IMG/VR virus record: IMGVR_UViG_3300037462_000487
Span: 11,491 to 75,490 of that record
From: a virus
Taxonomy: Duplodnaviria; Caudoviricetes
Strand: one strand, 5' to 3'
Length of the DNA stretch: 64,000 bases
Translations under genes and position numbers: made by a program
Shown: positions 1 through 64,000 of the stretch, in pieces
How positions within the stretch are numbered: the stretch's first letter is position 1
How the letters are laid out: each line of letters begins with the position of its first letter
The notes under the pieces: generated by a model
Databases searched by the model: none
Told to the model about the DNA's origin: nothing
The model's input: only the letters and a program-made list of their open reading frames with translations

Positions 1-31
1 GTGGTAGTCACCTTAAGCGAGAGAGAGGGCG

Positions 32-57
32 AAACCCCGCCCGGTAAGGGGCGGGGT
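32..57 (-). terminator. Intrinsic terminator downstream of ORF 67-714
   Basis: ACCCCGCCC (34-42) / loop GGTAAG / GGGCGGGGT (49-57), 9 nt past the stop codon, followed by TT on the - strand. Confidence 0.65.
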
Positions 58-66
58 ACTGTGAAC

Positions 67-714
67 TTATTCGGCGGTGGCGGCGGCTTCAGTGGTGGCG
101 GCGGGCGTTTCGGCCGGCGCTTCGGCTAACAGCGCCTGCGCTTCTTTTGCCGCCTGCGCGGCAAAAACGTCTAAACGTTTTGCCAGGGCGCTCTTGCCCG
201 CCGGAGTCAGGGTCGGAGCTTTCGCATTGCTCCACTGCGCCACCGGGCGGTCACGCCCGATGAGGCTTTTGAACAACCCTCGGAGGAAAACTTCATTAAG
301 TCCTGTGTCTTCAGGGTATTCCCATCCCGTAACAGTACGGTAGATACGATACTCGACCGATGTAATACCGGTGCGAGTTACTTCATTCAGTCGCCCGTTT
401 CCATCCTCCCCCAGGGCAACCGGGGTGGAGACGGTAAGGGTAAAGAGAATGTCATCTTCAGGGTCTTCCGTGAGGATAGCCACAGGTTTGACTTTCCCGC
501 CGCGCGTGACCACTGCGCTGCTGAACCTCCGTCCTTTTGCGTCCGATCCAGCGTAAATTGAGTCTTTCGGCAGGGCAGGCAGTGCGAAGGACACATATTC
601 AATGGGGGCATTCTCTGCTTGAAGGAAAATGGCGCGAGCTGGCGCTTCCCGGATAGCGCCCAGGATGGCACGGGTATCGGCATAGAACCGAGTCATTGCA
701 TTGTCGATAGTCAT
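67..714 (-). CDS. Hypothetical protein, probably the first early gene; Ala-rich C-terminal tail
   Basis: 215-aa ORF with AGGAG RBS (complement of 722-726) and its own terminator; no family recognised. Confidence 0.8.
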   Translation of the reverse strand: MTIDNAMTRFYADTRAILGAIREAPARAIFLQAENAPIEYVSFALPALPKDSIYAGSDAKGRRFSSAVVTRGGKVKPVAILTEDPEDDILFTLTVSTPVALGEDGNGRLNEVTRTGITSVEYRIYRTVTGWEYPEDTGLNEVFLRGLFKSLIGRDRPVAQWSNAKAPTLTPAGKSALAKRLDVFAAQAAKEAQALLAEAPAETPAATTEAAATAE

Positions 715-967
715 GGTAGGACTCCTGTAGGGTTAGCCGGGTACCCGGCAATGAGTAGGTTTGTTACGCGCCGGGCAACCCTGCCGGGGCGCGTGATTTA
801 CGATTGTCGCATAATGCTTAATAGGCATGATGCGACCATCGAAAATTTCATAGTAATATACGCCAAACAATGGAGTCTGTCGGCAAAATAGGCGGCAAGA
901 CACAATCCGGGCTAAAAAGCCTAGCGGCATTGTTAAGCTAAGTGTTAAGGTGCACCTGCGCCAGCGT

Positions 968-1001
968 GGGCGCGGGGGGCGCGGGGGCGCGGGGGCGCGG
1001 G
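968..1001 (+). repeat. (G3-6 CGC)n tandem repeat, canonical G-quadruplex motif
   Basis: GGG CGC GGGGGG CGC GGGGG CGC GGGGG CGC GGG read directly. Confidence 0.9.
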
Positions 1002-1096
1002 CTGAGCAGGTCTTACACTCTTATAGTAAGCTATTTAGATTAATGGTTTATGAGTAACCGCTTAGCGCCAGCTAAGAGAAATCAGTAAGATACCTG

Positions 1097-1187
1097 GCTA
1101 ATGACCGGGTAAGGTGCAATGCTAATAGCCCTGTCACTATGCCATGTCGCCCGGCGCGGTAAGACAAGGCGCTAATAGCCAGGTAAG
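1097..1187 (+). repeat. Imperfect direct repeats GCTAATRRCC, some followed by GGTAAG
   Basis: GCTAATGACC at 1097 and GCTAATAGCC at 1121 and 1171; GGTAAG recurs at 1108, 1158 and 1182. Confidence 0.6.
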
Positions 1188-1292
1188 CGATATATTTCAG
1201 AAAAGCGGGTTAAAGTTGTAGTTAAGCCCATTCAGACACAGACACCAATTTTGAATTTAAGTCCCGTTTTGAATTAGACGAGAAAAACTGTG

Positions 1293-1320
1293 AATCTACA
1301 AAAATCTACAAAAATCTACA
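1293..1320 (+). repeat. Tandem 10-mer AAAATCTACA, about 3 copies
   Basis: aatctaca aaaatctaca aaaatctaca. Confidence 0.9.
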
Positions 1321-1367
1321 TCGAAGATGAGAAATTCTCATAAAAGTGGGGTGTGCGCCGAATCTGT

Positions 1368-1411
1368 GTTACAAAACTTCTATAATATATATATAATAGA
1401 AGTTTTGTAAC
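1368..1411. repeat. Palindrome copy 1: GTTACAAAACTTCTA-N14(AT)-TAGAAGTTTTGTAAC
   Basis: Perfect 15-bp arms; exact 44-bp reverse complement of 44612-44655. Confidence 0.97.
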
Positions 1412-1465
1412 GCGCAAACGTGCACGCTGTAAACATGCCTATTACCAGACTCATAGTTTACCTTC

Positions 1466-1494
1466 TTGACAATTCCCGGTTTGTATGTTATAAT
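1466..1494 (+). promoter_or_regulatory. sigma70/sigmaA consensus promoter of the packaging operon
   Basis: TTGACA-17-TATAAT with extended -10 TGn, 30 nt upstream of ORF 1524. Confidence 0.9.
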
Positions 1495-1523
1495 GTTACG
1501 TCAGATAAATCAGGATTTTAACT

Positions 1524-1931
1524 ATGGGAAAACCACGGCTTTCTCGCATTGATTATCTTGCTCTGGGTAAGCAGCGCCATCTGACGCTGGTGTCTCTTGT
1601 GACTCCGACAGATCGGGAAGAAAAAGTGGAGTGGCGCTGTAATCTGTGCCAAAAAATTTCGCGTCGCAGTTTTCGCGGCGTTAAAGAGAGTCAGTACTCC
1701 TGTACCTGTCAGGAGCCGCGACTGCACAATCCGCAGCAGTATCGGGATGCCGGGCTGGCTGTCGGGTTAGAACTGGTCGCTGCGCAGCTACCTGCCAGTG
1801 TTGCTCATAAGACGCGCTGGCGCACGGCTGCCGGCACTGAAATTGAACTCAGCTACAACCAGGTCAAAAATCTTACCCCGGCAAAGTTGTTAGTGCTGTT
1901 AAATCGGAGTCGTCATGGCAAAACTGGCTAA
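1524..1931 (+). CDS. Putative DNA-binding protein with two zinc-ribbon/treble-clef-like repeats (second lacks Cys)
   Basis: KVEWRCNLCQKISRRSF and KTRWRTAAGTEIELSY repeat units, each preceded by a Y-x3-G-x4-L-x-L-V block. Confidence 0.55.
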   Translation: MGKPRLSRIDYLALGKQRHLTLVSLVTPTDREEKVEWRCNLCQKISRRSFRGVKESQYSCTCQEPRLHNPQQYRDAGLAVGLELVAAQLPASVAHKTRWRTAAGTEIELSYNQVKNLTPAKLLVLLNRSRHGKTG

Positions 1932-2565
1932 CTCACTCGTCAACATGCTGGAACTCAGTACCGCCGACAAAATCATTGACCTGGCTTCGCAGGGGTTAAC
2001 ACTCCATCAGATTGCTACGCTGTTGAAGCTGGATCGGCGGCGCGTCAGCGAAGCCATTCAAACCTGGATGGCAGAAGTTCATACCGAATTACTCGACAAA
2101 GTAGAGACGCTGCATACCGTCGAACTGCAACGACTGGATTACATGTACAGCAAAGTAGCCCCTTATGCGTTTCCGCGTATTGATCCAGAGTTCCCGGAAG
2201 TTGAAATTCCGCCGGATCGCGGTATGCTGCAACTGCTCCTGAACATCATCAAAGAAAAACGTGAGTGGATCAAGCAGTTGCAGGAAGCGGAACGCAAAGC
2301 CAGAGAGCGCGGCACCATTTCCTTCGACAGCTTTGAAATTACCATGCACGGACATAATCCGCTGTATGAACGCGCCCGTGTAGAAATTGCCAGCGAAGCA
2401 GAAGCTAAGTCTTCGGCAGAACCGTCGGCTGCGGCGGATATGCCGGTAACTGATCTCTACACATCGTCAAAAGCGCAGTCTTTGCTGGCGGAAACTGAGA
2501 AAGAAATTAAACGAATTGGCTCCTATTACCCGGACAAACGGACGGGGGCAGACGATGACGACTAA
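1915..2565 (+). CDS. terS: Terminase small subunit (N-terminal HTH)
   Basis: HTH IIDLASQGLTLHQIATLLKLDRRRVSEAI, ELQRLD helix, directly upstream of and overlapping terL. Confidence 0.75.
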   Translation: MAKLANSLVNMLELSTADKIIDLASQGLTLHQIATLLKLDRRRVSEAIQTWMAEVHTELLDKVETLHTVELQRLDYMYSKVAPYAFPRIDPEFPEVEIPPDRGMLQLLLNIIKEKREWIKQLQEAERKARERGTISFDSFEITMHGHNPLYERARVEIASEAEAKSSAEPSAAADMPVTDLYTSSKAQSLLAETEKEIKRIGSYYPDKRTGADDDD

Positions 2566-4159
2566 ACCTAAAACCGGCGGCAAGGGCCGCCCTAAAAATT
2601 ATAATTACCTGGCGCAGGTACCCGTTACGCCCGAACAAAAAGAAGAACTGGCTGCCGCTGCTGCCGCTAAAAAGCAGTCGCTGCCTGCCGATGAAACTGC
2701 GCCGAAGGGGTTTGTCACGGTTGCCCGCGCGGAGCAGTGGCTGGTAGAAAAATCGCGGGAAGACTGCGCTACGTTTATTGAGTATGTCAGCGGCCGGACG
2801 CTGGCCCGTCATCACCGCATCTGGCTGGCAAACATCTTCCACCCGGAGCGCTCGCGCCTGAACTTTATTGCGCCGCGTGAATCGGCTAAATCTACCATCA
2901 TGATCTATGCTCTGGCCTGGGTGATTGCTAAAGCGCCGCTGCTGACTCATGCGGTAATTTCCGTTAGCGCGTCGCAGGCGGAAGATCGCTTACGCATGGT
3001 GCGCAGCATCCTGACTAGCGTCCGCTTCAAGAACGTCTTTCCCTGGATTGCTATCGACACTGCTTTTCCCGATACCCAGACACAACTCACGGTGTTGTCG
3101 CGGGAAAACAACATGCCGTACAACGTCTGGCGCTCGCAGGTGGCCCGTCTGGGTTCCCTCAAAGACCCGACGCTGCTGGTGAGTGGCAACGGTGGGCGAG
3201 GCATTATCGGTCGGCGTTTTAGCGGTCTTTTACTGCTGGATGACATCATTGACGAAACCTACCTGAAAGACGAATTGCAGGAAAAAGTCATGAAGTACAT
3301 CGTTCAGACGCTGCTCCCCTGCGTGCAGTCAACCGGCAAAGTCATCAACATTGGCACGCGCTGGATGTTGAACGATGTCCCGGAACGTCTCATCAACAAT
3401 CCTGCCTGGCACAGTGTCGTGATCCGGGCGCTGGAAACTGATCCGACGACTGGCGAATTATGTTCTTACTGGCCGGAATACTGGCCGGTAGACACGCTGC
3501 TCAAAAAGAAAGCTGAAATGGCAAATGATGCCCTCTTTCAGATTATGTACCAGAACGATCCGTCGGCGCTGACGGCTTCGCTGTTTACGCCGCAGTCGTT
3601 GAATCGTGATCTGCCGGAAGTGCTGCCGCCTCTCAAAGAAGTTTATATTTCAACCGACTTTGCCATTTCCCAGAAAACTTCCGCCGACTACACCGTCTAC
3701 GCGGCTCTGGGTACCGATACCGCCGGCAATCTGTATCTGCTGGATATGCTGCGTCTGAAGGCCAGCCCGGAAACGCTGGTCGAAGAACTGGGGCGTTTTT
3801 GTGATCGCATTGGAGCTACGTATCACCGCCTGACAGCAGTCTTAATCGAACAGGTAGGCTTTCAATCGCTGCTGCAATCTTATATTGGCAACTCACGCCC
3901 GGATTTGCCGCTGGTGCCTCACGTCCCCAAAGGCGATAAAATGCACCGGGCTAAATACCTCTCCGGTTTAGCGCAGGCGGGTAAGTTGTTCATTAACCAG
4001 AAAATCACTCTGATTGACTACCTCAAGTCGGAGTGGCTGAACTTTCCGCTGCATCGCCATGACGATACGCTGGATGCAGTCAGTCTGTTCTGTCAGTATC
4101 ATGGCGCAGGCGTTTCGGTACGCAGCGTCCGCCAGATCAAAAGTCCGTTTTTAATCTAG
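2555..4159 (+). CDS. terL: Terminase large subunit
   Basis: Walker A-like PRESAKST, Walker B LLLLDD, nuclease acidic motifs STDFAIS..ADYT and HDDTLDAVS; start moved to ATG 2555 (GGGGG RBS) from ORF-track 2516. Confidence 0.95.
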   Translation: MTTKPKTGGKGRPKNYNYLAQVPVTPEQKEELAAAAAAKKQSLPADETAPKGFVTVARAEQWLVEKSREDCATFIEYVSGRTLARHHRIWLANIFHPERSRLNFIAPRESAKSTIMIYALAWVIAKAPLLTHAVISVSASQAEDRLRMVRSILTSVRFKNVFPWIAIDTAFPDTQTQLTVLSRENNMPYNVWRSQVARLGSLKDPTLLVSGNGGRGIIGRRFSGLLLLDDIIDETYLKDELQEKVMKYIVQTLLPCVQSTGKVINIGTRWMLNDVPERLINNPAWHSVVIRALETDPTTGELCSYWPEYWPVDTLLKKKAEMANDALFQIMYQNDPSALTASLFTPQSLNRDLPEVLPPLKEVYISTDFAISQKTSADYTVYAALGTDTAGNLYLLDMLRLKASPETLVEELGRFCDRIGATYHRLTAVLIEQVGFQSLLQSYIGNSRPDLPLVPHVPKGDKMHRAKYLSGLAQAGKLFINQKITLIDYLKSEWLNFPLHRHDDTLDAVSLFCQYHGAGVSVRSVRQIKSPFLI

Positions 4160-4167
4160 GAGTACAC

Positions 4168-5142
4168 ATGTTCATTCTTCCGACTCACTTACCCGACTGG
4201 ATTCGCACCACCTACCACAACTATCTCAAACAGCCGCTGCCAGTCGAGCTGAACCCCGATCCCTATCAGGAACGGGCGGATTACGTTTCGTGCAGCAGCC
4301 TGGCACGCTGCCCGAAAGCGTATGCCATGACCAAGAAAAAAATCACACCACACCTGCCGGAACTGCTCGATGAACATAATCTGCCGGCGCTGATGCGGAT
4401 GTCGGGTGGCACCGAAGCCGGCAAAATTTTTGCCAGCGCTTTTCGCCTGGCTTATCCTGCCCATGCTCGTGCGGAAATGTATCTGGATCACCCGGAGCTT
4501 AAACTTCACGGGTTTTGCGATGTTGTCGTGACTGACGATGCCGGGCAGACGCTGGTGATCGAAGTCAAAAAACGCCCCGGCTATTTCAACACCCCGGCGC
4601 AGCCGCGGCTGAGTGACTGCTACCAGTTGCTGGCGTATGCCTGTATTCTGCGTCATCGGGGTATTACTCCGCGGCTGGCGCTGGTGCTGCTGGATGGTTC
4701 TGACTCGCTGCCGGTGCAGACACTGGAACTGTGTCCGGTAGACGGGGGTTATGAATTACGTAACTACTCGGTGCCGATCATTGACGACTTCTCCGGGGCA
4801 GTCATTTCCAGCTATACCCGGTGGGATTTTCCCCAAAATCACCCCGGACATCTGAACGAATATACCATTCAAGAAAAAATTCGCCTGGCTCATGACTGGC
4901 TTTCCCGTACTGACTACAGCGACACCCCGGTCGCTGATCCGCTGAATGATCGTTCCGGCATTGCCTATCAGTGTGTGCAGTGGCGTGATGGTCGCCGCCC
5001 GAAACCCAATAAAGTTAAACCCGTCGTGACAGCGGTGTGCGCTAACTGCCCCTTTTCCTGTCATTTTAATAATTCAATTACCAGTTATCCGGTAGTGATT
5101 ACGGCTGACGGTCACGCACAGTATCTTGACAAACCGAATTAA
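4168..5142 (+). CDS. Cas4-like PD-(D/E)XK exonuclease with probable Fe-S cysteines
   Basis: SCSSLARCP, GFCDVVV..LVIEVKK, YQLLAYA, C-terminal C..CANCPFSC. Confidence 0.8.
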   Translation: MFILPTHLPDWIRTTYHNYLKQPLPVELNPDPYQERADYVSCSSLARCPKAYAMTKKKITPHLPELLDEHNLPALMRMSGGTEAGKIFASAFRLAYPAHARAEMYLDHPELKLHGFCDVVVTDDAGQTLVIEVKKRPGYFNTPAQPRLSDCYQLLAYACILRHRGITPRLALVLLDGSDSLPVQTLELCPVDGGYELRNYSVPIIDDFSGAVISSYTRWDFPQNHPGHLNEYTIQEKIRLAHDWLSRTDYSDTPVADPLNDRSGIAYQCVQWRDGRRPKPNKVKPVVTAVCANCPFSCHFNNSITSYPVVITADGHAQYLDKPN

Positions 5143-5154
5143 GTATGTTATAAT
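5126..5154 (+). promoter_or_regulatory. sigma70 consensus promoter
   Basis: TTGACA-17-TATAAT, extended -10 (TATGTTATAAT, same as P1466). Confidence 0.88.
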
Positions 5155-5180
5155 TAACTCTGAAGTCAAAGGCATACTAC

Positions 5181-6041
5181 ATGGTCTCCGACGGCAGCAC
5201 AATTTCCCTGATCGAAACACTGGCAGCCATTGAGCAAGTCAGCACCTGGGGCTTGCTGGTGTTTGTTGTTGTTGGTGGATTGATGCTCGCGCGTCTCTAT
5301 TTTACTTCCCGCCGACAGGATGCGCAGGTGATCGGACAGTTTACCAGTCTGCAAACCGGGCTGGTGACTGCGTTGAACAACCAGTCGCAGCTAACCACCC
5401 ACACGGCACAGCAAATTAACGCTTCTGTCGCGGCGACGCAGGCATTGACGACGCAGATCACCGGCTTAACCGGGCAAATGGGAATGGTCAGCGAGAACTT
5501 GCAGGCAATTAAAGATAAAATGGCGCTGGATCGTAAAATGATGGCTGTTCAGTTAGAGCAGCTTCCGGCAGAATTAAACCGCGCGCTGATCGAAACTTTT
5601 GAACGTCACGACGAAGCGCAGACAAAACGCTTTATCGACGGTATTACGCATGTTATTAACAAAATTCCGCAGCACCTGACAGTCGGGGTAATGAGTGTTT
5701 CCCCGGAAGGTACGGTGTCCGCAGTCAATAACGAACTGCTGGCACTTACCGGCTTAACTCCCGATGTTGTTGGTCGCAATTTGTTCACCGACGGCGTGGT
5801 GCGAGTTGTAGACGAAGGGGGTAAACCGTTATTAGTCGCGCAATCCCCTTTTTCCGATTTACTTTCTGGCGACAAAAGCTCTTTGCAGCTTATTGCCGGC
5901 ATCATTCCACCCCACTCCGTCACGCAGGAGAAACGCTGGTTTCTGCTCAAAGCCGCTCCCGCCGTCACCATTCGTCCTTCTACCAATTCGCAAATTCTTA
6001 TCACTTTTACCGATATAGGTAAACTTATTCATGCCATCTAA
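5181..6041 (+). CDS. Membrane-anchored coiled-coil plus PAS domain protein with no output domain
   Basis: TM WGLLVFVVVGGLMLARLYF, Q/T-rich heptads, then PAS signature GVMSVSPEGTVSAVNNELLALTGL..VVGRN..RWFLLKAAP..ILITFTDI. Confidence 0.75.
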   Translation: MVSDGSTISLIETLAAIEQVSTWGLLVFVVVGGLMLARLYFTSRRQDAQVIGQFTSLQTGLVTALNNQSQLTTHTAQQINASVAATQALTTQITGLTGQMGMVSENLQAIKDKMALDRKMMAVQLEQLPAELNRALIETFERHDEAQTKRFIDGITHVINKIPQHLTVGVMSVSPEGTVSAVNNELLALTGLTPDVVGRNLFTDGVVRVVDEGGKPLLVAQSPFSDLLSGDKSSLQLIAGIIPPHSVTQEKRWFLLKAAPAVTIRPSTNSQILITFTDIGKLIHAI

Positions 6042-7788
6042 TACCAGCACTTACGCCGCCGATTACCTGAAGACTGCCGGATTAACCCCCGGCAGCAGCG
6101 TTGTTCGCCCTGCCGGCCCCGGTCAGGTGACGATTAACAACGTGCTGGAAACCGGGCGGCAAATCCGCGATCAGCAGCTCTGGCAGTTTAACATTCTGCC
6201 AGAAGCGGTACTGCTGTTTCAACAGTTGTCGTCGTCGCGGGAGTGGGCAGTTTCCGGTCGGCCGCGGCAGGCTGCTCGCACGGTAGAATGGCTTAACTCT
6301 GCTCGCTCGGTTGATCCGCAAAACGGTCAGACGTTTTACGGTTTTCAGCAGTATTTGCAGCGGCGGGCGCTCGATGCTGTTGTTGTTGGACGCACTGCCT
6401 TTTACTGCCCGCTTGGTGACGGTTATCTGGAATACCTTGATCCGACGGCTTTGCGTTTTGTCCGCGACAAACTCAGTTACGGCGCTAAAATTGAGTCACC
6501 CTCTCCCCGTGAATTTGTCTGGCAGTATTTTAATCACCGGGCTTTGCGGGCAGGTGAGGTTTTTCTGGATCATATGCTGCCGATTGGCACCAGCTACTTT
6601 CTACCGCCAATTGTCTCAGTGTTGAAGATAGCCCGGCTGGCCTGGCTGCTCACCGAACACGACAGCGCCAAACTGGATGGTCGTAAAATTCGGGAAATTT
6701 TCATTGTCTCTAACGAAGCTCTGGGCAGCGGCATTGAAGATGCTATTCTCAAGCAAGCCGCGATCTGGGCAGGAGCCGATGCTTCGCAGCTTGGCATTCC
6801 GGTTGTCAGCATCAACAATCCGTCGGGAACCAGTGTCGCTAATCTCATTCACACGATGGGTATCTCCAATCTGCCAGAAAACTTTGATCGGCAGGGTTTC
6901 ATTGATGCCTACGTTAACCAGATCGCGGCGGCTCTGGGTATGGCGCTGCGGCAGTTCTGGAACAACGAAAAGACGACTAACCGCGCTCTGGAAGAAGTGC
7001 AGGAGCAGCGTCAGCAGCAAAAAGGCCCCAACCTGTTTGTTAAGACGGAAGAAAAACTAATTAACAACTCTGGCATTCTGGATCGGTTTGGTACCGGGCG
7101 TTATCGGGTGCGGTTTGGGTTCATTGAAGAAACCGATCTGACCAGTCGTATTGCGAATGCCGATGTGCTGAAGAAAACCGCCGAAGCGCTGGCAACCGTC
7201 AACGCCGTCTTCAAGCAGACTATTTCGCTGGAATCGTACCTGGCCTGGATGCAAAATCTGAACATTCTCCCGTATGAACTGGAACTTAACGCGGTTGATA
7301 CGTCTAACTCCCCACATATTGTTCCTGAAGCCAGCACCGAAACCACGCCCGATGAAACCCGTGAAACCGGCAGCCCGGCGCTGTCGTCTTTTGACAATCT
7401 GGAAAAAATGATACGGGAACTGGAAGATGGCAACGTAGTTTTAAATCAACACGGTGAAGTATTGGATCGTCGCCGTAAACACTTCTCCGTTTTGCATATC
7501 CTGACGCAGATCGAAACCCTCGAACAAAGCCAGATTGAAGCTTTACCGGCTGACGAAGAAGCCTTTCAGGCGGCTTTAAAAGTGGCGAATGCCGCGGTTC
7601 GCGCTGCGTTTCGCGTCAATTATGAAGCTGCGCAGACTCAAATCACAGAATGGCGGCAGCACCAGATTCTGGTTTCTCCGACGACAATTGACAGCGCAAT
7701 CCGTAAGGCTCTGGCCGATGAAGAACTGCTGCCGGTAGAGCAGGATGTACTAGATGCTATGATGCGTTATTTGGAGTTAAACGTATGA
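6031..7788 (+). CDS. Portal protein
   Basis: 585 aa between terminase and protease; FQQYLQRRALDAVVVGRTAF helix and YVNQIAAALGM segment typical of portals. Confidence 0.75.
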   Translation: MPSNTSTYAADYLKTAGLTPGSSVVRPAGPGQVTINNVLETGRQIRDQQLWQFNILPEAVLLFQQLSSSREWAVSGRPRQAARTVEWLNSARSVDPQNGQTFYGFQQYLQRRALDAVVVGRTAFYCPLGDGYLEYLDPTALRFVRDKLSYGAKIESPSPREFVWQYFNHRALRAGEVFLDHMLPIGTSYFLPPIVSVLKIARLAWLLTEHDSAKLDGRKIREIFIVSNEALGSGIEDAILKQAAIWAGADASQLGIPVVSINNPSGTSVANLIHTMGISNLPENFDRQGFIDAYVNQIAAALGMALRQFWNNEKTTNRALEEVQEQRQQQKGPNLFVKTEEKLINNSGILDRFGTGRYRVRFGFIEETDLTSRIANADVLKKTAEALATVNAVFKQTISLESYLAWMQNLNILPYELELNAVDTSNSPHIVPEASTETTPDETRETGSPALSSFDNLEKMIRELEDGNVVLNQHGEVLDRRRKHFSVLHILTQIETLEQSQIEALPADEEAFQAALKVANAAVRAAFRVNYEAAQTQITEWRQHQILVSPTTIDSAIRKALADEELLPVEQDVLDAMMRYLELNV

Positions 7789-8795
7789 ACCTGACAACTC
7801 ATCTGATTGAAGCTAAAAATATGCAGCTTTACGCTTATTCGCTGCCTGCCAGAGAAGATCGGCTGTATTTTGTTGTTAAAGCCGCTTCGGTGGGGGCACC
7901 GGATAAGAAAGATTTGGGAGGCGACTATTACACCCCGGAAACGGATTGGGGAGATCGTTATGTCAAATCGGTTAATGTGTTTATCGACCACCTGCATAAC
8001 GATGAAACCAATCCGTACATCATGCCGGAACGTCAGCTTATCGGTGCCGCCCATTTGTTGGAAAAGGATGCCGCCTTTACTGCGTGGCTTCAGGAAATGG
8101 GTCTGTCGGAATCGGAAGCGCTGCATCGCTGGTATCTGGTTGAACTGGATAAAGCCAATCAGTATACGCTTTATCTGCAAAGACTGGCGAATGAAAAAAA
8201 GCTAGGGCTGAGTACGCAGGCTTATTTTAACTCAGTCAAACGTCAGGAAGATGGCCGGCTGGATAGCTGGTATATTAACGAGATTACGTTTACGGTGTCG
8301 CCTATGGATGCGACGACGGTAGGGCATGTCTATCAGATTGCTAAATCACTGGGTATTGAGTTTCAAAAGAAAGGGCATCTTATGGCAGATGAACAGAACG
8401 TTGAAGTGGCGGTGGCAGCGGAAGTGACGACTGTTGTGCCGCCGTCGCTGGAAGCGGAAATTACCGAAATTCTGGCGGCTCCGCCGGAACCGACTCTGGA
8501 AAGTACTATTGCCAACGCGGCTGAGCTGCGAGCGCAGATTGAAGCGCTGCGCGCAGAACTGAAAACCAGCGTTAACGCGCTGAGTGAAGCCCTGACGGCA
8601 ATCAGCGTGTCTACCAATGACATTCGTAAGGGTGTGACGCTGTTTGCTGAGCAGGTTGCCAAACGCCTGCAAGTGAAAACCATTGAAGCTGCCAAAGAAG
8701 CTGCTCTGGTTGAAAAAGAAGCCGTTCAGGAAGTTAAAAGCACTGCTAAAGGGTTTACTGCCACTTATTTTCCGCCTAACGCCCCCGGCGCTTAA
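7785..8795 (+). CDS. Prohead protease fused to coiled-coil scaffold
   Basis: DLGGDYYT, FIDH (His), LGLSTQA (Ser), EITFTVSPMD; C-terminal heptad repeats. Confidence 0.75.
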   Translation: MNLTTHLIEAKNMQLYAYSLPAREDRLYFVVKAASVGAPDKKDLGGDYYTPETDWGDRYVKSVNVFIDHLHNDETNPYIMPERQLIGAAHLLEKDAAFTAWLQEMGLSESEALHRWYLVELDKANQYTLYLQRLANEKKLGLSTQAYFNSVKRQEDGRLDSWYINEITFTVSPMDATTVGHVYQIAKSLGIEFQKKGHLMADEQNVEVAVAAEVTTVVPPSLEAEITEILAAPPEPTLESTIANAAELRAQIEALRAELKTSVNALSEALTAISVSTNDIRKGVTLFAEQVAKRLQVKTIEAAKEAALVEKEAVQEVKSTAKGFTATYFPPNAPGA

Positions 8796-8812
8796 CTCAA
8801 AAGGATACTGCT

Positions 8813-10243
8813 ATGGTTGGAAAGCTGATTCACGAACTCAATACGCAAACCGGGGGTGATGCGGTTAACAATGACGCAATTGCCCGCTATCTGAAAGACA
8901 CCATGCCGGCAGGCGGTCGCGCTGCCAGCGGGTACCTGTACGACGGTAACTCGCCGTTTGGAATTTACCCTAACGATCCGATCTCGCTGGTTGTCAGCGG
9001 TGGTTCCCCGCTGATGAACTGGATTCCTACGCGCTACATCAATGATCGGTTTGAGTATATCTCCCATCTGGAATGGGTTGCTCCCGAAGGTTTTGACGGT
9101 TCCCAGACGTATGCTGAGTATCTGGCTTCAGTCGATATGGATGACTGCGGCGGCGGCCCGGCGACGGATTGGAACGGCTTTACCTACCGGGTAAGCGGCG
9201 GACGTTTCCGCTGGCAGACTAAGATGATGAAGCCGTACCTGGACGGCGGTATGAAATACTATGAACAGCAGCCGATCTACACGATCCGCGGTTCCAACAT
9301 CGGGCAGCCGCTGGCTTCAGATCGGGAATGGGCGATTGCCCGGCTGTTTATGGTGATGCAGTCTCACTATGACTATGTGCTGAAAAGCGGTGAACGCGCC
9401 AACAGCAACATGGAGTGGGATGGCATTAAGACGGTGCTGGTGCCGGGTTATGTGCAGAACAATCTGGTTGGGCGTGGTACCCCCCACTGGGCCGACCCGA
9501 TGATTATCAACGGGCTGGCGATTAACAATGTGGCGGCGCTGCTTCAGGCGATCCGTCGGCTGGTGCGTCGCGCGATCAAGCGGCTGCGGATGCGTCAGTG
9601 GATCGTGCTGCCGGGAGACATTGCTATCTGGATGCCGGCGACGATGTGGGATCAGCTTGCCGAACACGTGGCTGCCGGTGGTATGTACAAGTACACCAAT
9701 GCTTACGGCTTCAACGGCGATATGTCGGCTGGCGACTTTATGCGGGCGCTCGAACAGACTCGCAGCGGTGGCTTTGGGTTTGGCAACATCGTAGTCGATG
9801 GTATTACGGTGCCGGTGATTGCTGACGACACGATTGGTATGAACGTCACGATTGATCCGTCAGGTACGCCGAAACCCGGTATTGCCGGCGATGTGTCGGT
9901 GCTGGTGCGGCGGGCTAACGGTATGACGCTGCTCGAACAGCAGATCGTTGACTGGACGAAGCTCACTTACCCGACGAATGGCCTGGAAAACATCGTGCAG
10001 ATGCCGCAGGGTCATGTTCGCGCCGGGTGGGTCACAGAAGCCAACAACTGCTACTACTACTATGCGGAAATGGCCGGGCGGTTTGTCAGCTACATGCAGC
10101 CGCTTCAGGGTGTGATCCGTAACGTGGTGATCGAAACGCTGGATGCGGCTGAAAATGAAGCCGGCACCTTCACCAGCCCTGACTTCTACCCGTATCGTGG
10201 TGTGGGTGGTGGTCGTGGTACTTCCCTGTTGACGGGCAGCTAA
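8813..10243 (+). CDS. Major capsid protein (HK97 fold presumed)
   Basis: 476 aa after protease/scaffold, strong RBS, strongly biased codon use, 3' hairpin. Confidence 0.8.
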   Translation: MVGKLIHELNTQTGGDAVNNDAIARYLKDTMPAGGRAASGYLYDGNSPFGIYPNDPISLVVSGGSPLMNWIPTRYINDRFEYISHLEWVAPEGFDGSQTYAEYLASVDMDDCGGGPATDWNGFTYRVSGGRFRWQTKMMKPYLDGGMKYYEQQPIYTIRGSNIGQPLASDREWAIARLFMVMQSHYDYVLKSGERANSNMEWDGIKTVLVPGYVQNNLVGRGTPHWADPMIINGLAINNVAALLQAIRRLVRRAIKRLRMRQWIVLPGDIAIWMPATMWDQLAEHVAAGGMYKYTNAYGFNGDMSAGDFMRALEQTRSGGFGFGNIVVDGITVPVIADDTIGMNVTIDPSGTPKPGIAGDVSVLVRRANGMTLLEQQIVDWTKLTYPTNGLENIVQMPQGHVRAGWVTEANNCYYYYAEMAGRFVSYMQPLQGVIRNVVIETLDAAENEAGTFTSPDFYPYRGVGGGRGTSLLTGS

Positions 10244-10257
10244 AGATACAGTATAAT
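10229..10257 (+). promoter_or_regulatory. sigma70 promoter overlapping the end of the capsid gene
   Basis: TTGACG-17-TATAAT. Confidence 0.7.
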
Positions 10258-10283
10258 GGGGAAAGTTAACTTTCCCCATTATA
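10252..10283. repeat. Perfect 32-bp palindrome (terminator, mRNA stabiliser or operator)
   Basis: TATAATGGGGAAAGTT|AACTTTCCCCATTATA. Confidence 0.9.
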
Positions 10284-10296
10284 TCTACCTAAAGGA

Positions 10297-10809
10297 TTGT
10301 CTATGACTACTCGGAACAACGTACCGGTGGTGGGCTTTGGTGAAGATGATAACCCGGCAGCCCGCACAACTCGTGGCAAAACGATGATTTATTTTATTGG
10401 CTATAAACTTGGTCTGGACGCTGAGGGTCGGCTGGCGGTGCCGCTGCTGGTGCAAGGACGTGAATATCATATGCCGCCGATTGGGCAGGGTATGGAAGTA
10501 GACAGCCTGGTCGCTTCCCATATCGCCAGCTACCTGCGGGTGTATGACCCCAAAGTTGGGTTTATCGACGGGGTAACGACGGATGCTACGCTGGCTGCGT
10601 CAGTTGCGGCAGCTTTCTTCCGCGGTGCGCTGACGGTTGACGACAACTACCAGCATTTTACTGAACTGGTGCGTGATAATGCGCTGCGTAATCTGACTGA
10701 TGAACAGTTGCAGGCAGAGATTGCGCGGCGGCAGAACACACCTGCCGAAGATACTGAGAAGAAACCGGCTGCCACTCGTAAGCAGGCAGCACAGAAAGAA
10801 CAGGAGTAA
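10297..10809 (+). CDS. Hypothetical head-associated protein
   Basis: RBS AAGGA; position after capsid gene; charged flexible C-terminus. Confidence 0.75.
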   Translation: MSMTTRNNVPVVGFGEDDNPAARTTRGKTMIYFIGYKLGLDAEGRLAVPLLVQGREYHMPPIGQGMEVDSLVASHIASYLRVYDPKVGFIDGVTTDATLAASVAAAFFRGALTVDDNYQHFTELVRDNALRNLTDEQLQAEIARRQNTPAEDTEKKPAATRKQAAQKEQE

Positions 10810-10812
10810 GCT

Positions 10813-11469
10813 ATGCCTCTTGCGACGATCACTAACAGCAATTTTGACACTCAGTGTGCCGCGGTTCCGGCTCCCTATGGGCCGCTGACTCGCGTCGATG
10901 CGGTTGCGGCGATTGGCCCGAACTCGGCTCAGCCGGTGAAAGTCACGTCGGCTCTCAGCACGACTTTCTTTATCTCGTATGATGAACTGGTAGATGTCGC
11001 TACCCGTAATCTGATCCTGGCGCAGGTGCATTCGGCGGATAACAAGCTTGATCCGGCGTACCGTCTGCATCTGCTGGCTCAGGCGGCTGTGGCTCATTTT
11101 GCGCCGATGGACGATGCTGGCTGGTACAGTCCGGCAGAATATAAGAAAATCATGCGTCTTTTCGGGTTTGCTAAACCGCTGGTAGCGCTGCTGCCGATTA
11201 CTTCCGCGCTGGATTATGATGCTCAGCCGGTGCAGGCTGACTTCACTGCGTCGGTGGCAGTTAAAACGGTGACGTTTACTAACACCAGCACCAACGGGGC
11301 GGAGTTTTTCCTGTGGGAGTTTGGCAACGGCAATACCAGCATTTTGCCGGGGTTTGCTCCTACGCCGGTTACACATGTTTATGCTACCGCAGCGACGTTC
11401 TCGGTGCGCCTGATTGCCGTGGGGCCGGGCGGTGTCAGCGTGCAGACTAAATCGGTGACGACAACCTAA
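10813..11469 (+). CDS. PKD-domain virion protein (head decoration candidate)
   Basis: ADFT..VTFTNTSTNG..FLWEFGNG..PVTHVYAT..FSVRLIAVGPGG PKD signature. Confidence 0.85.
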   Translation: MPLATITNSNFDTQCAAVPAPYGPLTRVDAVAAIGPNSAQPVKVTSALSTTFFISYDELVDVATRNLILAQVHSADNKLDPAYRLHLLAQAAVAHFAPMDDAGWYSPAEYKKIMRLFGFAKPLVALLPITSALDYDAQPVQADFTASVAVKTVTFTNTSTNGAEFFLWEFGNGNTSILPGFAPTPVTHVYATAATFSVRLIAVGPGGVSVQTKSVTTT

Positions 11470-11750
11470 TGCCCTGTACTAAATGCAGAACGTCGGTGCG
11501 GCGCGAAACTGTGCCGACGTTCATCGTTAACGACTCCGGCGACAACGATACACTAAGTCGCAAATATGCTGAAGTGCAGTTCAATCGAACTGTGGCAGTA
11601 AATTATTGTGGTGTGTACCGTCTCTTTCAGTCGTCGGAAGTTGTTAATCTACCTTACCCGTTGATTCGCACGCTGCTAGATATGCCGACCAGCCCGATTA
11701 TGTTTCGCTCAATCAATGAACGCTTTGTGTTTGAGGCGGCGTATGCTTGA
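11469..11750 (+). CDS. Small hypothetical protein with N-terminal CxxC
   Basis: MPCTKC start overlaps the upstream stop codon. Confidence 0.7.
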   Translation: MPCTKCRTSVRRETVPTFIVNDSGDNDTLSRKYAEVQFNRTVAVNYCGVYRLFQSSEVVNLPYPLIRTLLDMPTSPIMFRSINERFVFEAAYA

Positions 11751-12165
11751 ACTGGCATTTTTTGCCAATGTCTTGACTGTTTATTATCTGGTTGCCTGCC
11801 TGCGATTTGATGCAGCGATGACGCAGCCGTTTGTTAATTATCGGCGTGAAGTGCAGCAATTTTTAGTGTCTACTAACGATGCTGGTGATGTTATTACTGA
11901 AGTTATCACCTATCACCCCGGATTGTTTGATCGTATTCGTTTTCTCTTTGGCTTATATCGTGTTTCTCCCGACAATTCCCACGTCTGGGTAGTAAGGAAT
12001 GAACGTTTACCGGTCTGGGAATGCCCTAAATGCCTGTCTTTCTGGGTAGCTGTCGTGACGGCGGCTTTAACCGCTTCGCTGCTTAATAACCTGGTGTTTC
12101 TGCTGTTAATTATCCCGATTGCCGGTGGCAGCACCCTCTTACACGCAATTGACTATTCGGATTAA
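11743..12165 (+). CDS. DUF1360-like membrane protein
   Basis: Hydrophobic N- and C-termini, GLFDRIR and ECPKCLSFWVA motifs; start refined to ATG 11743. Confidence 0.7.
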   Translation: MLELAFFANVLTVYYLVACLRFDAAMTQPFVNYRREVQQFLVSTNDAGDVITEVITYHPGLFDRIRFLFGLYRVSPDNSHVWVVRNERLPVWECPKCLSFWVAVVTAALTASLLNNLVFLLLIIPIAGGSTLLHAIDYSD

Positions 12166-12177
12166 ATATGGTATAAT
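12149..12177 (+). promoter_or_regulatory. sigma70 promoter
   Basis: TTGACT-17-TATAAT, extended -10 TG. Confidence 0.8.
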
Positions 12178-12183
12178 TAAGTT

Positions 12184-13497
12184 ATGAAAATTACGCCGGA
12201 ACTACTTCGTTCTCCCCAAACGCAAACCGAACTTGATCTTATCAGCAATACTTTGCTGGTTGATCTGAATCGTTTTGCTGCGGTTGCCTGCGCAGATGGG
12301 CGGTTTCACGGGGTAGAAACGCTGTGTGATAGCTGTAGTCAGGAATTTAATGCCTGTTTGCGTCGCCACGCATTAACCGGACTGCTGCAAGCGCAGATTA
12401 TGGTCGAAAAAAATCTTAACTATGCCGTAACACCGCGTTTTTATGCTGAAACGCAGCCCTGGGACGGCGTTTCCCGGCTGGTTCTGAAACACCCTGGCTT
12501 AAAAACTTTTGGGGTACGCGAGTCGATTGCGTCGGCACCTGGTACGACGGTATTCCCCGTCACCCCTTACCTCATCAACAACCTGTCCCTCGTTGATACA
12601 GGAGAAGGCTACTGCGTAGCACAGCTTCCACGGAATTTAGTTGCTAACCCTGACCAGGTGCAGCTAAGAACCAGCGGGGGGTTAAACGTCGAACAGGATA
12701 TACGCTTTGGTTATCCGCGACGCACGTCTTCGCATTGGGAGTTAGCTATCCCCTACGCAGTCGGCACGTCTTCCTGTAGTGGACCACTTAACGTGCAGCA
12801 TTGCCGCTATCTGGTGGTGACTACCGACACCAAAACAGTAACTACTGGCGAAGTTCTACCCGTTTACACAGGAACGCTGCAAAAAATTCCGGTAGTTAAA
12901 AAAGTAGTTGACGGCACCAACACTCACTGGTGGTTTAACGTCTGGGATTTGTTTGACCCTGAATTTTTTGAACAGGGTATGAATTGGGGGCAGTTTGAAA
13001 CGTACAAACTGCTGGACAGCATTGAATTAAAACACTTTACCACTATTGCTGCCGAAGCTGTAATTACGTATCGAGAAAGAGGGAAAGACACCTATAACAC
13101 CATTGCGGCTCCCGATTTTAAAATACATGATTACCGCAACAGCGTTGTTGAAATTATGCTGCCGCCAGCTTTAACTGGTAGCTGCTATGATCGGGAAATT
13201 GTCAGCGTGGCGTATCATTATCACACTACCCCGGAACTACTGCTTGGCAACTCCGGTGAGTCGCTGGCGACGGCAATCAGTTATTTAGTTGCCGCTGAAC
13301 TACCGCTCGAAGTTTGTAAATGCGATGTCGATCACGGTTTTATCAAAACTGCGCAGTCGGCTTACAGTAAAGTAGTGATTAATCCGGTTACAGGAATGCA
13401 ATATGAAAATTTTGAATACGGCTCCCTGTACGGACAGGTGACATTTAAAGAAATACTCAGTCGCATTCCGCATTATGTAAAGGTGGTTAAACTATGA
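12184..13497 (+). CDS. Putative head-tail adaptor/connector
   Basis: Position; N- and C-terminal helices around a beta-rich middle (AQIMVEKNLNY..FYAET; LATAISYLVAAEL) resemble gp6-like adaptors with an insertion. Confidence 0.5.
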   Translation: MKITPELLRSPQTQTELDLISNTLLVDLNRFAAVACADGRFHGVETLCDSCSQEFNACLRRHALTGLLQAQIMVEKNLNYAVTPRFYAETQPWDGVSRLVLKHPGLKTFGVRESIASAPGTTVFPVTPYLINNLSLVDTGEGYCVAQLPRNLVANPDQVQLRTSGGLNVEQDIRFGYPRRTSSHWELAIPYAVGTSSCSGPLNVQHCRYLVVTTDTKTVTTGEVLPVYTGTLQKIPVVKKVVDGTNTHWWFNVWDLFDPEFFEQGMNWGQFETYKLLDSIELKHFTTIAAEAVITYRERGKDTYNTIAAPDFKIHDYRNSVVEIMLPPALTGSCYDREIVSVAYHYHTTPELLLGNSGESLATAISYLVAAELPLEVCKCDVDHGFIKTAQSAYSKVVINPVTGMQYENFEYGSLYGQVTFKEILSRIPHYVKVVKL

Positions 13498-13769
13498 CTG
13501 AAGACAAGACACTGCTGCCTGATGCTCTCCCCATTGTCAAAGAAAAGCCGCAGCCGCCGGCAAAAATTACCGTGCGTTTGCTGGTGAAGAACTACCAGAA
13601 GCGTGGACGTGTTTATCAGAATGTGAATGATGCGCAGGATGTTCGCATTCTGGCAGATGCGCCTTACACCTGTGTTCCTTTCTCGGTTTCTGCCAGTGAT
13701 TGGAAACAAAGTGAACTGGTTGTCAACGACCCCGCTATTCAAATTGCTATTAATCTAGTCAGTCGCTAA
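13494..13769 (+). CDS. Hypothetical virion protein
   Basis: Translationally coupled ORF in the neck region. Confidence 0.7.
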   Translation: MTEDKTLLPDALPIVKEKPQPPAKITVRLLVKNYQKRGRVYQNVNDAQDVRILADAPYTCVPFSVSASDWKQSELVVNDPAIQIAINLVSR

Positions 13770-13778
13770 GGAGTCGCT

Positions 13779-15281
13779 ATGAGTGGTAAGCCTGTGTCCT
13801 GGGGACAAAAACTTACGTCGAAAGATTATGAACTGATGATGCAGGGGGACACCCCCATTAGTGCGCCGATCAGCCTGGCAGGCGAACACGCGCTGACCGG
13901 GTTGAATCAGAACCTGTCTGAAATGGTGACGCAGCGGATCACGGTTAAGATTAACGGGCGGATGGTTGATCGTGAAATCGTGGTGCGTCCTGCCGATCAG
14001 ATGTCGCTGACGGCGACGCTGTTTTTCAATAACAACTTTGAAACGCCGGCGCTGGCCCGCGCTCGCAGTAGTCGCCGGGCAGTTGGCACGACGCTGTATG
14101 CGGTTAACCTGTGCCCGACTGATCCCAAGACGAAGCACGCTTACATCTTCCCGGACGGGATTATGAACCCGCCGGCGCGTGTCAACGACGCGGTGACGAT
14201 TAACGAAACCACGATGGCGGAATGGCAGACTGAAATCCGTTTCTCGGAAGAAGTTCTGCTGCGTGAAATCGGCGCGTTTAAGAACAAAGGCACCGGCAGC
14301 GCTCTGTACGCAGTGGCGTACATGTCGGAAGAATGCCAGACGGCTACCAGCAGCACGATGTACAGCGATGCGGTGGCAGTGGGTGGCGCTGGTGGTGTTG
14401 GGGATGAAGTGCTGGTGCTGGTTACGTCAAACCGCTTCGCAACTACGACTGCCAAAACCTCACTCCCGTCTCCGGCAGGAACGGTGGGTACGTCGGTTTA
14501 CACCAATGGTAATGTCGTGCTGATTGGTTTCTCGGATAAAGCTAAATCGACTTATGGTTCGGGTGCTTCCAGCGATCCCGCGACGGGTGGTGTGTTGTTC
14601 AGCGCCGATGCGCTGGAAACTACGCCGGCAGTTGATGCCAATATCACGCCGTCGATCATGGCGGTTGGCGAGTTTGGCGGGCAGTACCTGGCGGCTGGTG
14701 GTGCGGGTCTGGGTGCGGCGTATCTGGCTCGCAGCACTGACGGCGTTAACTGGACGCAGGTTACTTCCGGTGCGCTGCCGGCTGACGAAGCGATTACCGA
14801 TTTTGCGGTAGACGCGCTGGCAGGTAAGCTGTACCTGGTGACGGAAGCCGGCAGTCTGCTGCTCGGTCAGGAAAGCGGCGGCACGCTGGTGATTACCGAC
14901 ATCACCGCTTCGCTGCCGGCAGGAGCCACCGCGCTGTACACCGCCAAAGCCTTTGGCAAAAATCACATTGCCGTAGGTGGCGCAGGCAACTACTACGCCG
15001 AAACTGTCGATGGCGTGACCTGGACTTCGCCGGCTGTTCCCGGCAGCGCGGCAATCTTCGACATCGAAGGTACTGCGCATCGCAGCGTGCTGGCGACGGG
15101 TTCGCGGGTGTACGTGCGGGATGTGATGACGGGCTTCAACTACACTGCGGTAGCTAACCAGAATGGCGCTACGTTTGGCACCTTTAGCGGGCTGGCTATG
15201 GCGGAATACAATCACTACCTGGCTGTCACCGCAACGGGTGAGGCTGCCAGCGTGACTCACTTCAGCCCCTACGATATTTAA
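13779..15281 (+). CDS. Major tail tube protein with C-terminal Asp-box beta-propeller-like domain
   Basis: Position before chaperones/TMP, AAGGAG RBS, followed by a terminator; Asp-boxes RSTDGVNWT and ETVDGVTWT. Confidence 0.7.
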   Translation: MSGKPVSWGQKLTSKDYELMMQGDTPISAPISLAGEHALTGLNQNLSEMVTQRITVKINGRMVDREIVVRPADQMSLTATLFFNNNFETPALARARSSRRAVGTTLYAVNLCPTDPKTKHAYIFPDGIMNPPARVNDAVTINETTMAEWQTEIRFSEEVLLREIGAFKNKGTGSALYAVAYMSEECQTATSSTMYSDAVAVGGAGGVGDEVLVLVTSNRFATTTAKTSLPSPAGTVGTSVYTNGNVVLIGFSDKAKSTYGSGASSDPATGGVLFSADALETTPAVDANITPSIMAVGEFGGQYLAAGGAGLGAAYLARSTDGVNWTQVTSGALPADEAITDFAVDALAGKLYLVTEAGSLLLGQESGGTLVITDITASLPAGATALYTAKAFGKNHIAVGGAGNYYAETVDGVTWTSPAVPGSAAIFDIEGTAHRSVLATGSRVYVRDVMTGFNYTAVANQNGATFGTFSGLAMAEYNHYLAVTATGEAASVTHFSPYDI

Positions 15282-15303
15282 GTTAGTTCAGTAAGACAAA
15301 AGT

Positions 15304-15332
15304 AAAGGCACTCTTGACAGAGTGCCTTTTTT
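15304..15332 (+). terminator. Intrinsic terminator after the tail tube gene
   Basis: AAAGGCACTC-TTGACA-GAGTGCCTTT followed by TTT. Confidence 0.85.
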
Positions 15333-15342
15333 GTGTTATACT
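15314..15342 (+). promoter_or_regulatory. sigma70 promoter whose -35 box is the terminator loop
   Basis: TTGACA-17-TATACT with extended -10 TG. Confidence 0.75.
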
Positions 15343-15357
15343 TTGTTGTAGTGAATC

Positions 15358-15999
15358 GTGACAATCAATGAGAGACGGGCTATGGCTAAAAAAGATATGG
15401 ATTACCCGAACACTTCGACGGTGATTATTGATCGGGAACTGCAACACCCGGAAAACCCGGAAGTGACGCTGCGTTTTACTGGCGATCTGGAATTTCTGCT
15501 GTCAGATGTGGAAGACTATGCTGCCAAGCTGCGTGAAGGTCGGCGTATTCCGCAAAATACTGACACCATTATGCCCGATGACTGGATTCTGGAAGCGATT
15601 GAAAGTCTGCCGGAAATCCAGAAACTGCCTAAAATCACCCGTACCGAAGCCACCGCTCGCAATAAAACCATTCTGGAGCTTGCCCGCAGCTACTATACAC
15701 AGCAGGAGCGCGTGGTGATGTCAGATGCGCTTATTCTGGCGCTGACGATTGACAACGATCTAACCGAAGAACCGTCGCCGTATGAAAAGTCTAAAATGCG
15801 GGCGCGTCCAGGGCTGCCGACGCTGCCGGAAATTCAGCGTGATCTGACTAATCCGGTAGAACGCCGTCTGAAGCAGGTAATGGATCGGCTGCTGCAAATT
15901 CCGGGAGCGCTCGGTCAGGTGCGCGACATGACGGATACGCTGACGGTGGAAATGAGGTCGCTGATGCAGCGCGACCGCGACGGCTTTCGCAACCGATGA
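15358..15999 (+). CDS. Tail assembly chaperone (gpG-like)
   Basis: Between tail tube and TMP, followed by an overlapping ORF in another frame. Confidence 0.65.
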   Translation: MTINERRAMAKKDMDYPNTSTVIIDRELQHPENPEVTLRFTGDLEFLLSDVEDYAAKLREGRRIPQNTDTIMPDDWILEAIESLPEIQKLPKITRTEATARNKTILELARSYYTQQERVVMSDALILALTIDNDLTEEPSPYEKSKMRARPGLPTLPEIQRDLTNPVERRLKQVMDRLLQIPGALGQVRDMTDTLTVEMRSLMQRDRDGFRNR

Positions 16000-16393
16000 T
16001 TTAACTGAGATTGCCATTAAGCAGTACAGCCCGACGGTTTTTTCGCGCAAACACGAGCGTGACTTGCCGGTGTGGTTTGTTTATAACGAATTAATGACAT
16101 TTCTCAAACAGGCGGCAAAATCCAGTCAGGTCTGGGAGCAGTATTTAGTTGAGCTTCAGGGGCCAGATACCATTCAATCTGCGCCCCGACGCTACAATGA
16201 TTTAAACATGATTTTAGAGTTACGTATTCCGCTGCATGAATGGGACAATCCACATCTTTACACTCCGCGTCGGCAGGCTGAAATTCGAGCGCAGCGCTAC
16301 CTCAAAGCAATGGTCGATTTTGTCGAGCGCCATTACGAAAAACAGGATAAAGCCTTAAAAGACGCAGCAGCAAAGGGTTCCGCTAATGGCTAA
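15986..16393 (+). CDS. Tail assembly chaperone extension (gpT-like), probably frameshift-expressed
   Basis: Frame open from 15965 to 16393; ORF-track start 16064 is a TTG without a good RBS. Confidence 0.55.
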   Translation, partial: FATDDLTEIAIKQYSPTVFSRKHERDLPVWFVYNELMTFLKQAAKSSQVWEQYLVELQGPDTIQSAPRRYNDLNMILELRIPLHEWDNPHLYTPRRQAEIRAQRYLKAMVDFVERHYEKQDKALKDAAAKGSANG

Positions 16394-17108
16394 TCGGTTT
16401 ATTCAATTTAAAGGTAGAACTTTCAGTAAAGACGAGTTTGAAAACCTGATTGGCGACTCTTTACGGCAAGACATCGAAGCTCACGTCGATGCTGCCGTTG
16501 ATGCGGTTGTAGATGCTTTTGCTCAGCTTAAAAAAGACATGATTGCCGGCAGCGCCGCCGGCCGTGCACCCGGAGCCAAAACACAACGCGAACCGGGATT
16601 TAAGCATCTGGGATTGGCCCTTACTCCCCGACAGGAAACTATTAAAATCGGGCGGTATCGTGGGCGTATTCGCTCGGTAGTTGAAGTAGAGATTACATCA
16701 CTGAAAACTGATGAAAATAACGCCTTTAACGCTATGGATCGCGGAATACCCGGCCGCCAGGGGAAAAGATCGGTTATTGGAACCCATCAAAACTATATGC
16801 GTTTTCCGCGTTATGAAGGTACTACTCTGACTCGCACCGGCACCAGTCTGACGGTTACTCCAATTAAAATGGGAAAAGATCGAGTCAAAGCGAAAACTAA
16901 CCGTCAAGGTCGTGTTATTGACGATTGGGTGACGGTGCGTACCGTGCAGCCAGTTGCTCCGTTCAGACTATTTGAACGGCTGCGTCACGCTGCCCGCAAA
17001 CAATTACGGGAAGTGTTTGCCGGTACGTCTTCCGCGCAATGGCTGCCAGAACGTTTAAAAACAGGGGTAGCTGATGTTAAAATAACTGTTCAGGATCGTG
17101 AGGATTAA
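16386..17108 (+). CDS. Putative tail completion/neck protein (HK97 gp10-like)
   Basis: Basic protein, NAFNAMDRGIPG..MRFP..VRTVQPVAP..FERL pattern. Confidence 0.4.
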   Translation: MANRFIQFKGRTFSKDEFENLIGDSLRQDIEAHVDAAVDAVVDAFAQLKKDMIAGSAAGRAPGAKTQREPGFKHLGLALTPRQETIKIGRYRGRIRSVVEVEITSLKTDENNAFNAMDRGIPGRQGKRSVIGTHQNYMRFPRYEGTTLTRTGTSLTVTPIKMGKDRVKAKTNRQGRVIDDWVTVRTVQPVAPFRLFERLRHAARKQLREVFAGTSSAQWLPERLKTGVADVKITVQDRED

Positions 17109-17110
17109 CT

Positions 17111-20100
17111 ATGGCGGATGTTAGAATTGCCACCGGCTTACCCGACGATCTGGTTAACAGTTTAAATGCGCTGTCAACTACTCTGACGGCAATTGATTCA
17201 CAGCTTACGAAAAACATTGCGCATATGAAGGCAGTCAACGCTGCCTTTACCAACAGCAATTCAGTTAAAAACTTAATTGACAGCCTGAAACAATTTACTA
17301 AAGTTGAAACTGATCCGATTAAAACCGTCAGTGCAGTTTTACTGGAATTATTTGAATCGCTGAAGAAAGTCAATGCTCTTTCCGGGCCAGTCAAAAACAG
17401 CATTAACGCAATGGCTTCCTTTATGCGGGCGCTGGCGCTGGTTGCCAAGCATCTCGAACAGCTAAAAACAACCGATGCAGCCGGATCACTGACAGTTGTG
17501 TCTACCATTGTTACCGGCTTGTCGCAGTTTATTAGAGGTATTGAAGCGCTGGATTTTAGCAAAATAAAACCGCTGCGCTCTACCATTAATGCTGTTTCGG
17601 ATATTGTCAATGCGATTGTTCGGGTAATGGTAACGCAGGTAACTGAATTAAAAACAAACAATCTGCCGCTTTTAATTGAATCTTTTGGTGCACTTATTCA
17701 GGCGTTTTCTAATAAAATAACCATTGATAAACGTGTTTTTAATGCGTTTGCCGGACTTAAAAAATTACAAGACATTGACTTTAGCAAAACAATTGACTCA
17801 ATAAATCGTATGGTAACTCAGTTGTTAACACTGGATCAAAAAATTCCTGCAACGCTAGATACAAAAAACTTAAAAAACAAGTTAAAAAGTATTATTCCGA
17901 CTATTATTTGGGTCTCGCGCAGCTTTTTTAATTTTAGTAAACAGTTGACTGGTTCTCGCTTATCTATAAAAACACAGGAAATTTTAAAGAATTTTTTTGA
18001 AATAACTAAAGCAGTTACAAGGGTGTTTAGCACTATTGCAAATTTACAAAATGTAATGAATAGTCTTAAAAGTGTAACTAAAGTAAATACCTACGGTTTG
18101 TCTGATTTTATCAAATCGCTGGCAGACAATAAAGATACCAGTTTACTCGGTATTTTTAAAAATGCTGGAAAAAGTTTTGCTTCTTTTTCACTTTCCAGTT
18201 TAAACAAAATTTTTACGTCAAAATTTGTTGAGCTTGTGCCTATTTTTGAGGCTTTAAAATATATTTTTAACGAAATAGGTAAATTGATGGGGGGTGTAAC
18301 TAACTTTAAAGGCATAGAAAAGTTACATGAAATTGCAACAGCAGTTGCCTCTCTGGTAAAAACAGTACCTTTATATTTACAATTATCACGATCTAAAGAA
18401 ATTACCCCCGGTATCCTGGCTCAATTGTCACGTCGATTTAGGATTTTGCCGCGACTTTTTGGCGTTATTCGGCAAATTGTGTTTTCATTTGCCCGTATGA
18501 CAGGTCGAGCTATCGACATACGTGGTATGGAAAATTTACCTAAAATTGCCGAAGCTATTCAAGCGCTGGTAAAAGCGGTTCCCGTGTTGTTAAAAACCAT
18601 AAAATCAGATATAGGCCCTGGCCCAATTAACTTTGCAGTTAGATCAATGCTTTTAATTCCCCGACTTATGGGTGTTATCCGCCAGGTTGTGCGGGGTATT
18701 GCTCGCATTGTTGGTAAAAGCCTTGACATTGAAGGCATTAAAAGCTTACCCGCTATTGCGCAGGCTGTAGCCAGGGTGGTAAGAACAGTACCGCTGGTGA
18801 TTTCGGCTGCTCGACAGCTAAACCCAGGCCCTATTGGATACGCCAAAAGAACGTTGTTGCAAATACCACGTTTTTTTGGAGTTTTTTCTCAGATAACTAA
18901 ATCTTTAAACAAAGTAACCGGGCGAGTGACTGATCTAGAAAAAACCAAAGCTGTTGTTAATTTGGTAAAAGATATTGTTGCTTTAACTCGTCTGGCTTCG
19001 GTAGAAAACGCGACTATCGGGGATTTTCGTAATTTTCAGAGAGCCACTAAAGAGATAGTTAATTCCCTTGATGCTATTAATCGGGTACGCATAGACCAAA
19101 GTACTGCCTTAACGGTTAAACATATAGAAATTTTACAACAAAAACTTAAACAAACTGAACACAGTCAAATTAGCCTGGCCGAAACTTCTGAAGTATCAAT
19201 GACACGACTCAACAGAGCATTTGTAGTGCTGGCAGACAATTCTCCCCTTTTAGCGGTGCTGGCAACGTATAGTTTAAAACTAGTTGGCTTAAAAAAGCAA
19301 GTTTTAGAAACAATGCGAGTTGTTGGCAACTCGCTGCGTCAGATGGGTGAAGATATTGTTACAGCCTCTCAAACCATTTTTAATAACTTTTCTATTAACA
19401 AAATTATCAATTCTAGCGGAGCAGCCGAAGCCTTAGAATTTGACGATATTCGGCAACAAATTAAAGTATTTGCATCCGAACTGACAACTCAACTTCCAGC
19501 GGTAGAAGAATTTGCTAATTTTATTGGGCAAAAATACCCTCTGTCTTCTAACGAAGCGTTGCAGGCTACACTTGAACTGGCAAAAGCCGGACAAAGCTTT
19601 GCGGCTATTAAGAATATTTTACCCAATGCGGCAGACTTAGCTGGATTGAGCGAAACCAAAGATTTAAAAACCAGCACCAACTTCTTAATTGCCGCCGCCG
19701 GGCAATACAAACAGTTTAGTGAAACAGTTGCCGGTGGCTTTCAAAATTCAGCGTTTGCGGCTGATGCTGTGTTTAATGCAGCTAACATGTCTACCGCGGG
19801 GATTAACTCCCTGATGGAAGGTTTGACGCGAGTTGGGCCGGCAGCTAACAACTTCGGAGCGTCTTTGGATGAAGTTGTTATTACCCTGAGTCGTTTAGAA
19901 GATGCGGGTATTCGCGGCAGCGATGCCGGTACCGCTTTACGCGCGGTATTCACCGGAATTAGCAATGCAAAAGGGCAGAAAGAGCTTAAAAGACTAGGCG
20001 TAGCTTTCCAAAACGTCGATGGCTCTATTCGTAACTTAGGCGATATTATTGCCGACGTTCAACGGCGATACAAAGAATTAGGCTATTCACAGGCAGATAT

Positions 20101-23100
20101 TTTAAAGTCTACTTCGCAATTTGGTGACGAACTTGCTCGTACCGGGTTCAATATTTTACGCAACTCTAAAGATATAACGCAGGGAGTAACTGAATTAAAC
20201 GCAGCTATTGCTGGTGGCAGCACCGCAAGCATTGCTATGACTAACGTAATGAGTTCGCTTAAAGGCATTATTGAACAAATTCGTGGTTCTGTTTCTACCC
20301 TGTTAACTAAAGTATTTTTGCCAATTTTTGACCGGTTTGTTAAACCCCTTGCTACGGCAGTTCTGGCGCTTGTTAACAGCTTACTGGAACTTCCCGACAG
20401 CGTACTGGAAACGGTTGGGTTCTTTATTGCCTTTGCTGCGGCAGCGGCAACGTTGCTGGCAACTTTGATGCTAGTCGTCGGTGCAATTACTACGCTTTCA
20501 GGCTTTGTATTAAGTGCAGCCGGAACAATTGGTTTGTTAATGAGTAATCTTTACTTAATGGCGGGATCATTGTTTGGTTTATTTTCCTCAGTTATCATCT
20601 TGATACCTGTTCTTACTACCTTAATCACTGTGTTTACGGGATTAAGCTATTCTGTAACTCGTGTTTTTCGCTTAATCGAAGACGCAACAACGCATTCAAA
20701 TAAATCTTTTATTGCGTTTCAAACAGCAGTTAGTACGACATTCAGTGAATTACAAAGAATCTTTAAACTGGTACAGGCTGTGTTTATTGCTTTTGTGCGT
20801 TCTATGACTGAATTTAATTCAACAACGCAGGATTTACAGTTAGCCGGAGTTTTTGATCGAGTTACCAACTCAATTACTAACTTAAACAATAATCTTAAAA
20901 AAATTGACTTAAATACTGTTGTTAATGCTGTAAAACAATTATCAATTTATCTTAAACCCCTGTTCTCCGGGGCAGCTAACGCTGGCGCAGGGCTTTTTTC
21001 CATTATTCTGGGTGACTTTGAGGGGGGTGTACAAACATTAGAAAAAGGGCTTTCTTCAATTGGCTTAGCGTTCTCGCGTTTTTTGTCAGACTTTGCCGGA
21101 TTTGACTTAACTAAAGCGTTAATTTACTTTGAAAGTAACGATCTGAACAAGGGTGTACAATTCTTTGTAGAAGAATTTTTAGGGTCTATTCGTAATGCTA
21201 TTGACAATAATGCTGAAGCACTAACAGCAGTTGGTGCCAAAATTCTTAATTTTTTTAATCCGCTGAAAAGTTTTTCCCAGTTAACCGGGCTTCTGGGGTT
21301 TAACAATTTAAGTTTGCAGTTAAATGAACTGGCAGTTAATGTTGAAAACGGATTCCGCGTTATTATCTCTGTAATTATTGAATTTATCCGTGGCACTAAA
21401 GATGCCAGCGAAATTTTAGGCACCTTTTTTGGCAGCATTGGTACCGCTGTTGGTAATCTATTAGAAGCACTGTATGGCATTGCTGTCTCGATTGGCGATG
21501 TTTTTACTTCTATTTTTAGCGTATTCAACCGCGGCATTGCTACCACACCAGAGCAACAGGCAAGTGTAGAAGAAACAGTTAACTGGTATGACGGCATTGT
21601 AAAAATTATTGATAATGTGACTGGTGTTTTAAACACACTTAATACTGACGTTATTCAGGTTTTTGCTCGCAATGTGCCTTTGATTTTAAATAAAGTAGCT
21701 ACCTTTATTCAGGGAATATTAGACTACTTTTCTACGGCTATTAACAGTATCCCGGTAATACTGGGTGTTGTTGTTAATTTTTTAAAACAACTTGTTGGGG
21801 TGTTTAGCGGAGAAATTAATATATCGCAGGCTATTAATGACTTTTTGACTAATTTACAAATTTCTTTGTCTTCGATTAGCTTAATTTTAGGTGCGTTTTT
21901 CGAGCGACTTGGGGTAGATATACAAAGCAACACTATTTATATGCTGTCAAAAGCTTTTAATGAACAAGACTTTGGGCAAATAATTCTTAAAGTTCTGCTA
22001 TTTGTCCCAGAACTCTTGTACGAAGGATTTAGCAAAGTCTTTGACGAACTGCTTAAATTGTTCCCCAACCGCATTGCCGGAGCAATTGCTATTGCGAGTA
22101 TTGCAGTGTTAGCAGGAGCGGTTAGCATCCTTGCCTTCAACACTCTGCCGTTAATCGTTACCAGCGCAGTCGGTATTTTACAATCACTGCTGCTTCCTCC
22201 CATCACTGCACTCGGTAGACTATTGGGTTTTACTCTGGCGGGGAGTATTCCAACTGGCTTTTTGGTAGCGGCGGCGGCTGTTGTCGGTGTGTTGGGGGTA
22301 GCAATTGCTGCACTTGTCAATTCTGCAATCAGCGGCCCCACCAAAAACATCATCGAAAGGGCCGGAAAAACAGCGGGAACTACTTTTACCAATGCCGCGG
22401 AAGCTGAAGCTAAAAAATTTAAAACCAAATTTACGGGTATTGTTGAAGATGCTATGACTTCAAGCGAAGTTCTTGCTCAACAACGCAATCCGGTAAACAT
22501 CTTAAACGCACTGCTCCCCGCGGATAACATGATAACGCAATTTACCAGCCGCTTAAGCGATGTTATTGCCGTTGTTAAAGGTGTGTTAGAGCAGGTTCTG
22601 AATCAAATTTTTGGAGAAGGTACATTTTTTATTAAACCCTTTATTGCTGTTCTCGAACTCCCTTTTAACGCAATTGCAGCCGCTATATCCTTAATTATTC
22701 CTTTAATAAAAAATCTGATATTGTTTATCGTGCAGGCGTTACAGGTTGTTACCGCAATTGTTAATCAACTCATTAAAATCGGGTTAGGTGTTATTTCGGG
22801 TGTTTTTAAAACAATTGAAATAGCAATCAAGACTGTTACCGGATTGCTCATTAGTTTACCGCAGCCTGTAAAAGATGCAGCGTTAGCTTTTACGCTGCTG
22901 GCTGCTGCCATTAAGCTGGTAGGCAAATCAGTCAATACGGCTGGCGGCATGTTTAAAGCAAGCGCAATCTTAATAATTTTCCAGGCGTTTGTGTCGCTGC
23001 TGCGTGGCTTAGATGATATGTTTAAAAATGGGTTAATTAGTGGTATCCTCACTTTCTTTGAAGATTTTACCGGCGCATTACTCAATTTCTTCTCCCCGAT

Positions 23101-25774
23101 TGTGGGTACCGACATCGGTAAACAAATCAAAGAAACATTCTTCCAGCTTAAATTCTTAGCGTCGGTTTACCGGGATGAAATTGACCAGTTCTTCACGCAA
23201 ATGTTCTATAGACTGCTGTCGATCTTAAATGACATCCGCGCTCGTGCTGAAATTGCAATTAGCGATTTAAAGAGTGCGCTTGGCGATACCGATCCGTCTG
23301 CGCAAAGCCTGGGCAGTTTACAATATTTTGGCTTTCAGGATGCGTTTGCTCAGGTTTCTAAAGACTATTATGAAAACGGCATTGTTGCCGGTAAATCTTT
23401 CTGGGAAGGGCTAAATTCAGTTTACAATAATGCCGAAGACCCTCTGGGGTTGGATATTGTCTTAAAATCCAATCAGGATTTGCTGGAAGCTATGCTCAAT
23501 GATATGTGGGGTGGCAGTCTGACTCCGGCAGCCGAAGCGTTTAAAAACGATGCGTTGTTTGTTGAGTCAGTTATTCAAACTTTGAGTCGCGCCGGGCAGA
23601 TTGACGAATTTTTCAAACTCGACACGGGTGGCGATATTGAAGCTATCAGTACTCTGCTTAACAGCCCGGAGCTTATTCAGGCACTGGCAACTAATAAAGA
23701 ATACATCAACGACTGGCTGCTCGATATTCAAGCTTTAAAAACAACTTATGCCGAAGGTATTCCACCTGAACTTACCGATGATGTCAAACAACTGGCAACG
23801 CAGCTTGACGTACTGCGCTTAGAGGGAGTAATTGAAGAAACTGACAGCCTGACTCAGGCGTTTGATGCGCTAGGTTACGCTATTGTTGAAAATAATCTGG
23901 TGCTGAAAGAAAATGCTGCCGAAGTAATTAATGCCAGCTATTCACTGGAAGAAATCAATGAAGAAGTTCGGGAAACCGCGTTTGAGGAATTTCATCAGAC
24001 ACTCGAAGAGGGCACCGAAACCATAGATGAATACGCGCAGGCAGTCAATAAACTAATTCAAACGCTGCAAGAAGCTAACAATACTGCCCGCATTGCCCGT
24101 ATTGCTCAATTACAGGAGCAGCTAGAAACCGGGCAGATTACCGATGCGGTTTTCCGGTTGGAAACAACTGAAGTCATCGAAGACAGCTTTGACTTACTGA
24201 GTAAAGACTTAAACATTGCCCGTGAGCAGCTTTTGAGTGACTTAACTCGCGGCGTAATTGACCCCGAACAGTTCAATCAGCAAATTGAACTGCTGGATAA
24301 AGCGTTAGCTGATGCCAGCGTCACCCGCGATCTGGAACTGACTCGCGTTAACCTGCAAATGAAGCTCAATAACGAAGAAATTACTATTGACGAATTTGCT
24401 ACATTACTTGGCGAAGCCGAAAAACTGCTAAAAGAGCATCAAGAAGATGTCGCTGACAATGCAGAAAATACTATCGACATCAACTATCTGACTGGCGACA
24501 GCGATCAGCCTTTGCTGGAAGACCCGACTGGCGAAGAAGATACCGACGTAGAAGACTTGACTGCGGCGGCAGCTAAGGCAGCCGAAGATAAAGCGGCTGC
24601 GCTGGAAGATTTGCAGCAAGCGCAAGACGATCTGGCGGAAAAAGAACGTGATCTACTCGATCAGATCACCGACCTGGCGACAGACTATCGGCAAAAAGAA
24701 CTGGAAGCGCAGCAAAATTTTGAACAGGAAACAGCGCGTAATACTGAAGATTTTTACCGTGAGTCACAGCGTAATGCCGCCGATCACCAACGTCAGTTGC
24801 TGGAAATTGAAAAAAGCAGTTCCGAAGCTATTCAGGATGCGATTGCCAATCGAGATTCAGTTGCCGCCCAGAATGCCGTCCGCAGCCGGGAAACCAGTCT
24901 GCGCGAGCAAGAAGACCAGTACACGCTCGAACAACAACGTCGGGCAGAAGACTTTGCCCTGTCTGAACAGCGTCGTCAGGAAGAATACCAGCGCAATCGC
25001 ACCGCTGCTTATAACGAAGCGGTTGCCCGTCGCGCCGAACTAATGGAACAACTGACGCTGGCGCGGACTGAAGGGCAGGAAAAAATTCGGTTGGCGCAGG
25101 CAGCAGTTAACCAGATGATTCAGGCAGAACGTACCGCCGCTGCCGAAAGACTGCGGGCAATGGGTGTCTTCGGGCAGAATGGTTCGCAGATTGTCAACAG
25201 CTTTGTCAGCACCGCACTAAATGCCTTAAATGCTCTGGTGCCGGGTTCGGCTTCGGCGTTAAACTCGCTGGCAAATGTGGTTTCAGGAGCAGTTAATTCG
25301 CTGCTTGGTCGCACGCCGGCAATTGGCCCGGCTCCGGCTCCCGTGTCTTTGCCGGGAGTACCGGCTGCGCCGGTTAACCCCTTTGTTAATGCCGGTTTAG
25401 CCAGCCCGGCGCTTACCCGCCCCTCATCCAGCAGCTTCCTGGGCAGCGCGTTAGGCAGCATCACCCGCATTCTTGGCGGACGCGAATCGGGGGGTATGGT
25501 GAGTTCAGCCGGAGCGTATGAAGTCATGGAACGGCAAAAGCCGGAACTGCTGTCAATCAAAGGCAAGCATTATCTCATGTCTCCTGGTTATGGCAAAGTC
25601 ACTCCGCCGCGGGTAGCTGCGGCAGGTATGGGAGGCAGCAATCTGGTAGTCAACGTTGACCTGTCCGGGATGCAGTTTAACAATGCCAGCACGGAACCTA
25701 AAGAACTGGCAGCAATGGTAGAACGTCAGGTTGTTAGCGGCTTAACTTCAGCGCTGAAACGGTTACGGGGGTAA
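17111..25774 (+). CDS. Tape measure protein, 2887 aa
   Basis: TP901-type core (ELAKAGQS..AADLAG..LEDAGIRGSDAGTALR), hydrophobic segments, coiled coil, C-terminal GGRESGGMV..YEVME..PEL motif. Confidence 0.95.
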   Translation: MADVRIATGLPDDLVNSLNALSTTLTAIDSQLTKNIAHMKAVNAAFTNSNSVKNLIDSLKQFTKVETDPIKTVSAVLLELFESLKKVNALSGPVKNSINAMASFMRALALVAKHLEQLKTTDAAGSLTVVSTIVTGLSQFIRGIEALDFSKIKPLRSTINAVSDIVNAIVRVMVTQVTELKTNNLPLLIESFGALIQAFSNKITIDKRVFNAFAGLKKLQDIDFSKTIDSINRMVTQLLTLDQKIPATLDTKNLKNKLKSIIPTIIWVSRSFFNFSKQLTGSRLSIKTQEILKNFFEITKAVTRVFSTIANLQNVMNSLKSVTKVNTYGLSDFIKSLADNKDTSLLGIFKNAGKSFASFSLSSLNKIFTSKFVELVPIFEALKYIFNEIGKLMGGVTNFKGIEKLHEIATAVASLVKTVPLYLQLSRSKEITPGILAQLSRRFRILPRLFGVIRQIVFSFARMTGRAIDIRGMENLPKIAEAIQALVKAVPVLLKTIKSDIGPGPINFAVRSMLLIPRLMGVIRQVVRGIARIVGKSLDIEGIKSLPAIAQAVARVVRTVPLVISAARQLNPGPIGYAKRTLLQIPRFFGVFSQITKSLNKVTGRVTDLEKTKAVVNLVKDIVALTRLASVENATIGDFRNFQRATKEIVNSLDAINRVRIDQSTALTVKHIEILQQKLKQTEHSQISLAETSEVSMTRLNRAFVVLADNSPLLAVLATYSLKLVGLKKQVLETMRVVGNSLRQMGEDIVTASQTIFNNFSINKIINSSGAAEALEFDDIRQQIKVFASELTTQLPAVEEFANFIGQKYPLSSNEALQATLELAKAGQSFAAIKNILPNAADLAGLSETKDLKTSTNFLIAAAGQYKQFSETVAGGFQNSAFAADAVFNAANMSTAGINSLMEGLTRVGPAANNFGASLDEVVITLSRLEDAGIRGSDAGTALRAVFTGISNAKGQKELKRLGVAFQNVDGSIRNLGDIIADVQRRYKELGYSQADILKSTSQFGDELARTGFNILRNSKDITQGVTELNAAIAGGSTASIAMTNVMSSLKGIIEQIRGSVSTLLTKVFLPIFDRFVKPLATAVLALVNSLLELPDSVLETVGFFIAFAAAAATLLATLMLVVGAITTLSGFVLSAAGTIGLLMSNLYLMAGSLFGLFSSVIILIPVLTTLITVFTGLSYSVTRVFRLIEDATTHSNKSFIAFQTAVSTTFSELQRIFKLVQAVFIAFVRSMTEFNSTTQDLQLAGVFDRVTNSITNLNNNLKKIDLNTVVNAVKQLSIYLKPLFSGAANAGAGLFSIILGDFEGGVQTLEKGLSSIGLAFSRFLSDFAGFDLTKALIYFESNDLNKGVQFFVEEFLGSIRNAIDNNAEALTAVGAKILNFFNPLKSFSQLTGLLGFNNLSLQLNELAVNVENGFRVIISVIIEFIRGTKDASEILGTFFGSIGTAVGNLLEALYGIAVSIGDVFTSIFSVFNRGIATTPEQQASVEETVNWYDGIVKIIDNVTGVLNTLNTDVIQVFARNVPLILNKVATFIQGILDYFSTAINSIPVILGVVVNFLKQLVGVFSGEINISQAINDFLTNLQISLSSISLILGAFFERLGVDIQSNTIYMLSKAFNEQDFGQIILKVLLFVPELLYEGFSKVFDELLKLFPNRIAGAIAIASIAVLAGAVSILAFNTLPLIVTSAVGILQSLLLPPITALGRLLGFTLAGSIPTGFLVAAAAVVGVLGVAIAALVNSAISGPTKNIIERAGKTAGTTFTNAAEAEAKKFKTKFTGIVEDAMTSSEVLAQQRNPVNILNALLPADNMITQFTSRLSDVIAVVKGVLEQVLNQIFGEGTFFIKPFIAVLELPFNAIAAAISLIIPLIKNLILFIVQALQVVTAIVNQLIKIGLGVISGVFKTIEIAIKTVTGLLISLPQPVKDAALAFTLLAAAIKLVGKSVNTAGGMFKASAILIIFQAFVSLLRGLDDMFKNGLISGILTFFEDFTGALLNFFSPIVGTDIGKQIKETFFQLKFLASVYRDEIDQFFTQMFYRLLSILNDIRARAEIAISDLKSALGDTDPSAQSLGSLQYFGFQDAFAQVSKDYYENGIVAGKSFWEGLNSVYNNAEDPLGLDIVLKSNQDLLEAMLNDMWGGSLTPAAEAFKNDALFVESVIQTLSRAGQIDEFFKLDTGGDIEAISTLLNSPELIQALATNKEYINDWLLDIQALKTTYAEGIPPELTDDVKQLATQLDVLRLEGVIEETDSLTQAFDALGYAIVENNLVLKENAAEVINASYSLEEINEEVRETAFEEFHQTLEEGTETIDEYAQAVNKLIQTLQEANNTARIARIAQLQEQLETGQITDAVFRLETTEVIEDSFDLLSKDLNIAREQLLSDLTRGVIDPEQFNQQIELLDKALADASVTRDLELTRVNLQMKLNNEEITIDEFATLLGEAEKLLKEHQEDVADNAENTIDINYLTGDSDQPLLEDPTGEEDTDVEDLTAAAAKAAEDKAAALEDLQQAQDDLAEKERDLLDQITDLATDYRQKELEAQQNFEQETARNTEDFYRESQRNAADHQRQLLEIEKSSSEAIQDAIANRDSVAAQNAVRSRETSLREQEDQYTLEQQRRAEDFALSEQRRQEEYQRNRTAAYNEAVARRAELMEQLTLARTEGQEKIRLAQAAVNQMIQAERTAAAERLRAMGVFGQNGSQIVNSFVSTALNALNALVPGSASALNSLANVVSGAVNSLLGRTPAIGPAPAPVSLPGVPAAPVNPFVNAGLASPALTRPSSSSFLGSALGSITRILGGRESGGMVSSAGAYEVMERQKPELLSIKGKHYLMSPGYGKVTPPRVAAAGMGGSNLVVNVDLSGMQFNNASTEPKELAAMVERQVVSGLTSALKRLRG
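18317..18960 (+). repeat. Three ~70-aa tandem repeats plus a partial fourth inside the TMP
   Basis: EKLHEIATAVASLVKTVP / ENLPKIAEAIQALVKAVP / KSLPAIAQAVARVVRTVP, each followed by PG..LPRLFGVIRQ-like; starts 18317, 18530, 18740. Confidence 0.85.
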
Positions 25775-25779
25775 CAACT

Positions 25780-26208
25780 ATGGCAGTAATCAAAGATTAT
25801 TTTCCAATGCTGGCTGCCGGTGAAAACAATGCTTTGCAGCTAAAACCGCTGCATCACTGGCAGCCACCAGCATTTGAATTGTATGAAAATTACATTGATG
25901 CTGTCTGGTATACCAGCGAAACGCAGGAAGAAAGTGGTAAAAAACGCACCGTGCCGGTGGGTTTGCCGTATGTCATCTGGCGCTTTCCGGCGCTGACGCA
26001 AAAGGAATTTCAATTGCTAAAGACTACTCTGGGAATGACTTCGCAGCGAGACGCACTCTGTACGCTGCGAGCGTTTGATCCGTACTCAGCTATCTGGGGC
26101 AACTACAACGCAGTGTTTAAAATGCCTGACGACATCGGGCAAAAGTATAATGGCTATGAATGGCGCGAACTGGAATTTCGGTTTCTTGACTTACGGATCA
26201 TTCCTTGA
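25780..26208 (+). CDS. Putative distal tail protein
   Basis: Directly after the TMP, 142 aa, aromatic and beta-rich. Confidence 0.55.
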   Translation: MAVIKDYFPMLAAGENNALQLKPLHHWQPPAFELYENYIDAVWYTSETQEESGKKRTVPVGLPYVIWRFPALTQKEFQLLKTTLGMTSQRDALCTLRAFDPYSAIWGNYNAVFKMPDDIGQKYNGYEWRELEFRFLDLRIIP

Positions 26209-26233
26209 CAAAAATACCTGGCTGTGCTATAAT
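26205..26233 (+). promoter_or_regulatory. sigma70 consensus promoter for tail tip genes
   Basis: TTGACA-17-TATAAT with extended -10 TG. Confidence 0.85.
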
Positions 26234-26263
26234 TTTTAGCTGCTCGCCACTTTGAGGTAATAT

Positions 26264-29200
26264 ATGCCGCAACTGACAACGACTGAAGACACCGCTATTC
26301 GCACTTTTCCGCAGACAACGCGCAAGTATTTGTCGGTGTTCCCGGAAATTGTGTTGTTTAGCGCCCGCATTGATGGCGTGGCAGAAACTACCAGCACCCC
26401 TACTGCAACTGCCGGTATATTTCTGGATAGCATCAGCAGCAGCATTTTTATGTTTCGGTATAAAGACTCTTCCGGCGACCCGGAAAACTGCTATGAAGGG
26501 ATGCGGATTCTGGTAGGAACTACTCCCGGCGGCAAAGAAATTGGCACGACAACGCTGCGAGGTCCAATTGACGATGTTAATTTACTTATTCCTATTAATG
26601 AAACGCCTTACGGTCAGTTAACGGCTGTCGATGAAGCGTATATTACCGTTATTGAAAATTTTTGCCCCGCGCAGCGTACTCTGCGTTTGCAAGCGCTTAG
26701 CAAAGGTTCCAGCGGAATTTTGACTGACTTTATCGAATATCACGACTATGATGAAGTCTATGTCGATCAAAATGTTAACATTGTGCCGATTGCCAATATC
26801 AATCGCCCTTCTACCGAACCTGGGCGAAAACTATACGCGCAAAGTGCTGGCTTTGTCGATGCTACGACTGAAATGCTGCGACTGAAATTTACCGCTATTC
26901 ACAGTCGGGCAATGGTTGGCACCAATCCGCTGCAATATGAATGGTCAATTGGCGACGGTACTTACGTCACCGGCAGTGCCACTACCGCCGAAATCGAAGT
27001 TGATTTTCCAGTAGGAGCGCGACATATTCGCCTGATTGTCACCGATACCGTGACGGGCAAAAAATCACCTGCGCGGTACCATCCGGTAATTGCCCACGAC
27101 CGCACCACCTTTACCCCCTTTGAAAACAATGATCGTGGCTTCAACTGCGAAAAAGATAGCCGCAAAGAAGGGCGACGGATGTCGTTTCGGATTTTCGGGC
27201 AAAACGAAACGGCAACCGATGCCGATTTACCGTATGGCGCTCTCATTGTCTATTGGGAAGAACCGTATTTTTATACTTCTGCGCCGCCGGAAACCTACGT
27301 CGGGCAGTTCACCGGCTGGTTGTTTGTTAAGTCAATTACGCCGGTTAAGAACGCCGGTACCGTGACAATTGATGTTCTGGGAGTCGAAGGCTGGTTGAGT
27401 GAAGTCGTCAATGGCTTTAACACACAGCTTACTGACTTTAACCGCCTGCCGCGTAAATGGTTTGAAATGGAAGACATTACCTGCAACAAAGTTATTCACT
27501 ATCTGCTGCGCGAGTATTCAACAGCTTTGCTCTCCGCTAATCTGTATTTACCGCTAATAGACGGCGCAACAGATCGCGCCGAAACCGCCGCTAAAGACAA
27601 ATTATTTAATCAGCTTACTACCGTAGCTGCCGCGTATGGCAACCTGTGTCGAGCAGACAGCAACAACGGCATCTGGATTGAGCAAGACGTGTATTACCTG
27701 ACTGACCGCAGTACAGTACCCGTCATTACGATCTTAACTGCCAGTGACTTAACGCTGGATGGGTTAAGCGTGACTCAACGTGAAGCTCGCAGTGTCGGGC
27801 TGGTTATTGGCAGCGGCAGTTCGTGGGACGGCGTAGCAGCGGAACCGGTGTTAATGAAGTCTCACGCTCCCGGTAACTATGCCGGCGATGGCGACGGGCA
27901 GGAAGAATTTTTCTGGCGAGTCGATTCACAAACAGAACTCAATTACAAAACCGGGCAGCTTTATGCCCGTCGCAACAGTCGCTTTGAAAGCATCTCCGTG
28001 ACGCTCATTGGTAACTACGATGTTTTTGAAGCAGCCTGGGGCGAACTGGTACAGCTTGAATATAACGAAGACAACACTGCCGGTTATGTCATTCCATCTT
28101 CGCTGACTTTTGTCATTGAAGATGTGAGTGTCGCTCACAGCAATTCCGAAAAGTCGCCTTCTAAACGTATCACTTTAACGCTGGCAGAATTGACTGACGG
28201 GGTTCCGGGGTTAACTCAGAAAATTGAAAAAGAAGAATGGGTGGCTCCGTCACCGGTCGATACCGGCAACTGGACAGTTGCACCGCTGCCGCCGCTGCCC
28301 GACACCGGGTTCACTATTGCCGATTTTACGCCGCCGGTAACACCGGAAAATCCTACTCCCGATCCGCTGCCAGTCGGGTTCTGTGTGACGGCAACTGGCA
28401 ACGATCTGTACCGTACTTTTGAATTTCTCAGCGATGATGTTGTCTGGCAAAAAGTAACACCGCCGGCAGAAAAAGGTATGCTGCTAGATTACTGCGCGAA
28501 ACTCAATCCGGCAACAACCGGTAATGTGGTAGCTTATGCTTTTTACCTGACTTCACCAACAACTTTTACTTTCTGGCGCTGCTCCAATATTAAAGCTCCG
28601 ACTGTATCCTGGACAAAAGAGGCTACCCGCTCTTTTTCCGGGGGAGCCTTTAACAATGTCGGCACGATTGATTGCAGCGCTAACGGCGTATTTGCCGCTG
28701 CCGCCTGGCTCTGTGAAAACGGTGTGCGAGTCTTTTTTCGGGATAACGGAGTCTGGTCTGCCAGCGCTACTGCCTGCGGTTCACTCACTACCACCGATGC
28801 TAACTTTTCCAGCAAAGATTTACAGCTACTGGTAGATGGAACTCGCACAGTATGCAGCGGCTTACACACCACCAGCAACAAATATCAATTGTTCACGTCA
28901 ACTGCCGGCGGCGCGTTTAGTGTTATCAGCGGCAGCCCGACTTTTGATGCTCCCTGCTGCTCGCTAACTGCCCGCGGCACAACGCTGTATTTATCGTCCT
29001 GGGCAGGCGCTCTGGCAGAAGACGCGAAAGAAGAAGAAGCTCGCTCGATTGAAGGCAGTGAAACACCAGCCGACGGCGGCGTACCCGGCGGTGCTTACGA
29101 TTGCGGAAGCTGGTCACGCACATATCGTCTTGATGGCGAAACTCTACCACCCGAAGTCAGTGTCACCAGAGGTACCTTTACCGCAGGTGTGGGGGTGATG

Positions 29201-31312
29201 GGTAACTTTGCCGGTGGTGTAAGCGGTGTTAGCCTCACTATTACCGAAGCGGTAGCGTATACTTTAAGTGGTATTACGTTTGATGCCGATTTAACAATTG
29301 CTGTCGGCGGCACTTCGCGGGGTTTCTATGAAAATGCCGCGTTTAGTCTGGCAGACAATCTGCCGGTGGGTTCCTACAATGGAGCACGATTTTACGGTTT
29401 TACCGATATTCCCGGTGTAACCGTCATCAATCCGGTTGTGCAGTCTGCCACTGTCACGGATAGTGGCTCGTCGGTAGTAAGAGCAATTACCGTTCACGGT
29501 AAGGGCTTTGAACCCGGAATGCCAACAGAAATTATAACTATGGACGCAGCTAACCCCCCAACCGATTTGAGTATTGCACACGGTACAATAGACAGTGGAG
29601 GTTTCTTCGACTCAGGTATTCGTTTTGCTCCTGGTTATGGCAACGTCTCCTGGATTATCTGCGAAGGCAAATTCCCCGTCAGCGGCTTAACGCAAGTCAA
29701 AGTGTTTTACGACAGCCCCGATGTCGAAGCAATTGAACTATGGATCGGCGATGACTCGCTGGTAGAAAGCTTTGCGTATCCGGTGCCTGACGGGGGTGAA
29801 TACTCATTTACTTTGCCAACTTTAACTCCACTCTGTGGCGACACTTTTATTTTAAACACCCGTGTCGCTACCGGCCCGTGGGGCGGCGGCGGCAACGTTT
29901 CACCGTTTAAACTGTTACGAATAGAATTTACACAATACGAATCTAGTATCCCTAATTCCAGCAGCCCATCTAGCAACAACGCGGAAAAAACAGTCACTTC
30001 TTCGCCGGAGTTCACCGACGGCGCAACGTATCCTTTAATCTGGGACACTAAAGACGATGATCCCAAACATTTCAGTGAAACTGATGGTTTTGTCACGTTA
30101 CGCTGGACGTTTGATCCTTCACAGCCGGTAGATTTTTCCCAGGTTAACTGGTACACCTACATTAAATACTTAAGTGATGACTCAACTAAACCGGAAAACA
30201 ACACCCGACTGGTAGTTAAATGGAATTTAAGCGCCAAGTTTCAGGGGCAAACCGAACTAGTCAAAAAAAGCGGCAGCGTCACGTTTGTCAGAGCAGGTAC
30301 CAGCGTCTCCGGTACTGTAGGTAATTATACCCGCGTTGCTCGTTCCAGTGATATGCTCAGTGGCATTACCACTACCGGCAAACGACTGGAATATCTGGAA
30401 GCCAGAGCGGAAATTGTGCCAACTGCCGTTGGGCTGGCAACTCCTTTCCGCGAAACACTGAAAGTGCCGGTAGATGGTACTACCGTAGCTACCAAAGGTA
30501 AAACTACGGTAGGCACCTCTTACCGGGTCAAAGTATCAGGAACCGCAATTTACGGCGATGTACCACCACAACCTTTTGTCGTCTATACTGACGGTGTTTA
30601 CTCATCAACTACGGCTGGCGGAGGTGGGTGGGCGCTGCAACCTGATGTGCGTTTGCAGATGAACGGTGTAGATTTGTCAGCGCCGGCTTACAATCCGGCA
30701 CATGAATATGTTTTTACTCTGGCGGGTACGGGTAATGCGATTGAATTTCGTTTTCGAGATGTTGATACTTCACCCGGACTTTACCACACTGACAACACGG
30801 GGGAATTAAAGGTTGAAGTAGAAGAAGTCAGCACTGAAACCAAACGTGAATGGCGCATTGAGTTTGGCCCCTACGGTGCATCTGGCTCCCCCAGAGTAGT
30901 CGAGCGAACCGCCAGCAGCGGCAGTCGTAGCTGTCTGTATCGCGTCGCTAACTACGCCACGACACCTGTTTTCACCAATATTACACCCACTAACAAAAAG
31001 GTGTCACAGAAAAAGCACGGTTTAACTGTCGATAAAATCACCGCCGGAACACTGTACGTGTGTGGACAGCTTGACAGCGAACCTGCCTGGGTTATGAAAT
31101 CAACAGACAATGGTGTGACCTGGCAGGATGTCGATCAGTCAGGTGCAAACTGGATCATTGTCTTTGATGTGGTTAAATTACAGGGTTCCAGCAATCTGCT
31201 GCGATTTACTCCCGACAATACCACGACTCCGGTTTCGCGCATTGGTGATTTGTACCGGGAAAATGCCGGCAGAACTCCCTATATTCGACATTGTACTCTG
31301 GCGGTAGACTGA
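26264..31312 (+). CDS. Multidomain tail tip / central fibre protein (PKD, hub, Pro linker, propeller blades, lectin-like modules)
   Basis: PKD YEWSIGDGT..RHIRLIVTD, Pro-rich linker PLPPLPDTG..PENPTPDP, Asp-box KSTDNGVTW, DNTGELKVEV module. Confidence 0.8.
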   Translation: MPQLTTTEDTAIRTFPQTTRKYLSVFPEIVLFSARIDGVAETTSTPTATAGIFLDSISSSIFMFRYKDSSGDPENCYEGMRILVGTTPGGKEIGTTTLRGPIDDVNLLIPINETPYGQLTAVDEAYITVIENFCPAQRTLRLQALSKGSSGILTDFIEYHDYDEVYVDQNVNIVPIANINRPSTEPGRKLYAQSAGFVDATTEMLRLKFTAIHSRAMVGTNPLQYEWSIGDGTYVTGSATTAEIEVDFPVGARHIRLIVTDTVTGKKSPARYHPVIAHDRTTFTPFENNDRGFNCEKDSRKEGRRMSFRIFGQNETATDADLPYGALIVYWEEPYFYTSAPPETYVGQFTGWLFVKSITPVKNAGTVTIDVLGVEGWLSEVVNGFNTQLTDFNRLPRKWFEMEDITCNKVIHYLLREYSTALLSANLYLPLIDGATDRAETAAKDKLFNQLTTVAAAYGNLCRADSNNGIWIEQDVYYLTDRSTVPVITILTASDLTLDGLSVTQREARSVGLVIGSGSSWDGVAAEPVLMKSHAPGNYAGDGDGQEEFFWRVDSQTELNYKTGQLYARRNSRFESISVTLIGNYDVFEAAWGELVQLEYNEDNTAGYVIPSSLTFVIEDVSVAHSNSEKSPSKRITLTLAELTDGVPGLTQKIEKEEWVAPSPVDTGNWTVAPLPPLPDTGFTIADFTPPVTPENPTPDPLPVGFCVTATGNDLYRTFEFLSDDVVWQKVTPPAEKGMLLDYCAKLNPATTGNVVAYAFYLTSPTTFTFWRCSNIKAPTVSWTKEATRSFSGGAFNNVGTIDCSANGVFAAAAWLCENGVRVFFRDNGVWSASATACGSLTTTDANFSSKDLQLLVDGTRTVCSGLHTTSNKYQLFTSTAGGAFSVISGSPTFDAPCCSLTARGTTLYLSSWAGALAEDAKEEEARSIEGSETPADGGVPGGAYDCGSWSRTYRLDGETLPPEVSVTRGTFTAGVGVMGNFAGGVSGVSLTITEAVAYTLSGITFDADLTIAVGGTSRGFYENAAFSLADNLPVGSYNGARFYGFTDIPGVTVINPVVQSATVTDSGSSVVRAITVHGKGFEPGMPTEIITMDAANPPTDLSIAHGTIDSGGFFDSGIRFAPGYGNVSWIICEGKFPVSGLTQVKVFYDSPDVEAIELWIGDDSLVESFAYPVPDGGEYSFTLPTLTPLCGDTFILNTRVATGPWGGGGNVSPFKLLRIEFTQYESSIPNSSSPSSNNAEKTVTSSPEFTDGATYPLIWDTKDDDPKHFSETDGFVTLRWTFDPSQPVDFSQVNWYTYIKYLSDDSTKPENNTRLVVKWNLSAKFQGQTELVKKSGSVTFVRAGTSVSGTVGNYTRVARSSDMLSGITTTGKRLEYLEARAEIVPTAVGLATPFRETLKVPVDGTTVATKGKTTVGTSYRVKVSGTAIYGDVPPQPFVVYTDGVYSSTTAGGGGWALQPDVRLQMNGVDLSAPAYNPAHEYVFTLAGTGNAIEFRFRDVDTSPGLYHTDNTGELKVEVEEVSTETKREWRIEFGPYGASGSPRVVERTASSGSRSCLYRVANYATTPVFTNITPTNKKVSQKKHGLTVDKITAGTLYVCGQLDSEPAWVMKSTDNGVTWQDVDQSGANWIIVFDVVKLQGSSNLLRFTPDNTTTPVSRIGDLYRENAGRTPYIRHCTLAVD

Positions 31313-32262
31313 TGTCTAAATTACCTGTCGATACACCGCGTCTGTACGAAGAATTTGAAGAAACGCTGCGTGAAGTTGTTTCGCAGACAGTCAATACGTA
31401 TCGAGATTTTGGCTACCTGGGTTACGAAGTTAATGGTGTGTTTTCCGTCATCTCCCCGGATAACCCCGCCAAGTTCTACGTCACCATGAAAGATGGCTCT
31501 TTTAAAGAAGTTTTTCATCGTGGCAAAGTCGCTCCCAATCCGCAAATGCCGGTTGAAATCCGCTACGTTAATGACGATCCGACTCAGGATCGCAGCGGCT
31601 ACATCTATGGCGTTAACGAAGACGAAATTCGCAGCTATTCTAACAAGATAACTGCCAGCGCTAACGTCGGTATTCACAGTCATCATCGGGGATCGGGAAT
31701 GGAGTTCCCGGTTGACTTGCGACTCATCTACCAGTTGTCAGTACGCCCTTCTCCGGGGACTATGGTCGTCAACGTCAACAGCGGGTTTTATTTCAATGCC
31801 AGCAATGCTTTGCGCTGGTACGCTGGCGGTGCGCTGAATTTAACCAGTTTAAAACCAGTTGCCGCTGCCTACAAGCGATGGGTGTTAATCGGACTTGATC
31901 CGGCTACCAGTACGCTGGTAACAGCCGCCAGTACGCCAGTGCCGGGTTTTGCCACGCTAACCGAAGCAGTCATTGAAACGCTGACGTTAACTCCGGCTGA
32001 CAGCATCCCACTGGCGGCGGTAAAGGTTTTTCAAAACAAAAACAGTCTGTATGAGATGGATTTTGTCGCGTTGTATCGCATTGCGGCAATGGCAGGGGCT
32101 GCCGGCAGCGGCGACAGCAACCTCATTGGTTATCCTAATCCGGTGACTGAGCCATGGCTCATTCCGGCAGGGCGAGAGATGCTGGTAAATGCTATCGAAA
32201 TTGCCAGCGGCGGCGAATTTGAAATTATCGGTAATCTGGTTGTAATCGGGGAGTATGATTAA
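31312..32262 (+). CDS. Minor tail protein
   Basis: ATG overlaps the upstream TGA; lies between tail tip and fibre. Confidence 0.65.
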   Translation: MSKLPVDTPRLYEEFEETLREVVSQTVNTYRDFGYLGYEVNGVFSVISPDNPAKFYVTMKDGSFKEVFHRGKVAPNPQMPVEIRYVNDDPTQDRSGYIYGVNEDEIRSYSNKITASANVGIHSHHRGSGMEFPVDLRLIYQLSVRPSPGTMVVNVNSGFYFNASNALRWYAGGALNLTSLKPVAAAYKRWVLIGLDPATSTLVTAASTPVPGFATLTEAVIETLTLTPADSIPLAAVKVFQNKNSLYEMDFVALYRIAAMAGAAGSGDSNLIGYPNPVTEPWLIPAGREMLVNAIEIASGGEFEIIGNLVVIGEYD

Positions 32263-33545
32263 TGTCAGCTAACCTTAAAATCTTTCAAACGCATATTCGG
32301 TTTCCACACCGCAGTACCACACCGGCAACGCCGCCGGCAACTACCAGTCTGGTGTACGTCAAAACAGATGGGCGGTTGTATCGTCTGGGTTCTGATGGTA
32401 TCGAAACTGATGTGGCTACTACCCTGGCGGATACCGGCGTAGTACCTGGCAGTTACGAATCAGCCGATGTTACCGTCAACGCTAAAGGGCAAATTACTGC
32501 AATCAGTGATGCGCCTGACAGCGGTGTGACTCCCGGCAGCTACACAGCCGCCAATATTACCGTTGACCCCAAAGGACGAATTACGGTTGCCAGTTCTAAC
32601 GTTGCCGTGCCGGCTTTTCCTACTGGCGTTCCGGGCACCTATATCTGCCCGCTGCTAACGCTAGATACTCACGGCAAAGTAACCGCTATTGAAAGTGGTT
32701 ATTATGTTAATCCGGCTATTAATGATTTACGAATGGATAGCAGTATCAATTATGATCCTAATGCAATGTTGAATACCACCGATAACTCTGTTATGCGCTT
32801 AACGTTCTGGCGTGGCAACACCATTGCCTTAAGTCAGCTTACCGAAACCAACTATAAACTGTATCAGTTATCGACGCAGCCGATTATCAGTCTGGGAACT
32901 CTGCCGGTAGGGGTATACGATGTGTTTGTCTATGCCAGCGGCAGTACTCTGGTAGCTGAATTTATCGCCTGGTCTACGCTGACTTCTCGCGCTACCGCAC
33001 TGGAATGGTACCCGACTCTGGGAATTTACGGTACACCGTCGTCAAATCGTAAAAAATACATTGGTTCTATCTATTTAAATGTCGGTCAAACTCACGGCAC
33101 CTTTACCCGCTGGAATTATTTTAATCGCCTGACGCTGCATCAGCGTATTTTAGAAACAACCGCAAGCTGGACTTACGCCACAAGTGCCTGGCGACAGGTG
33201 CGAGCAAGTGGAGCTAACTTAATTAGCCTCTTAATCGGCATGAACAACGTGCCGATCACACTCAATGCCACGCTGTATGCACAGGGGGCGGCAAGTCTGG
33301 CAACTAACATTGGGTTCTCCACCACCGCACCGCTGTCAGGTTCGCTGGCGCTTCTGGGAGGAACTTCCGGGGCAGCAACTACGCAGGCAAAATGCGAAGT
33401 TCAGGGGAACTTTCACAGCCATACCAGTACCGACACCGTTGGTTTTCTGACGTTTTACTGGCTGGAACGCGGCAACACCAGTGGTACCTTTTTAGGTACC
33501 AGCGTCTTGCTGCAATCAGGTATGGAGATTACCTATGAAGGTTAA
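32262..33545 (+). CDS. Tail fibre protein
   Basis: Three repeats G.Y..(V/L)T(V/L)(N/D).(K/H)G..T at 32430-32695, typical of fibre shafts; beta-rich C-terminal domain. Confidence 0.8.
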   Translation: MSANLKIFQTHIRFPHRSTTPATPPATTSLVYVKTDGRLYRLGSDGIETDVATTLADTGVVPGSYESADVTVNAKGQITAISDAPDSGVTPGSYTAANITVDPKGRITVASSNVAVPAFPTGVPGTYICPLLTLDTHGKVTAIESGYYVNPAINDLRMDSSINYDPNAMLNTTDNSVMRLTFWRGNTIALSQLTETNYKLYQLSTQPIISLGTLPVGVYDVFVYASGSTLVAEFIAWSTLTSRATALEWYPTLGIYGTPSSNRKKYIGSIYLNVGQTHGTFTRWNYFNRLTLHQRILETTASWTYATSAWRQVRASGANLISLLIGMNNVPITLNATLYAQGAASLATNIGFSTTAPLSGSLALLGGTSGAATTQAKCEVQGNFHSHTSTDTVGFLTFYWLERGNTSGTFLGTSVLLQSGMEITYEG

Positions 33546-34071
33546 TGTCAGCAAATTTGAACGCGAGTTACGGGCGGCGGGCATTCCGTTAGAGGGTGTT
33601 GACTCTGACGGTACAGTATGGTATACTAATGAAGTTACCGAAGCACAGCGAGAAACTGCGGCAGCGATTTTACGCGATCACAATCCGCTGACACCTCACC
33701 CCGATGATGTGGTGCTAGCGCAAACCGTACAAGCGCTGCAAACTGCTCTGCAAAGTGCGGAAAACATGATAGGTATGCTGCCGTATTATGATATGTTGCA
33801 GCGCGAGCAGCGCAAAGCCGTGGTTCATCGCAAAGACATCGTAACCCATTATCAGGATTTTTTAAATCAGGTTAATCAGGAACCAAAAGGATATGCTGAT
33901 TTTCTGCACACGTTATATTTGTGTACTGGCCTGCGGGAAGACGATTTAACACCAGAACTGCCAGTAGAAAAAATGCATGAAGTAATTTTTGTTGGAATGC
34001 TCTATACCGGCTTTGGAGCTTTCAGTGCAATTGTACCGGCTTTCCTCATTATGTTAAAAAACAGGAGTTAA
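33535..34071 (+). CDS. Putative tail fibre assembly protein
   Basis: Directly after the fibre; ELRAAG..VTEAQRETAAAILRDH pattern. Confidence 0.5.
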   Translation: MKVNVSKFERELRAAGIPLEGVDSDGTVWYTNEVTEAQRETAAAILRDHNPLTPHPDDVVLAQTVQALQTALQSAENMIGMLPYYDMLQREQRKAVVHRKDIVTHYQDFLNQVNQEPKGYADFLHTLYLCTGLREDDLTPELPVEKMHEVIFVGMLYTGFGAFSAIVPAFLIMLKNRS

Positions 34072-34072
34072 T

Positions 34073-35188
34073 ATGTCACTAACTGATTTAAAAACACAGC
34101 TTGACAGCCAAATCTCGGCTTTGACGACACAACGCAACACTTTGCAGGCTAAAATTACTGAAACAGACGCTTTGCTGGCAACTGCGCAAACGCTGCATAC
34201 CAGTCTTGACGCAGCTATTCCGCTGGAAACCGAAATTAACACGCTAACGGCTGCGCTGGCAGCAGCTAATGCCAATCTGACTGCCTGTGGTATTGCCCGT
34301 ACCCGGCTGGAAAGCGAAAAAGCCGAACTGGCAGCGCAGCTTCAGGCTCTCACCAATCCGCCAGAAGTGGAAACGCCGCCGCAGCAGAATTTGCGTCTCC
34401 CTCACAGTTACAACGCGGCTACCGGTGAACTAACCGGCGTTTTTGCCGTTTATCTGACCGACCAGGCTAGCAGTGGTACTGCTCGCACGAACACCATGAA
34501 AAGCTATGTAGATCGTGTGGCAGCAGCCGGCGGCATCAACGGAGTCATCGTTTTTTGTAACGCTATCGAAGTGCAGGAAAAAACTATTCCTACCTACATT
34601 GCCAGCAAAGGTCTGGCGTGGTGGGCCGACAGCGTGTACTCGGTGTACACCCGTAATCCAGCCGGGTTTAGTGACTATATTACCCGTTGTAAGGCACTCA
34701 ATGCCGCCGGTTACATCCTGGACGATGCCAGCAGTCTGAGTATCTTTCCGCTGGCAACGCAGGAAGCTGTCGTGCGAATTATCAAGACTGTCGATGGCGA
34801 TAAACCGATTGTAGCCAGCTATGCGGTACTCGCGCCAGTCAATACCTACCGGGCAGCGAACAATGCGATTATCAATGTGCTGACTGCTCGCCAGCTTTAT
34901 CGCCATGAACTGGCAGCTACCAGCAACCCTACCGGCGTTCTGGCTAACTGGATCGCCACACGTCCGATGCAGATTGCCAATCTGGAATGTTTTACTGCCG
35001 GTCGGGTGACAACTTCCGCCAGGCACCTGCGGGAAATGGTGCAGCACATCCGGGCAGGTGGCATTAAAAATATCATGATGTACGCTGCCGTCGATATTGG
35101 TACCTTTAAAGTTTGGAATCACCCGGCATTGTGGGATGCAGTTCAGGAAGAAGCTGTCCGCTGGACAGATGGAAATCCGGCTAATTAG
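34073..35188 (+). CDS. Coiled-coil plus glycoside-hydrolase-like TIM barrel (lysin or depolymerase candidate)
   Basis: ~100-aa heptad N-terminus, then alternating beta/alpha with GYILDD, PIVAS, QLY, LECF, GIKNIMMY. Confidence 0.5.
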   Translation: MSLTDLKTQLDSQISALTTQRNTLQAKITETDALLATAQTLHTSLDAAIPLETEINTLTAALAAANANLTACGIARTRLESEKAELAAQLQALTNPPEVETPPQQNLRLPHSYNAATGELTGVFAVYLTDQASSGTARTNTMKSYVDRVAAAGGINGVIVFCNAIEVQEKTIPTYIASKGLAWWADSVYSVYTRNPAGFSDYITRCKALNAAGYILDDASSLSIFPLATQEAVVRIIKTVDGDKPIVASYAVLAPVNTYRAANNAIINVLTARQLYRHELAATSNPTGVLANWIATRPMQIANLECFTAGRVTTSARHLREMVQHIRAGGIKNIMMYAAVDIGTFKVWNHPALWDAVQEEAVRWTDGNPAN

Positions 35189-35206
35189 CTAAATAAGGAG
35201 TTAACT

Positions 35207-35578
35207 ATGTGGGATCAAACGGATTTTGTGGTGCTGGTGGTTGCCGGTGGCGCAATTGTCATGGCAATTATGGCAATCTGGCAGAGTCGGCCGGAAAAGA
35301 TTGTCGCGGCAGTGCAGCGAATCACCGAGTCGCCGGAAACAATGGCCCGGCTGGAAAACAGTTATAATCAGCTTACTCCCCGTGAGCAGGCGCTGATTAA
35401 CACCGTGACTACAGCAATGACGTTTCTGTACAACAGTGTGCCCAGTAATTCGACGTATCACAAACCCTTTCAGGAAAGCCTGGAACTGTTGCAAGAAATT
35501 ACCGATAAACTTCCGGCAGTGGAAAAACCGATGCCGGTGTCTGACCCGGTAGTGGAACCCGCTGGCTCAGATAAGTAA
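35207..35578 (+). CDS. Single-TM membrane protein, holin-like
   Basis: N-terminal TM FVVLVVAGGAIVMAIMAIW, AAGGAG RBS, last gene of the late unit. Confidence 0.55.
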   Translation: MWDQTDFVVLVVAGGAIVMAIMAIWQSRPEKIVAAVQRITESPETMARLENSYNQLTPREQALINTVTTAMTFLYNSVPSNSTYHKPFQESLELLQEITDKLPAVEKPMPVSDPVVEPAGSDK

Positions 35579-35615
35579 CTAAACAAAACCCCGGCACTGC
35601 CGGGGTTTTGTTTAG
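35579..35615. terminator. Bidirectional terminator between the convergent genome halves
   Basis: CTAAACAAAACCCCGGC-ACT-GCCGGGGTTTTGTTTAG, a perfect 17-bp inverted repeat. Confidence 0.92.
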
Positions 35616-35989
35616 TGCCACCATAAATAGATGATTTGATCCCATACCAGATTAAGTAGCAGAATACGATTATACGGCTGTGCTTCCTTTATTTCAGTGA
35701 CGTTAACGGTAAGCCCCAGAAATTTAAATAGCGACTGTGATTCTACAAACAAATCAGGAGTATGTGAAGCCGCCGGCAGCAAAAGAAATTCTGTGCCGGG
35801 TGCGTTTACCCGCTCTAACACCTCCAGGATTGTTGGATCATACGGCACTTCGGCAATCCAGTATCCGGTAGCTTCCATTTTGGCTATCCAGTTACGAACA
35901 GACAAATCGTTCCGATTACCTTCGCAGTAATCAACAATGTTTTGATTAAGAACGGCTACTAAAAGTTCTTTACCCGTCATTGCTGCCAT
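35612..35989 (-). CDS. Hypothetical protein
   Basis: 125 aa, GAGG RBS. Confidence 0.75.
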   Translation of the reverse strand: MAAMTGKELLVAVLNQNIVDYCEGNRNDLSVRNWIAKMEATGYWIAEVPYDPTILEVLERVNAPGTEFLLLPAASHTPDLFVESQSLFKFLGLTVNVTEIKEAQPYNRILLLNLVWDQIIYLWWH

Positions 35990-36128
35990 GATACACCTCA
36001 GTTATAGGTTTAAGCCATTGAACGAAAGAATGGTAAACGCACCCGTCTATCCAGAACGAGAACCAGACACAAATCCAACTCCCCTTCTTCGCAAAAATAT
36101 GGTGACATTTACTAAAAATCGCTGTGAG

Positions 36129-36731
36129 TTAGTTTCCATACTTTTTTAAATCCTCTCGAATATCATTGCCGGTAATTTCGTTACCGTAAGACAACCAGCC
36201 TTCTCGCGGTTGCCGGGCAAACAATTCCAGTTTGTCACCTGTTACGTCTCCCATTAACGCTTCAATTCTTTCGTATACCGCTGTCGGTTTTTCACTGTGA
36301 CGGGTAAACGGAGCCACAACTAGCTGACGTACATCAAACCGCTGCCGGCTGACTTTCCCGCGGGTGAACAACAAACAAAATTCAGTGTTAGCTCGCGTCC
36401 AGTAACCGGTGCCCATAAACCAGTTGACTTCTGCATCCAGCGTAGTACCTGACGGTTGTTTTTGCCGGCTTTTTGCCCACACAAACGCTACTGTCTTGTA
36501 GGTAAACCCCCAGACTGTCCCGGTAGCCAGCGCCTGCGCCAGCAGCGGCCAGGTACCCCACAAGAACAAAACCGAATTGTCGGCACAAATGGGTTTAATG
36601 TAGTCACCCAGACTGTAAATATCGGCGATACTCATCGTAGAATAGTGCTGCTCCGGCGAGCGATCCTGTCCTTTAGCTGAGTACGTTTTAAACTGCCAGG
36701 GAGGATCGGCGTATAAAATGCTGACTGCCAT
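36129..36731 (-). CDS. MT-A70 family adenine-N6 methyltransferase
   Basis: ILYADPPW, HYSTMS, LFLW, WGFTYKT, GYWTRANTE, HSEKP, LELFAR; start refined to ATG 36731. Confidence 0.93.
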   Translation of the reverse strand: MAVSILYADPPWQFKTYSAKGQDRSPEQHYSTMSIADIYSLGDYIKPICADNSVLFLWGTWPLLAQALATGTVWGFTYKTVAFVWAKSRQKQPSGTTLDAEVNWFMGTGYWTRANTEFCLLFTRGKVSRQRFDVRQLVVAPFTRHSEKPTAVYERIEALMGDVTGDKLELFARQPREGWLSYGNEITGNDIREDLKKYGN

Positions 36732-36733
36732 GC

Positions 36734-36967
36734 TTAACTCCGTTTTTTTACCCTGCACCACCAATCACATGCCACTGTTTCCCGACGATTACTATACCAC
36801 ACGTCAGAGGCAATTTGCCAGTACCAGTTCTGTCTTTCCGGGCTTTCTAACCAGAACTCAATAAACCCGTCAACAGTCTGACTACAGGCAAGTACCTGCA
36901 TAGTTGATTGCTGCCGCTGTAAGAAGTCGGTTAGCCACGGTATAGCGGCGGTAATACCCTGGTTCAT
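36734..36967 (-). CDS. Hypothetical protein
   Basis: Coupled small ORF within the operon. Confidence 0.6.
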   Translation of the reverse strand: MNQGITAAIPWLTDFLQRQQSTMQVLACSQTVDGFIEFWLESPERQNWYWQIASDVWYSNRRETVACDWWCRVKKRS

Positions 36968-38142
36968 AACGGATTGCCGTAATCTTCAGCTACAGTTGCC
37001 TTCATGCGGTACAGCGACGTTCCGACTCGCGCTTCGTACCAGTCATTGACGCGATAAATCATAACATCAACCAGATGATGCCCGACGTTCCCGGAAGGCG
37101 CAAGATACGCCAGCGTAAACCCGTAGTTATGCCCGGTGTAAGCGTGCTGCCGGTATGCCGGTCGCAGCGTCGCCAGCGTGCCACAAACATTGACAAAATT
37201 GCGCCCGCCGGTATATGGATGTGGCTTCCCCCAGACAGTTTCCTGGCGATGCGTATGCCCGGCAAACACACTTAAATGATTGCCGTACTGCTGCAAATAC
37301 CCGTTAGCCGTTGACCCATAATTACCACCCTTAACTGTCCAGCCGTGTACCGCAATCACATTGTTAGTCACCGGCAGTTCTTTGCGGGTGTCGCCTTCAA
37401 CCCACAACCCGCCAGCGGTTCGCAGGCGTTCAAAAAAGTGTTTAAAAAAATAACCCGACGCTTCAGGATTATCATGCAAATAGCGCAGCAGCCAAATTTC
37501 ATGATTACCAAGCCAGGCTGGTTTAATTGTCTCCGGGCCTGTCACCTGATTAATAGCGTTAAGCCAGTCTAAAGTTGCTTCTTCAAAGGCGATCATCGCC
37601 CTTGAAGTTGAAGATGATTCGTCAAACGTTGACGGTAAATCGACACTCACCTGATAGTAGGAAGTGCCATGCATTTTAGGAGCCAGCAGGGTATTATCTA
37701 CCATGTCAGCCATAATCGGTACATAATCCGGGTTAAAATCCTGCATAATCAGCAGCACCAAATCCCACAGCGCCGGATCACTTTGCTCTTTGTGTCCATC
37801 CTGAATGTTCATCAGTCGCAGCGGCCGCTGCTCTTTCTGACAGCGACGCAGCAGTTCCCGCATTTGTTCGATATACTCATCATACTGTGAATACTTCAAC
37901 GGCACAATACCCGTAGTCGGCATGGCAGTGTAATGCGGCGAACTAAGTTCGGTGCGGTAGCGATTCTGCCGCACCGCCTGTGTCGCTTTGCGCAGAGTAC
38001 GCTGTGATGTCTGCGGATGCTGACGGTAAAAATACTGATTGCAGGCTTCTACCTGCTGCGGTGTCGTCGGCAGCCCATGAAGCTGGTAATAGGCTTTAAT
38101 TTCCTGTGCCAGCCACGGAGCGACAAAATAATCAGCCATCAA
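36964..38142 (-). CDS. Calcineurin-like metallophosphoesterase with N-terminal extension
   Basis: QDGH, ADMVD, GNHE, HG and GHTHR motifs. Confidence 0.88.
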   Translation of the reverse strand: MMADYFVAPWLAQEIKAYYQLHGLPTTPQQVEACNQYFYRQHPQTSQRTLRKATQAVRQNRYRTELSSPHYTAMPTTGIVPLKYSQYDEYIEQMRELLRRCQKEQRPLRLMNIQDGHKEQSDPALWDLVLLIMQDFNPDYVPIMADMVDNTLLAPKMHGTSYYQVSVDLPSTFDESSSTSRAMIAFEEATLDWLNAINQVTGPETIKPAWLGNHEIWLLRYLHDNPEASGYFFKHFFERLRTAGGLWVEGDTRKELPVTNNVIAVHGWTVKGGNYGSTANGYLQQYGNHLSVFAGHTHRQETVWGKPHPYTGGRNFVNVCGTLATLRPAYRQHAYTGHNYGFTLAYLAPSGNVGHHLVDVMIYRVNDWYEARVGTSLYRMKATVAEDYGNPL

Positions 38143-38701
38143 AGTCTCCTTTACTTAACATCAGCGACAATAAAGATGGTATCGCCGCAGCATCCTGATT
38201 TAAACGGTTAGGCCGCGACTGATAAAACTGCATATATTCGGAAAAATCGCCGGCTGCTGTCTCCCAGAGATAGCAGTAAGCAATCTGGTGCTGACGCGAC
38301 AACGTTTTAACTTCCTGTGCATGAAAAGCGACAATCTGGCGATCATTTTCCAGCGCCACTCCCTGTAACATCTCCTGAATCGTAGTGTACTGATTATCCA
38401 GGTCAGCCAGCGGCACAACGGTTGGATCAGTGACGTATTTATAGACTTCAACCAGTACCGCCACCCGCAGGGGCAGACGAATCAGATCAAACCCCTGCGA
38501 CTGCCACTGCGTAGTCAACGCTTTCGTCATAGACTTCACAAAACGCTGCACATCGGCGCTGGCGACAAAGCGTAGCTGCCCGCTGCGCGTGACAATCGGC
38601 TCACGCTGATTCTTCAAAGCCGGAATTGACTGATTGCGGCTGACTGCGTTAAAAAAACGCAGCAGCGCTGGATTAGTCGGAGTTGGCAGTGGCATTTTCA
38701 T
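38132..38701 (-). CDS. rusA: RusA-like Holliday junction resolvase
   Basis: PALKNQR, DLDNQYTTIQEMLQG..NDRQI. Confidence 0.8.
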   Translation of the reverse strand: MKMPLPTPTNPALLRFFNAVSRNQSIPALKNQREPIVTRSGQLRFVASADVQRFVKSMTKALTTQWQSQGFDLIRLPLRVAVLVEVYKYVTDPTVVPLADLDNQYTTIQEMLQGVALENDRQIVAFHAQEVKTLSRQHQIAYCYLWETAAGDFSEYMQFYQSRPNRLNQDAAAIPSLLSLMLSKGDFDG

Positions 38702-39059
38702 CCTCGATACGTTTCAGCAGCAGCACCAGTTCCGACAGCGACATGCCGGCAAGTGCCGCAGCCCCGTCAGCGTAACCTAACGTCTGCATTTCTGAATGCA
38801 TACTATCCAGACAATACAGATACCCGATCATATCAACAAAGTTATCTTCTTTCCAGGTCTGCTGATTGCGAGCCAGTTTCAAATCAACCATCATTAAAGC
38901 TACGTCAACCGGTGTAACTGAGCAGTTAAACGTCAGTTTCTGCTGAAGCAGCAGTGACCAGCGTACTGCAATACGCAGATGATTAAGCAGTGGTGAGCCA
39001 TAATCACGTCGTCTGTCGCCGCTGACGACAGCTTCAGCCTGTTCTTTAAACGTTGTCAT
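38673..39059 (-). CDS. DUF6378 domain protein
   Basis: GDRRRDYGSP..RIAVRWS..DVALMMVDLKLAR..DNFVDMIGY. Confidence 0.85.
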   Translation of the reverse strand: MTTFKEQAEAVVSGDRRRDYGSPLLNHLRIAVRWSLLLQQKLTFNCSVTPVDVALMMVDLKLARNQQTWKEDNFVDMIGYLYCLDSMHSEMQTLGYADGAAALAGMSLSELVLLLKRIEDENATANSD

Positions 39060-39336
39060 CTAATTCACTCTCCAACCACAATACCAGACAGGCAGCTACC
39101 TGCACCAGTTCTTTCCGCAAATGTTCCCGACGGGTGCTGTCGGCAGTAACTGCCTGAATTTCAGCGCAGACTTCGCCAAGTTCTTCAGTAACAATCACCA
39201 GCCAATCCGCATGACTGTGACGCTGCAAACCCCATTTGCCATCCTGCCGGCTGCGTTCTTGCAGGATAAGCTCTGCTGCCCGCGTCAGAACCTGCGTCAG
39301 CGAGTTCAGTGTGTGATTGGGAGTTAAGAGTTCCAT
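39046..39336 (-). CDS. MazG-like nucleotide pyrophosphohydrolase
   Basis: ERSRQDGKWG..VTEELGEV..ELVQVAA. Confidence 0.8.
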   Translation of the reverse strand: MELLTPNHTLNSLTQVLTRAAELILQERSRQDGKWGLQRHSHADWLVIVTEELGEVCAEIQAVTADSTRREHLRKELVQVAACLVLWLESELDDNV

Positions 39337-40343
39337 GTCAGCTCCTGATAATTAAGATCATGCTTAATCAGCGTAGCAATCTGACAGGCTAACCGCGGCG
39401 GTACGGCGTTACCTACCTGAAGATACCCGGCTGCCAGATTGTGGTACTTAAACTCAAAAGTATCGGGAAAAGTTTGAATGCGAGCTTGTTCGCGGACTGT
39501 CAGCCGCCGATAGGTACCACCCGGTACCAGATCAAAACCATAACGTTTGGCGTGAGTACGCAGCACCGGCCGGGGAAACGCATCCGGGTGCAGCGGCACC
39601 GTTGTATCGGCAGTCGTAACCGTGTAACCGGGTTCGTGCCAATCTCGCATCCGCCAGCGCGACAGATACATTTTAGAAAAACTGCGATCTTCGTACTCGT
39701 GATTGGCAACTGCGGGTACAGCCGTGCCATAAATAACTGCGTTGTAACGCAAATCTTTAATTGTTTCCTGCAAAGTAGGTCGCGGGAAAACCGCAGTCAG
39801 TTTGTCAAAATCAAAAGTTTTGTTCAAATCTTTGCGATAGCCAATAAAGAAAGTACGAAAACGATCCTGCGGCACGCCGTAACGCGAAGCATCCAGCACC
39901 CGATAAACAACATTATAACCCGCGGTATCGAATGCCTGCAAAATACCCGCCAGTGCCGCTTGATTAGCGCGAAAGGTAATGCCTTTAACATTCTCTGCCA
40001 CAAAAAACTCTGGCTGCTTCCCCTGCAACAGTCGGATGTACTCATAAAACAACTGCCCGCGTGGATCGTCAATGCCGCGTGGTTTCCGGGCATGATTGCC
40101 ATTCACCGACCAGGACTGACAGGGTGGCCCGCCAATCAACCCGGCAGTCGTCGGTACATCTTCCAGCCGCAGTTTCTGAATGCTGCGCGGATCAAGCTTA
40201 ACTGCCGGAAAATTATGCCGATAAGTTTCAATTGCCGGTCGGTACTTTTCGTTAGCAAACAGGGTGGTAAAACCTGCCTGATGAAAGCCTAAATCCAGCC
40301 CGCCGGCTCCGGCAAACAATGATACCAGTGTAGACATACTCAA
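39324..40343 (-). CDS. DNA (cytosine-5) methyltransferase, M.HaeIII-like scaffold
   Basis: SLFAGAGG (I), GGPPCQSWS (IV), ENV (VI), QDRFR (VIII), RRLTVRE..Q.FP (IX), GNAVP (X). Confidence 0.95.
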   Translation of the reverse strand: MSMSTLVSLFAGAGGLDLGFHQAGFTTLFANEKYRPAIETYRHNFPAVKLDPRSIQKLRLEDVPTTAGLIGGPPCQSWSVNGNHARKPRGIDDPRGQLFYEYIRLLQGKQPEFFVAENVKGITFRANQAALAGILQAFDTAGYNVVYRVLDASRYGVPQDRFRTFFIGYRKDLNKTFDFDKLTAVFPRPTLQETIKDLRYNAVIYGTAVPAVANHEYEDRSFSKMYLSRWRMRDWHEPGYTVTTADTTVPLHPDAFPRPVLRTHAKRYGFDLVPGGTYRRLTVREQARIQTFPDTFEFKYHNLAAGYLQVGNAVPPRLACQIATLIKHDLNYQELTWNS

Positions 40344-41035
40344 GACTCCTTTTGCAGATAAAACTGATTAAAAGCTGCCGCAGTAATAGGCACCCGCGCC
40401 TGAAACTGTTCCCACATCACCCGTGCAAAATCCTGAATTTCTTGCTGTGCATCCGGTGCCAGCCGTAATTCAATAAAATGCAAAAAGTTACGGGCATTCA
40501 CTTTCCAGTAAAACGATGTTTCGGTAGACTGCGGCAGCAGCATTCGCGCCTGTTCGCGTGCTACGCCAGCGTCCAAAAACTCCTGATACAGCTTCCAGGA
40601 CGCAGCCAGGTGCTGTTCATACTTTACCAGCAGTTCAAGCTGGTTCAACTTGCCTTCCGTGTCAAAGGTGCTTTGCTGTTTGTTGTCGGCAGCCGGCACG
40701 CGCCACAGAGACGGCTTAAAAAAAGTAAGTTGTTCGCTGGTGTAGCGGCGGCTGACTTCGTTAAAACTACCGGTACGGTGGCGCATCCACTGCCGGGCCA
40801 CAAACAACGGGCAGGTAATACGCCACTTTAACTCGATCATCTCGAAGGGAGTCCAGTGCTGATGCTGCATTAAGTAAAAAATAAGTTTACGATCTTTCTC
40901 AGCGCTAACTCCGGCAGTTTTATAAAACGAAACTCTGGCGGCATCGACAACAGCCCGATCCGGGTCATCTGCCGGCATCATATCCAGTAACTGCGTGTTG
41001 CTGCGAGCGTATTCCAGATCAATCATTGGCTTCAT
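40340..41035 (-). CDS. thyX: FAD-dependent thymidylate synthase
   Basis: HWTPFE and RQWMRHRTGSFNEVSRRY ThyX motif. Confidence 0.96.
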   Translation of the reverse strand: MKPMIDLEYARSNTQLLDMMPADDPDRAVVDAARVSFYKTAGVSAEKDRKLIFYLMQHQHWTPFEMIELKWRITCPLFVARQWMRHRTGSFNEVSRRYTSEQLTFFKPSLWRVPAADNKQQSTFDTEGKLNQLELLVKYEQHLAASWKLYQEFLDAGVAREQARMLLPQSTETSFYWKVNARNFLHFIELRLAPDAQQEIQDFARVMWEQFQARVPITAAAFNQFYLQKES

Positions 41036-41058
41036 CCTGATTTAACTTGAATTGGCGC

Positions 41059-41087
41059 ATTATACCCGATACCGTCATTTTTTGCAA
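41059..41087 (-). promoter_or_regulatory. sigma70 promoter of the thyX-methylase operon
   Basis: TTGCAA-17-TATAAT on the - strand. Confidence 0.75.
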
Positions 41088-41089
41088 GG

Positions 41090-41416
41090 CTAAAAATCGT
41101 CGTCAACCGGCTGACTGACGGAAAAATACGTGTAAGCCTGCGCCGAGTACTGATCGCACAAACGATACACCAGATTGTGAGTCATGGTGCCGTACTTTGC
41201 CGGTACGAGCAAAAAGAAAAAACGCAGATTAAACGCCCACCCACCCGTCTGCGCATCTTCATGCAGATACCCTGCCTGAAAGACTACCGCGTCGGAGTAC
41301 GGTTCAGTTTTTAAAGCTTTGCTCAATCCGGCTAAAAACGCTTCATACACTTCGTCAGCATTGTGAGTCGGCGGCAAACCCGCCAGTACGATTAAAAAAT
41401 CACAAACATTATCCAT
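41090..41416 (-). CDS. Hypothetical protein
   Basis: Overlaps the polA stop codon. Confidence 0.7.
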   Translation of the reverse strand: MDNVCDFLIVLAGLPPTHNADEVYEAFLAGLSKALKTEPYSDAVVFQAGYLHEDAQTGGWAFNLRFFFLLVPAKYGTMTHNLVYRLCDQYSAQAYTYFSVSQPVDDDF

Positions 41417-44240
41417 GTCGATTCTCCTTTTCCTGTCGCTGCTGCTGCATTTCGGCTGCCAGTGTCCAGCCGGTATGTACCGGCCCGATCCAGGTCGGCG
41501 CTTCGCGGCGTTCCGGTGGTTCTGCCAGTTGGCTCTCCGGCAGCAAGTGTACTCCCCACTGATTCACAAAATGATCGAGAGAGAAAGGGTATTCCCGCCC
41601 AGGGCGATAACCCCATTTACGCGCATTTTCCGGGCCGACTTCGCTCACAAAATGAATCATGGGAACAGTGCGGCGGCAAAAGCGTTCCGGCATCTGCCGA
41701 CACATGATCCGAATAATCTCCGGCAGCACGTCGGCATATTCTTCCAGTTTAACCGCTACAATCAGGCTGTCGTGAACGTTAAACGCTACGTAAGTCGCTT
41801 TGCCGGCTGCAAGCAGCCATTCTGTAATCTCAACCGTCGCGCGGGCGATCATCTCCGCGACACCTCCCTGCTGGATGTAATTCCAGGCTTTGTAGCCGAC
41901 TGCCTGCCGCTTGCCTTCTTCCCAAAAAGACGGTACCACCACGCGAGCGCCTGTCCAGAGTGTCGTGTAAGTAGGGTACTGCCCCTCCTGCAACCGCCGC
42001 TGCGCAACATCGGCAGCTTCGCGTTTACGCTGCGTCACTCGCGGGTACGCCGCATCTTTGTTCGCCAGAATACGCCGCGCTTCGTCAATGCTCTGCCGGA
42101 TCATGATCGAAATCTTGCCTGCGCCTGCGCCATACGCCGAACCAAACGTCACGCCTTTGCCCATCGTGCGCAACTGCTTCAACCGCTTTTTATCGCCTTC
42201 GCGCTGTGCTTTATGCCACTCATCGGCAAAGTAAATTTCCGCCTGAGCGGCGTGAAAATCGCCACCTTCCGTCGCCATCGCAAATCGGTCATCCGCCGCT
42301 ACCATTGCGCCGGTTTTATTTTCGGCGTTGCTGTAGTCTAACTCAACATACCAGTAACCTTCCGGGGCGTGTAACCAGCCGGCAGCTACCGACAGATTAA
42401 GATTCTGTAAGTTGGGAGTCGTTGACGTATAGCGTCCGGTGCGAGTCAGCCGGGAAATCACCGAATGAATGCGTCCGTCACGTTCAGCATGAGCCAGCAG
42501 TTCGTCAATGCGGATCACCAGCGCTTCGTTCTCCTGCGCTTCACGCAGATGCCGCGCTGGATGCTGTGCATAATCCGGGTTCGCAATGACTTCGCCGTCA
42601 ACTTCGATTTTAGGGCGTGGCAGATAAAAATCCAGCGCCTTTTTTCCCAGAGACAGCGTGCCAGTCTCTACCGCCAGCGTCTGATAGTTAACTTCGTTGT
42701 CTGCCAGCAAAATAATGCTGTCGTCATCTTCGTAATCATCGCCGTACAGCACTTCCGGGGCCGCGACAATGCGGTTCTGCATCTGTCGCTGAAAAGTCTG
42801 CGTCACCAGAAATGGGTTATACTGAATGTCTTCGGCAGTCGGCAGCAGCACATTGCACAGACAGAAGATGTAGTAATACTTAAACACCTTCTTTCCCATC
42901 AGTTCCAGCGGCGGCGGCAGGGCATCCTGGTCATAGCGGTAACGCAGCCAGTTCCAGGTCAATGTAGCGCGATACGTCTGATTAAGTCTATCGTGAGTTG
43001 CGTACAGATGCTCTGCCAGCCGCCGCGTAATTTGCGTCACATCCAGTACCGGCGGTATCGAGCGTGGAGCAGCTTTCACCAGCGACACGCGCGTATACCG
43101 CTGTGTCGGATCAAACGCCAGCAAAAACGCTTCCCATTCAGCGCGGGAACTGTCAGGCACCGCCGACCAATCCAGCCAGTGCAGCAGTGCCTGCTTCTCC
43201 GCCGTCGTCAACACCCCTACTGCCTGTTGCAGTAAGCGCCGAGTCGCGGAGTAAGTTGCCTGCTGTGTTACGGTAGTCAGAATTTTTTCCAGCAGCACCA
43301 GATACGCCAGTGAGGTATCTACCGTGTCTTCGACTTGATTCATCGCCGCAACTGCACTGGCTTCGCGGCTGGCATAAAGCTGACGCTGCTGCCGCAGGTA
43401 ATCCTGATCGACAGGCGAACCCGTCGCTGCCTGCAAGCAGGAAGTCCAGCTAATCCGCTGCTCCCAGGCAATCAACTCCGGGAGAGCCTCCCACTTGCCG
43501 ATCACCCGGTTTTTCCCGGTTAGCGCTATCGTTTCCCGACTAATCTGCTGTACAAAATCACGTTCAAATTCATAGAGATAGTACGTCAGTACAGTATCCA
43601 TCAATACGTAACGATCAATCACGCAGGCGGCTGCCGTCGTTACGTCGGTACGTCCGCCGTCTGCCGTCAGATCAGCATACTCCCAGAACAGGCTGTCGGT
43701 TTGCAGCAAGTCAATCTGCACCTGCTCAAAGTCGGCGCGGTAAGCTTTCATCTTAGCGTAAAACTCTCGATCCTGCGGCAGGAAAACATCACGCCAGCAG
43801 TATTTCTGCACCAGCGCAGTCAGACTGGCTTCGCCTTTTTCCGGTTCCGCCAGCATCGTCCGCAGCGCAATGACCTGCGTATCCCAGACTTTAACTCCTG
43901 CCGGCAGCGTGATCTGCCAGTGCCCGCCGACGCTGCGAAAATCAAAAACAATGTTGTGTCCGATCAGGGTATAGTGCGGGCGCTGCAAGACTTGCCGCAG
44001 AAAATCGACAACTTCCGGCGAAAAATCGGAGAACACCACCCCCGGAAAACCCGGTGTGTATAGTGCCACTTTCATGATGGGGGCAACAAACGATAACCCG
44101 TACTTTTTATTTTGCCAGACAGAAGTAGGTGGCGTGGTTTCGGTTTCAATATCCAGCGACAGAGTATCGCAAGTCAGTAAAAAATCCGCTTCCTGCCAGT
44201 CTCGAATAATTTTCACACTACCCTCCATTTCTTGCCACAA
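41409..44240 (-). CDS. polA: Family A DNA polymerase with 3'-5' exonuclease
   Basis: ExoI LDIETE, ExoII GHNIVFD, ExoIII YVLMD, TGRYTS..PNLQN, motif A LDYSNAE, motif B RTMGKGVTFGSAYG, motif C VHDS; true start may be the GTG of VKII. Confidence 0.96.
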   Translation of the reverse strand: MWQEMEGSVKIIRDWQEADFLLTCDTLSLDIETETTPPTSVWQNKKYGLSFVAPIMKVALYTPGFPGVVFSDFSPEVVDFLRQVLQRPHYTLIGHNIVFDFRSVGGHWQITLPAGVKVWDTQVIALRTMLAEPEKGEASLTALVQKYCWRDVFLPQDREFYAKMKAYRADFEQVQIDLLQTDSLFWEYADLTADGGRTDVTTAAACVIDRYVLMDTVLTYYLYEFERDFVQQISRETIALTGKNRVIGKWEALPELIAWEQRISWTSCLQAATGSPVDQDYLRQQRQLYASREASAVAAMNQVEDTVDTSLAYLVLLEKILTTVTQQATYSATRRLLQQAVGVLTTAEKQALLHWLDWSAVPDSSRAEWEAFLLAFDPTQRYTRVSLVKAAPRSIPPVLDVTQITRRLAEHLYATHDRLNQTYRATLTWNWLRYRYDQDALPPPLELMGKKVFKYYYIFCLCNVLLPTAEDIQYNPFLVTQTFQRQMQNRIVAAPEVLYGDDYEDDDSIILLADNEVNYQTLAVETGTLSLGKKALDFYLPRPKIEVDGEVIANPDYAQHPARHLREAQENEALVIRIDELLAHAERDGRIHSVISRLTRTGRYTSTTPNLQNLNLSVAAGWLHAPEGYWYVELDYSNAENKTGAMVAADDRFAMATEGGDFHAAQAEIYFADEWHKAQREGDKKRLKQLRTMGKGVTFGSAYGAGAGKISIMIRQSIDEARRILANKDAAYPRVTQRKREAADVAQRRLQEGQYPTYTTLWTGARVVVPSFWEEGKRQAVGYKAWNYIQQGGVAEMIARATVEITEWLLAAGKATYVAFNVHDSLIVAVKLEEYADVLPEIIRIMCRQMPERFCRRTVPMIHFVSEVGPENARKWGYRPGREYPFSLDHFVNQWGVHLLPESQLAEPPERREAPTWIGPVHTGWTLAAEMQQQRQEKENRHG

Positions 44241-44266
44241 CGCGCAAGGTGCGTTTTTTCTGTCAT

Positions 44267-44569
44267 TCAGCTACCACCCTGAGCCGGGGGTGTAATTTTC
44301 TTTGCCAGCATTGTCCTGGTGAGAACGCCTACCAGAACTCGCTGCCCGTTAACCAGAAAATGCGGATCAACGCCATCTGGCACATACCGAACAGTATACT
44401 CGATCTTCTGCGCAGAAGCCAGTGTCACCTGCCAGTGCAGGTGCGGCACAACTTCTTGTACATGCCAGGACAAACGCTGCACGTTAGCTACCAGTTCGGC
44501 TGCCTGCACCGCCAGAATAGCCAGTCGATGCTCTGGTACATGCTGATGATACATCTGAAAAAGTTTCAT
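44267..44569 (-). CDS. Hypothetical protein
   Basis: GGGAG RBS immediately downstream of the repeat element. Confidence 0.7.
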   Translation of the reverse strand: MKLFQMYHQHVPEHRLAILAVQAAELVANVQRLSWHVQEVVPHLHWQVTLASAQKIEYTVRYVPDGVDPHFLVNGQRVLVGVLTRTMLAKKITPPAQGGS

Positions 44570-44589
44570 CGTTTAACTCTCCCTGAATA

Positions 44590-44687
44590 TACAAACCTGA
44601 TTCAAACGTCCGTTACAAAACTTCTATTATATATATATTATAGAAGTTTTGTAACGGACAGTCAGTTTAGTCACTTTTCTGACTAAA
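44590..44687. repeat. 98-bp element, copy A: 52-bp palindrome plus TTTAGTCA-N6-TGACTAAA
   Basis: Arms GTCCGTTACAAAACTTCTA (44608-44626) and TAGAAGTTTTGTAACGGAC (44641-44659); reverse complement of 62401-62498 at 93/98. Confidence 0.97.
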
Positions 44688-44930
44688 TTGATAAAGCGTT
44701 GAGTTAGTGTTAATTTCCCAGGTAATTTCTTGCCGCATTGCCTGTAGCTGCCCTAAAACTGCCTTAAGTGTTGATTCATACTGAAAGCTGCGCTGCGCCT
44801 GCACCTGCAACCGATAGCTGGCTTCCTCCAATTGACTCGCCTGTTCTGCCAGCAGCGTGATGACTGAACTCAGTTCCGGGTGAGTCGGCAGCAGCCGCGT
44901 CAATTGAGTTATGGCTTCGTCGGTTGTCAT
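44667..44930 (-). CDS. Coiled-coil hypothetical protein
   Basis: AGGAG RBS; last codons FSQKSD* are supplied by the repeat. Confidence 0.7.
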   Translation of the reverse strand: MTTDEAITQLTRLLPTHPELSSVITLLAEQASQLEEASYRLQVQAQRSFQYESTLKAVLGQLQAMRQEITWEINTNSTLYQFSQKSD

Positions 44931-44990
44931 GCAGTTCTCCTGTGTTATAAAAACACAACCAGCGTGAGGGAAAATTGACTAAAATCACAT

Positions 44991-45431
44991 TCATACTTCA
45001 CCTGCCAGAGCGTGTTTAGTCATCAGATCGACATAGTTATTGTAAAAATCATGACTGTGTGCGTCTACTTTGGTAAACGTCACTTGCAGCAGCGGGCGAA
45101 TAGCATCGTAATAGCTAACATACTCTTTGACGACTGGATTTTTGGCTTGCCACACACGAGTTGGCCAGAACTCGATGCCGCTGTAGTCGTAGCACAGCTT
45201 CGCCTGTTTAACTTGATGATGCACACACCACTGCATCGCCTGCGTTGCTGCCTGCAATTCGCCAGCGACGTTGTTGGTGCCGCGACAATCGTGAATCACA
45301 CCGGCGCGTTTATAGACAATATTTGTCTGTGCCGCATCCAGCACCAGAAACGCCCAGGCTCCCCGCTGCAATCGCGCAAGATACGCTCCGTCAACGTAAA
45401 GAGTGACGTTAGTCATCGGTGTCATCTTCAC
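44991..45431 (-). CDS. rnhA: Ribonuclease HI
   Basis: YVDGA, NNVAGELQAA, YDYSGI, KVDAHS..NNYVD catalytic D-E-D-D set. Confidence 0.92.
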   Translation of the reverse strand: MKMTPMTNVTLYVDGAYLARLQRGAWAFLVLDAAQTNIVYKRAGVIHDCRGTNNVAGELQAATQAMQWCVHHQVKQAKLCYDYSGIEFWPTRVWQAKNPVVKEYVSYYDAIRPLLQVTFTKVDAHSHDFYNNYVDLMTKHALAGEV

Positions 45432-45591
45432 CCCCCGTCGCAGTCAATTGTTTAACATACGGCAGCAGCAGCACGCCAGCACTGATCGCCAGAGTAGCGA
45501 CTTCCAGCCAGCGCTGCTGCTGCATTAAGTCCAGCGTTGCCATCATCACCAGCGCTAGAATCAGCGCCAACAGCCAGTAATAGAGTGTCAT
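45409..45591 (-). CDS. Small two-TM membrane protein
   Basis: Two hydrophobic segments in 60 aa. Confidence 0.6.
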   Translation of the reverse strand: MTLYYWLLALILALVMMATLDLMQQQRWLEVATLAISAGVLLLPYVKQLTATGGEDDTDD

Positions 45592-45813
45592 TTAATAATT
45601 CAATTTCATTGTTTCGGGGATCGTCGCCATGCGATAATCGCCGTCAGCCGAGATATTGACCCAGGCCAGCCGGTAATGCTGCTTGACGTAAAATTCAATC
45701 TGCATAAAGCGCATACCCTGCATCAGCCGCACGATCCCGGTAGGGCTGCCGTGTAGAATGCCGGCATCCGCCAGACATTCATCGAGAGTTACAAAAACTT
45801 TTTTGTGAGTCAT
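45592..45813 (-). CDS. Hypothetical protein
   Basis: AGGAG RBS, coupled to the helicase stop. Confidence 0.7.
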   Translation of the reverse strand: MTHKKVFVTLDECLADAGILHGSPTGIVRLMQGMRFMQIEFYVKQHYRLAWVNISADGDYRMATIPETMKLNY

Positions 45814-47867
45814 GAGTGTTCTCCTAAAATACCTGCCTGAGTCAATTTGGTTTTGAGCAGCGCCAGTTGTTTTTTAACCGGCGGTGTCACTAACAGATGA
45901 TTTATAATACTGCTGGCTTCTCCCATTTTCAAGAGGGAATCGCGGTTTTCATACCCCAGACTGCGCAGCATTTTTAACTGAGCTTCGGTAACTGCCTGTC
46001 GTTTCCAACTGGCTTTCTTGCGGGTGAAGCTGCTCACTAGCTGTTCCTGATCGGCCAGTCGCGCCATGTAGTCGGTAGCATCCAGCAGCAGATCGTCAAT
46101 ACTGCTGTTACGCAGCAGATCAACCGGCTTTTCCAGCTTCCAGTTTTTGTCTTGATTGATAACACTCCACAGTGTGTATTGTTGATGCAGCGCCGCCAGA
46201 TACAGCAAAGCTTCTTCCCACTCCCGTAGTTTGGCAGTAGGCTGTTGTTGCAGATAAGGATACGCTGCCAGCGCCGCTGCATTGTCGGTATTCAACACGT
46301 CACTGATCGCTTCGGCAGCAGTCTGACAGGCCTGCCCGACAACATAGTTTGGCGCGACAATCACCAGTGACTGCTGACTGGAAACCGCAACGCTGTAGAT
46401 GTCGTCATTTTCATCCCGATACCAGTCAGTTGCCTGCTTATTAATAATCTCGGCAACGGTGTAGTGCAGTTTCTCACCGTCATTTTTAGGCGACTTTTTA
46501 GTTCGCTTTTTAGACTCGGTGCTGTCTAGCAGCAAGTCTTCTTCGTTTTCTTCTTCTTCGGGTACATACTGATTGTCAGTGTTAACCTGATAGCCAAACA
46601 AAGAGCCAATAGGCGAGATACTGAAAGCCCGCCCGGTAAACTCCACAATCAGTGCGTCTGTTTTGCCCGGATGCAGCCGTAAGACGCGACCGACTGCCTG
46701 CGTTTTGAGTACATCGTTGTCGGTGCTGCGCAGCCAGAACAAACAGTCAGCAACAGGTAAGTCTAACCCTTCCAGGCCGACACCGTATGACCACAGAGCT
46801 TGAATTTCGCCTTTCATGTAGCGGCGGTAGATGTCGCCGCGAGCGCTGACGGGTTTGACGCTGCCGTCAACATCGACACACTTCTCGCCATCGGTGTGAG
46901 CCGCCGGTATTCCGGCAGCGTTAAAAGCTTCGGTGATGAGAATGCTGGCTTCAACTCCGCCAGTTTCACCCGCTTTGCCGGTAAACCCCATGATGTGACG
47001 CTGACTGGCTTTTTCTTTGGCGGCTTTAACAATCAGCGGCAGCCAGTTACGGGTGTCTTCCAGTTTCAGCGTGTCGCCGGTACCGTCGTCAATGATAACT
47101 CGTACCGGCGTTGCAAATGGTACCAGATACCCTTCCTGCTGCGCCCACCGGTAAGAGCGGGTGATATAAATTGTCTCAAACAGATTGTTTAAGCCGCGAC
47201 CGTCATACCGCATAGGTGTCGCGGTGTAACCTACCAGCGCCGGAAATTCCAGATCAAACAGTCGGGCAACGTGACGCAAACGCTGCATCAGCACCAGCGA
47301 AGCATCACTAACGCTGTGATGACACTCGTCAAACTGAATTAATGACGGCAAACCTCCCTGAGCCAGAATCTGATCGACTCGCTCGCTGACGAAAATTTTA
47401 CGTGATGTCTGACTTGCCAGTCGAATGCTGCCATCGCGTTCCAGTCGCAGTTCGCTTTTTTCTGGCAAGGCAAACGGTGCTGCTGTCTTGTCGGCAATCG
47501 TGCGATCTACCAGCGTCTGAGCAGAAGCGACAATGATGCGGGCAGCCGGTGTGTTGTGACGTTCCATGACGACACCGATGCCGGGGACAAGCTGCTGATA
47601 GTTTTTCACCGCGACATTGCCACGCAGTTCCGGCCACTCGTATTTATAATTTTCGTACATCTGCCAGATCAGACTGCGAGCCGGCGCAATCATCCAGCTA
47701 CGCGCTTTATCCGGCGGCGCAAGCTGCCGGTTAATTTCAATTGCGGTAATTGACTTGCCGCCGCCGGTAAAAAAATGCACTACCCCGGCGCGTTTTCCCT
47801 GCGCGATACCTCCTTTCACTCGCTCTACCGCTTCCTGCTGATACGGGCGTAAAGCCTTAGCTGCCAT
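45810..47867 (-). CDS. SF2 DEAD/ResIII-like helicase
   Basis: LRPYQ, TGGGKS, DECHH, TATP, EGLDLP, QAVGRVLR, C-terminal W..AVTEAQLKML. Confidence 0.93.
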   Translation of the reverse strand: MAAKALRPYQQEAVERVKGGIAQGKRAGVVHFFTGGGKSITAIEINRQLAPPDKARSWMIAPARSLIWQMYENYKYEWPELRGNVAVKNYQQLVPGIGVVMERHNTPAARIIVASAQTLVDRTIADKTAAPFALPEKSELRLERDGSIRLASQTSRKIFVSERVDQILAQGGLPSLIQFDECHHSVSDASLVLMQRLRHVARLFDLEFPALVGYTATPMRYDGRGLNNLFETIYITRSYRWAQQEGYLVPFATPVRVIIDDGTGDTLKLEDTRNWLPLIVKAAKEKASQRHIMGFTGKAGETGGVEASILITEAFNAAGIPAAHTDGEKCVDVDGSVKPVSARGDIYRRYMKGEIQALWSYGVGLEGLDLPVADCLFWLRSTDNDVLKTQAVGRVLRLHPGKTDALIVEFTGRAFSISPIGSLFGYQVNTDNQYVPEEEENEEDLLLDSTESKKRTKKSPKNDGEKLHYTVAEIINKQATDWYRDENDDIYSVAVSSQQSLVIVAPNYVVGQACQTAAEAISDVLNTDNAAALAAYPYLQQQPTAKLREWEEALLYLAALHQQYTLWSVINQDKNWKLEKPVDLLRNSSIDDLLLDATDYMARLADQEQLVSSFTRKKASWKRQAVTEAQLKMLRSLGYENRDSLLKMGEASSIINHLLVTPPVKKQLALLKTKLTQAGILGEHS

Positions 47868-47893
47868 GACATTCTCCGACTTAAATTAATCAG

Positions 47894-48010
47894 AAACGGG
47901 GCATTACAAAATTTTTCTGGCAGTTCGGTTTCACTTCGTACCTGAACTGCCAGAAAAAGAGTTAAAAAAGAGCGGTGGGGGAGTCGCAAAAATTTTGCAA
48001 TGCCCCGTTT
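47894..48010 (-). ncRNA. Candidate structured cis-RNA in the helicase leader (nested stems)
   Basis: Outer IR 47894-47916/47988-48010 with one G.U on the - strand; inner perfect 15-bp IR 47912-47926/47944-47958. Confidence 0.55.
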
Positions 48011-48393
48011 TATTTTTTAAGACGCAGCGTTTCCTGCTTCAGCGTCTCTTGCTGCAATGTCGGCAGCGCACTGTCAATGACGTAATGCATCCAATTATGC
48101 AGCACCTGACTTATCAGTGAGTAATGATCTTCCTCGATGTACGTCGCCAGTTTGTGAAGATTGCCATCGGGAAAAGAACCATACAGCAGCCAGGTGCGGC
48201 GGGGATTGTAAAAAAAGTACGGCACCCCCTGACTGCTGCGCAGCGTGACAATGATAGTCATTTTCAAACTGTGAATGACTCCCGACAGCGTGGCATCTCG
48301 CACATTGTTTTCGGCAGCAACGACATGAAACCGATACCCGGTATCTTCATAGCCGGTATACTTAATTTCTAAAATCTGCATCTCATCTGTCAT
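48010..48393 (-). CDS. Hypothetical protein
   Basis: Coupled ORF. Confidence 0.7.
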   Translation of the reverse strand: MTDEMQILEIKYTGYEDTGYRFHVVAAENNVRDATLSGVIHSLKMTIIVTLRSSQGVPYFFYNPRRTWLLYGSFPDGNLHKLATYIEEDHYSLISQVLHNWMHYVIDSALPTLQQETLKQETLRLKK

Positions 48394-48905
48394 CGACGGC
48401 TCTCTTTTTTCAGTTCTTGGTACAGCTTTTTGCGTAGTTGATCGCCGCTGTCCAGTTGATCGTTTAAAAGCTGCTCGCGTTCCCGAAACTGCCGTTCTTC
48501 GTAAGCAAAATAAATCCGGGAATTGTTCTGCCAGGACTCGATAGCGTCAATCAGTGCGGTGGCGCTAAGTCGTGATTCCAGCAGGTTAACCAATTCGTCT
48601 TTCAGCGTTTGCTCATAACTGGCAGCAAGTTCGTAAAAAGGCAATTTGTGTTTATGATTTTCCGACGGGTACGTCAGAAACGAGTCACTTTGAATCCGCC
48701 AGACTCGGCCTTCGTTTTCGTCTAGTCGCAGCGTAAAATAAACCGTAGCCAGCGCCGATTGATGTGACTCTGACAGCGGCAGCACTGCATCGCCGGAGAA
48801 CTGACTGCCGTTAAAGTAGATTTTCATAACACCTCTCTGGTAAGGATTGTGTAGGTACCGGGTAAATGCCGTTCCAGCGTAGTCCAGGTCATAAAAATCG
48901 TACAA
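48390..48905 (-). CDS. Hypothetical protein
   Basis: 171-aa ORF in the operon. Confidence 0.65.
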   Translation of the reverse strand: MYDFYDLDYAGTAFTRYLHNPYQRGVMKIYFNGSQFSGDAVLPLSESHQSALATVYFTLRLDENEGRVWRIQSDSFLTYPSENHKHKLPFYELAASYEQTLKDELVNLLESRLSATALIDAIESWQNNSRIYFAYEERQFREREQLLNDQLDSGDQLRKKLYQELKKESRR

Positions 48906-49144
48906 AAGTAAGGTGACTCTTTAACCAGATTGTTGCTGGCAACTTCACTGATCTGCCAGACTAAACGCGGATGGTAAGGCACCTGAAACACTGTTTCCGC
49001 TACGGTGCCGCTGACTTCGCGCCAGGCTTCGACTTCCTGCATTCCGGCGGTAACAATATCTTTGACTTCAGTCGGCCGGCGCTTGGGGGGACGCACTTTT
49101 TTACGCTGACTGAACCTCTCTCGTAAGTTATTCCATGATTCCAC
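48824..49144 (-). CDS. Hypothetical protein
   Basis: Overlaps the primase stop; 3' end overlaps the next gene by 82 nt. Confidence 0.5.
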   Translation of the reverse strand: MESWNNLRERFSQRKKVRPPKRRPTEVKDIVTAGMQEVEAWREVSGTVAETVFQVPYHPRLVWQISEVASNNLVKESPYFCTIFMTWTTLERHLPGTYTILTREVL

Positions 49145-52100
49145 CTGCTAACTCCTTTGCTACTTTTTCACGTAAACGTTTGACAACTGAATTAGAACCG
49201 CCAAACCGGGCGACAACTTCCCGGTAAGCGGGGAAATCCCCGTATTGAATATACCACTCACGCAAATATTTTTCAATATCTGACTCCTTGTTGTGGATAA
49301 ACGCCTTCATAAACTCTTTCTTGTGAATTACTCGTGTCACATACGGCAGCGCCGGGCGACTCGCCAGCACGTAAACGTATTTTTTGCTGCCGGTAGCATG
49401 AGGACGTATTCTTTCGGCTGACTGGATCATCTCGCCAGTCTCGATCATGTTGACAAACAAATCACCAAACCAGTGATTAAACGTGCGATAGCCGTGACCG
49501 GAAGACTGCGTATCGTAAACCGCCGGTTTAATCACGGTTTCCGCACTGATGTCGTCTTTGATTTTGAGCAGGTAAGCCCAGGCACTAATACGCCGGTACA
49601 CCACATCATACGGCACCCGAAACGCACCGATCAGACACACTGCCGGATATTCGGCGTAAGTATTGGTACCGCGTAACGCGCCGTAATGCCCCCAGGCGAC
49701 GCGGGGAAAAGCCGGATCATCTTTAAACAGTTCTTCAAACAGTTCTCGAATGTTTTTGTGAGTGACTACCAGCAGTTTTTCGTGTTTTTCCAGCAAACCA
49801 CGAATAATTGCCAGCGCATCCCGGACGACGCGCCGATGATAGACATTTTCATTCAGCGGTTCCTGAGCCTTTAGCAGCGCTAAATCCTTACCTAATTCGG
49901 TATAAATCTGCGATTTTGTCCAGTCGGAACCGTGGACTACCATCACTTCCGCTGCCGGATTGCGAACTTTTGGCTGATAGACTTTAACTTCGCGTTGAAA
50001 CATCCCCTGATACAGAATCGGCAGCGACGTAGCATCTGCAACAATCATCGGCACCTGCCGCGGAAACAACACCGGGTTCTGTTCGTAAATCTCCAACACA
50101 CCGTCGATCAGATGAATTGCGGATGGGCGGTTAAACTCCGGGTCAGCCAGATAATCCGGCAGTTCGTGTAACAAGGCTTGCAGCAGCGGCGGCACGACTC
50201 GCTTGCGAATAGTGGCAATGTCGCCTCCCATAAAGTACGGCTGATACACCCGTTCCAGTAAATCGTAGTCGATAGCTGCCAGTATTTTTGCCAGCGACCA
50301 GTCGGGGTTAAACCCGGTAATCAGCGTGTCTACCAGTTTAAAAAACCGGTTGCCACTCAGCGTTTCCGCACTGGCAGTACCTAAAGCACCCCTCACCGCG
50401 GCAGTCAGCAGATCAATCAGCAGCACTAGCTGCCGATCTTCAACATCTAAATCCCACCCATCGGTAAACGGATACACATCACTGGCTTTGACTCGCAGCG
50501 GATTATTGTCAATAATCCCGCCAGGATTTTCGTCAATGACGATCAGTTGACGGTAATCGTCACCGCGGTCGCCGGTAAGATGCTGAAAACGAAAAAACGT
50601 CAACGGATACTGATGACGCTGCCTGTCTTGACTCAGATAGCCACTCTGCTCACACTCCCGCCGGAACGGGCAGACAAGCTGACAGTACCGACCGGTGTCG
50701 TGATAGTTGTTACTAATCGCACTGATCGTACTAAAATTGGCACAGTTGCCTTCGTGTCGGGCTTCAAAGTTAAACCACAGCGCTGGATTTGCACCAGTCG
50801 CCAGCAAAGAATCATAACCATCTTTATACTGACCATACCAGGCGATGCTGGCATAGGAAAAATCATCTAGCCGCCGTTGCAGTTTGCTGACCAGTTCCAG
50901 CAGCGCTTTACGTTCTTCCCATTGAGCCGCCGGCAGTGCCGCAATCTCTGCCTGAATACCGGCAATGTTTTCCTGTAGCTTCGCTCGCTCTGCCAGCCGC
51001 AGGTCGTACTGCTGCTGTGCAATTTCTTCTGCCAGTTGAATTAAAGTATGCGTTTTGCCGGCTCCGGGTGGGGCTGCCAGCAGCAGTAACTGCGGCTGTG
51101 TGCGATCAGTTGAGTAAGTTTTTAAAAAATCTCGTACCTGCTGCGCTAAAGAATGCTCACCACTGCCCCGAATTTCATCCAGACTGAAAAAGTCAGACGC
51201 TGCTGGCGCAGGCGGTTCAGGAACACAGTCGATGAACAAGCCACGAGTCACTCCCGCCGGATCATACGTTACTACCTGCAACCGCTGCTGAATAAAAATG
51301 CGAGCAAAGTCTTCTGTGCTGTTTTGCAACAGATCGGTGACATCATACCCGGAAGGGTATTCACTATCGCGCCAGTGCAGATAACCGGCAGTCGGGATAC
51401 CGCAGTGTTTAGCCCACTGCGTGACATTCTCCGAGAATTTTTCCCCGGCTGCGTCGCAGTCTCCCATCACCCAGACAGTCTGATACCCTTCTCGCTGAAG
51501 CAGCGCGGTTTTTTCTTTTGACCAGGCAGTCGAACCAAACGACACAAAGATATTCCAGTTGGGGAATAGCTGCGCCAGGGTAATGCCATCTTTTTCGCCT
51601 TCCGCAACTACCGCAACGGTAGCTGCCGGATCGTTGATAATGCGCCAAAAATACTGCCGCGAACTGCCGGGAGTACGCTTGGGCGGCAATCCGGTTTGCC
51701 TCCCGGAAACGTAATACAATCCCCTAATACTGGCATTTTCGTCAGCGTCGCTGACGTGTTCTACCTGCATAGGAATGGTATTCACCGGGCCGTCTTGACT
51801 GTACAGCGTTCCCTTTCCCAGACGAAAGCGTTGAATAGTTGCGTCTGTCCAGCCGAACTTACGCCAGTAAGCGTAATCGACTTCTTTCTGACTGCGCTGC
51901 ACCAGGTCTTCCGTCCAGAGCATATGCAGCGGATTGTCATCCAGTTGTGTTTGAAATTCCAGATCAAAGCTGTCGGTTAACGTTACGTTGAGCTTGTCTG
52001 CCAGATCATCATACGTATAAAAACCATTGTTATTGCGTCCACGGCTGTGACGAGCGCAGGAACGGCAGTACAACCCGGCTCCAAACCATACCAGACGATC

Positions 52101-52250
52101 CCGCCCGTAAAAACGCACCTGATTAAAAACTATTTCGTCGCTGGTACCATCCGGCAGGCAAAATGGACACGGGCTGTGATACTCTTTGCGTTCAGTCTTC
52201 ACCGTTGCCGGCGGAAATTGTAGAATAAAATCTTGCAGTGAAGACACCAT
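49128..52250 (-). CDS. Zn-finger/TOPRIM primase fused to an SF2-like helicase domain and C-terminal HTH
   Basis: CPFC..CRSC, EGEKDG and GDCDAAG TOPRIM motifs, Walker A APPGAGKT, CANF..CQLVCPFRREC, IVIDENP, LRGTNTY, QSAERIR, C-terminal PAYREVVARFGGSNSVVKR. Confidence 0.85.
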   Translation of the reverse strand: MVSSLQDFILQFPPATVKTERKEYHSPCPFCLPDGTSDEIVFNQVRFYGRDRLVWFGAGLYCRSCARHSRGRNNNGFYTYDDLADKLNVTLTDSFDLEFQTQLDDNPLHMLWTEDLVQRSQKEVDYAYWRKFGWTDATIQRFRLGKGTLYSQDGPVNTIPMQVEHVSDADENASIRGLYYVSGRQTGLPPKRTPGSSRQYFWRIINDPAATVAVVAEGEKDGITLAQLFPNWNIFVSFGSTAWSKEKTALLQREGYQTVWVMGDCDAAGEKFSENVTQWAKHCGIPTAGYLHWRDSEYPSGYDVTDLLQNSTEDFARIFIQQRLQVVTYDPAGVTRGLFIDCVPEPPAPAASDFFSLDEIRGSGEHSLAQQVRDFLKTYSTDRTQPQLLLLAAPPGAGKTHTLIQLAEEIAQQQYDLRLAERAKLQENIAGIQAEIAALPAAQWEERKALLELVSKLQRRLDDFSYASIAWYGQYKDGYDSLLATGANPALWFNFEARHEGNCANFSTISAISNNYHDTGRYCQLVCPFRRECEQSGYLSQDRQRHQYPLTFFRFQHLTGDRGDDYRQLIVIDENPGGIIDNNPLRVKASDVYPFTDGWDLDVEDRQLVLLIDLLTAAVRGALGTASAETLSGNRFFKLVDTLITGFNPDWSLAKILAAIDYDLLERVYQPYFMGGDIATIRKRVVPPLLQALLHELPDYLADPEFNRPSAIHLIDGVLEIYEQNPVLFPRQVPMIVADATSLPILYQGMFQREVKVYQPKVRNPAAEVMVVHGSDWTKSQIYTELGKDLALLKAQEPLNENVYHRRVVRDALAIIRGLLEKHEKLLVVTHKNIRELFEELFKDDPAFPRVAWGHYGALRGTNTYAEYPAVCLIGAFRVPYDVVYRRISAWAYLLKIKDDISAETVIKPAVYDTQSSGHGYRTFNHWFGDLFVNMIETGEMIQSAERIRPHATGSKKYVYVLASRPALPYVTRVIHKKEFMKAFIHNKESDIEKYLREWYIQYGDFPAYREVVARFGGSNSVVKRLREKVAKELAGGIME

Positions 52251-52270
52251 GAATCTTCCTGTAGCAATAA

Positions 52271-52304
52271 ACAAAAGATCAGCCTGCCACCGAGCAGGCT
52301 GATC
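52271..52304 (-). terminator. Intrinsic terminator after ORF 52312-53622
   Basis: GATCAGCCTGC-N6-GCAGGCTGATC followed by TTTTGT on the - strand. Confidence 0.85.
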
Positions 52305-52311
52305 CGGTTAA

Positions 52312-53622
52312 CTAAAGTTGGAGATCGTCAGTAGTAGCAATGTCTTGCACAGGAATAAACTGAGGATTTTGAGTCAGGTATTCATCGACAGCGGTGAGAT
52401 CAGCAATTCGCAGCAGTGTTTCCCGTCCATTGGCAGTTTGATAATCACGCAGCGCTTCATAAAACGGCAGCAGGTGTTCCGACGGCACTACCTGACCAAG
52501 ATTAAAATCCGGCACCAGCGTCGGCTTCTGAAAATTATTCTTAACGACAGTCATCACCGCGGCTCGCACCGGCCCCTGCATCCCGACAATTTCCGGTTTG
52601 CCAGACGGATACACTGGCGAAGTCGGCACCGACAGCACCATATACGGATAATTGTCGGGGTTGTTTCGCAGTTGCGTAAACAATTCGTTCAACGATCCGT
52701 CGTCGTTCCGCAGCGGAGCCGCGACATACCCGGCAGGTGCGCCATCAGTAACGCCGGTAGCAAACCCAATGACATAGGCATAATGCTGCGGCTTAACTTC
52801 ACCGACGCGCATCGCTACCACCGCATTTTTATTGCGCGGATGCTGCGCAAACAGACTGATAATCCCCGGCAGCGTGCCGCCACCCTGACGACCGGCTAAA
52901 CTACGGGAGTCAAACACCCCTTCCAGTGCCTGCTGCACACCCGAATTTGAACCACGCAGCAGTGCCAGAAATCCCGTAGTAATGCGTTTGTTTTCCGGGA
53001 TGTGGCTGTCGGCAGCGGTATGCGGCAGAACATAAACGACATACGTCGTTGACGCATTACACACCGGCGGTTTACGTTTGCCGTCAACTTCTTTCCACTG
53101 ACCGAGAGGGCAGGTTTCGCACACCGCCCGGTGTTCATCACCCCACCCCTGCGCTTTCGTCGTCACAGCCGTGTTTTCGGCAGTGTAACCAATCGTCACA
53201 GCAGCGCCGTCGCGGTGATCGGTAAAAACAGTGCCGATGTATTTCGGCAGCGGCGCAATGCCATTCGCTGATTTACACACCGGGCCACCTGCATTAGCGG
53301 CTTCGTCGCGTTTGCCGTCAGCATCGTGTGCCCACATCTGCCGCCCACCACGCACCATCTGTCGCTTGCCGCGGGTGTAAAAATCTCCCACCACATCGAC
53401 CAGCAGAAAGTTGATGCTGTCGCCGTAAAACCCCTGCGACGTGTCGCCTGCCGGGCCGGCGTAAAGCTGTCCAGCTTTGTTTTCGTGGCGTTGCAGCGAA
53501 CTGCGCTGCGGAAATTCTACCACATAGTCAATGGTGTAATACTCCTGCTGAGTCGGTTGAAAGTCAGGCACATTCAGCAGTTCGTCGAGTACCGAAGATG
53601 TAACCGGAATAATGTCGTTCAT
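52312..53622 (-). CDS. Putative ssDNA-binding/annealing protein with Cys4 motif
   Basis: PVCKSANGIAP..CETCPLGQW..PPVC pattern, acidic C-terminus DDLQL, strong RBS plus terminator (high expression), next to the primase. Confidence 0.5.
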   Translation of the reverse strand: MNDIIPVTSSVLDELLNVPDFQPTQQEYYTIDYVVEFPQRSSLQRHENKAGQLYAGPAGDTSQGFYGDSINFLLVDVVGDFYTRGKRQMVRGGRQMWAHDADGKRDEAANAGGPVCKSANGIAPLPKYIGTVFTDHRDGAAVTIGYTAENTAVTTKAQGWGDEHRAVCETCPLGQWKEVDGKRKPPVCNASTTYVVYVLPHTAADSHIPENKRITTGFLALLRGSNSGVQQALEGVFDSRSLAGRQGGGTLPGIISLFAQHPRNKNAVVAMRVGEVKPQHYAYVIGFATGVTDGAPAGYVAAPLRNDDGSLNELFTQLRNNPDNYPYMVLSVPTSPVYPSGKPEIVGMQGPVRAAVMTVVKNNFQKPTLVPDFNLGQVVPSEHLLPFYEALRDYQTANGRETLLRIADLTAVDEYLTQNPQFIPVQDIATTDDLQL

Positions 53623-53645
53623 ACAGGTATCCTTTAACTTGATCG

Positions 53646-54248
53646 TTAACTCATTTTACCACGATTGGGAACTGTCGTCAAGATATACTCATAACAGCAG
53701 CGACACAGGTTCTGAATAAAAACCTGTCGAACTAAATCTGTCCAGGACATACCTGCCTGAATTGTCGCCATCCCCCAGATAAACTCCGGGAAAAAACCGA
53801 TTAGTCGCGGCAGTACGTCTTCTCGCTGGTACCAGCTAAAATGATTTAAATTTTGTTTTACATAATCCCACACCTTTTCTTCAGTTTCGACTGAATACCA
53901 TTTAATGCGGCGCTCATCTTCATCTTCATTGCTATTGGTGGCAATGAAAGGCAGGTTGTCTGTTTCTTCCGCAAAATCATCTTCCAGTTTTTCTGCTACC
54001 ATTTCGGCAAAACTACGCACGTCACGCAAAAACGTTTCCGGTGTCAGAGCCGACTGCTGCCGCACATAGTATTCCGGCAAGTCTTTCCAATCCTGCACTA
54101 CCCGCGGCGGCAAGCTGGATAACACATCCTGAAACAGCGTGCCATCACTTTCCAGCGCAGTAAACACATACAGATTGCCGATGCGTTTAACTGTGCCGAC
54201 TTTATCTCGATGCTTAAACAAACCTATAAATTGCATATATTCGCGCAT
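53646..54248 (-). CDS. Acidic hypothetical protein
   Basis: ORF track; acidic central block. Confidence 0.7.
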   Translation of the reverse strand: MREYMQFIGLFKHRDKVGTVKRIGNLYVFTALESDGTLFQDVLSSLPPRVVQDWKDLPEYYVRQQSALTPETFLRDVRSFAEMVAEKLEDDFAEETDNLPFIATNSNEDEDERRIKWYSVETEEKVWDYVKQNLNHFSWYQREDVLPRLIGFFPEFIWGMATIQAGMSWTDLVRQVFIQNLCRCCYEYILTTVPNRGKMS

Positions 54249-54258
54249 AACTCATGTC

Positions 54259-54762
54259 CTATTCAACTGGTGGAATATAGACACCAGTATACTCACTTTT
54301 TTCATGTAACGCAAGTAACAGTTTCTTACACTCATGCAGCACCGGAACCAGCGCCGGATACGTCGTCAGCAGGTAGTTCATATCCGGGTCGGCGGCGTTG
54401 CTGCCTACTGCCTGCAACAGGTTTCCCAACACCTGACTGACTTCAGTCGCTGTCACCGCTTCTGCCTCAACATAAACATACGCCGCCCCGATAATTTCCA
54501 CCAGAATATGACAAAAATCTTTGTGTAGCTGCTTTTCTTCTTTGCTGTATTCAATGCTTTCCCGCACAATAATCTGACATTGTTCGATCAACTCGTCAAT
54601 TTTGACGGTAACGAACAACACACCCGACTGCAAATGCCGCAGAAAAAAACGCGCCGCCGGTAAACGCAGCGCCAGCGGGCGCTCAGGATCGGTGAATAGT
54701 TCCAGCATTAATTCTTCAATAGCAGCTTTGTTAACCACGCGGACGACTCCAGGCTGTGTCAT
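54259..54762 (-). CDS. Hypothetical protein
   Basis: Co-oriented, tightly packed ORF. Confidence 0.7.
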   Translation of the reverse strand: MTQPGVVRVVNKAAIEELMLELFTDPERPLALRLPAARFFLRHLQSGVLFVTVKIDELIEQCQIIVRESIEYSKEEKQLHKDFCHILVEIIGAAYVYVEAEAVTATEVSQVLGNLLQAVGSNAADPDMNYLLTTYPALVPVLHECKKLLLALHEKSEYTGVYIPPVE

Positions 54763-55267
54763 AGTTGATGTTAAAAGTAATTTTAGATGCGCCTAAACTA
54801 TTTTTTAGATCACCTACCTTAAACCACTGATGCAGCTTCTCCGGGACTGCCTGATTGCGGTACACCGGATATGCAAACGGCGGTTTCAAGGTACGCCGCG
54901 GCACAATCTCACTTGCCAGCATCGCTTTCACGATCTGGCAAGGATAGTTCAACGGATGCATCTGCAACAGATCAGTCATAAAAGCCGTCCAGCCGTCTTC
55001 CGGCAGCGGGTTAAAGTAAAACCGAACTACCCCCGGCGAAGCGGCTTTTTCTTCCGGCAGGGTAAACCAGAAGCGTTCACTGACGCGGCTGTAAAATGTC
55101 TGCCAGTCGCGGGCAAACTGTTCTTTGTGCAGTGCAGACAGACGCGACATAACCGCAAACTGCGTCAGCAGTCGTTGAAACTCCTGCTGCTGACGCTGAA
55201 ACTCAGCAAAAAACTGAGATGCGTTTTCATGGCGCGTGTTGCGATGGCGCATGGCATAAATCTTCAT
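54731..55267 (-). CDS. Hypothetical protein
   Basis: Co-oriented, tightly packed ORF. Confidence 0.7.
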   Translation of the reverse strand: MKIYAMRHRNTRHENASQFFAEFQRQQQEFQRLLTQFAVMSRLSALHKEQFARDWQTFYSRVSERFWFTLPEEKAASPGVVRFYFNPLPEDGWTAFMTDLLQMHPLNYPCQIVKAMLASEIVPRRTLKPPFAYPVYRNQAVPEKLHQWFKVGDLKNSLGASKITFNINYDTAWSRPRG

Positions 55268-55268
55268 A

Positions 55269-55544
55269 CTAACCGGCTTCCTGATACTTAACTGCCGGAT
55301 AGCGGCTGACTTTGCGGTAGACTAACGTAGTCACGACAATGTTCTCCTGTTGGGAAACAACCGGCAGCGGATACTGCTGCCGGCGAAACCAGCGAAAATA
55401 CCGCTCAAACTGAGTAAAACAGAAATGTAATGGCTGCCAGTACAACCAGCTTAGCAGTCGTTTGCTGCTGCGAGGCAGCGGAGCCGCTACCGCAACGTGT
55501 ACCAGCAAAATGTAGCTGCCGACTAAAAACAACCATTCCCACAT
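55269..55544 (-). CDS. Small membrane protein
   Basis: N-terminal hydrophobic segment, AGGAG RBS. Confidence 0.65.
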   Translation of the reverse strand: MWEWLFLVGSYILLVHVAVAAPLPRSSKRLLSWLYWQPLHFCFTQFERYFRWFRRQQYPLPVVSQQENIVVTTLVYRKVSRYPAVKYQEAG

Positions 55545-55550
55545 GAGGTA

Positions 55551-56309
55551 TTACTCCTTTATCGAACTCAGCAGTTTGCAGATTTTGCCCAAAACTTCGC
55601 GTTGTTTTGGCGTTGCCATCACACTTACCAGACTTAAATCACTGCTTAACTCACCACACCAGGCTGTCAGCAGTTCCGTTACACTGTCGCCGCCGAAAAC
55701 CTCAAAGTAATTATCAAACGCCGTACCAGCCAGCACTTTCAGTTCCTGATGCAAATTTGCACCGCCAGTGCGCTGCTGAAAAGCATGAATCTGCTTCACC
55801 CGTTCTGGCAGCATAGCACTATCTGGTTGGGGTTCCCCGCGGTAATACGCTTCCAGCGGAACCGGAGCTTCGTCATACGCCCGGTACACTTCGTAAAAAC
55901 GATACGGATACATCTCCGACTGCTGTTTGGCATAATGATGCGCTGTAAATCGGTAGTAAAAGTACGTTGTTTCTTCTGGCAGTGGCATTGGTGCCACGCC
56001 AGATGCCGGCAGCGGCATACTGGTAACTGCCACGTAAAACAGAACTTCTTCCACACCAAACTCAATAAAATTCGTATCTTCACCGGTTTGCTGCTCGATT
56101 TTGCGTCCACTTTCGTAATACTCGTACACACCGACATCTTCCTGAAGACTGTTTCGGCGAATCCGGGCGAAGTAGCCGACGTGCGACAACTGCTGCCGAA
56201 TGTACTGCCGGCACTGTGCTAGTTCTTCGTGAGGAAACAAACCCGACTGCGGCATAAAGACCCACAACCATTTGCTTGGCATCATAGGATCGTACACTTC
56301 AACCATCAT
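55551..56309 (-). CDS. Hypothetical protein
   Basis: AAGGAG RBS, 252 aa. Confidence 0.75.
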   Translation of the reverse strand: MMVEVYDPMMPSKWLWVFMPQSGLFPHEELAQCRQYIRQQLSHVGYFARIRRNSLQEDVGVYEYYESGRKIEQQTGEDTNFIEFGVEEVLFYVAVTSMPLPASGVAPMPLPEETTYFYYRFTAHHYAKQQSEMYPYRFYEVYRAYDEAPVPLEAYYRGEPQPDSAMLPERVKQIHAFQQRTGGANLHQELKVLAGTAFDNYFEVFGGDSVTELLTAWCGELSSDLSLVSVMATPKQREVLGKICKLLSSIKE

Positions 56310-56745
56310 TTTCCTGCTCCTTAATTTCCCGCGTTTCAGCTTCTTCGTAACGCCGCTGTGCGCCTTCGAGATTAAAGTCTACCCACTCCGGGTAAGGTTC
56401 AACAAAATACCGAGTCGATGCAACCAGCGTCACTCCCGGTGCTGCCTTATCCAGCAAAACAACTCGTGGCGAAAAAGTAACATAGTCTGTCCAGCTTTCG
56501 CCGTAACGTTCCACAATGTACTTTAACAGTTCGACTGGCTCTGCAACTACCGGGCGCAAAACCGGAACAGGTTTAACATACGCCGAACTGCCGCCAGTCT
56601 CTTTAACCGCTTTTTCCAGCGCAGTGCGTAGTTCGGTGAACTCCGGGTATTCTGCGGTAGCGGTATTTGCCAGCGCCTTCTGATGCCAGTCGGCATACGC
56701 CTTAGCCAGTTTCATTTCGGCTAAAATAATCCGTGTGTTACTCAT
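56299..56745 (-). CDS. Hypothetical protein
   Basis: Start refined to ATG 56745, overlapping the upstream stop. Confidence 0.7.
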   Translation of the reverse strand: MSNTRIILAEMKLAKAYADWHQKALANTATAEYPEFTELRTALEKAVKETGGSSAYVKPVPVLRPVVAEPVELLKYIVERYGESWTDYVTFSPRVVLLDKAAPGVTLVASTRYFVEPYPEWVDFNLEGAQRRYEEAETREIKEQENDG

Positions 56746-57403
56746 TATCTTCCTCATCTTCATCATCATACATACCTGCTGCCTGCAAAGCCAGTTGCAA
56801 AAATTTTTCTCGCTCAGCAACTGACTCCATTGCTATCAGTCGTTCCAGAAACGCCACTCCCGACCCCGATAACGCCGGCAGCGGCTGCGGTACAAAGTTA
56901 GCCGCAATCAACTGCTGCCGGGCGTTGTCGTGGCGAGTCTTACGCCGCGCAAAGCGCTGTACTGCATCCAGAAATTCCAGCCGTAGCTGCTGGAAAAAAC
57001 ATTCAAAGACATACAGTACCTGATAAACAGCGTCTAACTCGCCTGCCTGAAGCTGCGCTGCATGATAATTGTAAATATCATCTGCGTCGCGGTAGAGTCG
57101 CAAATGCCCGCTGCTACGCCCGGCAAGCTCTACCTGATAAGCTCGATCAACTTCAGTATCCAGCCAGGTGTGAGCAAAAGTGTAAAAAGCATCTGACTCA
57201 GACAGCAGGCAGGTATCCAGAAAAAACTGGTAATCTGCGCTAACCAGAAAATCATAAGCCGCTTCTCGCAAATGACCAGGAACGTTCATGTCTGCGGAGT
57301 ACAGTTTGGTACTCTTAACCGGACAATTGCCGTAATACCGAAACTGGCGGACAAAAGCCAGACGCTGTTCGGGATCGGTAAGATACGTTGCTAACTCAGG
57401 CAT
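56738..57403 (-). CDS. Hypothetical protein with acidic C-terminus
   Basis: AAGGAG RBS; ends YDDEDEEDNE. Confidence 0.75.
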   Translation of the reverse strand: MPELATYLTDPEQRLAFVRQFRYYGNCPVKSTKLYSADMNVPGHLREAAYDFLVSADYQFFLDTCLLSESDAFYTFAHTWLDTEVDRAYQVELAGRSSGHLRLYRDADDIYNYHAAQLQAGELDAVYQVLYVFECFFQQLRLEFLDAVQRFARRKTRHDNARQQLIAANFVPQPLPALSGSGVAFLERLIAMESVAEREKFLQLALQAAGMYDDEDEEDNE

Positions 57404-57795
57404 TAGTTATCTGCTCCTTTAATCTGATTGACGATCAGCGTCGGCCAGCGACGCAGAACCTGTTGACTATACCCAAAAAACCGTAACTGTCCGGTGCTGG
57501 CAAAACGCCACGCAATAGCATAGTCGTCGCGCTTTCCCAGATTAGGCAAATAAGTCGGCTGAATTTGCCACTCAACCTTAATCCACGGCAGTGTACCTCG
57601 CCCGACAGACCAGGTTTCCTGTGGCAAACGCATTGTGTAATACTGCACAAAACCGTCGTAATGCGTCACTGCAAGGTTTGCCTGTGAGTTGTCTTTATCC
57701 CAGAATGCCAGTACTTCCTGCACCGGCTGCGGGTGTGTCGTCATGGCTAACACCAGTGTCTGTAGCAGATACGTGGGGGTTTGAGGATTGGCCAT
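57403..57795 (-). CDS. Hypothetical protein
   Basis: Start refined to ATG 57795 (GGAG RBS); overlaps the upstream gene by 101 nt. Confidence 0.55.
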   Translation of the reverse strand: MANPQTPTYLLQTLVLAMTTHPQPVQEVLAFWDKDNSQANLAVTHYDGFVQYYTMRLPQETWSVGRGTLPWIKVEWQIQPTYLPNLGKRDDYAIAWRFASTGQLRFFGYSQQVLRRWPTLIVNQIKGADN

Positions 57796-58288
57796 CAGCA
57801 GCAGTCTCCGTCTTTTCTTCTTTATCGAGATAATCAGCGTATTTTGTTTCGCGTTGAATTTGTTGCATAACCTCATCCAGCGTAATCGTCTGTCCGGTAG
57901 TGCGTCGTCCCCAAAAGCGCAGATTACACCAGTCAGCTACGGTTTCTTCGCGCTCTTTCAGGCGATAATACAACCAGGGTGTCACCAGCCACCACTCAAA
58001 AATTTCGCTATCATAGTCGTAAATATCGGATTCTTCGCTGCGGATGTAATCTGCCAGCGACATTTGCTCGTCTACCGGATCATCTTTAACGCAGTCTTGC
58101 CAGTCTTCCCGATACTCATCACCAAATTCGTAGATTAACTGACTGTCGTCTTTGAGAGGGTATTCATTTTCCAGACTCTCGTTAAAAGACTCAGCCAGCT
58201 TAGTGTTCTGCTGCAAAGTGTCTACCAGCGTTGACACGTTGACAATGACTTCCTGCTCTACCATGCGTTTAACTTTTTTGTCAGTCAC
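57695..58288 (-). CDS. Acidic phage hypothetical protein (EWWLV..WGRRTTGQ motif)
   Basis: Motif recalled from uncharacterised phage proteins; very D/E-rich. Confidence 0.75.
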   Translation of the reverse strand: MTDKKVKRMVEQEVIVNVSTLVDTLQQNTKLAESFNESLENEYPLKDDSQLIYEFGDEYREDWQDCVKDDPVDEQMSLADYIRSEESDIYDYDSEIFEWWLVTPWLYYRLKEREETVADWCNLRFWGRRTTGQTITLDEVMQQIQRETKYADYLDKEEKTETAADGQSSNPHVSATDTGVSHDDTPAAGAGSTGILG

Positions 58289-59559
58289 AGTTCAATTACC
58301 CCTTTGCTGCACACCGGGCAGCACAAATGTCCAGAAACATAGTTACCAAAATCGCCTTCAATGTCGGTGACAAAGGCATCGAGTGCTTTGTCCAGATCAA
58401 CGTTATTGGGAAGTACCAGATTACGACCCTTCAGTTGCAGCGCTTCCGCATCTCGCACTGTCAGCAGCCGATCCAGTGTCGCCGGGGTGTCTTCCGGGAA
58501 GAAGTATTGACGCTCGGATTCCCAGAGTTCCTTCACTTTTTCTTTGTACTTAGCACTGCCTTTAACTTCGTACAGAACTCGTCGGGAAACCATGTAATCG
58601 AGAAAGCGCTGCGGTGTCACCAGATTGAGTTTTACCATGTCTTCGATAGTTATCGCAACTGATCCGCTGCATTCCGGCGGAATACGGCTGCTATAACTCT
58701 CAACTCGCCACTCAGCGCCGCAATGAGAACACCTCAGATAAGCGGTTTCGGTGTCATCAAACCCTTCCCGCCTATCGTCAAAGTAGAAAAAAACGTATTC
58801 GGTGTAGCCACCACAAATGTCGCAGCCATTGTGCAGACTGACGGCTACGCCGTTAGCAAACGTGTCGTCGTGACGGTAGTCGTTGTACGTCACATACCGA
58901 TACGCCTGATTAAGCATACTTTCCGATTCTAACCGACTTTCGACTTCCAAATGCTGACTGTTGTACTCAGCTTTGTGCCGCTGACGCAGTGTTTGCCAGG
59001 TCGGCAGATCGGCAGCACCCGTCAACATCTGTCGCACCCACAATTCCAGATACGGGCGTACATGCTGCAAGAAGTACTCTACCGTTGTTGTCGAATTATG
59101 GTAATAGTTTGATTCAGCGTTATCTGCCCACACTTCTTCCTGCCACAAATGCCACAACGCATCGGTAAAGGCATCGTACTTCAGATTGTCGTATAGATAG
59201 GGGTATAGTTCCAGCGTCGTGTTGATCTCAAGTGACTGGACAACCTGGCGATCTTCATCGTCTAAATCAACTTTACCATGCACCGTCAGACTGCCAGTCG
59301 GCACCTGTGACCAGTCACGCTGCCGGTTTCGCTGGTACCGGTAGCCGTAAATCATCCCGGAGTCGCACAGGCTGTGCGCGATTTTTTCTCGCAGCATTGC
59401 CTGCAACATGAGTGCTGTCGTGTCTTTAGCCGCAGCTTCGTTAAGTGTCACGCCGCAGTAGCGAATATCGTTTACCCGCGGCACACTGTCGGCTGGCAGC
59501 GGCACCGGATTAATGAACAATTTATAGAACGCCTGTTCCAGCGCTTCCTTGCTATTCAT
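58285..59559 (-). CDS. Phage hypothetical protein (CDSG..YG and HNGCDICGGYT motifs)
   Basis: Motif family recalled from uncharacterised phage proteins; start refined to ATG 59559 (GGGAG). Confidence 0.75.
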   Translation of the reverse strand: MNSKEALEQAFYKLFINPVPLPADSVPRVNDIRYCGVTLNEAAAKDTTALMLQAMLREKIAHSLCDSGMIYGYRYQRNRQRDWSQVPTGSLTVHGKVDLDDEDRQVVQSLEINTTLELYPYLYDNLKYDAFTDALWHLWQEEVWADNAESNYYHNSTTTVEYFLQHVRPYLELWVRQMLTGAADLPTWQTLRQRHKAEYNSQHLEVESRLESESMLNQAYRYVTYNDYRHDDTFANGVAVSLHNGCDICGGYTEYVFFYFDDRREGFDDTETAYLRCSHCGAEWRVESYSSRIPPECSGSVAITIEDMVKLNLVTPQRFLDYMVSRRVLYEVKGSAKYKEKVKELWESERQYFFPEDTPATLDRLLTVRDAEALQLKGRNLVLPNNVDLDKALDAFVTDIEGDFGNYVSGHLCCPVCSKGVIEL

Positions 59560-60106
59560 AGCGAACTCCCTGAGCATCGTCAGTGACAGTAACGATTTCA
59601 TTTGCTGCGTGAGGTGCTTGCCAGACGGTAGCCGCGTCAGTTACCGATACCAGTTGCCAGCGGGAAAAACGCCCGGCATTGATAAAATACAAAAAGCGAG
59701 CATGAAACGTTACTCGCTGGTTAAAACCCTGAAAATCAGTCGTGTCGTCATCAGTCAGGCGAATTGCCATCAGGTGCTGCACTTCGCGCCACCCAGAAAC
59801 AGGCAAATCTGCCAGCCGCACTGCCTGTATCGTGTTGTAAGGCCAGTTGCTGACTTCATAGTAGTGCCGCAGCAGTTCCTGCCGCAGCCAGTCTTCGCTC
59901 ACCAGTGGCGACAAAAAGTACGCGCTTTCGCGCTGCCAGACGAAGCCAATCGTCTGCAAACGCTGCAATGCGGCTAAAGCAGCTTCGCCAGGCGACAGAT
60001 ACACCGACGGCTGAAGCAGCAGCCGCAGCAAAACTTCAATTTCGGCGGGAGTCAGCGTCAAAGTGTCGCTGATATGCCGTGACGGCAAATTAGCCGGGTG
60101 TACCAT
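59552..60106 (-). CDS. Hypothetical protein, possible N-terminal winged HTH
   Basis: LTPAEIEVLLRL..ALQRLQTIGFV..YFLSP. Confidence 0.55.
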   Translation of the reverse strand: MVHPANLPSRHISDTLTLTPAEIEVLLRLLLQPSVYLSPGEAALAALQRLQTIGFVWQRESAYFLSPLVSEDWLRQELLRHYYEVSNWPYNTIQAVRLADLPVSGWREVQHLMAIRLTDDDTTDFQGFNQRVTFHARFLYFINAGRFSRWQLVSVTDAATVWQAPHAANEIVTVTDDAQGVRYE

Positions 60107-60822
60107 TAAAGATTCTCCTTAACTAGCGCCATACGCACGGTTTCAATACGATCTCCATTCGCCAGTTTACGCAGCAGATGCGTACTGGCAATTAACTGCG
60201 TTTCGGCATCAATACGCCAGCAGGTAGTACCGGCTTTGATGTCAGCGTCAATTAACTGCGCCACCGGTTCATACTGCGGATACTGCGAAGCAATGTGGTA
60301 AGCATGACTGCCAACCAGAGTTGAGTAATTGTCGTCACTCAGCTTTGGAAAACGGTTAATCTCTGCCAGCGAAACCATTTCTTTCGTCAACACCACCGGC
60401 TGCGATGCCGGTGTGACGGCTTTCAGTTCTACCAGCACTTCCAGCAAAATATCACCTAACGGACGATTTAAATCCAGCCGCGACACCAGCAGCGCATTGA
60501 CAGTTCGCACCGCTTCTTCATCCCATTTGTGCTGCGGCGCAAGTTTTTGCAACTGTGCCACCTGAATAAGTTCCGGCGGATCAGCCAGCAAAAAGCTGTG
60601 CTGCAAGCCGTCGATCAGTTTTTCAATCATACGATCATATTCCGGCTGTGTAAATGCCAGCGCGTCAGTGTGCTGCACCAAATCCTTCTGGCGGTATTCT
60701 TCCCAGACTGAATCACGCGGCAGCAAGTTATCGAGAGCCGAGATCGCCATAAAACGCAGCGTCCGGGCATCCAGTACGTGACGGGCATCTGTCCGCGTCA
60801 CGGCAGTTGTTTTCTGTGTCAT
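60106..60822 (-). CDS. Hypothetical protein
   Basis: GGAGG RBS. Confidence 0.75.
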   Translation of the reverse strand: MTQKTTAVTRTDARHVLDARTLRFMAISALDNLLPRDSVWEEYRQKDLVQHTDALAFTQPEYDRMIEKLIDGLQHSFLLADPPELIQVAQLQKLAPQHKWDEEAVRTVNALLVSRLDLNRPLGDILLEVLVELKAVTPASQPVVLTKEMVSLAEINRFPKLSDDNYSTLVGSHAYHIASQYPQYEPVAQLIDADIKAGTTCWRIDAETQLIASTHLLRKLANGDRIETVRMALVKENL

Positions 60823-60823
60823 C

Positions 60824-61309
60824 TTACCCCTCCAAAACGTACTTAATGTTTACTTTTTCCGCCAGCGGAGCCGTACCCGTCCAGGTAGAACCATTCCAGT
60901 GCAGATGACGGGTGTAGGATTTGCCATCACGCACCACCACAACCTGCGCTCTGGTACGTGACGGATTAAACGAAACGCGAGCGCCAGCCGGTACTACCAG
61001 CGTCAATTTTGCCTGCTGTGCAGCCAGCTTTTCCCGAATTTTCGTCAGCAAACGCTGCTGCTGCGCAGCTTTACGCTGCAACTGCGCATAAATTTGCAGC
61101 AGTTCATGCCAGGCGCTGTTGCCTTCTGCCTGTAGCTGATTAACCGCCGCTGCCAGCCGGGTATCGCGTTTTTTGCTGGCTCCGGCAACTGTCGTCAGCA
61201 GTAGATTTTCAACTGTTTGCAGATCGGCTTCCAGTTGACGTGACTGCCAGCAGCGCGATTCGCGTCGCCGCAGTGTCTGATAATAATGCATATCCTTTTC
61301 CAGAGACAT
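60824..61309 (-). CDS. Coiled-coil hypothetical protein
   Basis: Start refined to ATG 61309 (GGAGG). Confidence 0.7.
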   Translation of the reverse strand: MSLEKDMHYYQTLRRRESRCWQSRQLEADLQTVENLLLTTVAGASKKRDTRLAAAVNQLQAEGNSAWHELLQIYAQLQRKAAQQQRLLTKIREKLAAQQAKLTLVVPAGARVSFNPSRTRAQVVVVRDGKSYTRHLHWNGSTWTGTAPLAEKVNIKYVLEG

Positions 61310-61310
61310 A

Positions 61311-61580
61311 CTAACCTCCCACTTCGGTATCATCGTCGTCGTCAAAAAAATATTCAAGCTGCCCGGTTTCATACATCCAGTGAGCTTGGGTCATAATGAG
61401 CCGAAAATCTTCCTGCCGATCTCGCAGCCAGGTCACAGTCGGCTGTGGATCATCAGCGTAAAGCGCCAGCAGCCGAGTCGCCAGTTGCAAAGTTTCCGGT
61501 GCACCTACGCCAAGCTCAAATACCCGGTAGAGTGCCTTCAGCGCCCAATCAGGAATGGTGTAATTGTAATCAGGAAACAT
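61311..61580 (-). CDS. Small acidic hypothetical protein
   Basis: Start refined to ATG 61580 (AAGGAG); ends FFDDDDDTEVGG. Confidence 0.7.
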   Translation of the reverse strand: MFPDYNYTIPDWALKALYRVFELGVGAPETLQLATRLLALYADDPQPTVTWLRDRQEDFRLIMTQAHWMYETGQLEYFFDDDDDTEVGG

Positions 61581-61872
61581 CGTCTTCTCCTTTTTTGCGT
61601 GGTGAAATTTCCATCGACAGATTGCCAAAACGTTGCAGCAGCCCTTTAAAGAACTGCGCAAAATCCTGTTCCAGTGCGTCAAACCCATCCTGTCCGGTTT
61701 CGGCTTTAATCGCGTCAAGCACCGCCGTGTTAAGTGGCAGATACACTTTCGGCGCAGCTTCAACATTAGCGGCACTCTCAGGGGTGTCTTTGACTTCCAG
61801 TACCAGCCCTAAAAACGGAATATTACCGTATTCCGCGTCAATCTTTGTCACGCTGATAATAAAGTCTTTCAT
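61570..61872 (-). CDS. Hypothetical protein
   Basis: GGAGAGG RBS. Confidence 0.75.
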   Translation of the reverse strand: MKDFIISVTKIDAEYGNIPFLGLVLEVKDTPESAANVEAAPKVYLPLNTAVLDAIKAETGQDGFDALEQDFAQFFKGLLQRFGNLSMEISPRKKGEDDVS

Positions 61873-61875
61873 AGA

Positions 61876-62265
61876 TTAACCTCTCCGACGCACCAGCGTC
61901 TTAAATCCCTGCTTGCTGCTGACTACGGCAAACTTGCGTCTGGCCAGTAAAGGCAGCCAGTAGCTATCCGCTGGCACCGTAATCTGACACAGATCAAAAC
62001 GATTATAAATCAGTTCAATCGCTTTGTCAAGCAGCGCATAGCGAGCAGTTTCGTCAACCAGCGACGGTTCGTACAGTTCCAGCACCAGCCGGCAGCGTGT
62101 CTGCTCCTGATAGTTATCCAGCAGAATAATCTGAAAATAAGCCAGTGTTTCGTGCAGATTCTGCGGCCGACTGTGATACGTCAAACCAATGCGATAAGAT
62201 TGCCCGAAAGCAACTTCCAGTGGCGTAGCCGAAACTGCGCCGTTTTTAAAAGCAGTGAAAAACAC
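61876..62265 (-). CDS. Hypothetical protein
   Basis: Start refined to GTG 62265 (GGAGG). Confidence 0.6.
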   Translation of the reverse strand: MFFTAFKNGAVSATPLEVAFGQSYRIGLTYHSRPQNLHETLAYFQIILLDNYQEQTRCRLVLELYEPSLVDETARYALLDKAIELIYNRFDLCQITVPADSYWLPLLARRKFAVVSSKQGFKTLVRRRG

Positions 62266-62400
62266 AAGACCTCCCTGACAGTTAAACTGCCTTAAATTCT
62301 TCACCTGCCGCGACAGGAAGCGTTTTACGCACCTACAGAGCAGCAGGGTAGCTAAACACAGGTAAAATTGCTTAAATCGCCGTACAGAGAGAAATAGAGC

Positions 62401-62498
62401 TTTAGTCAGAAAAGTGACTAAACTGACTGTCCGTTACAAAACTTCTATTATATATACTATATAGAAGTTTTGTAACGGACGTTTGAATCAGGTTTGTA
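62401..62498. repeat. 98-bp element, copy B (inverted relative to copy A)
   Basis: TTTAGTCA-GAAAAG-TGACTAAA at 62401-62422; 19-bp arms 62429-62447 and 62462-62480. Confidence 0.97.
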
Positions 62499-63138
62499 AA
62501 GACAGCGCTTCCAGCCAGATCGGCTGGCTGTCGGCAGTCAGTTTGACTTCACAAAACGCCTGGCTGCTGCGCCATTCCAGTTTGCCGGTGGTTTTCCCTC
62601 GCAGACTAAAAGTGTGTGGCATCGCTGCTTCTTCCGGGTCAGTCAGCAGTTGCGCTGCCGCTATATCTGCCGGCCAGAAAAAAGTCTGCGAACCAACTGT
62701 CACCAGATAAATGCGGTTGACGCGGTTAATCAGCGTAGCGGTAGTGTGTACCGATCTTTCTTCCGTCAGCCGCAGCAGCTTTCTGACAGTTTCTTTCGAC
62801 AACGCACCACCTGGTGGTGGCAGGTATAGCTGGCAATCATCTTCATCGACAGTTACCGGATCAGGCAGCCCCGGCAGTTTGACGGCGACTTTACCGTCTG
62901 GCAGCAACTGTACACTGCGCCCGTGAATAACTGCCGGCTGGTGGGGTGTTAGCTCCGTCGGCCAGAAGATTGCCTGAAGACTGCTGTGCGGCACTACCAG
63001 ATCACTGTATGCCAGACGAATGGTACACTGCTCAAACGTCGGTGTATCAAAGTCAATTGCCTGCGCCGTCAATCGGACATAGCTTTGCAGCGCCAGATAG
63101 ACACTGTGCAGCGGCGTGCTCTTTCTCGAATTTAACAT
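62488..63138 (-). CDS. Hypothetical protein, SH3-like module; paralog of 63132-63821
   Basis: VAVKLPGLPDPVTVDEDDCQLY; last codons LQT* come from the repeat. Confidence 0.7.
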   Translation of the reverse strand: MLNSRKSTPLHSVYLALQSYVRLTAQAIDFDTPTFEQCTIRLAYSDLVVPHSSLQAIFWPTELTPHQPAVIHGRSVQLLPDGKVAVKLPGLPDPVTVDEDDCQLYLPPPGGALSKETVRKLLRLTEERSVHTTATLINRVNRIYLVTVGSQTFFWPADIAAAQLLTDPEEAAMPHTFSLRGKTTGKLEWRSSQAFCEVKLTADSQPIWLEALSLQT

Positions 63139-63821
63139 GTCAAAAACCCTTCCGACACCGGTACTGCCGGTGAATTATGCGTCAATTTGACGTTAACCGT
63201 AAATCCCTGCGTCGCGTCAACGTAACGCAAACCTCCCTGCGACTGCACGGGAACCCGAATTTTGTCGGTAAACTCCACATAATCGGCGTATTTAGTGTAT
63301 TGCAGCATCTGATCGACCAGAGTACGCGGTAGTTCCATTTGCGTGCGTGGCCAAAGCAAACTGACAATAGTGACAGTATCGGGAGTGACTGTCTGGATCG
63401 TAAAATGCAGGTACAACACCCGATAGCTTTCTTCCAGTTGAAGCAGATATTGCAGCGTTTTGTCGGATAGACGCTGCAACACCGGTTCCCAGGGCACCGG
63501 GTACAGCGGCTGCAAATCATCGGCAGTCAGTTCGGCTTCGCAGTCGTTTCGCAGCTTAACCACAAATTCGAGACCATCAGACAGCCGATACCGGGTTTTA
63601 ATACACCCGGAAAGCGGCAGCACCGCGTCTTTTTCAGGGTTTAGCTTGTCAACGCTGAAAGGCCAGATCAGTCGGCGGACAAAGTTAGAGTCGGCTGCCA
63701 TATCAAATCGGCTGGCAGTCAGCCGCAGGGTACCGTGTTTGTCGGTAATGAGTTGCAAATTTGTTTTTACCGGCACTTCCGGCAGCAGTCGCAATTCGTG
63801 CAGTAGCTGGTTACGATTCAT
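63132..63821 (-). CDS. Hypothetical protein, SH3-like module; paralog of 62488-63138
   Basis: FVVKLRNDCEAELTADDLQPLY. Confidence 0.7.
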   Translation of the reverse strand: MNRNQLLHELRLLPEVPVKTNLQLITDKHGTLRLTASRFDMAADSNFVRRLIWPFSVDKLNPEKDAVLPLSGCIKTRYRLSDGLEFVVKLRNDCEAELTADDLQPLYPVPWEPVLQRLSDKTLQYLLQLEESYRVLYLHFTIQTVTPDTVTIVSLLWPRTQMELPRTLVDQMLQYTKYADYVEFTDKIRVPVQSQGGLRYVDATQGFTVNVKLTHNSPAVPVSEGFLTC

Positions 63822-63999
63822 GCTGGCTTCTCTTTCTATTCAAAAGAATGTTTTGCACAAAGTTCAGCAGCGTGTTCTGCAATACCGCGTTATCGGTTTG
63901 TGAAAAGACTTGCATTTCACTTACATCGTCATACTCCGGGTGTGGCATTTCCAGTACCATCACCCAGGTGTTCTGTTCGGTTACAGCGTGACAATGCCG
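63811..63999 (-). CDS. Partial hypothetical ORF, 5' end outside the window
   Basis: Frame open from the window edge (..WVMVLEMPHPEYDDVSEMQ..) to TAA at 63811-63813, overlapping the next start. Confidence 0.55.
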   Translation of the reverse strand, partial: RHCHAVTEQNTWVMVLEMPHPEYDDVSEMQVFSQTDNAVLQNTLLNFVQNILLNRKRSQHES

Positions 64000-64000
64000 A

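Follow-up and report, generated by a model that had tools for sequence, protein, structure and literature searches.

The gene that precedes the portal candidate in the window, by which we mean the whole 64,000-nucleotide stretch that was analysed, is strongly predicted to encode a single-pass inner-membrane protein (P0001) with its N-terminus outside and a stalk and PAS domain in the cytoplasm. It is also strongly predicted to be the first cistron of a unit running into the portal candidate, scaffold-like and capsid genes, and to belong to a small family that holds its place in related uncultured phages. As to function, our leading reading, to which we give a probability of roughly 0.35, is that of an accessory late membrane regulator of lysis timing which resembles LysF1b and carries a cytoplasmic sensor. 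The following features are referred to below.

2516..4159, + strand: large terminase subunit (TerL; phrog_38, E 1.6e-63; about 25% identical to TerL of known phages)
4168..5142, + strand: Cas4-like PD-(D/E)XK nuclease of 324 aa, the upstream neighbour (phrog_1706, E 1.9e-8; TIGR00372 cas4, E 1.3e-6; PADLOC Cas4, E 1.9e-8)
5126..5154, + strand: sigma-70 consensus promoter (-35 TTGACA at 5126-5131, 17-nt spacer, TG at 5146-5147, -10 TATAAT at 5149-5154)
5168..5172, + strand: Shine-Dalgarno-like site AAAGG, separated from the ATG by 8 nt, as seen in the sequence itself
5181..6041, + strand: coding sequence of the PAS protein P0001, 286 aa, ATG start, supported by homologues
5250..5306, + strand: single transmembrane (TM) helix, aa 24-42, Kyte-Doolittle 1.97, predicted N-out/C-in
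5313..5660, + strand: cytoplasmic helical stalk or coiled coil, aa 45-160, from predicted helices and periodicity, rich in Q, T and A
5661..6038, + strand: C-terminal PAS domain, about aa 161-286, lacking both Cys and an output domain
6031..6041, + strand: 11-nt overlap of the PAS gene end with the portal candidate start, indicating translational coupling
6031..7788, + strand: portal candidate, 585 aa, next gene in the unit of the PAS gene, from gene order, size and homologues

A preliminary description of this DNA had placed a PAS domain at the C-terminus of the protein, and sequence similarity together with the predicted fold confirmed the domain as a genuine PAS (clan PAS_Fold: PF00989, PF13426, PF08448). 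PAS matches in a direct Pfam scan of P0001 were sub-threshold (E about 0.1). A phmmer search against 1.8 billion representatives matched aa 160-284 to PAS domains of kinases and GGDEF proteins with E-values from 1.8e-7 to 1e-3, and all eight matches that were checked carry Pfam PAS domains. BLASTP aligned the whole domain with P0009 (PAS_9, 43.6 bits) at 33% identity and E 2e-14, and among the relatives the L021 homologue lies above the Pfam cut-offs for PAS_9 and PAS and P0013 above that for PAS. AlphaFold2, applied to aa 150-286 with an alignment of 9 rows that included two bona fide PAS proteins, gave a model (pLDDT 80.4, pTM 0.73) with strands and helices in PAS order, a five-stranded antiparallel sheet with flanking helices, whereas in the single-sequence model the C-terminal domain was unusable (pLDDT about 35). 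The alignment-based model had 184 PDB matches at E<=1e-3, every chain listed being a PAS domain or a PAS-containing protein, and VIA-align superimposed it on PYP, LOV and ARNT PAS-B with Z of 11-12.6 and rmsd of 2.0-3.2 Å over 95-109 residues. The HMM and structure-prediction check suggested earlier thus came out in favour of a PAS fold, the direct Pfam matches staying sub-threshold.

Judged by sequence, the domain is of the cytoplasmic kinase/GGDEF type. It shares the fold and significant similarity over the whole domain with the cytoplasmic PAS domains of kinases and of GGDEF and EAL proteins (Pfam PAS, PAS_4, PAS_9), and its nearest cellular counterparts, with Chloroflexales, Spirochaetota and Heliobacterium as named sources, are 23-34% identical. 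Cys is absent from the protein and His from the predicted F-alpha helix, which makes cofactor chemistry of the LOV, PYP or FixL type unlikely and argues against those types only. No intracellular sensor module is commoner in bacteria than the PAS domain, which often serves for dimerisation only, and sensing by P0001 is a proposal. The domain runs right up to the stop codon, and the conserved 585-aa gene fills the following 1758 nt, so the kinase, GGDEF or DNA-binding output part whose absence had been noted is indeed missing, and a frameshifted one would find no space. The alternative that such an output domain had been frameshifted, leaving a host-gene remnant, was checked and none was found. 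The front half or remnant of a sensor histidine kinase was rejected as an identity for the same gene directly downstream and for the lack of HAMP, DHp and HATPase_c.

The N-terminal half was likewise recovered much as first described. The TM helix was located at aa 24-42, and the coiled coil said to follow it over about 130 aa corresponds to a stalk of about 115 aa in which hydrophobic periodicity, computed over aa 45-160, peaks at the heptad value of 3.5 residues. AlphaFold places helices at aa 7-43, 48-124, 129-140 and 145-161, the long ones at pLDDT 65-77, and the stalk is probably a dimeric coiled coil. A short acidic N-terminal segment with a net charge of -3 and an RR pair immediately after the TM helix, a pattern common to all eight family members, make up the charge bias from which alone the N-out/C-in topology is predicted. 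Pfam and NCBIfam gave no match to HAMP, DHp (HisKA) or HATPase_c, and the TM-stalk half is not similar to kinases.

The perfect promoter reported upstream of the gene is real, since it matches the consensus at 12 of 12 positions and has an extended -10, but it does not belong to the PAS gene as its own. The window has seven such near-consensus sites in all (at most one mismatch; 0.34 expected), the Cas4-like gene ends within the spacer of this one (stop codon at 5140-5142), and because no terminator was found between the PAS gene and the genes that follow, this promoter serves the whole head unit. Promoter 5126-5154 therefore heads a PAS-portal-scaffold-capsid unit, and it is strongly predicted that this unit is driven by a consensus promoter of host sigma-70 type; the promoters resemble E. 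coli sigma-70 sites. The stop codon of the PAS gene (TAA, 6039-6041) lies downstream of the ATG of the portal candidate at 6031, so that the overlap of stop and start seen earlier amounts to 11 nt. GC and GC3 of the PAS gene equal those of the adjoining genes and give no hint that it was recently acquired from a host kinase.

The gene had been situated between terminase and portal. TerL does lie upstream and the portal candidate is the next gene, but the Cas4-like gene at 4168-5142 intervenes and the portal identity is that of a candidate, for which gene order (after TerL and before scaffold-like and capsid-like genes), size and 77 homologues, all from metagenomes or viral contigs, are the only basis. 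No Pfam, PHROG, PDB or hhalign match to the 585-aa product was obtained, and a PDB profile search, a Pfam scan of 28 homologues and hhalign comparison with the post-TerL proteins of XM1 and RS51pmB brought no confirmation.

The gene is not the orphan that it was first taken for, as seven homologues were found (P0002, P0003, P0013, L006 3057-3881, L010 449-1456, which is P0098, L019 6795/6909-7928 and L021 7144-7902). In 5 of 5 loci with DNA, the window and four relatives, the PAS gene abuts or overlaps the portal candidate, and this adjacency is kept across portal divergence down to 40% identity. The junction is a 4-nt ATGA overlap in L021 and L006 and a 9-nt gap in L019, the L010 homologue is tied to its portal gene by consecutive NCBI locus tags, and in all four of these relatives a sigma-70-like promoter lies 25-65 nt upstream of the homologous gene. 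For P0002, P0003 and P0013, which come from Logan, the link to a portal gene consists only in equal contig sizes (29014 and 8154 bp).

Elsewhere in the lineage the slot before the portal candidate holds single-pass N-out/C-in proteins without detectable homology (L003, L005/L007, L009, L012/L014 and L025) or is empty (L002, L011 and L013). The 11-nt overlap with the portal candidate recurs in L003, where the single-pass slot protein has no detectable homology to the PAS protein. PAS carriers are scattered over the portal tree and a complete relative of 82.5 kb (G002) contains no PAS anywhere; from the latter it follows that the lineage carries the PAS gene as an accessory. Slot proteins without PAS were missed by an HMM built from the N-terminal halves of the PAS carriers, and in pairwise shuffling tests the only links were L012 to L014 and L007 to L005; weaker signals for L012-L007 and L007-L022 (z about 4.5) may reflect coiled-coil composition, and P0100 of the window compared with L012 and L014 was not significant (z about 2). 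A single conserved TM-coiled-coil core to which PAS would be an optional addition was accordingly abandoned as an explanation, the slot proteins having only architecture and position in common. Neither megablast of 2500-8800 nor tblastn, queried with the PAS protein, the portal candidate, P0013 and the L021 homologue, found a match among GenBank phages, and P0009 gave only matches at E>=0.05 in unannotated records. Searches for related loci with P0001, P0002, P0003 and P0013 in viral contigs and with alignment A1 in metagenome contigs also returned nothing, and a word-indexed profile search with alignment A3 returned P0001 and P0098 only.

Compared with bacterial PAS systems, P0001 is output-less like the stand-alone PYP and short LOV proteins, but an N-terminal helix with a long stalk tethers it to the membrane; it is encoded by a phage in front of a portal candidate, has neither Cys nor a LOV, PYP or FixL cofactor motif, and itself falls below the Pfam cut-offs. 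To our knowledge, the only phage PAS protein that has been studied is VqmA-Phage. That protein, from vibriophage VP882, is a soluble transcription factor which combines a PAS with a DNA-binding domain and controls the lysis-lysogeny switch (PMC8284805). Both proteins are phage-encoded and contain PAS, the one in VqmA-Phage reading a chemical cue, but P0001 lacks the DNA-binding part and sits in the membrane. The earlier remark that PAS proteins are not known from phage head modules fits the literature searched, but short PAS proteins are common in uncultured Caudovirales and occur also in Cellulophaga phages (BFVD/UniProt, e.g. R9ZZL0 and A0A6J5KZZ3) and in ESM-Atlas viral clusters (187-234 aa). 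These are phage-borne and output-less like the window protein, which they match only by fold or language-model features, and we know of none that has been characterised.

With regard to function, a ligand-gated protein of holin or antiholin kind had been proposed as one alternative, and it is viable as our leading reading in the sense that the predicted N-out/C-in topology resembles that of LysF1b and differs from those of classical holins and spanins. The PAS domain would read an intracellular cue, which might be a ligand, the redox or energy state, or a partner protein, and the stalk would pass it on as an altered association of the TM helix with other membrane proteins; the most likely target would be the moment at which the membrane is permeabilised and the cell lyses, as with LysF1b. 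LysF1b (Girr gp35 / NormanBulbieJr gp33) is a holin-like lysis regulator of F1-cluster mycobacteriophages with a single TMD in N-out/C-in orientation (PMC13056207). P0001 shares with it the predicted single N-terminal TMD and orientation (PMC13056207; charge bias for P0001), and both are products of late phage genes. In some relatives, moreover, the slot pairs a single-pass with a multi-TM protein, namely in L003, L007/L008 and L009, where the partner has two to five TM helices by hydropathy scan. Next after the L009 pair comes a protein of 403 aa; its closest models in the ESM-Atlas are TIM-barrel glycosidases, phage clusters among them, which is a lead only. The non-homologous slot protein of L009, the only such case, sits between the 3-TM protein and the glycosidase-like one. 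The accessory nature and fast turnover of the gene would be typical of lysis or host-interface genes, and lambda and P22 have their lysis genes first in the late operon, immediately before those for packaging and the head. In five genomes of the lineage no Phage_lysozyme or Glyco_hydro_cc family member was found at all.

Against the lysis-timing reading, no adjacent holin-like or endolysin-like gene was found in the window, L006, L019 or L021, and a separate lysis-like trio, including an N-out single-pass protein of its own, lies at 33535-35578 in the window. Membrane proteins of the window are P0101 (33535-34071), P0100 (35207-35578) and a 149-aa protein with 3 TM helices (11716-12165). Unlike LysF1b, the PAS gene stands outside any lysis cassette, between the Cas4-like nuclease gene and the portal candidate, and its product contains a PAS domain. 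PHROGs gave nothing for the PAS protein and no homology to a holin, antiholin or LysF1b-type protein was shown. No lysis-gene homology across relatives was detected for P0099, the L009 403-aa protein, PF11790 or PF00959. The identities of a classical or class III holin, from which the predicted topology differs, and of an i-spanin were rejected; an i-spanin of the Rz type is N-in/C-out with a periplasmic coiled coil, the opposite of the predicted topology, and the PAS is of cytoplasmic type. No + strand lipobox ORF that might supply an o-spanin partner was found within or after the PAS gene.

A head-assembly role would account better than lysis for how tightly translation of the PAS gene is coupled to that of the portal candidate, and a function as membrane tether or chaperone for the portal and prohead initiation, made in step with the portal, ranks close behind the lysis-timing reading while remaining tentative. 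The stalk and PAS domain would keep subunits of the portal, or the initiation complex as it forms, at the inner membrane; the PAS would serve for binding or dimerisation, perhaps under the control of host state, in the logic of T4 gp40 with the portal gp20. Besides the conserved adjacency in the five loci and the absence of a terminator between the two genes, it counts for this explanation that the slot of related phages holds another single-pass protein facing the cytoplasm, and that phi29 p16.7, which anchors replication to the membrane, is also built of a TM helix, a coiled coil and a C-terminal functional domain. A known counterpart is the T4 portal, whose assembly takes place at the inner membrane and involves both the phage chaperone gp40 and the host protein YidC (PMC9958956, PMC4493910). 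Both gp40 and P0001 are phage membrane proteins tied to a portal, functionally for gp40 and genetically, by overlap and conserved adjacency, for P0001; no homology between the two was detected, gp40 has no PAS, and the portal role of P0001 is our proposal. T4 gene 40, in addition, is presumably not adjacent to gene 20. No head-assembly PHROG matched at E<=0.1 (the presence of gp40 in that library being unverified), the PAS protein has no PHROG or Pfam match to any head-assembly family, and the portal is itself a candidate. Further evidence against a tether comes from the relatives, in which the slot is empty in some and filled by proteins not detectably homologous to one another in others, and one complete genome lacks PAS, whereas a core assembly factor is expected to be conserved.

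It is conceivable, if rather doubtful, that an output-less membrane PAS sensor co-translated with the portal forms a checkpoint which ties a late membrane-linked step, be it capsid initiation or lysis, to the redox, energy or metabolite state of the host. We know of no studied phage for which sensory control of morphogenesis or lysis of that kind has been described. A membrane-tethered, output-less PAS fixed in front of the portal and capsid genes of a phage lineage would mean either that lysis timing or the start of head assembly listens to host physiology or that PAS has been recruited as a structural membrane adaptor, and either answer would be new biology; the value of the finding is tempered by the proposed nature of the function, the accessory status of the gene and the wide, unstudied occurrence of output-less PAS proteins in uncultured phages.

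Some other accessory membrane function without sensing, in which the PAS domain is purely oligomerising, is unlikely. Superinfection exclusion, membrane remodelling and envelope-spanning ejection or spanin-like roles were considered here, and the strong host-type promoter, from which expression is possible without phage factors, the patchy distribution of the accessory gene and the improbable LOV/PYP/FixL-type cofactor chemistry agree with them. However, the spanin version fails on the opposite topology and the missing embedded or adjacent lipoprotein ORF, PADLOC gave no match for the PAS protein, and a cytoplasmic PAS domain on a stalk is, as far as we know, not the build of known exclusion proteins.

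The decoy or heterodimerising inhibitor favoured in the preliminary description, an output-less PAS that would pair with a host PAS kinase or diguanylate cyclase at the membrane and silence or hijack its pathway, is improbable, for although the PAS is of kinase/GGDEF type, PAS domains are known to heterodimerise (ARNT/HIF PAS-B being among the best structural matches) and phage peptides that bind a host diguanylate cyclase exist (PMC8085984), the TM-stalk half lacks HAMP, DHp and kinase similarity, the best cellular matches are distant and from unrelated phyla, the base composition is that of the neighbouring genes, and a position fixed before the portal candidate points rather to a part in the late programme of the phage itself.

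The source phage is uncultured, with 75 kb of sequence. The PAS gene is short and easy to clone, and as the sigma-70 sites are E. coli-like, tests of expression, topology, cofactor content and interactions would be simple even without the native host.

The window corresponds to bases 11491-75490 of an IMG/VR virus record 75,490 bp long. The gene for the PAS protein P0001 is found in the window in the following order:

1915-2565, plus strand: gene for a small HTH protein
2516-4159, plus strand: large terminase, TerL (phrog_38, E 1.6e-63)
4168-5142, plus strand: Cas4-like PD-(D/E)XK nuclease gene (phrog_1706, E 1.9e-8; PADLOC Cas4, E 1.9e-8)
5181-6041, plus strand: PAS gene, 286 aa
6031-7788, plus strand: portal candidate, 585 aa, identity from position only
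within 6031-10243, plus strand, downstream of the portal candidate: scaffold-like gene, 336 aa
within 6031-10243, plus strand, after the scaffold-like gene: capsid candidate, 476 aa

An AAAGG motif is located 8 nt upstream of the ATG of the PAS gene, and the end of the gene, stop included, shares 11 nt with the start of the portal candidate. The preliminary description had placed the gene between terminase and portal; the portal candidate does adjoin it, but the Cas4-like gene intervenes after TerL. This nuclease carries a C-terminal cysteine cluster (CANCPFSC) and, by BLAST, has no counterpart in the fetched loci of relatives, whose TerL-portal interval mostly contains other genes. No Pfam or PHROG match was obtained for the portal, scaffold-like and capsid candidates, the portal candidate had no match in the PDB or among GenBank phages, and TerL shares only about 25% identity with its counterparts in known phages. 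All 77 homologues of the portal candidate come from metagenomes or viral contigs and, judged from these sequences, the phage lineage is known from metagenomes alone. A 2887-aa ORF at 17111-25774 has a GC content of 38-44%, compared with about 50% for the window.

When the PAS protein was scanned directly against Pfam and NCBIfam, only sub-threshold matches resulted, to PAS_9, PAS, sensory_box and PYP (E about 0.1), all at aa 164-204. An exhaustive phmmer search against 1.8 billion representatives returned two full-length homologues, P0002 (E 6e-30) and P0003 (E 7e-25), and 17 further proteins mostly matching aa ~160-285; Pfam PAS domains were present in all eight matched proteins that were checked (E 1.8e-7 to 1e-3). 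In BLASTP, aa 164-285 aligned with the 150-aa PAS-only protein P0009 (33% identity, E 2e-14), and Pfam cut-offs were passed by the homologue at the relative locus L021 (PAS_9 and PAS) and by the homologue P0013 (PAS). Searching the PDB with a profile of the protein's own family recovered mainly PAS proteins, plus some coiled-coil chains. AlphaFold2 modelling of aa 150-286 from a nine-row alignment (pLDDT 80.4, pTM 0.73) placed strands and helices in canonical order. Foldseek found 184 PDB matches at E<=1e-3, and among the matches listed all were PAS domains or PAS-containing proteins, while VIA-align gave Z 11-12.6 and rmsd 2.0-3.2 A over 95-109 residues against PYP, short LOV proteins, a PAS-GGDEF-EAL protein and ARNT PAS-B. 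Predicted structure and sequence thus agree with the PAS domain that had been proposed. Its lack of an output domain was confirmed as well: because the PAS domain extends to the stop codon and is followed directly by the gene of a conserved 585-aa protein, a frameshifted output domain is ruled out.

An acidic N-terminal segment of 23 residues (net charge -3) precedes a strongly hydrophobic stretch (residues 24-42), after which comes RR; on the basis of the positive-inside rule, the N-terminus is predicted to be outside and the remainder cytoplasmic. Single-sequence AlphaFold predicts long helices up to residue 161, and aa 45-160 display a clear 3.5-residue period of hydrophobic positions and are enriched in Q, T and A. 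All three features, topology, coiled coil and fold, are model predictions. As the protein has no Cys and its predicted F-alpha helix no His, cofactor chemistry of the LOV, PYP or FixL kind appears unlikely.

In the literature, no paper was found on PAS proteins with a membrane anchor encoded in the head or lysis modules of phages, in line with the earlier remark that PAS proteins are not known from head modules. However, uncultured Caudovirales commonly encode short output-less PAS proteins: viral clusters (187-234 aa, up to 1142 members) are the nearest ones in the ESM-Atlas, and BFVD contains several such proteins, two of them from Cellulophaga phages. In VqmA-Phage the PAS domain belongs to a soluble transcription factor (PMC8284805), whereas the protein described here is predicted to be membrane-anchored. 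What is new is the architecture and the context in which the PAS domain occurs.

Scans with a portal alignment retrieved 21 loci. A homologous gene encoding TM helix, coiled coil and PAS domain was located directly upstream of the portal gene in L006, L010, L019 and L021, with a 4-nt overlap in L006 and L021, a 9-nt gap in L019 and, in L010, overlapping called ORFs with consecutive NCBI locus tags. The contigs with the two closest portal homologues measure 8154 and 29014 bp, the sizes of the contigs carrying P0003 and P0002. An HMM of the N-terminal half detected the PAS carriers at all four loci, so the orthology extends over the entire protein, beyond the PAS part. With P0002 and P0003 as homologues and a fixed place at these four loci, the gene is not the orphan it had been taken for.

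Elsewhere, the position directly upstream of the portal candidate is occupied by PAS-less single-pass proteins, predicted N-out/C-in:

L003/L004: 142 aa
L005 and L007/L008: 196-198 aa
L009: 174 aa
L012: 136 aa
L014: 106 aa
L025: 111 aa

Homology of these proteins to the PAS carriers was not detectable, nor, mostly, among themselves, and in L002, L011 and L013 no comparable gene occupies this position. A PAS homologue is absent throughout the complete 82.5-kb genome G002 and present in the complete 73.7-kb genome G003. In the portal tree, the window and the two PAS carriers closest to it form a group (support 98/99), carriers and non-carriers being otherwise interleaved. The PAS gene, whose GC and GC3 are those of its neighbours, is accessory in the lineage. 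Many relatives share a conserved four-TM protein (310-371 aa, helical cytoplasmic tail) between TerL and portal, which gave no family match when scanned in L003 and is missing from the window's genome:

L002, 701-1816: four-TM protein
L003, 2950-3993: four-TM protein
L006, 1684-2730: four-TM protein
L019, 5082-6053: four-TM protein
L021, 4353-5285: four-TM protein

The perfect promoter reported just upstream of the PAS gene is present exactly as claimed, with the nuclease gene stop within its spacer. Seven sigma-70 consensus promoters (at most 1 mismatch, 17-nt spacer) were observed in the window against 0.34 expected by chance, and TG precedes the -10 in four:

1466-1494, plus strand: near-consensus promoter
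5126-5154, plus strand: PAS-gene promoter (TTGACA, 17 nt including TG, TATAAT)
10229-10257, plus strand: near-consensus promoter
12149-12177, plus strand: near-consensus promoter
15314-15342, plus strand: near-consensus promoter
26205-26233, plus strand: near-consensus promoter
62002-62030, minus strand: near-consensus promoter

Several (1466, 5126, 10229, 12149, 15314, 26205) can be seen to stand at the front of gene blocks in the structural region, and late genes seem to be transcribed by unmodified host RNA polymerase. The 5126 site, one of seven, is a head-unit promoter and not, as had been suggested, private to the PAS gene. At all five PAS loci (window, L006, L010, L019, L021), a sigma-70-like promoter lies 25-65 nt upstream of the gene (matches of 12/12, 11/12, 10/12, 10/12 and 9/12; TG in 4/5). 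After the capsid gene, at 10229-10283, the -10 TATAAT forms one arm of a hairpin with a 14-bp stem (TATAATGGGGAAAG-TTAA-CTTTCCCCATTATA), so that promoter and terminator-like structure share the same bases.

Two readings of the function of the PAS protein are close to each other. We tentatively favor regulation of lysis timing (probability roughly 0.35). Rapid replacement, at a single position, of small membrane proteins without detectable homology is typical of lysis genes. Lysis genes of lambda and P22 head the late operon immediately 5' of the packaging genes, a placement that also argues for this role. The predicted topology matches LysF1b of F1 mycobacteriophages, a holin-like protein with one TMD (N-out/C-in) that these phages need to lyse efficiently (PMC13056207). 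According to a hydropathy scan, the single-pass gene in L003, L007/L008 and L009 is paired with a protein of 2-5 TM helices. Downstream of it in L009 comes the gene of a 403-aa protein, for which the closest models in the Atlas were TIM-barrel glycosidases, phage clusters among them; we treat this as a lead only. Also counted here is that five lineage genomes yielded no member of the Phage_lysozyme or Glyco_hydro_cc families. However, the PAS gene lacks lysis-like neighbours in the window and at three further loci, and the window holds a separate lysis-like trio with its own N-out single-pass protein. This trio, at the end of the late unit (33535-35578), comprises a 178-aa C-terminal-TM protein, a 371-aa N-terminal-coiled-coil protein and the 123-aa single-pass protein, and gave no family match. 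The TerL-portal interval of L009, the locus from the complete 82.5-kb G002 (L009 coordinates 4975-7986), encodes a ClpP-type head-maturation protease, a 3-TM protein, the single-pass coiled-coil protein and the 403-aa glycosidase-like protein, which carries an NEP motif, and looks like a lysis-like cassette inside the head module. A spanin is excluded, as the predicted topology is incompatible with one and a lipoprotein partner is absent.

Only slightly less likely is a role as portal or prohead tether: the gene strictly adjoins the portal candidate and is translationally coupled to it, and in T4 the assembly of gp20 takes place at the inner membrane and involves the phage chaperone gp40 (PMC9958956, PMC4493910), but the lineage can do without the PAS gene, whose product has no homology to assembly factors. 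Some other accessory membrane role is unlikely. The decoy of a host kinase put forward in the preliminary description found no specific support and is highly improbable, given that the protein has no HAMP or DHp, that identity to cellular PAS domains is low and these come from unrelated phyla, and that the gene has a fixed place within the phage's own late programme.

The L025 contig (CAYPQF010000032.1, 84,291 bp), whose portal is 38% identical, was binned with an uncultured gammaproteobacterial MAG, a weak hint on the host range of the lineage.

What the first reader, a model, noticed from the sequence alone, without database searches (positions are those of the whole stretch)
44590..44687. 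Three-copy AT-centred palindrome with herpesvirus-Ori-like architecture: candidate multi-origin replication system
Seen: GTTACAAAACTTCTA-N14-TAGAAGTTTTGTAAC occurs at 1368-1411, 44612-44655 and 62433-62476. The arms are identical and the spacer is always 14 nt of near-alternating TA. All copies lie outside coding sequence, and two have arms extended to 19 bp. Pairing is purely Watson-Crick with no G.U, and copy 1 lies upstream of the late promoter where it is probably not transcribed, which points to a DNA-level function. Known: inverted initiator boxes flanking an alternating-AT unwinding centre is the layout of HSV-1 OriS/OriL, bound by the SF2 helicase UL9. Inference: these could be three origins recognised by the phage's own primase-SF2-HTH fusion (49128-52250). 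Alternatives are operators of a master regulator or loxP-like recombination sites.
Basis: partly seen in the sequence, partly recalled or inferred. Interest (0 to 1): 0.88.

Follow-up and report, generated by a model that had tools for sequence, protein, structure and literature searches.

The report
Lineage-specific AT-centred palindromes in a phage
Three copies of a 44-base DNA palindrome with an easily melted TA-rich middle sit at the heads of the main gene blocks of an uncultured 75-kb phage; its relatives carry the same kind of element with their own sequence, which points to docking sites for a phage protein, most likely replication start sites, with gene-switch sites nearly as likely.

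Summary
The 15-14-15 palindrome occurs exactly three times in the 75.5-kb circularly assembled phage record, where none is expected by chance, and all copies lie between genes. (1) The element has polarity: copy 1 is the exact reverse complement of copy 2, and in the direction of the downstream genes all three read GTTACA-N18-TATAAT. (2) Copies 2 and 3 lie in a 105-nt inverted repeat, yet the core of copy 3 keeps the gene-direction polarity. (3) All four other members of this uncultured siphophage family where the relevant region could be read (three complete genomes, one 27-kb contig) carry the same class of element (1-3 copies, 41-89 bp, AT-rich centre). Their arms are completely different and genome-specific, and they sit at comparable places: the divergent control region upstream of the packaging genes, and the replication module. 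(4) Seven of ten copies lie 28-403 nt upstream of a strong sigma-70-type promoter (1.3 expected). This argues for a DNA-level site read by a co-evolving phage protein. Origin function (about 0.4) fits most facts. A regulated promoter/operator (about 0.3) is the main rival. Function and the binding protein remain untested, and the herpesvirus likeness is only an analogy.

The parts
1368..1411 (+). Palindrome copy 1 (15-14-15). Its polar core reads GTTACA-N18-TATAAT on the + strand, towards the packaging/structural operon. It lies in the divergent control region.
44612..44655 (-). Palindrome copy 2, the exact reverse complement of copy 1; arms extend to 19 bp (44608-44659). On the minus strand it reads GTTACA-N18-TATAAT. 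It lies 42 nt upstream of a 100-aa ORF and about 370 nt upstream of polA.
62433..62476 (-). Palindrome copy 3; arms extend to 19 bp (62429-62480). Three spacer positions differ, but the downstream nine spacer bases and the TATAAT in gene direction are kept. It stands at the head of the 17.7-kb replication block.
44583..44687 (.). Arm of the 105-nt inverted repeat that carries copy 2. It includes a second small inverted repeat at 44662-44691.
62401..62505 (.). Partner arm of the 105-nt inverted repeat, carrying copy 3. The flanks are inverted relative to copy 2, but the core polarity is not.
1293..1320 (+). Three 10-nt direct repeats 48 nt left of copy 1. They share the heptamer TACAAAA with the palindrome arms (iteron-like auxiliary sites).
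1466..1494 (+). Perfect sigma-70 consensus promoter, 55 nt downstream of copy 1.
62002..62030 (-). Perfect sigma-70 consensus promoter, 403 nt downstream (in gene direction) of copy 3.
49128..52274 (-). 1048-aa Zn-finger/TOPRIM primase fused to a P-loop ATPase. Its C-terminal ~75 aa are the most divergent part, with HTH-like helices encoded at about 49140-49226. It is the candidate reader of the arms.
52312..53622 (-). 436-aa conserved replication-module protein with four invariant Cys. It is probably a gp32-like OB-fold ssDNA-binding protein.
1915..2565 (+). 216-aa HTH protein just upstream of TerL (small-terminase-like). It is an alternative candidate reader of the arms.
41409..44240 (-). 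DNA polymerase A, downstream of copy 2.
45810..47867 (-). SF2 helicase (ResIII/Helicase_C), upstream of copy 2.

Best explanation
The palindromes are cis-acting DNA sites of the phage chromosome. Two inverted 13-20-bp recognition arms for a phage-encoded, genome-specific DNA-binding protein flank a TA-rich centre that melts, or extrudes as a cruciform, very easily. The sites sit just upstream of the strongest host-type promoters, where transcription drives negative supercoiling. The most likely job is replication initiation at two or three redundant origins per genome. The initiator, possibly the primase-ATPase through its variable C-terminal HTH-like tail, would bind both arms, the TA centre would open, and the SSB, helicase and polymerase encoded nearby would take over. 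The polar sigma-70-like promoter inside the element may supply a primer or activating transcript, so that forks would leave co-directionally with the genes. Shown: the sequence architecture, the polarity, the placement, and conservation of the element class across the family with changed arms. Inferred: protein binding, the identity of the protein, melting, and origin activity.
For: (1) There are three exact copies against none expected, and only three in the whole genome. (2) The class is conserved while the sequence is not. G002 has 2 copies, G003 has 2 plus an orphan half-site, G001 has 3, and contig L125 has 1. Each genome has its own arms, and the spacer is near-constant within a genome (14/14/14; 25/25/25; 12/11; 15/16). 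This is the pattern expected of a site that co-evolves with its reader. (3) Half-sites can stand alone. The G001 copy at 14960-15016 keeps only one arm. G003 has an extra arm at 33816-33838 and the 8-mer TATGGTAC over a promoter -10. In G000 the direct repeats beside copy 1 share TACAAAA with the arms. Hairpin function alone would not preserve lone arms. (4) A C:G to T:A change between the two G002 copies is mirrored in both arms. (5) Placement: divergent control region upstream of the packaging genes (G000 copy 1, L125, the G001 copies at 70323 and 74624); 1.1-1.4 kb upstream of the SSB-primase operon (G003 copy at 8803, G001 copy at 14960); between helicase and polA (G002 copy at 28792, G000 copy 2). 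(6) Seven of ten copies lie 28-403 nt upstream of a promoter with at least 10 of 12 consensus matches, against 1.27 expected. The G001 copy at 70323-70411 lies between back-to-back 12/12 and 11/12 promoters, so it is untranscribed by them and in the zone of highest negative supercoiling. (7) The loci are at or next to the most AT-rich 60-nt windows of G001, G002 and G003. (8) Two or three sites against many (24-45) strong promoter-like matches per genome fits origins better than a global operator. (9) No separate initiator family was found in the proteins scanned. The primase-ATPase tail is the most variable part of an otherwise conserved protein and models as helix-turn-helix. (10) Precedents: the SaPI ori has oppositely oriented repeats on both sides of an AT-rich centre, read by the C-terminal domain of a primase-helicase fusion (PMC9371898). 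HSV has three redundant origins, two of them inside inverted repeats, with inverted boxes around an AT spacer (PMC12543377).
Against: No functional datum exists. Cumulative GC skew follows gene orientation and shows no inflection at copies 2 and 3. No DnaA boxes lie near any copy. Unlike SaPI or lambda-type origins, the sites are not inside or directly next to the candidate initiator gene. The polarity that tracks gene direction, and the conserved downstream TATAAT in copy 3, are explained more simply by a promoter. The HTH assignment of the primase tail rests on a 4-sequence alignment and non-significant fold matches. Only four relatives could be examined.
Confidence: 0.4

Rival explanations
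1. Regulated promoter/operator modules. Each palindrome is a host sigma-70 promoter, with the -35 in the upstream arm and the -10 at the downstream edge of the TA centre. The promoter is bracketed by two operator half-sites for a phage regulator, or switched by supercoil-driven cruciform extrusion. It would control one temporal class of transcription units: packaging, replication and polA blocks.
For: In gene direction all three G000 copies read GTTACA-N18-TATAAT (10 of 12); the opposite strand scores 9 of 12 or fails. Copy 3 sits in inverted flanks yet keeps the downstream nine spacer bases and TATAAT in gene direction. The G001 copy at 14960-15016 replaces its upstream arm with a better -35 (TTGACT, 16-nt spacing to CATAAT) while keeping the downstream arm. 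The G002 copy at 53442-53484 has TATAAT only on the gene strand. G003 has an arm 8-mer over the -10 of a neighbouring promoter. Copy 2 and the G003 copy at 8803-8847 lie 42 and 19 nt before the next start codon. Scattered palindromic operators are known from Streptomyces phage phiC31 and, as asymmetric sites, from cluster A mycobacteriophages (own knowledge).
Against: Any TA-rich centre yields -10-like hexamers. The -35 likeness is weak (2-4 of 6) and absent in G003. Seven of ten copies already have a stronger promoter just downstream, at distances from 28 to 403 nt that are too variable for a fixed activator or repressor geometry. There are only 2-3 sites against dozens of strong promoters. 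No regulator was identified, and no sigma factor or phage RNA polymerase was found.
Confidence: 0.3
2. Sites of DNA processing, either for packaging or genome ends, or for recombination. Copy 1 would mark the boundary of a terminal repeat or a terminase site read by the small-terminase-like HTH protein. Alternatively, the cruciforms would be cut or recombined, for example to flip the 17.7-kb block between copies 2 and 3.
For: The copy conserved in all five genomes lies 1-4 kb upstream of TerL. An HTH protein sits just upstream of TerL in every genome. In the only public run, the 1754-nt unitig ending in copy 1 has k-mer depth 25, against 12.6-15.5 for the rest. Copies 2 and 3 lie in a 105-nt inverted repeat.
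Against: Three cut sites would fragment the genome. No contig shows the inverted arrangement (tables 5 and 7). No tyrosine or serine recombinase or protelomerase was found in four genomes, with positive controls ringing. The doubled depth could equally come from a region shared with another strain. Flipping the block would turn about 25 genes against transcription.
Confidence: 0.1
3. RNA-level hairpins. In the polycistronic transcripts the 20-30-bp stems would serve as RNase III processing sites, 3'-end stabilisers, or unconventional terminators between modules.
For: Stable hairpins are predicted (-15 to -21 kcal/mol as DNA, z -7 to -11). Copies often start 0-12 nt after the upstream stop codon. 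The single arm mismatch of the G003 copy at 8803-8847 is G:U only in the sense strand.
Against: G000 copy 1, the L125 copy and the G001 copy at 70323-70411 lie between divergent units, where no strong promoter reads through. Lone arms are conserved without a pairing partner. No U tract follows any stem, while the same phage uses canonical terminators elsewhere. Within-genome sequence identity is not needed for structure alone. There is no Rfam match.
Confidence: 0.08
4. A selfish or neutral small palindromic repeat (MITE-like) that has been copied around the genome and has no role for the phage.
For: The 105-nt unit is present in two orientations with 92% identity. Tiny mobile palindromes were reported elsewhere in this scan (unchecked leads).
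Against: The same architecture recurs at comparable module boundaries in five genomes with unrelated arm sequences. No target-site duplications are visible. Polarity is kept relative to the genes. Exact-pattern scans of the viral and metagenome collections found the arm pair nowhere else, apart from one unrelated chance match.
Confidence: 0.05

Closest known systems
SaPI replication origin with Rep / PriRep self-loading initiator-helicase (Staphylococcus pathogenicity islands; PMC9371898)
   Same: Element-specific short repeats point in opposite directions on both sides of a central AT-rich region. Specificity differs between related elements.
   Different: The SaPI ori lies immediately downstream of rep, is single, and is built of 6-12 penta- or hexanucleotide iterons. 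Here there are 2-3 dispersed copies of long perfect 13-32-bp arms, 1-9 kb from the primase-ATPase gene. The ATPase is not recognisably of the SaPI Rep type, and binding is untested.
HSV-1 OriS/OriL bound by the SF2 helicase UL9 (PMC12543377)
   Same: Inverted boxes flank an AT-rich spacer. There are three redundant copies per genome, two of them inside inverted repeats. They are located in promoter regions next to replication genes. The arms can form a hairpin.
   Different: The virus realm is unrelated. Neither helicase-like protein matched the UL9 family in the Pfam scan. The HSV boxes are about 10 bp. The likeness is one of layout only.
Promoter-type origins of T7 (phi1.1A/B plus AT-rich region) and T4 (oriF, oriG: middle promoter plus unwinding element) (own knowledge)
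   Same: A lytic phage with its own primase, helicase, SSB, polymerase and RNase H but no classical initiator. It has several origins, each combining a promoter with an easily unwound AT tract.
   Different: Those origins have no long palindromic arms and use phage-specific promoters. Here the AT tract is inside the promoter-like element rather than downstream of it.
Dispersed repressor sites: conserved inverted repeats of Streptomyces phage phiC31 and stoperators of cluster A mycobacteriophages (own knowledge; lead)
   Same: Lineage-specific sites in intergenic DNA at module boundaries, tied to the direction of transcription.
   Different: Those sites are 13-17 bp, occur in 18-30 copies, and belong to temperate phages with a known repressor. 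Here the sites are 41-89 bp with a TA core, occur in 2-3 copies, and no integrase or repressor was found.
Cruciform-controlled promoter (engineered E. coli promoter of Horwitz and Loeb 1988) and the hairpin promoters of coliphage N4 (own knowledge)
   Same: A promoter embedded in an inverted repeat whose extrusion depends on supercoiling.
   Different: The first is artificial. The N4 hairpins have 5-7-bp stems and need a virion RNA polymerase, for which there is no sign here (though the control did not ring).

Membership tests
HSV-type origin (OriS/OriL with UL9) | Inverted initiator boxes flanking an AT-rich spacer | tested here: met
   The sequence layout is met in G000 and in four relatives. 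Binding is not shown.
HSV-type origin (OriS/OriL with UL9) | An encoded origin-binding helicase of the UL9 family | tested here: not met
   The Pfam scan of the 1048-aa and 685-aa proteins lists Toprim, P-loop, ResIII and Helicase_C only; the herpes origin-binding family is not listed at E up to 0.01.
HSV-type origin (OriS/OriL with UL9) | Supports origin-dependent DNA synthesis | not testable with these tools
   Only contigs of one DNA run were available.
SaPI-type ori with self-loading (Pri)Rep | Oppositely oriented specific repeats on both sides of a central AT-rich region | tested here: met
   G001 arms contain two TTAATAG motifs each.
SaPI-type ori with self-loading (Pri)Rep | Ori immediately downstream of the initiator gene | tested here: not met
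   The sites lie 1-9 kb from the primase-ATPase gene, mostly upstream of it.
SaPI-type ori with self-loading (Pri)Rep | C-terminal winged-helix domain on the helicase that reads the repeats | tested here: inconclusive
   The tail models as three helices (pLDDT 79-88). The best fold matches are HTH domains, but with E of 0.56 or worse. It is the most divergent region of the protein.
Sigma-70 promoter with flanking operator | -35 and -10 hexamers, 16-18 bp apart, facing the downstream genes | tested here: inconclusive
   10 of 12 in all three G000 copies and in the G001 copy at 14960; 9 of 12 in the G002 copy at 53442; poor in G003.
Sigma-70 promoter with flanking operator | Mapped transcription start and a cognate regulator | not testable with these tools
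   No RNA run was listed. No regulator family was detected.
Intrinsic (Rho-independent) terminator | G+C-rich stem followed by a U tract | tested here: not met
   The terminator scan does not call any copy, and the tails lack T runs. Canonical terminators exist elsewhere, for example at 35578-35616.
Site-specific recombination or telomere-resolution site (loxP, hix, telRL) | A cognate tyrosine or serine recombinase or protelomerase in the genome | tested here: not met
   PF00589, PF00239 and PF16684 give no six-frame match in G000-G003, with controls ringing.
N4-type hairpin promoter | A virion-carried single-subunit RNA polymerase | tested here: inconclusive
   PF00940 has no match, but it rang in no control either. 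The giant ORFs are a tape measure protein and a PKD-like tail protein.

The most novel reading that the evidence does not exclude
An uncultured family of 74-83-kb lytic siphophages replicates from two or three redundant, genome-specific palindromic origins. A primase-ATPase with a fast-evolving C-terminal HTH loads itself on both arms and opens a (TA)n core, helped by negative supercoiling from the adjacent consensus promoters. An internal promoter makes each origin fire co-directionally with its gene block. That would be a bacterial-virus counterpart of the herpesvirus UL9/OriS-OriL system and of SaPI PriRep, with a readable arm-to-protein specificity code.
Probability: 0.25. Interest if true: 0.75.

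Novelty: new variant of a known kind. Interest (0 to 1): 0.58.

Why it matters
For most uncultured phages, origins and master control sites are unknown. Here a simple sequence signature marks two or three candidate sites per genome: a long perfect palindrome with a TA core, a few copies, genome-specific arms, and a position upstream of the strongest promoters. The signature recurs across a family that shares no protein above about 30% identity with any cultured phage. If the sites are origins, the family offers a natural specificity series: four different arm sequences set against four variants of a small C-terminal domain. That series could show how a primase-helicase finds its start site, and it would provide portable ori-initiator pairs. 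If the sites are promoter switches, they define a compact palindromic control module, possibly sensitive to supercoiling. Either way the element is a practical landmark for annotating related metagenomic phages.

Tried and rejected
Searches for close relatives:
- Exact-pattern scans for the arm or the arm pair in IMG/VR and in JGI metagenomes returned only chance single-arm matches and one unrelated, plant-like 1-kb contig.
- blastn and tblastn against GenBank phages found nothing closer than about 25-28% amino-acid identity.
- A genome-contig scan with the TerL alignment found nothing.
- The search for related loci with polA alone found nothing.
- Two Logan contigs carrying polA at 50% identity (L118, L119) held no comparable palindrome in the part covered; their large gap is a tRNA array.
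- The look-up of encoding contigs closed, so the longer Logan, ENA and JGI relatives of TerL (listed) could not be fetched.

Tests that gave no signal:
- Rfam: no family.
- Sequencing runs: one DNA holder only and no RNA holder listed. Laying its contigs gave no joints, no ends and only per-contig depth.
- DnaA-box scan: none near any copy.
- Genes flanking the palindromes are not homologous between genomes.

Ideas dropped:
- A link between pentapeptide-repeat proteins (possible gyrase modulators) and cruciform control was dropped as a family trait, because only G000 has them.

Fold results:
- Foldseek on the primase tail and on the 436-aa protein gave no significant match.
- VIA-align on the 436-aa protein gave only weak OB-fold/SSB-type matches, Z 5 or lower.

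Full report

The pattern of a 15-nt arm, a 14-nt spacer and the inverted arm occurs at 1368-1411, 44612-44655 and 62433-62476. No match occurred in 100 shuffles, and the window holds no further arm with 2 or fewer mismatches. The window is bases 11491-75490 of a 75,490-bp IMG/VR virus record. That record's ends overlap by 173 bp, so the assembly is circular, and the whole record holds only these three copies. Copies 2 and 3 extend to 19-bp arms. All copies are intergenic. As single strands they fold at -15 to -21 kcal/mol (z -7 to -11).

The spacer is not self-complementary, so the element is polar.
- Copy 1 is the exact reverse complement of copy 2 (pair I2).
- In the direction of the downstream genes all three copies read GTTACA-N18-TATAAT: the + strand for copy 1, the minus strand for copies 2 and 3.
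- Copies 2 and 3 are embedded in a 105-nt inverted repeat (44583-44687 against 62401-62505). This was also noted by another first-stage note.
- Although the flanks of copy 3 are inverted relative to copy 2, its core is not. In the sense direction the last nine spacer bases and the TATAAT are the same as in copies 1 and 2, and only the first five spacer bases differ. Polarity has therefore been kept independently of the flanks.

3. THE GENOME

The phage is a siphovirus-type phage.
- Structural and packaging genes: a 2887-aa tape measure protein and a large terminase.
- Replication and nucleotide genes: DNA polymerase A, an SF2 helicase, and a 1048-aa Zn-finger/TOPRIM primase fused to a P-loop ATPase; also RNase H, ThyX and two DNA methyltransferases.
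- No cultured phage is closer than about 25-28% amino-acid identity.
- Plus-strand packaging and structural genes run rightwards from the divergent region that holds copy 1. Minus-strand early and replication genes run leftwards around the circle, through copy 3 and then copy 2, to a bidirectional terminator at 35578-35616.
- The phage relies on host-type promoters. There are several perfect or near-perfect TTGACA-N17-TATAAT sites, one 55 nt downstream of copy 1 and one 403 nt downstream of copy 3.
- No phage RNA polymerase, sigma factor, integrase, resolvase or protelomerase is detectable.

4. RELATIVES

A TerL alignment (A1) retrieved three complete IMG/VR genomes: G001 at 81.4 kb, G002 at 73.8 kb and G003 at 82.5 kb. 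It also retrieved fragments. These genomes share the replication and structural core at 26-49% identity. None carries the G000 arm, but each carries the same class of element.
- G002 has two copies with its own 16-nt arms. One is a 58-bp perfect palindrome lying exactly between the helicase and polA genes. The other lies near the divergent region, framed by a further 24-nt inverted repeat. A C:G to T:A difference between the two copies is mirrored in both arms.
- G003 has two copies, an orphan arm 80 nt from one of them, and the arm's first eight bases again over the -10 of the next promoter.
- G001 has three copies with a 25-nt asymmetric AT-rich centre. One has 32-nt perfect arms, one has the centre inverted, and one keeps only the downstream arm while gaining a better -35.
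- The more distant contig L125 has one 52-bp copy in its divergent region, 4 kb upstream of TerL.

Spacer length is almost constant within a genome and differs between genomes.

Positions recur across the family: the control region upstream of the packaging genes, 1.1-1.4 kb upstream of the SSB-primase operon, or between helicase and polA.

5. PLACEMENT RELATIVE TO PROMOTERS AND TO MELTABILITY

Seven of ten copies have a strong sigma-70-type promoter 28-403 nt downstream in gene direction, against 1.27 expected for random intergenic positions. The G001 copy at 70323-70411 lies between two back-to-back strong promoters. Those promoters therefore do not transcribe it, and it sits where divergent transcription concentrates negative supercoiling (established twin-domain principle). 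The loci coincide with or adjoin the most AT-rich 60-nt windows of G001, G002 and G003.

6. WHAT THIS EXCLUDES OR WEAKENS

- Intrinsic terminators: there is no U tract, and canonical terminators occur elsewhere.
- Pure RNA hairpins: some copies are not transcribed by any strong promoter, lone arms are conserved, and within-genome sequence identity is not required for structure.
- Recombination or telomere sites: no recombinase was found.
- A selfish repeat: the architecture is conserved at comparable places with unrelated sequences.

What remains is a DNA-level site read by a genome-specific phage protein, with a core built to open or extrude.

7. ORIGIN OR PROMOTER/OPERATOR?

For origins:
- Few copies against dozens of promoters.
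- Proximity to replication genes.
- A melt-prone core in supercoiled zones.
- Iteron-like auxiliary repeats beside copy 1 that share TACAAAA with the arms.
- No classical initiator found in the proteins scanned.
- A primase-ATPase whose only poorly conserved part is a C-terminal tail that models as helix-turn-helix. Its fold matches to LexA, sigma region 4 and GntR-type domains are not significant.

The conserved 436-aa neighbour folds confidently, has four invariant cysteines, and weakly resembles gp32-type and other OB-fold ssDNA-binding proteins. It is probably the SSB, not an initiator.

Two precedents exist. The SaPI ori is read by a primase-helicase fusion through its C-terminal domain (PMC9371898). 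HSV-1 has three redundant origins, two of them in inverted repeats (PMC12543377).

For a promoter/operator:
- Polarity tracks gene direction.
- The -35/-10 geometry is kept in G000, in the G001 copy at 14960 and in the G002 copy at 53442.
- The downstream TATAAT is conserved in copy 3.
- Some copies have short leaders to the next gene.

The two readings can be combined as a transcription-assisted origin, as in T7 and T4. I rate origin-type function at 0.4, promoter/operator at 0.3, end or recombination processing at 0.1, RNA hairpin at 0.08, and selfish repeat at 0.05.

8. LIMITS

- GC skew only mirrors gene orientation.
- The single public run is kept as contigs, which break at the palindromes and give one depth value per contig.
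- One lead could not be followed. The 1754-nt unitig ending in copy 1 has depth 25, against 12.6-15.5 elsewhere. This could mean a terminal repeat bounded by the palindrome, or a region shared with another strain.
- Similar lineage-specific palindrome families have been noted by this scan in other phages. I treat those notes as unverified leads.

Noticed in passing
contig 11134-12887 (window about -356 to 1397): In the only public run, the Logan unitig that ends inside copy 1 has a mean k-mer depth of 25. The neighbouring unitigs of the same phage have 12.6-15.5. This could be a terminal redundancy bounded by the palindrome, or a segment shared with a second strain.
   Followed up: no
window 1293-1320: Three 10-nt direct repeats lie 48 nt from copy 1 and contain the heptamer TACAAAA, which is also in the palindrome arms. 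Further left are GGGGGCGC repeats (contig 12465-12491) and a 43-nt tandem array (contig 11014-11163).
   Followed up: partly
window 47894-48010: A 117-nt nested palindrome (23-nt outer arms, 15-nt inner stem) lies between the helicase gene and the gene upstream of it. Its outer arm contains TTACAAAA, as in the three palindromes.
   Followed up: no
window 10252-10283: A perfect 32-nt palindrome lies after the capsid-like gene. Its outer bases form the -10 of a TTGACG-N17-TATAAT promoter, so this is an overlapping terminator/promoter module.
   Followed up: no
window 52312-53622 (minus strand): A 436-aa protein conserved next to the primase in all four genomes (64 homologues in 1.8 billion representatives). 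Its model is confident (pLDDT 89), it has four invariant Cys, and it has only weak fold matches to T4/RB69 gp32, PRD1 P12, PriB and the phiC31 gp3 recombination directionality factor. It is probably a new Zn-containing OB-fold SSB.
   Followed up: partly
window 1466, 5126, 10229, 12149, 15314, 26205 (+ strand): Six perfect or near-perfect sigma-70 consensus promoters are spread through the packaging and structural operon. This is unusual for late genes and implies that timing is set by something other than promoter strength.
   Followed up: partly
contig 1-10205 (before the window): Pentapeptide-repeat paralogues in the early region gave twelve PF00805 matches. They are present only in this genome, not in G001-G003.
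   Followed up: partly
G002 53150-54800 and 48600-52800: The relative G002 has a run of G+C-rich hairpin repeats and a tRNA-like array next to its second palindrome. L118 holds a tRNA array of more than 1 kb.
   Followed up: no
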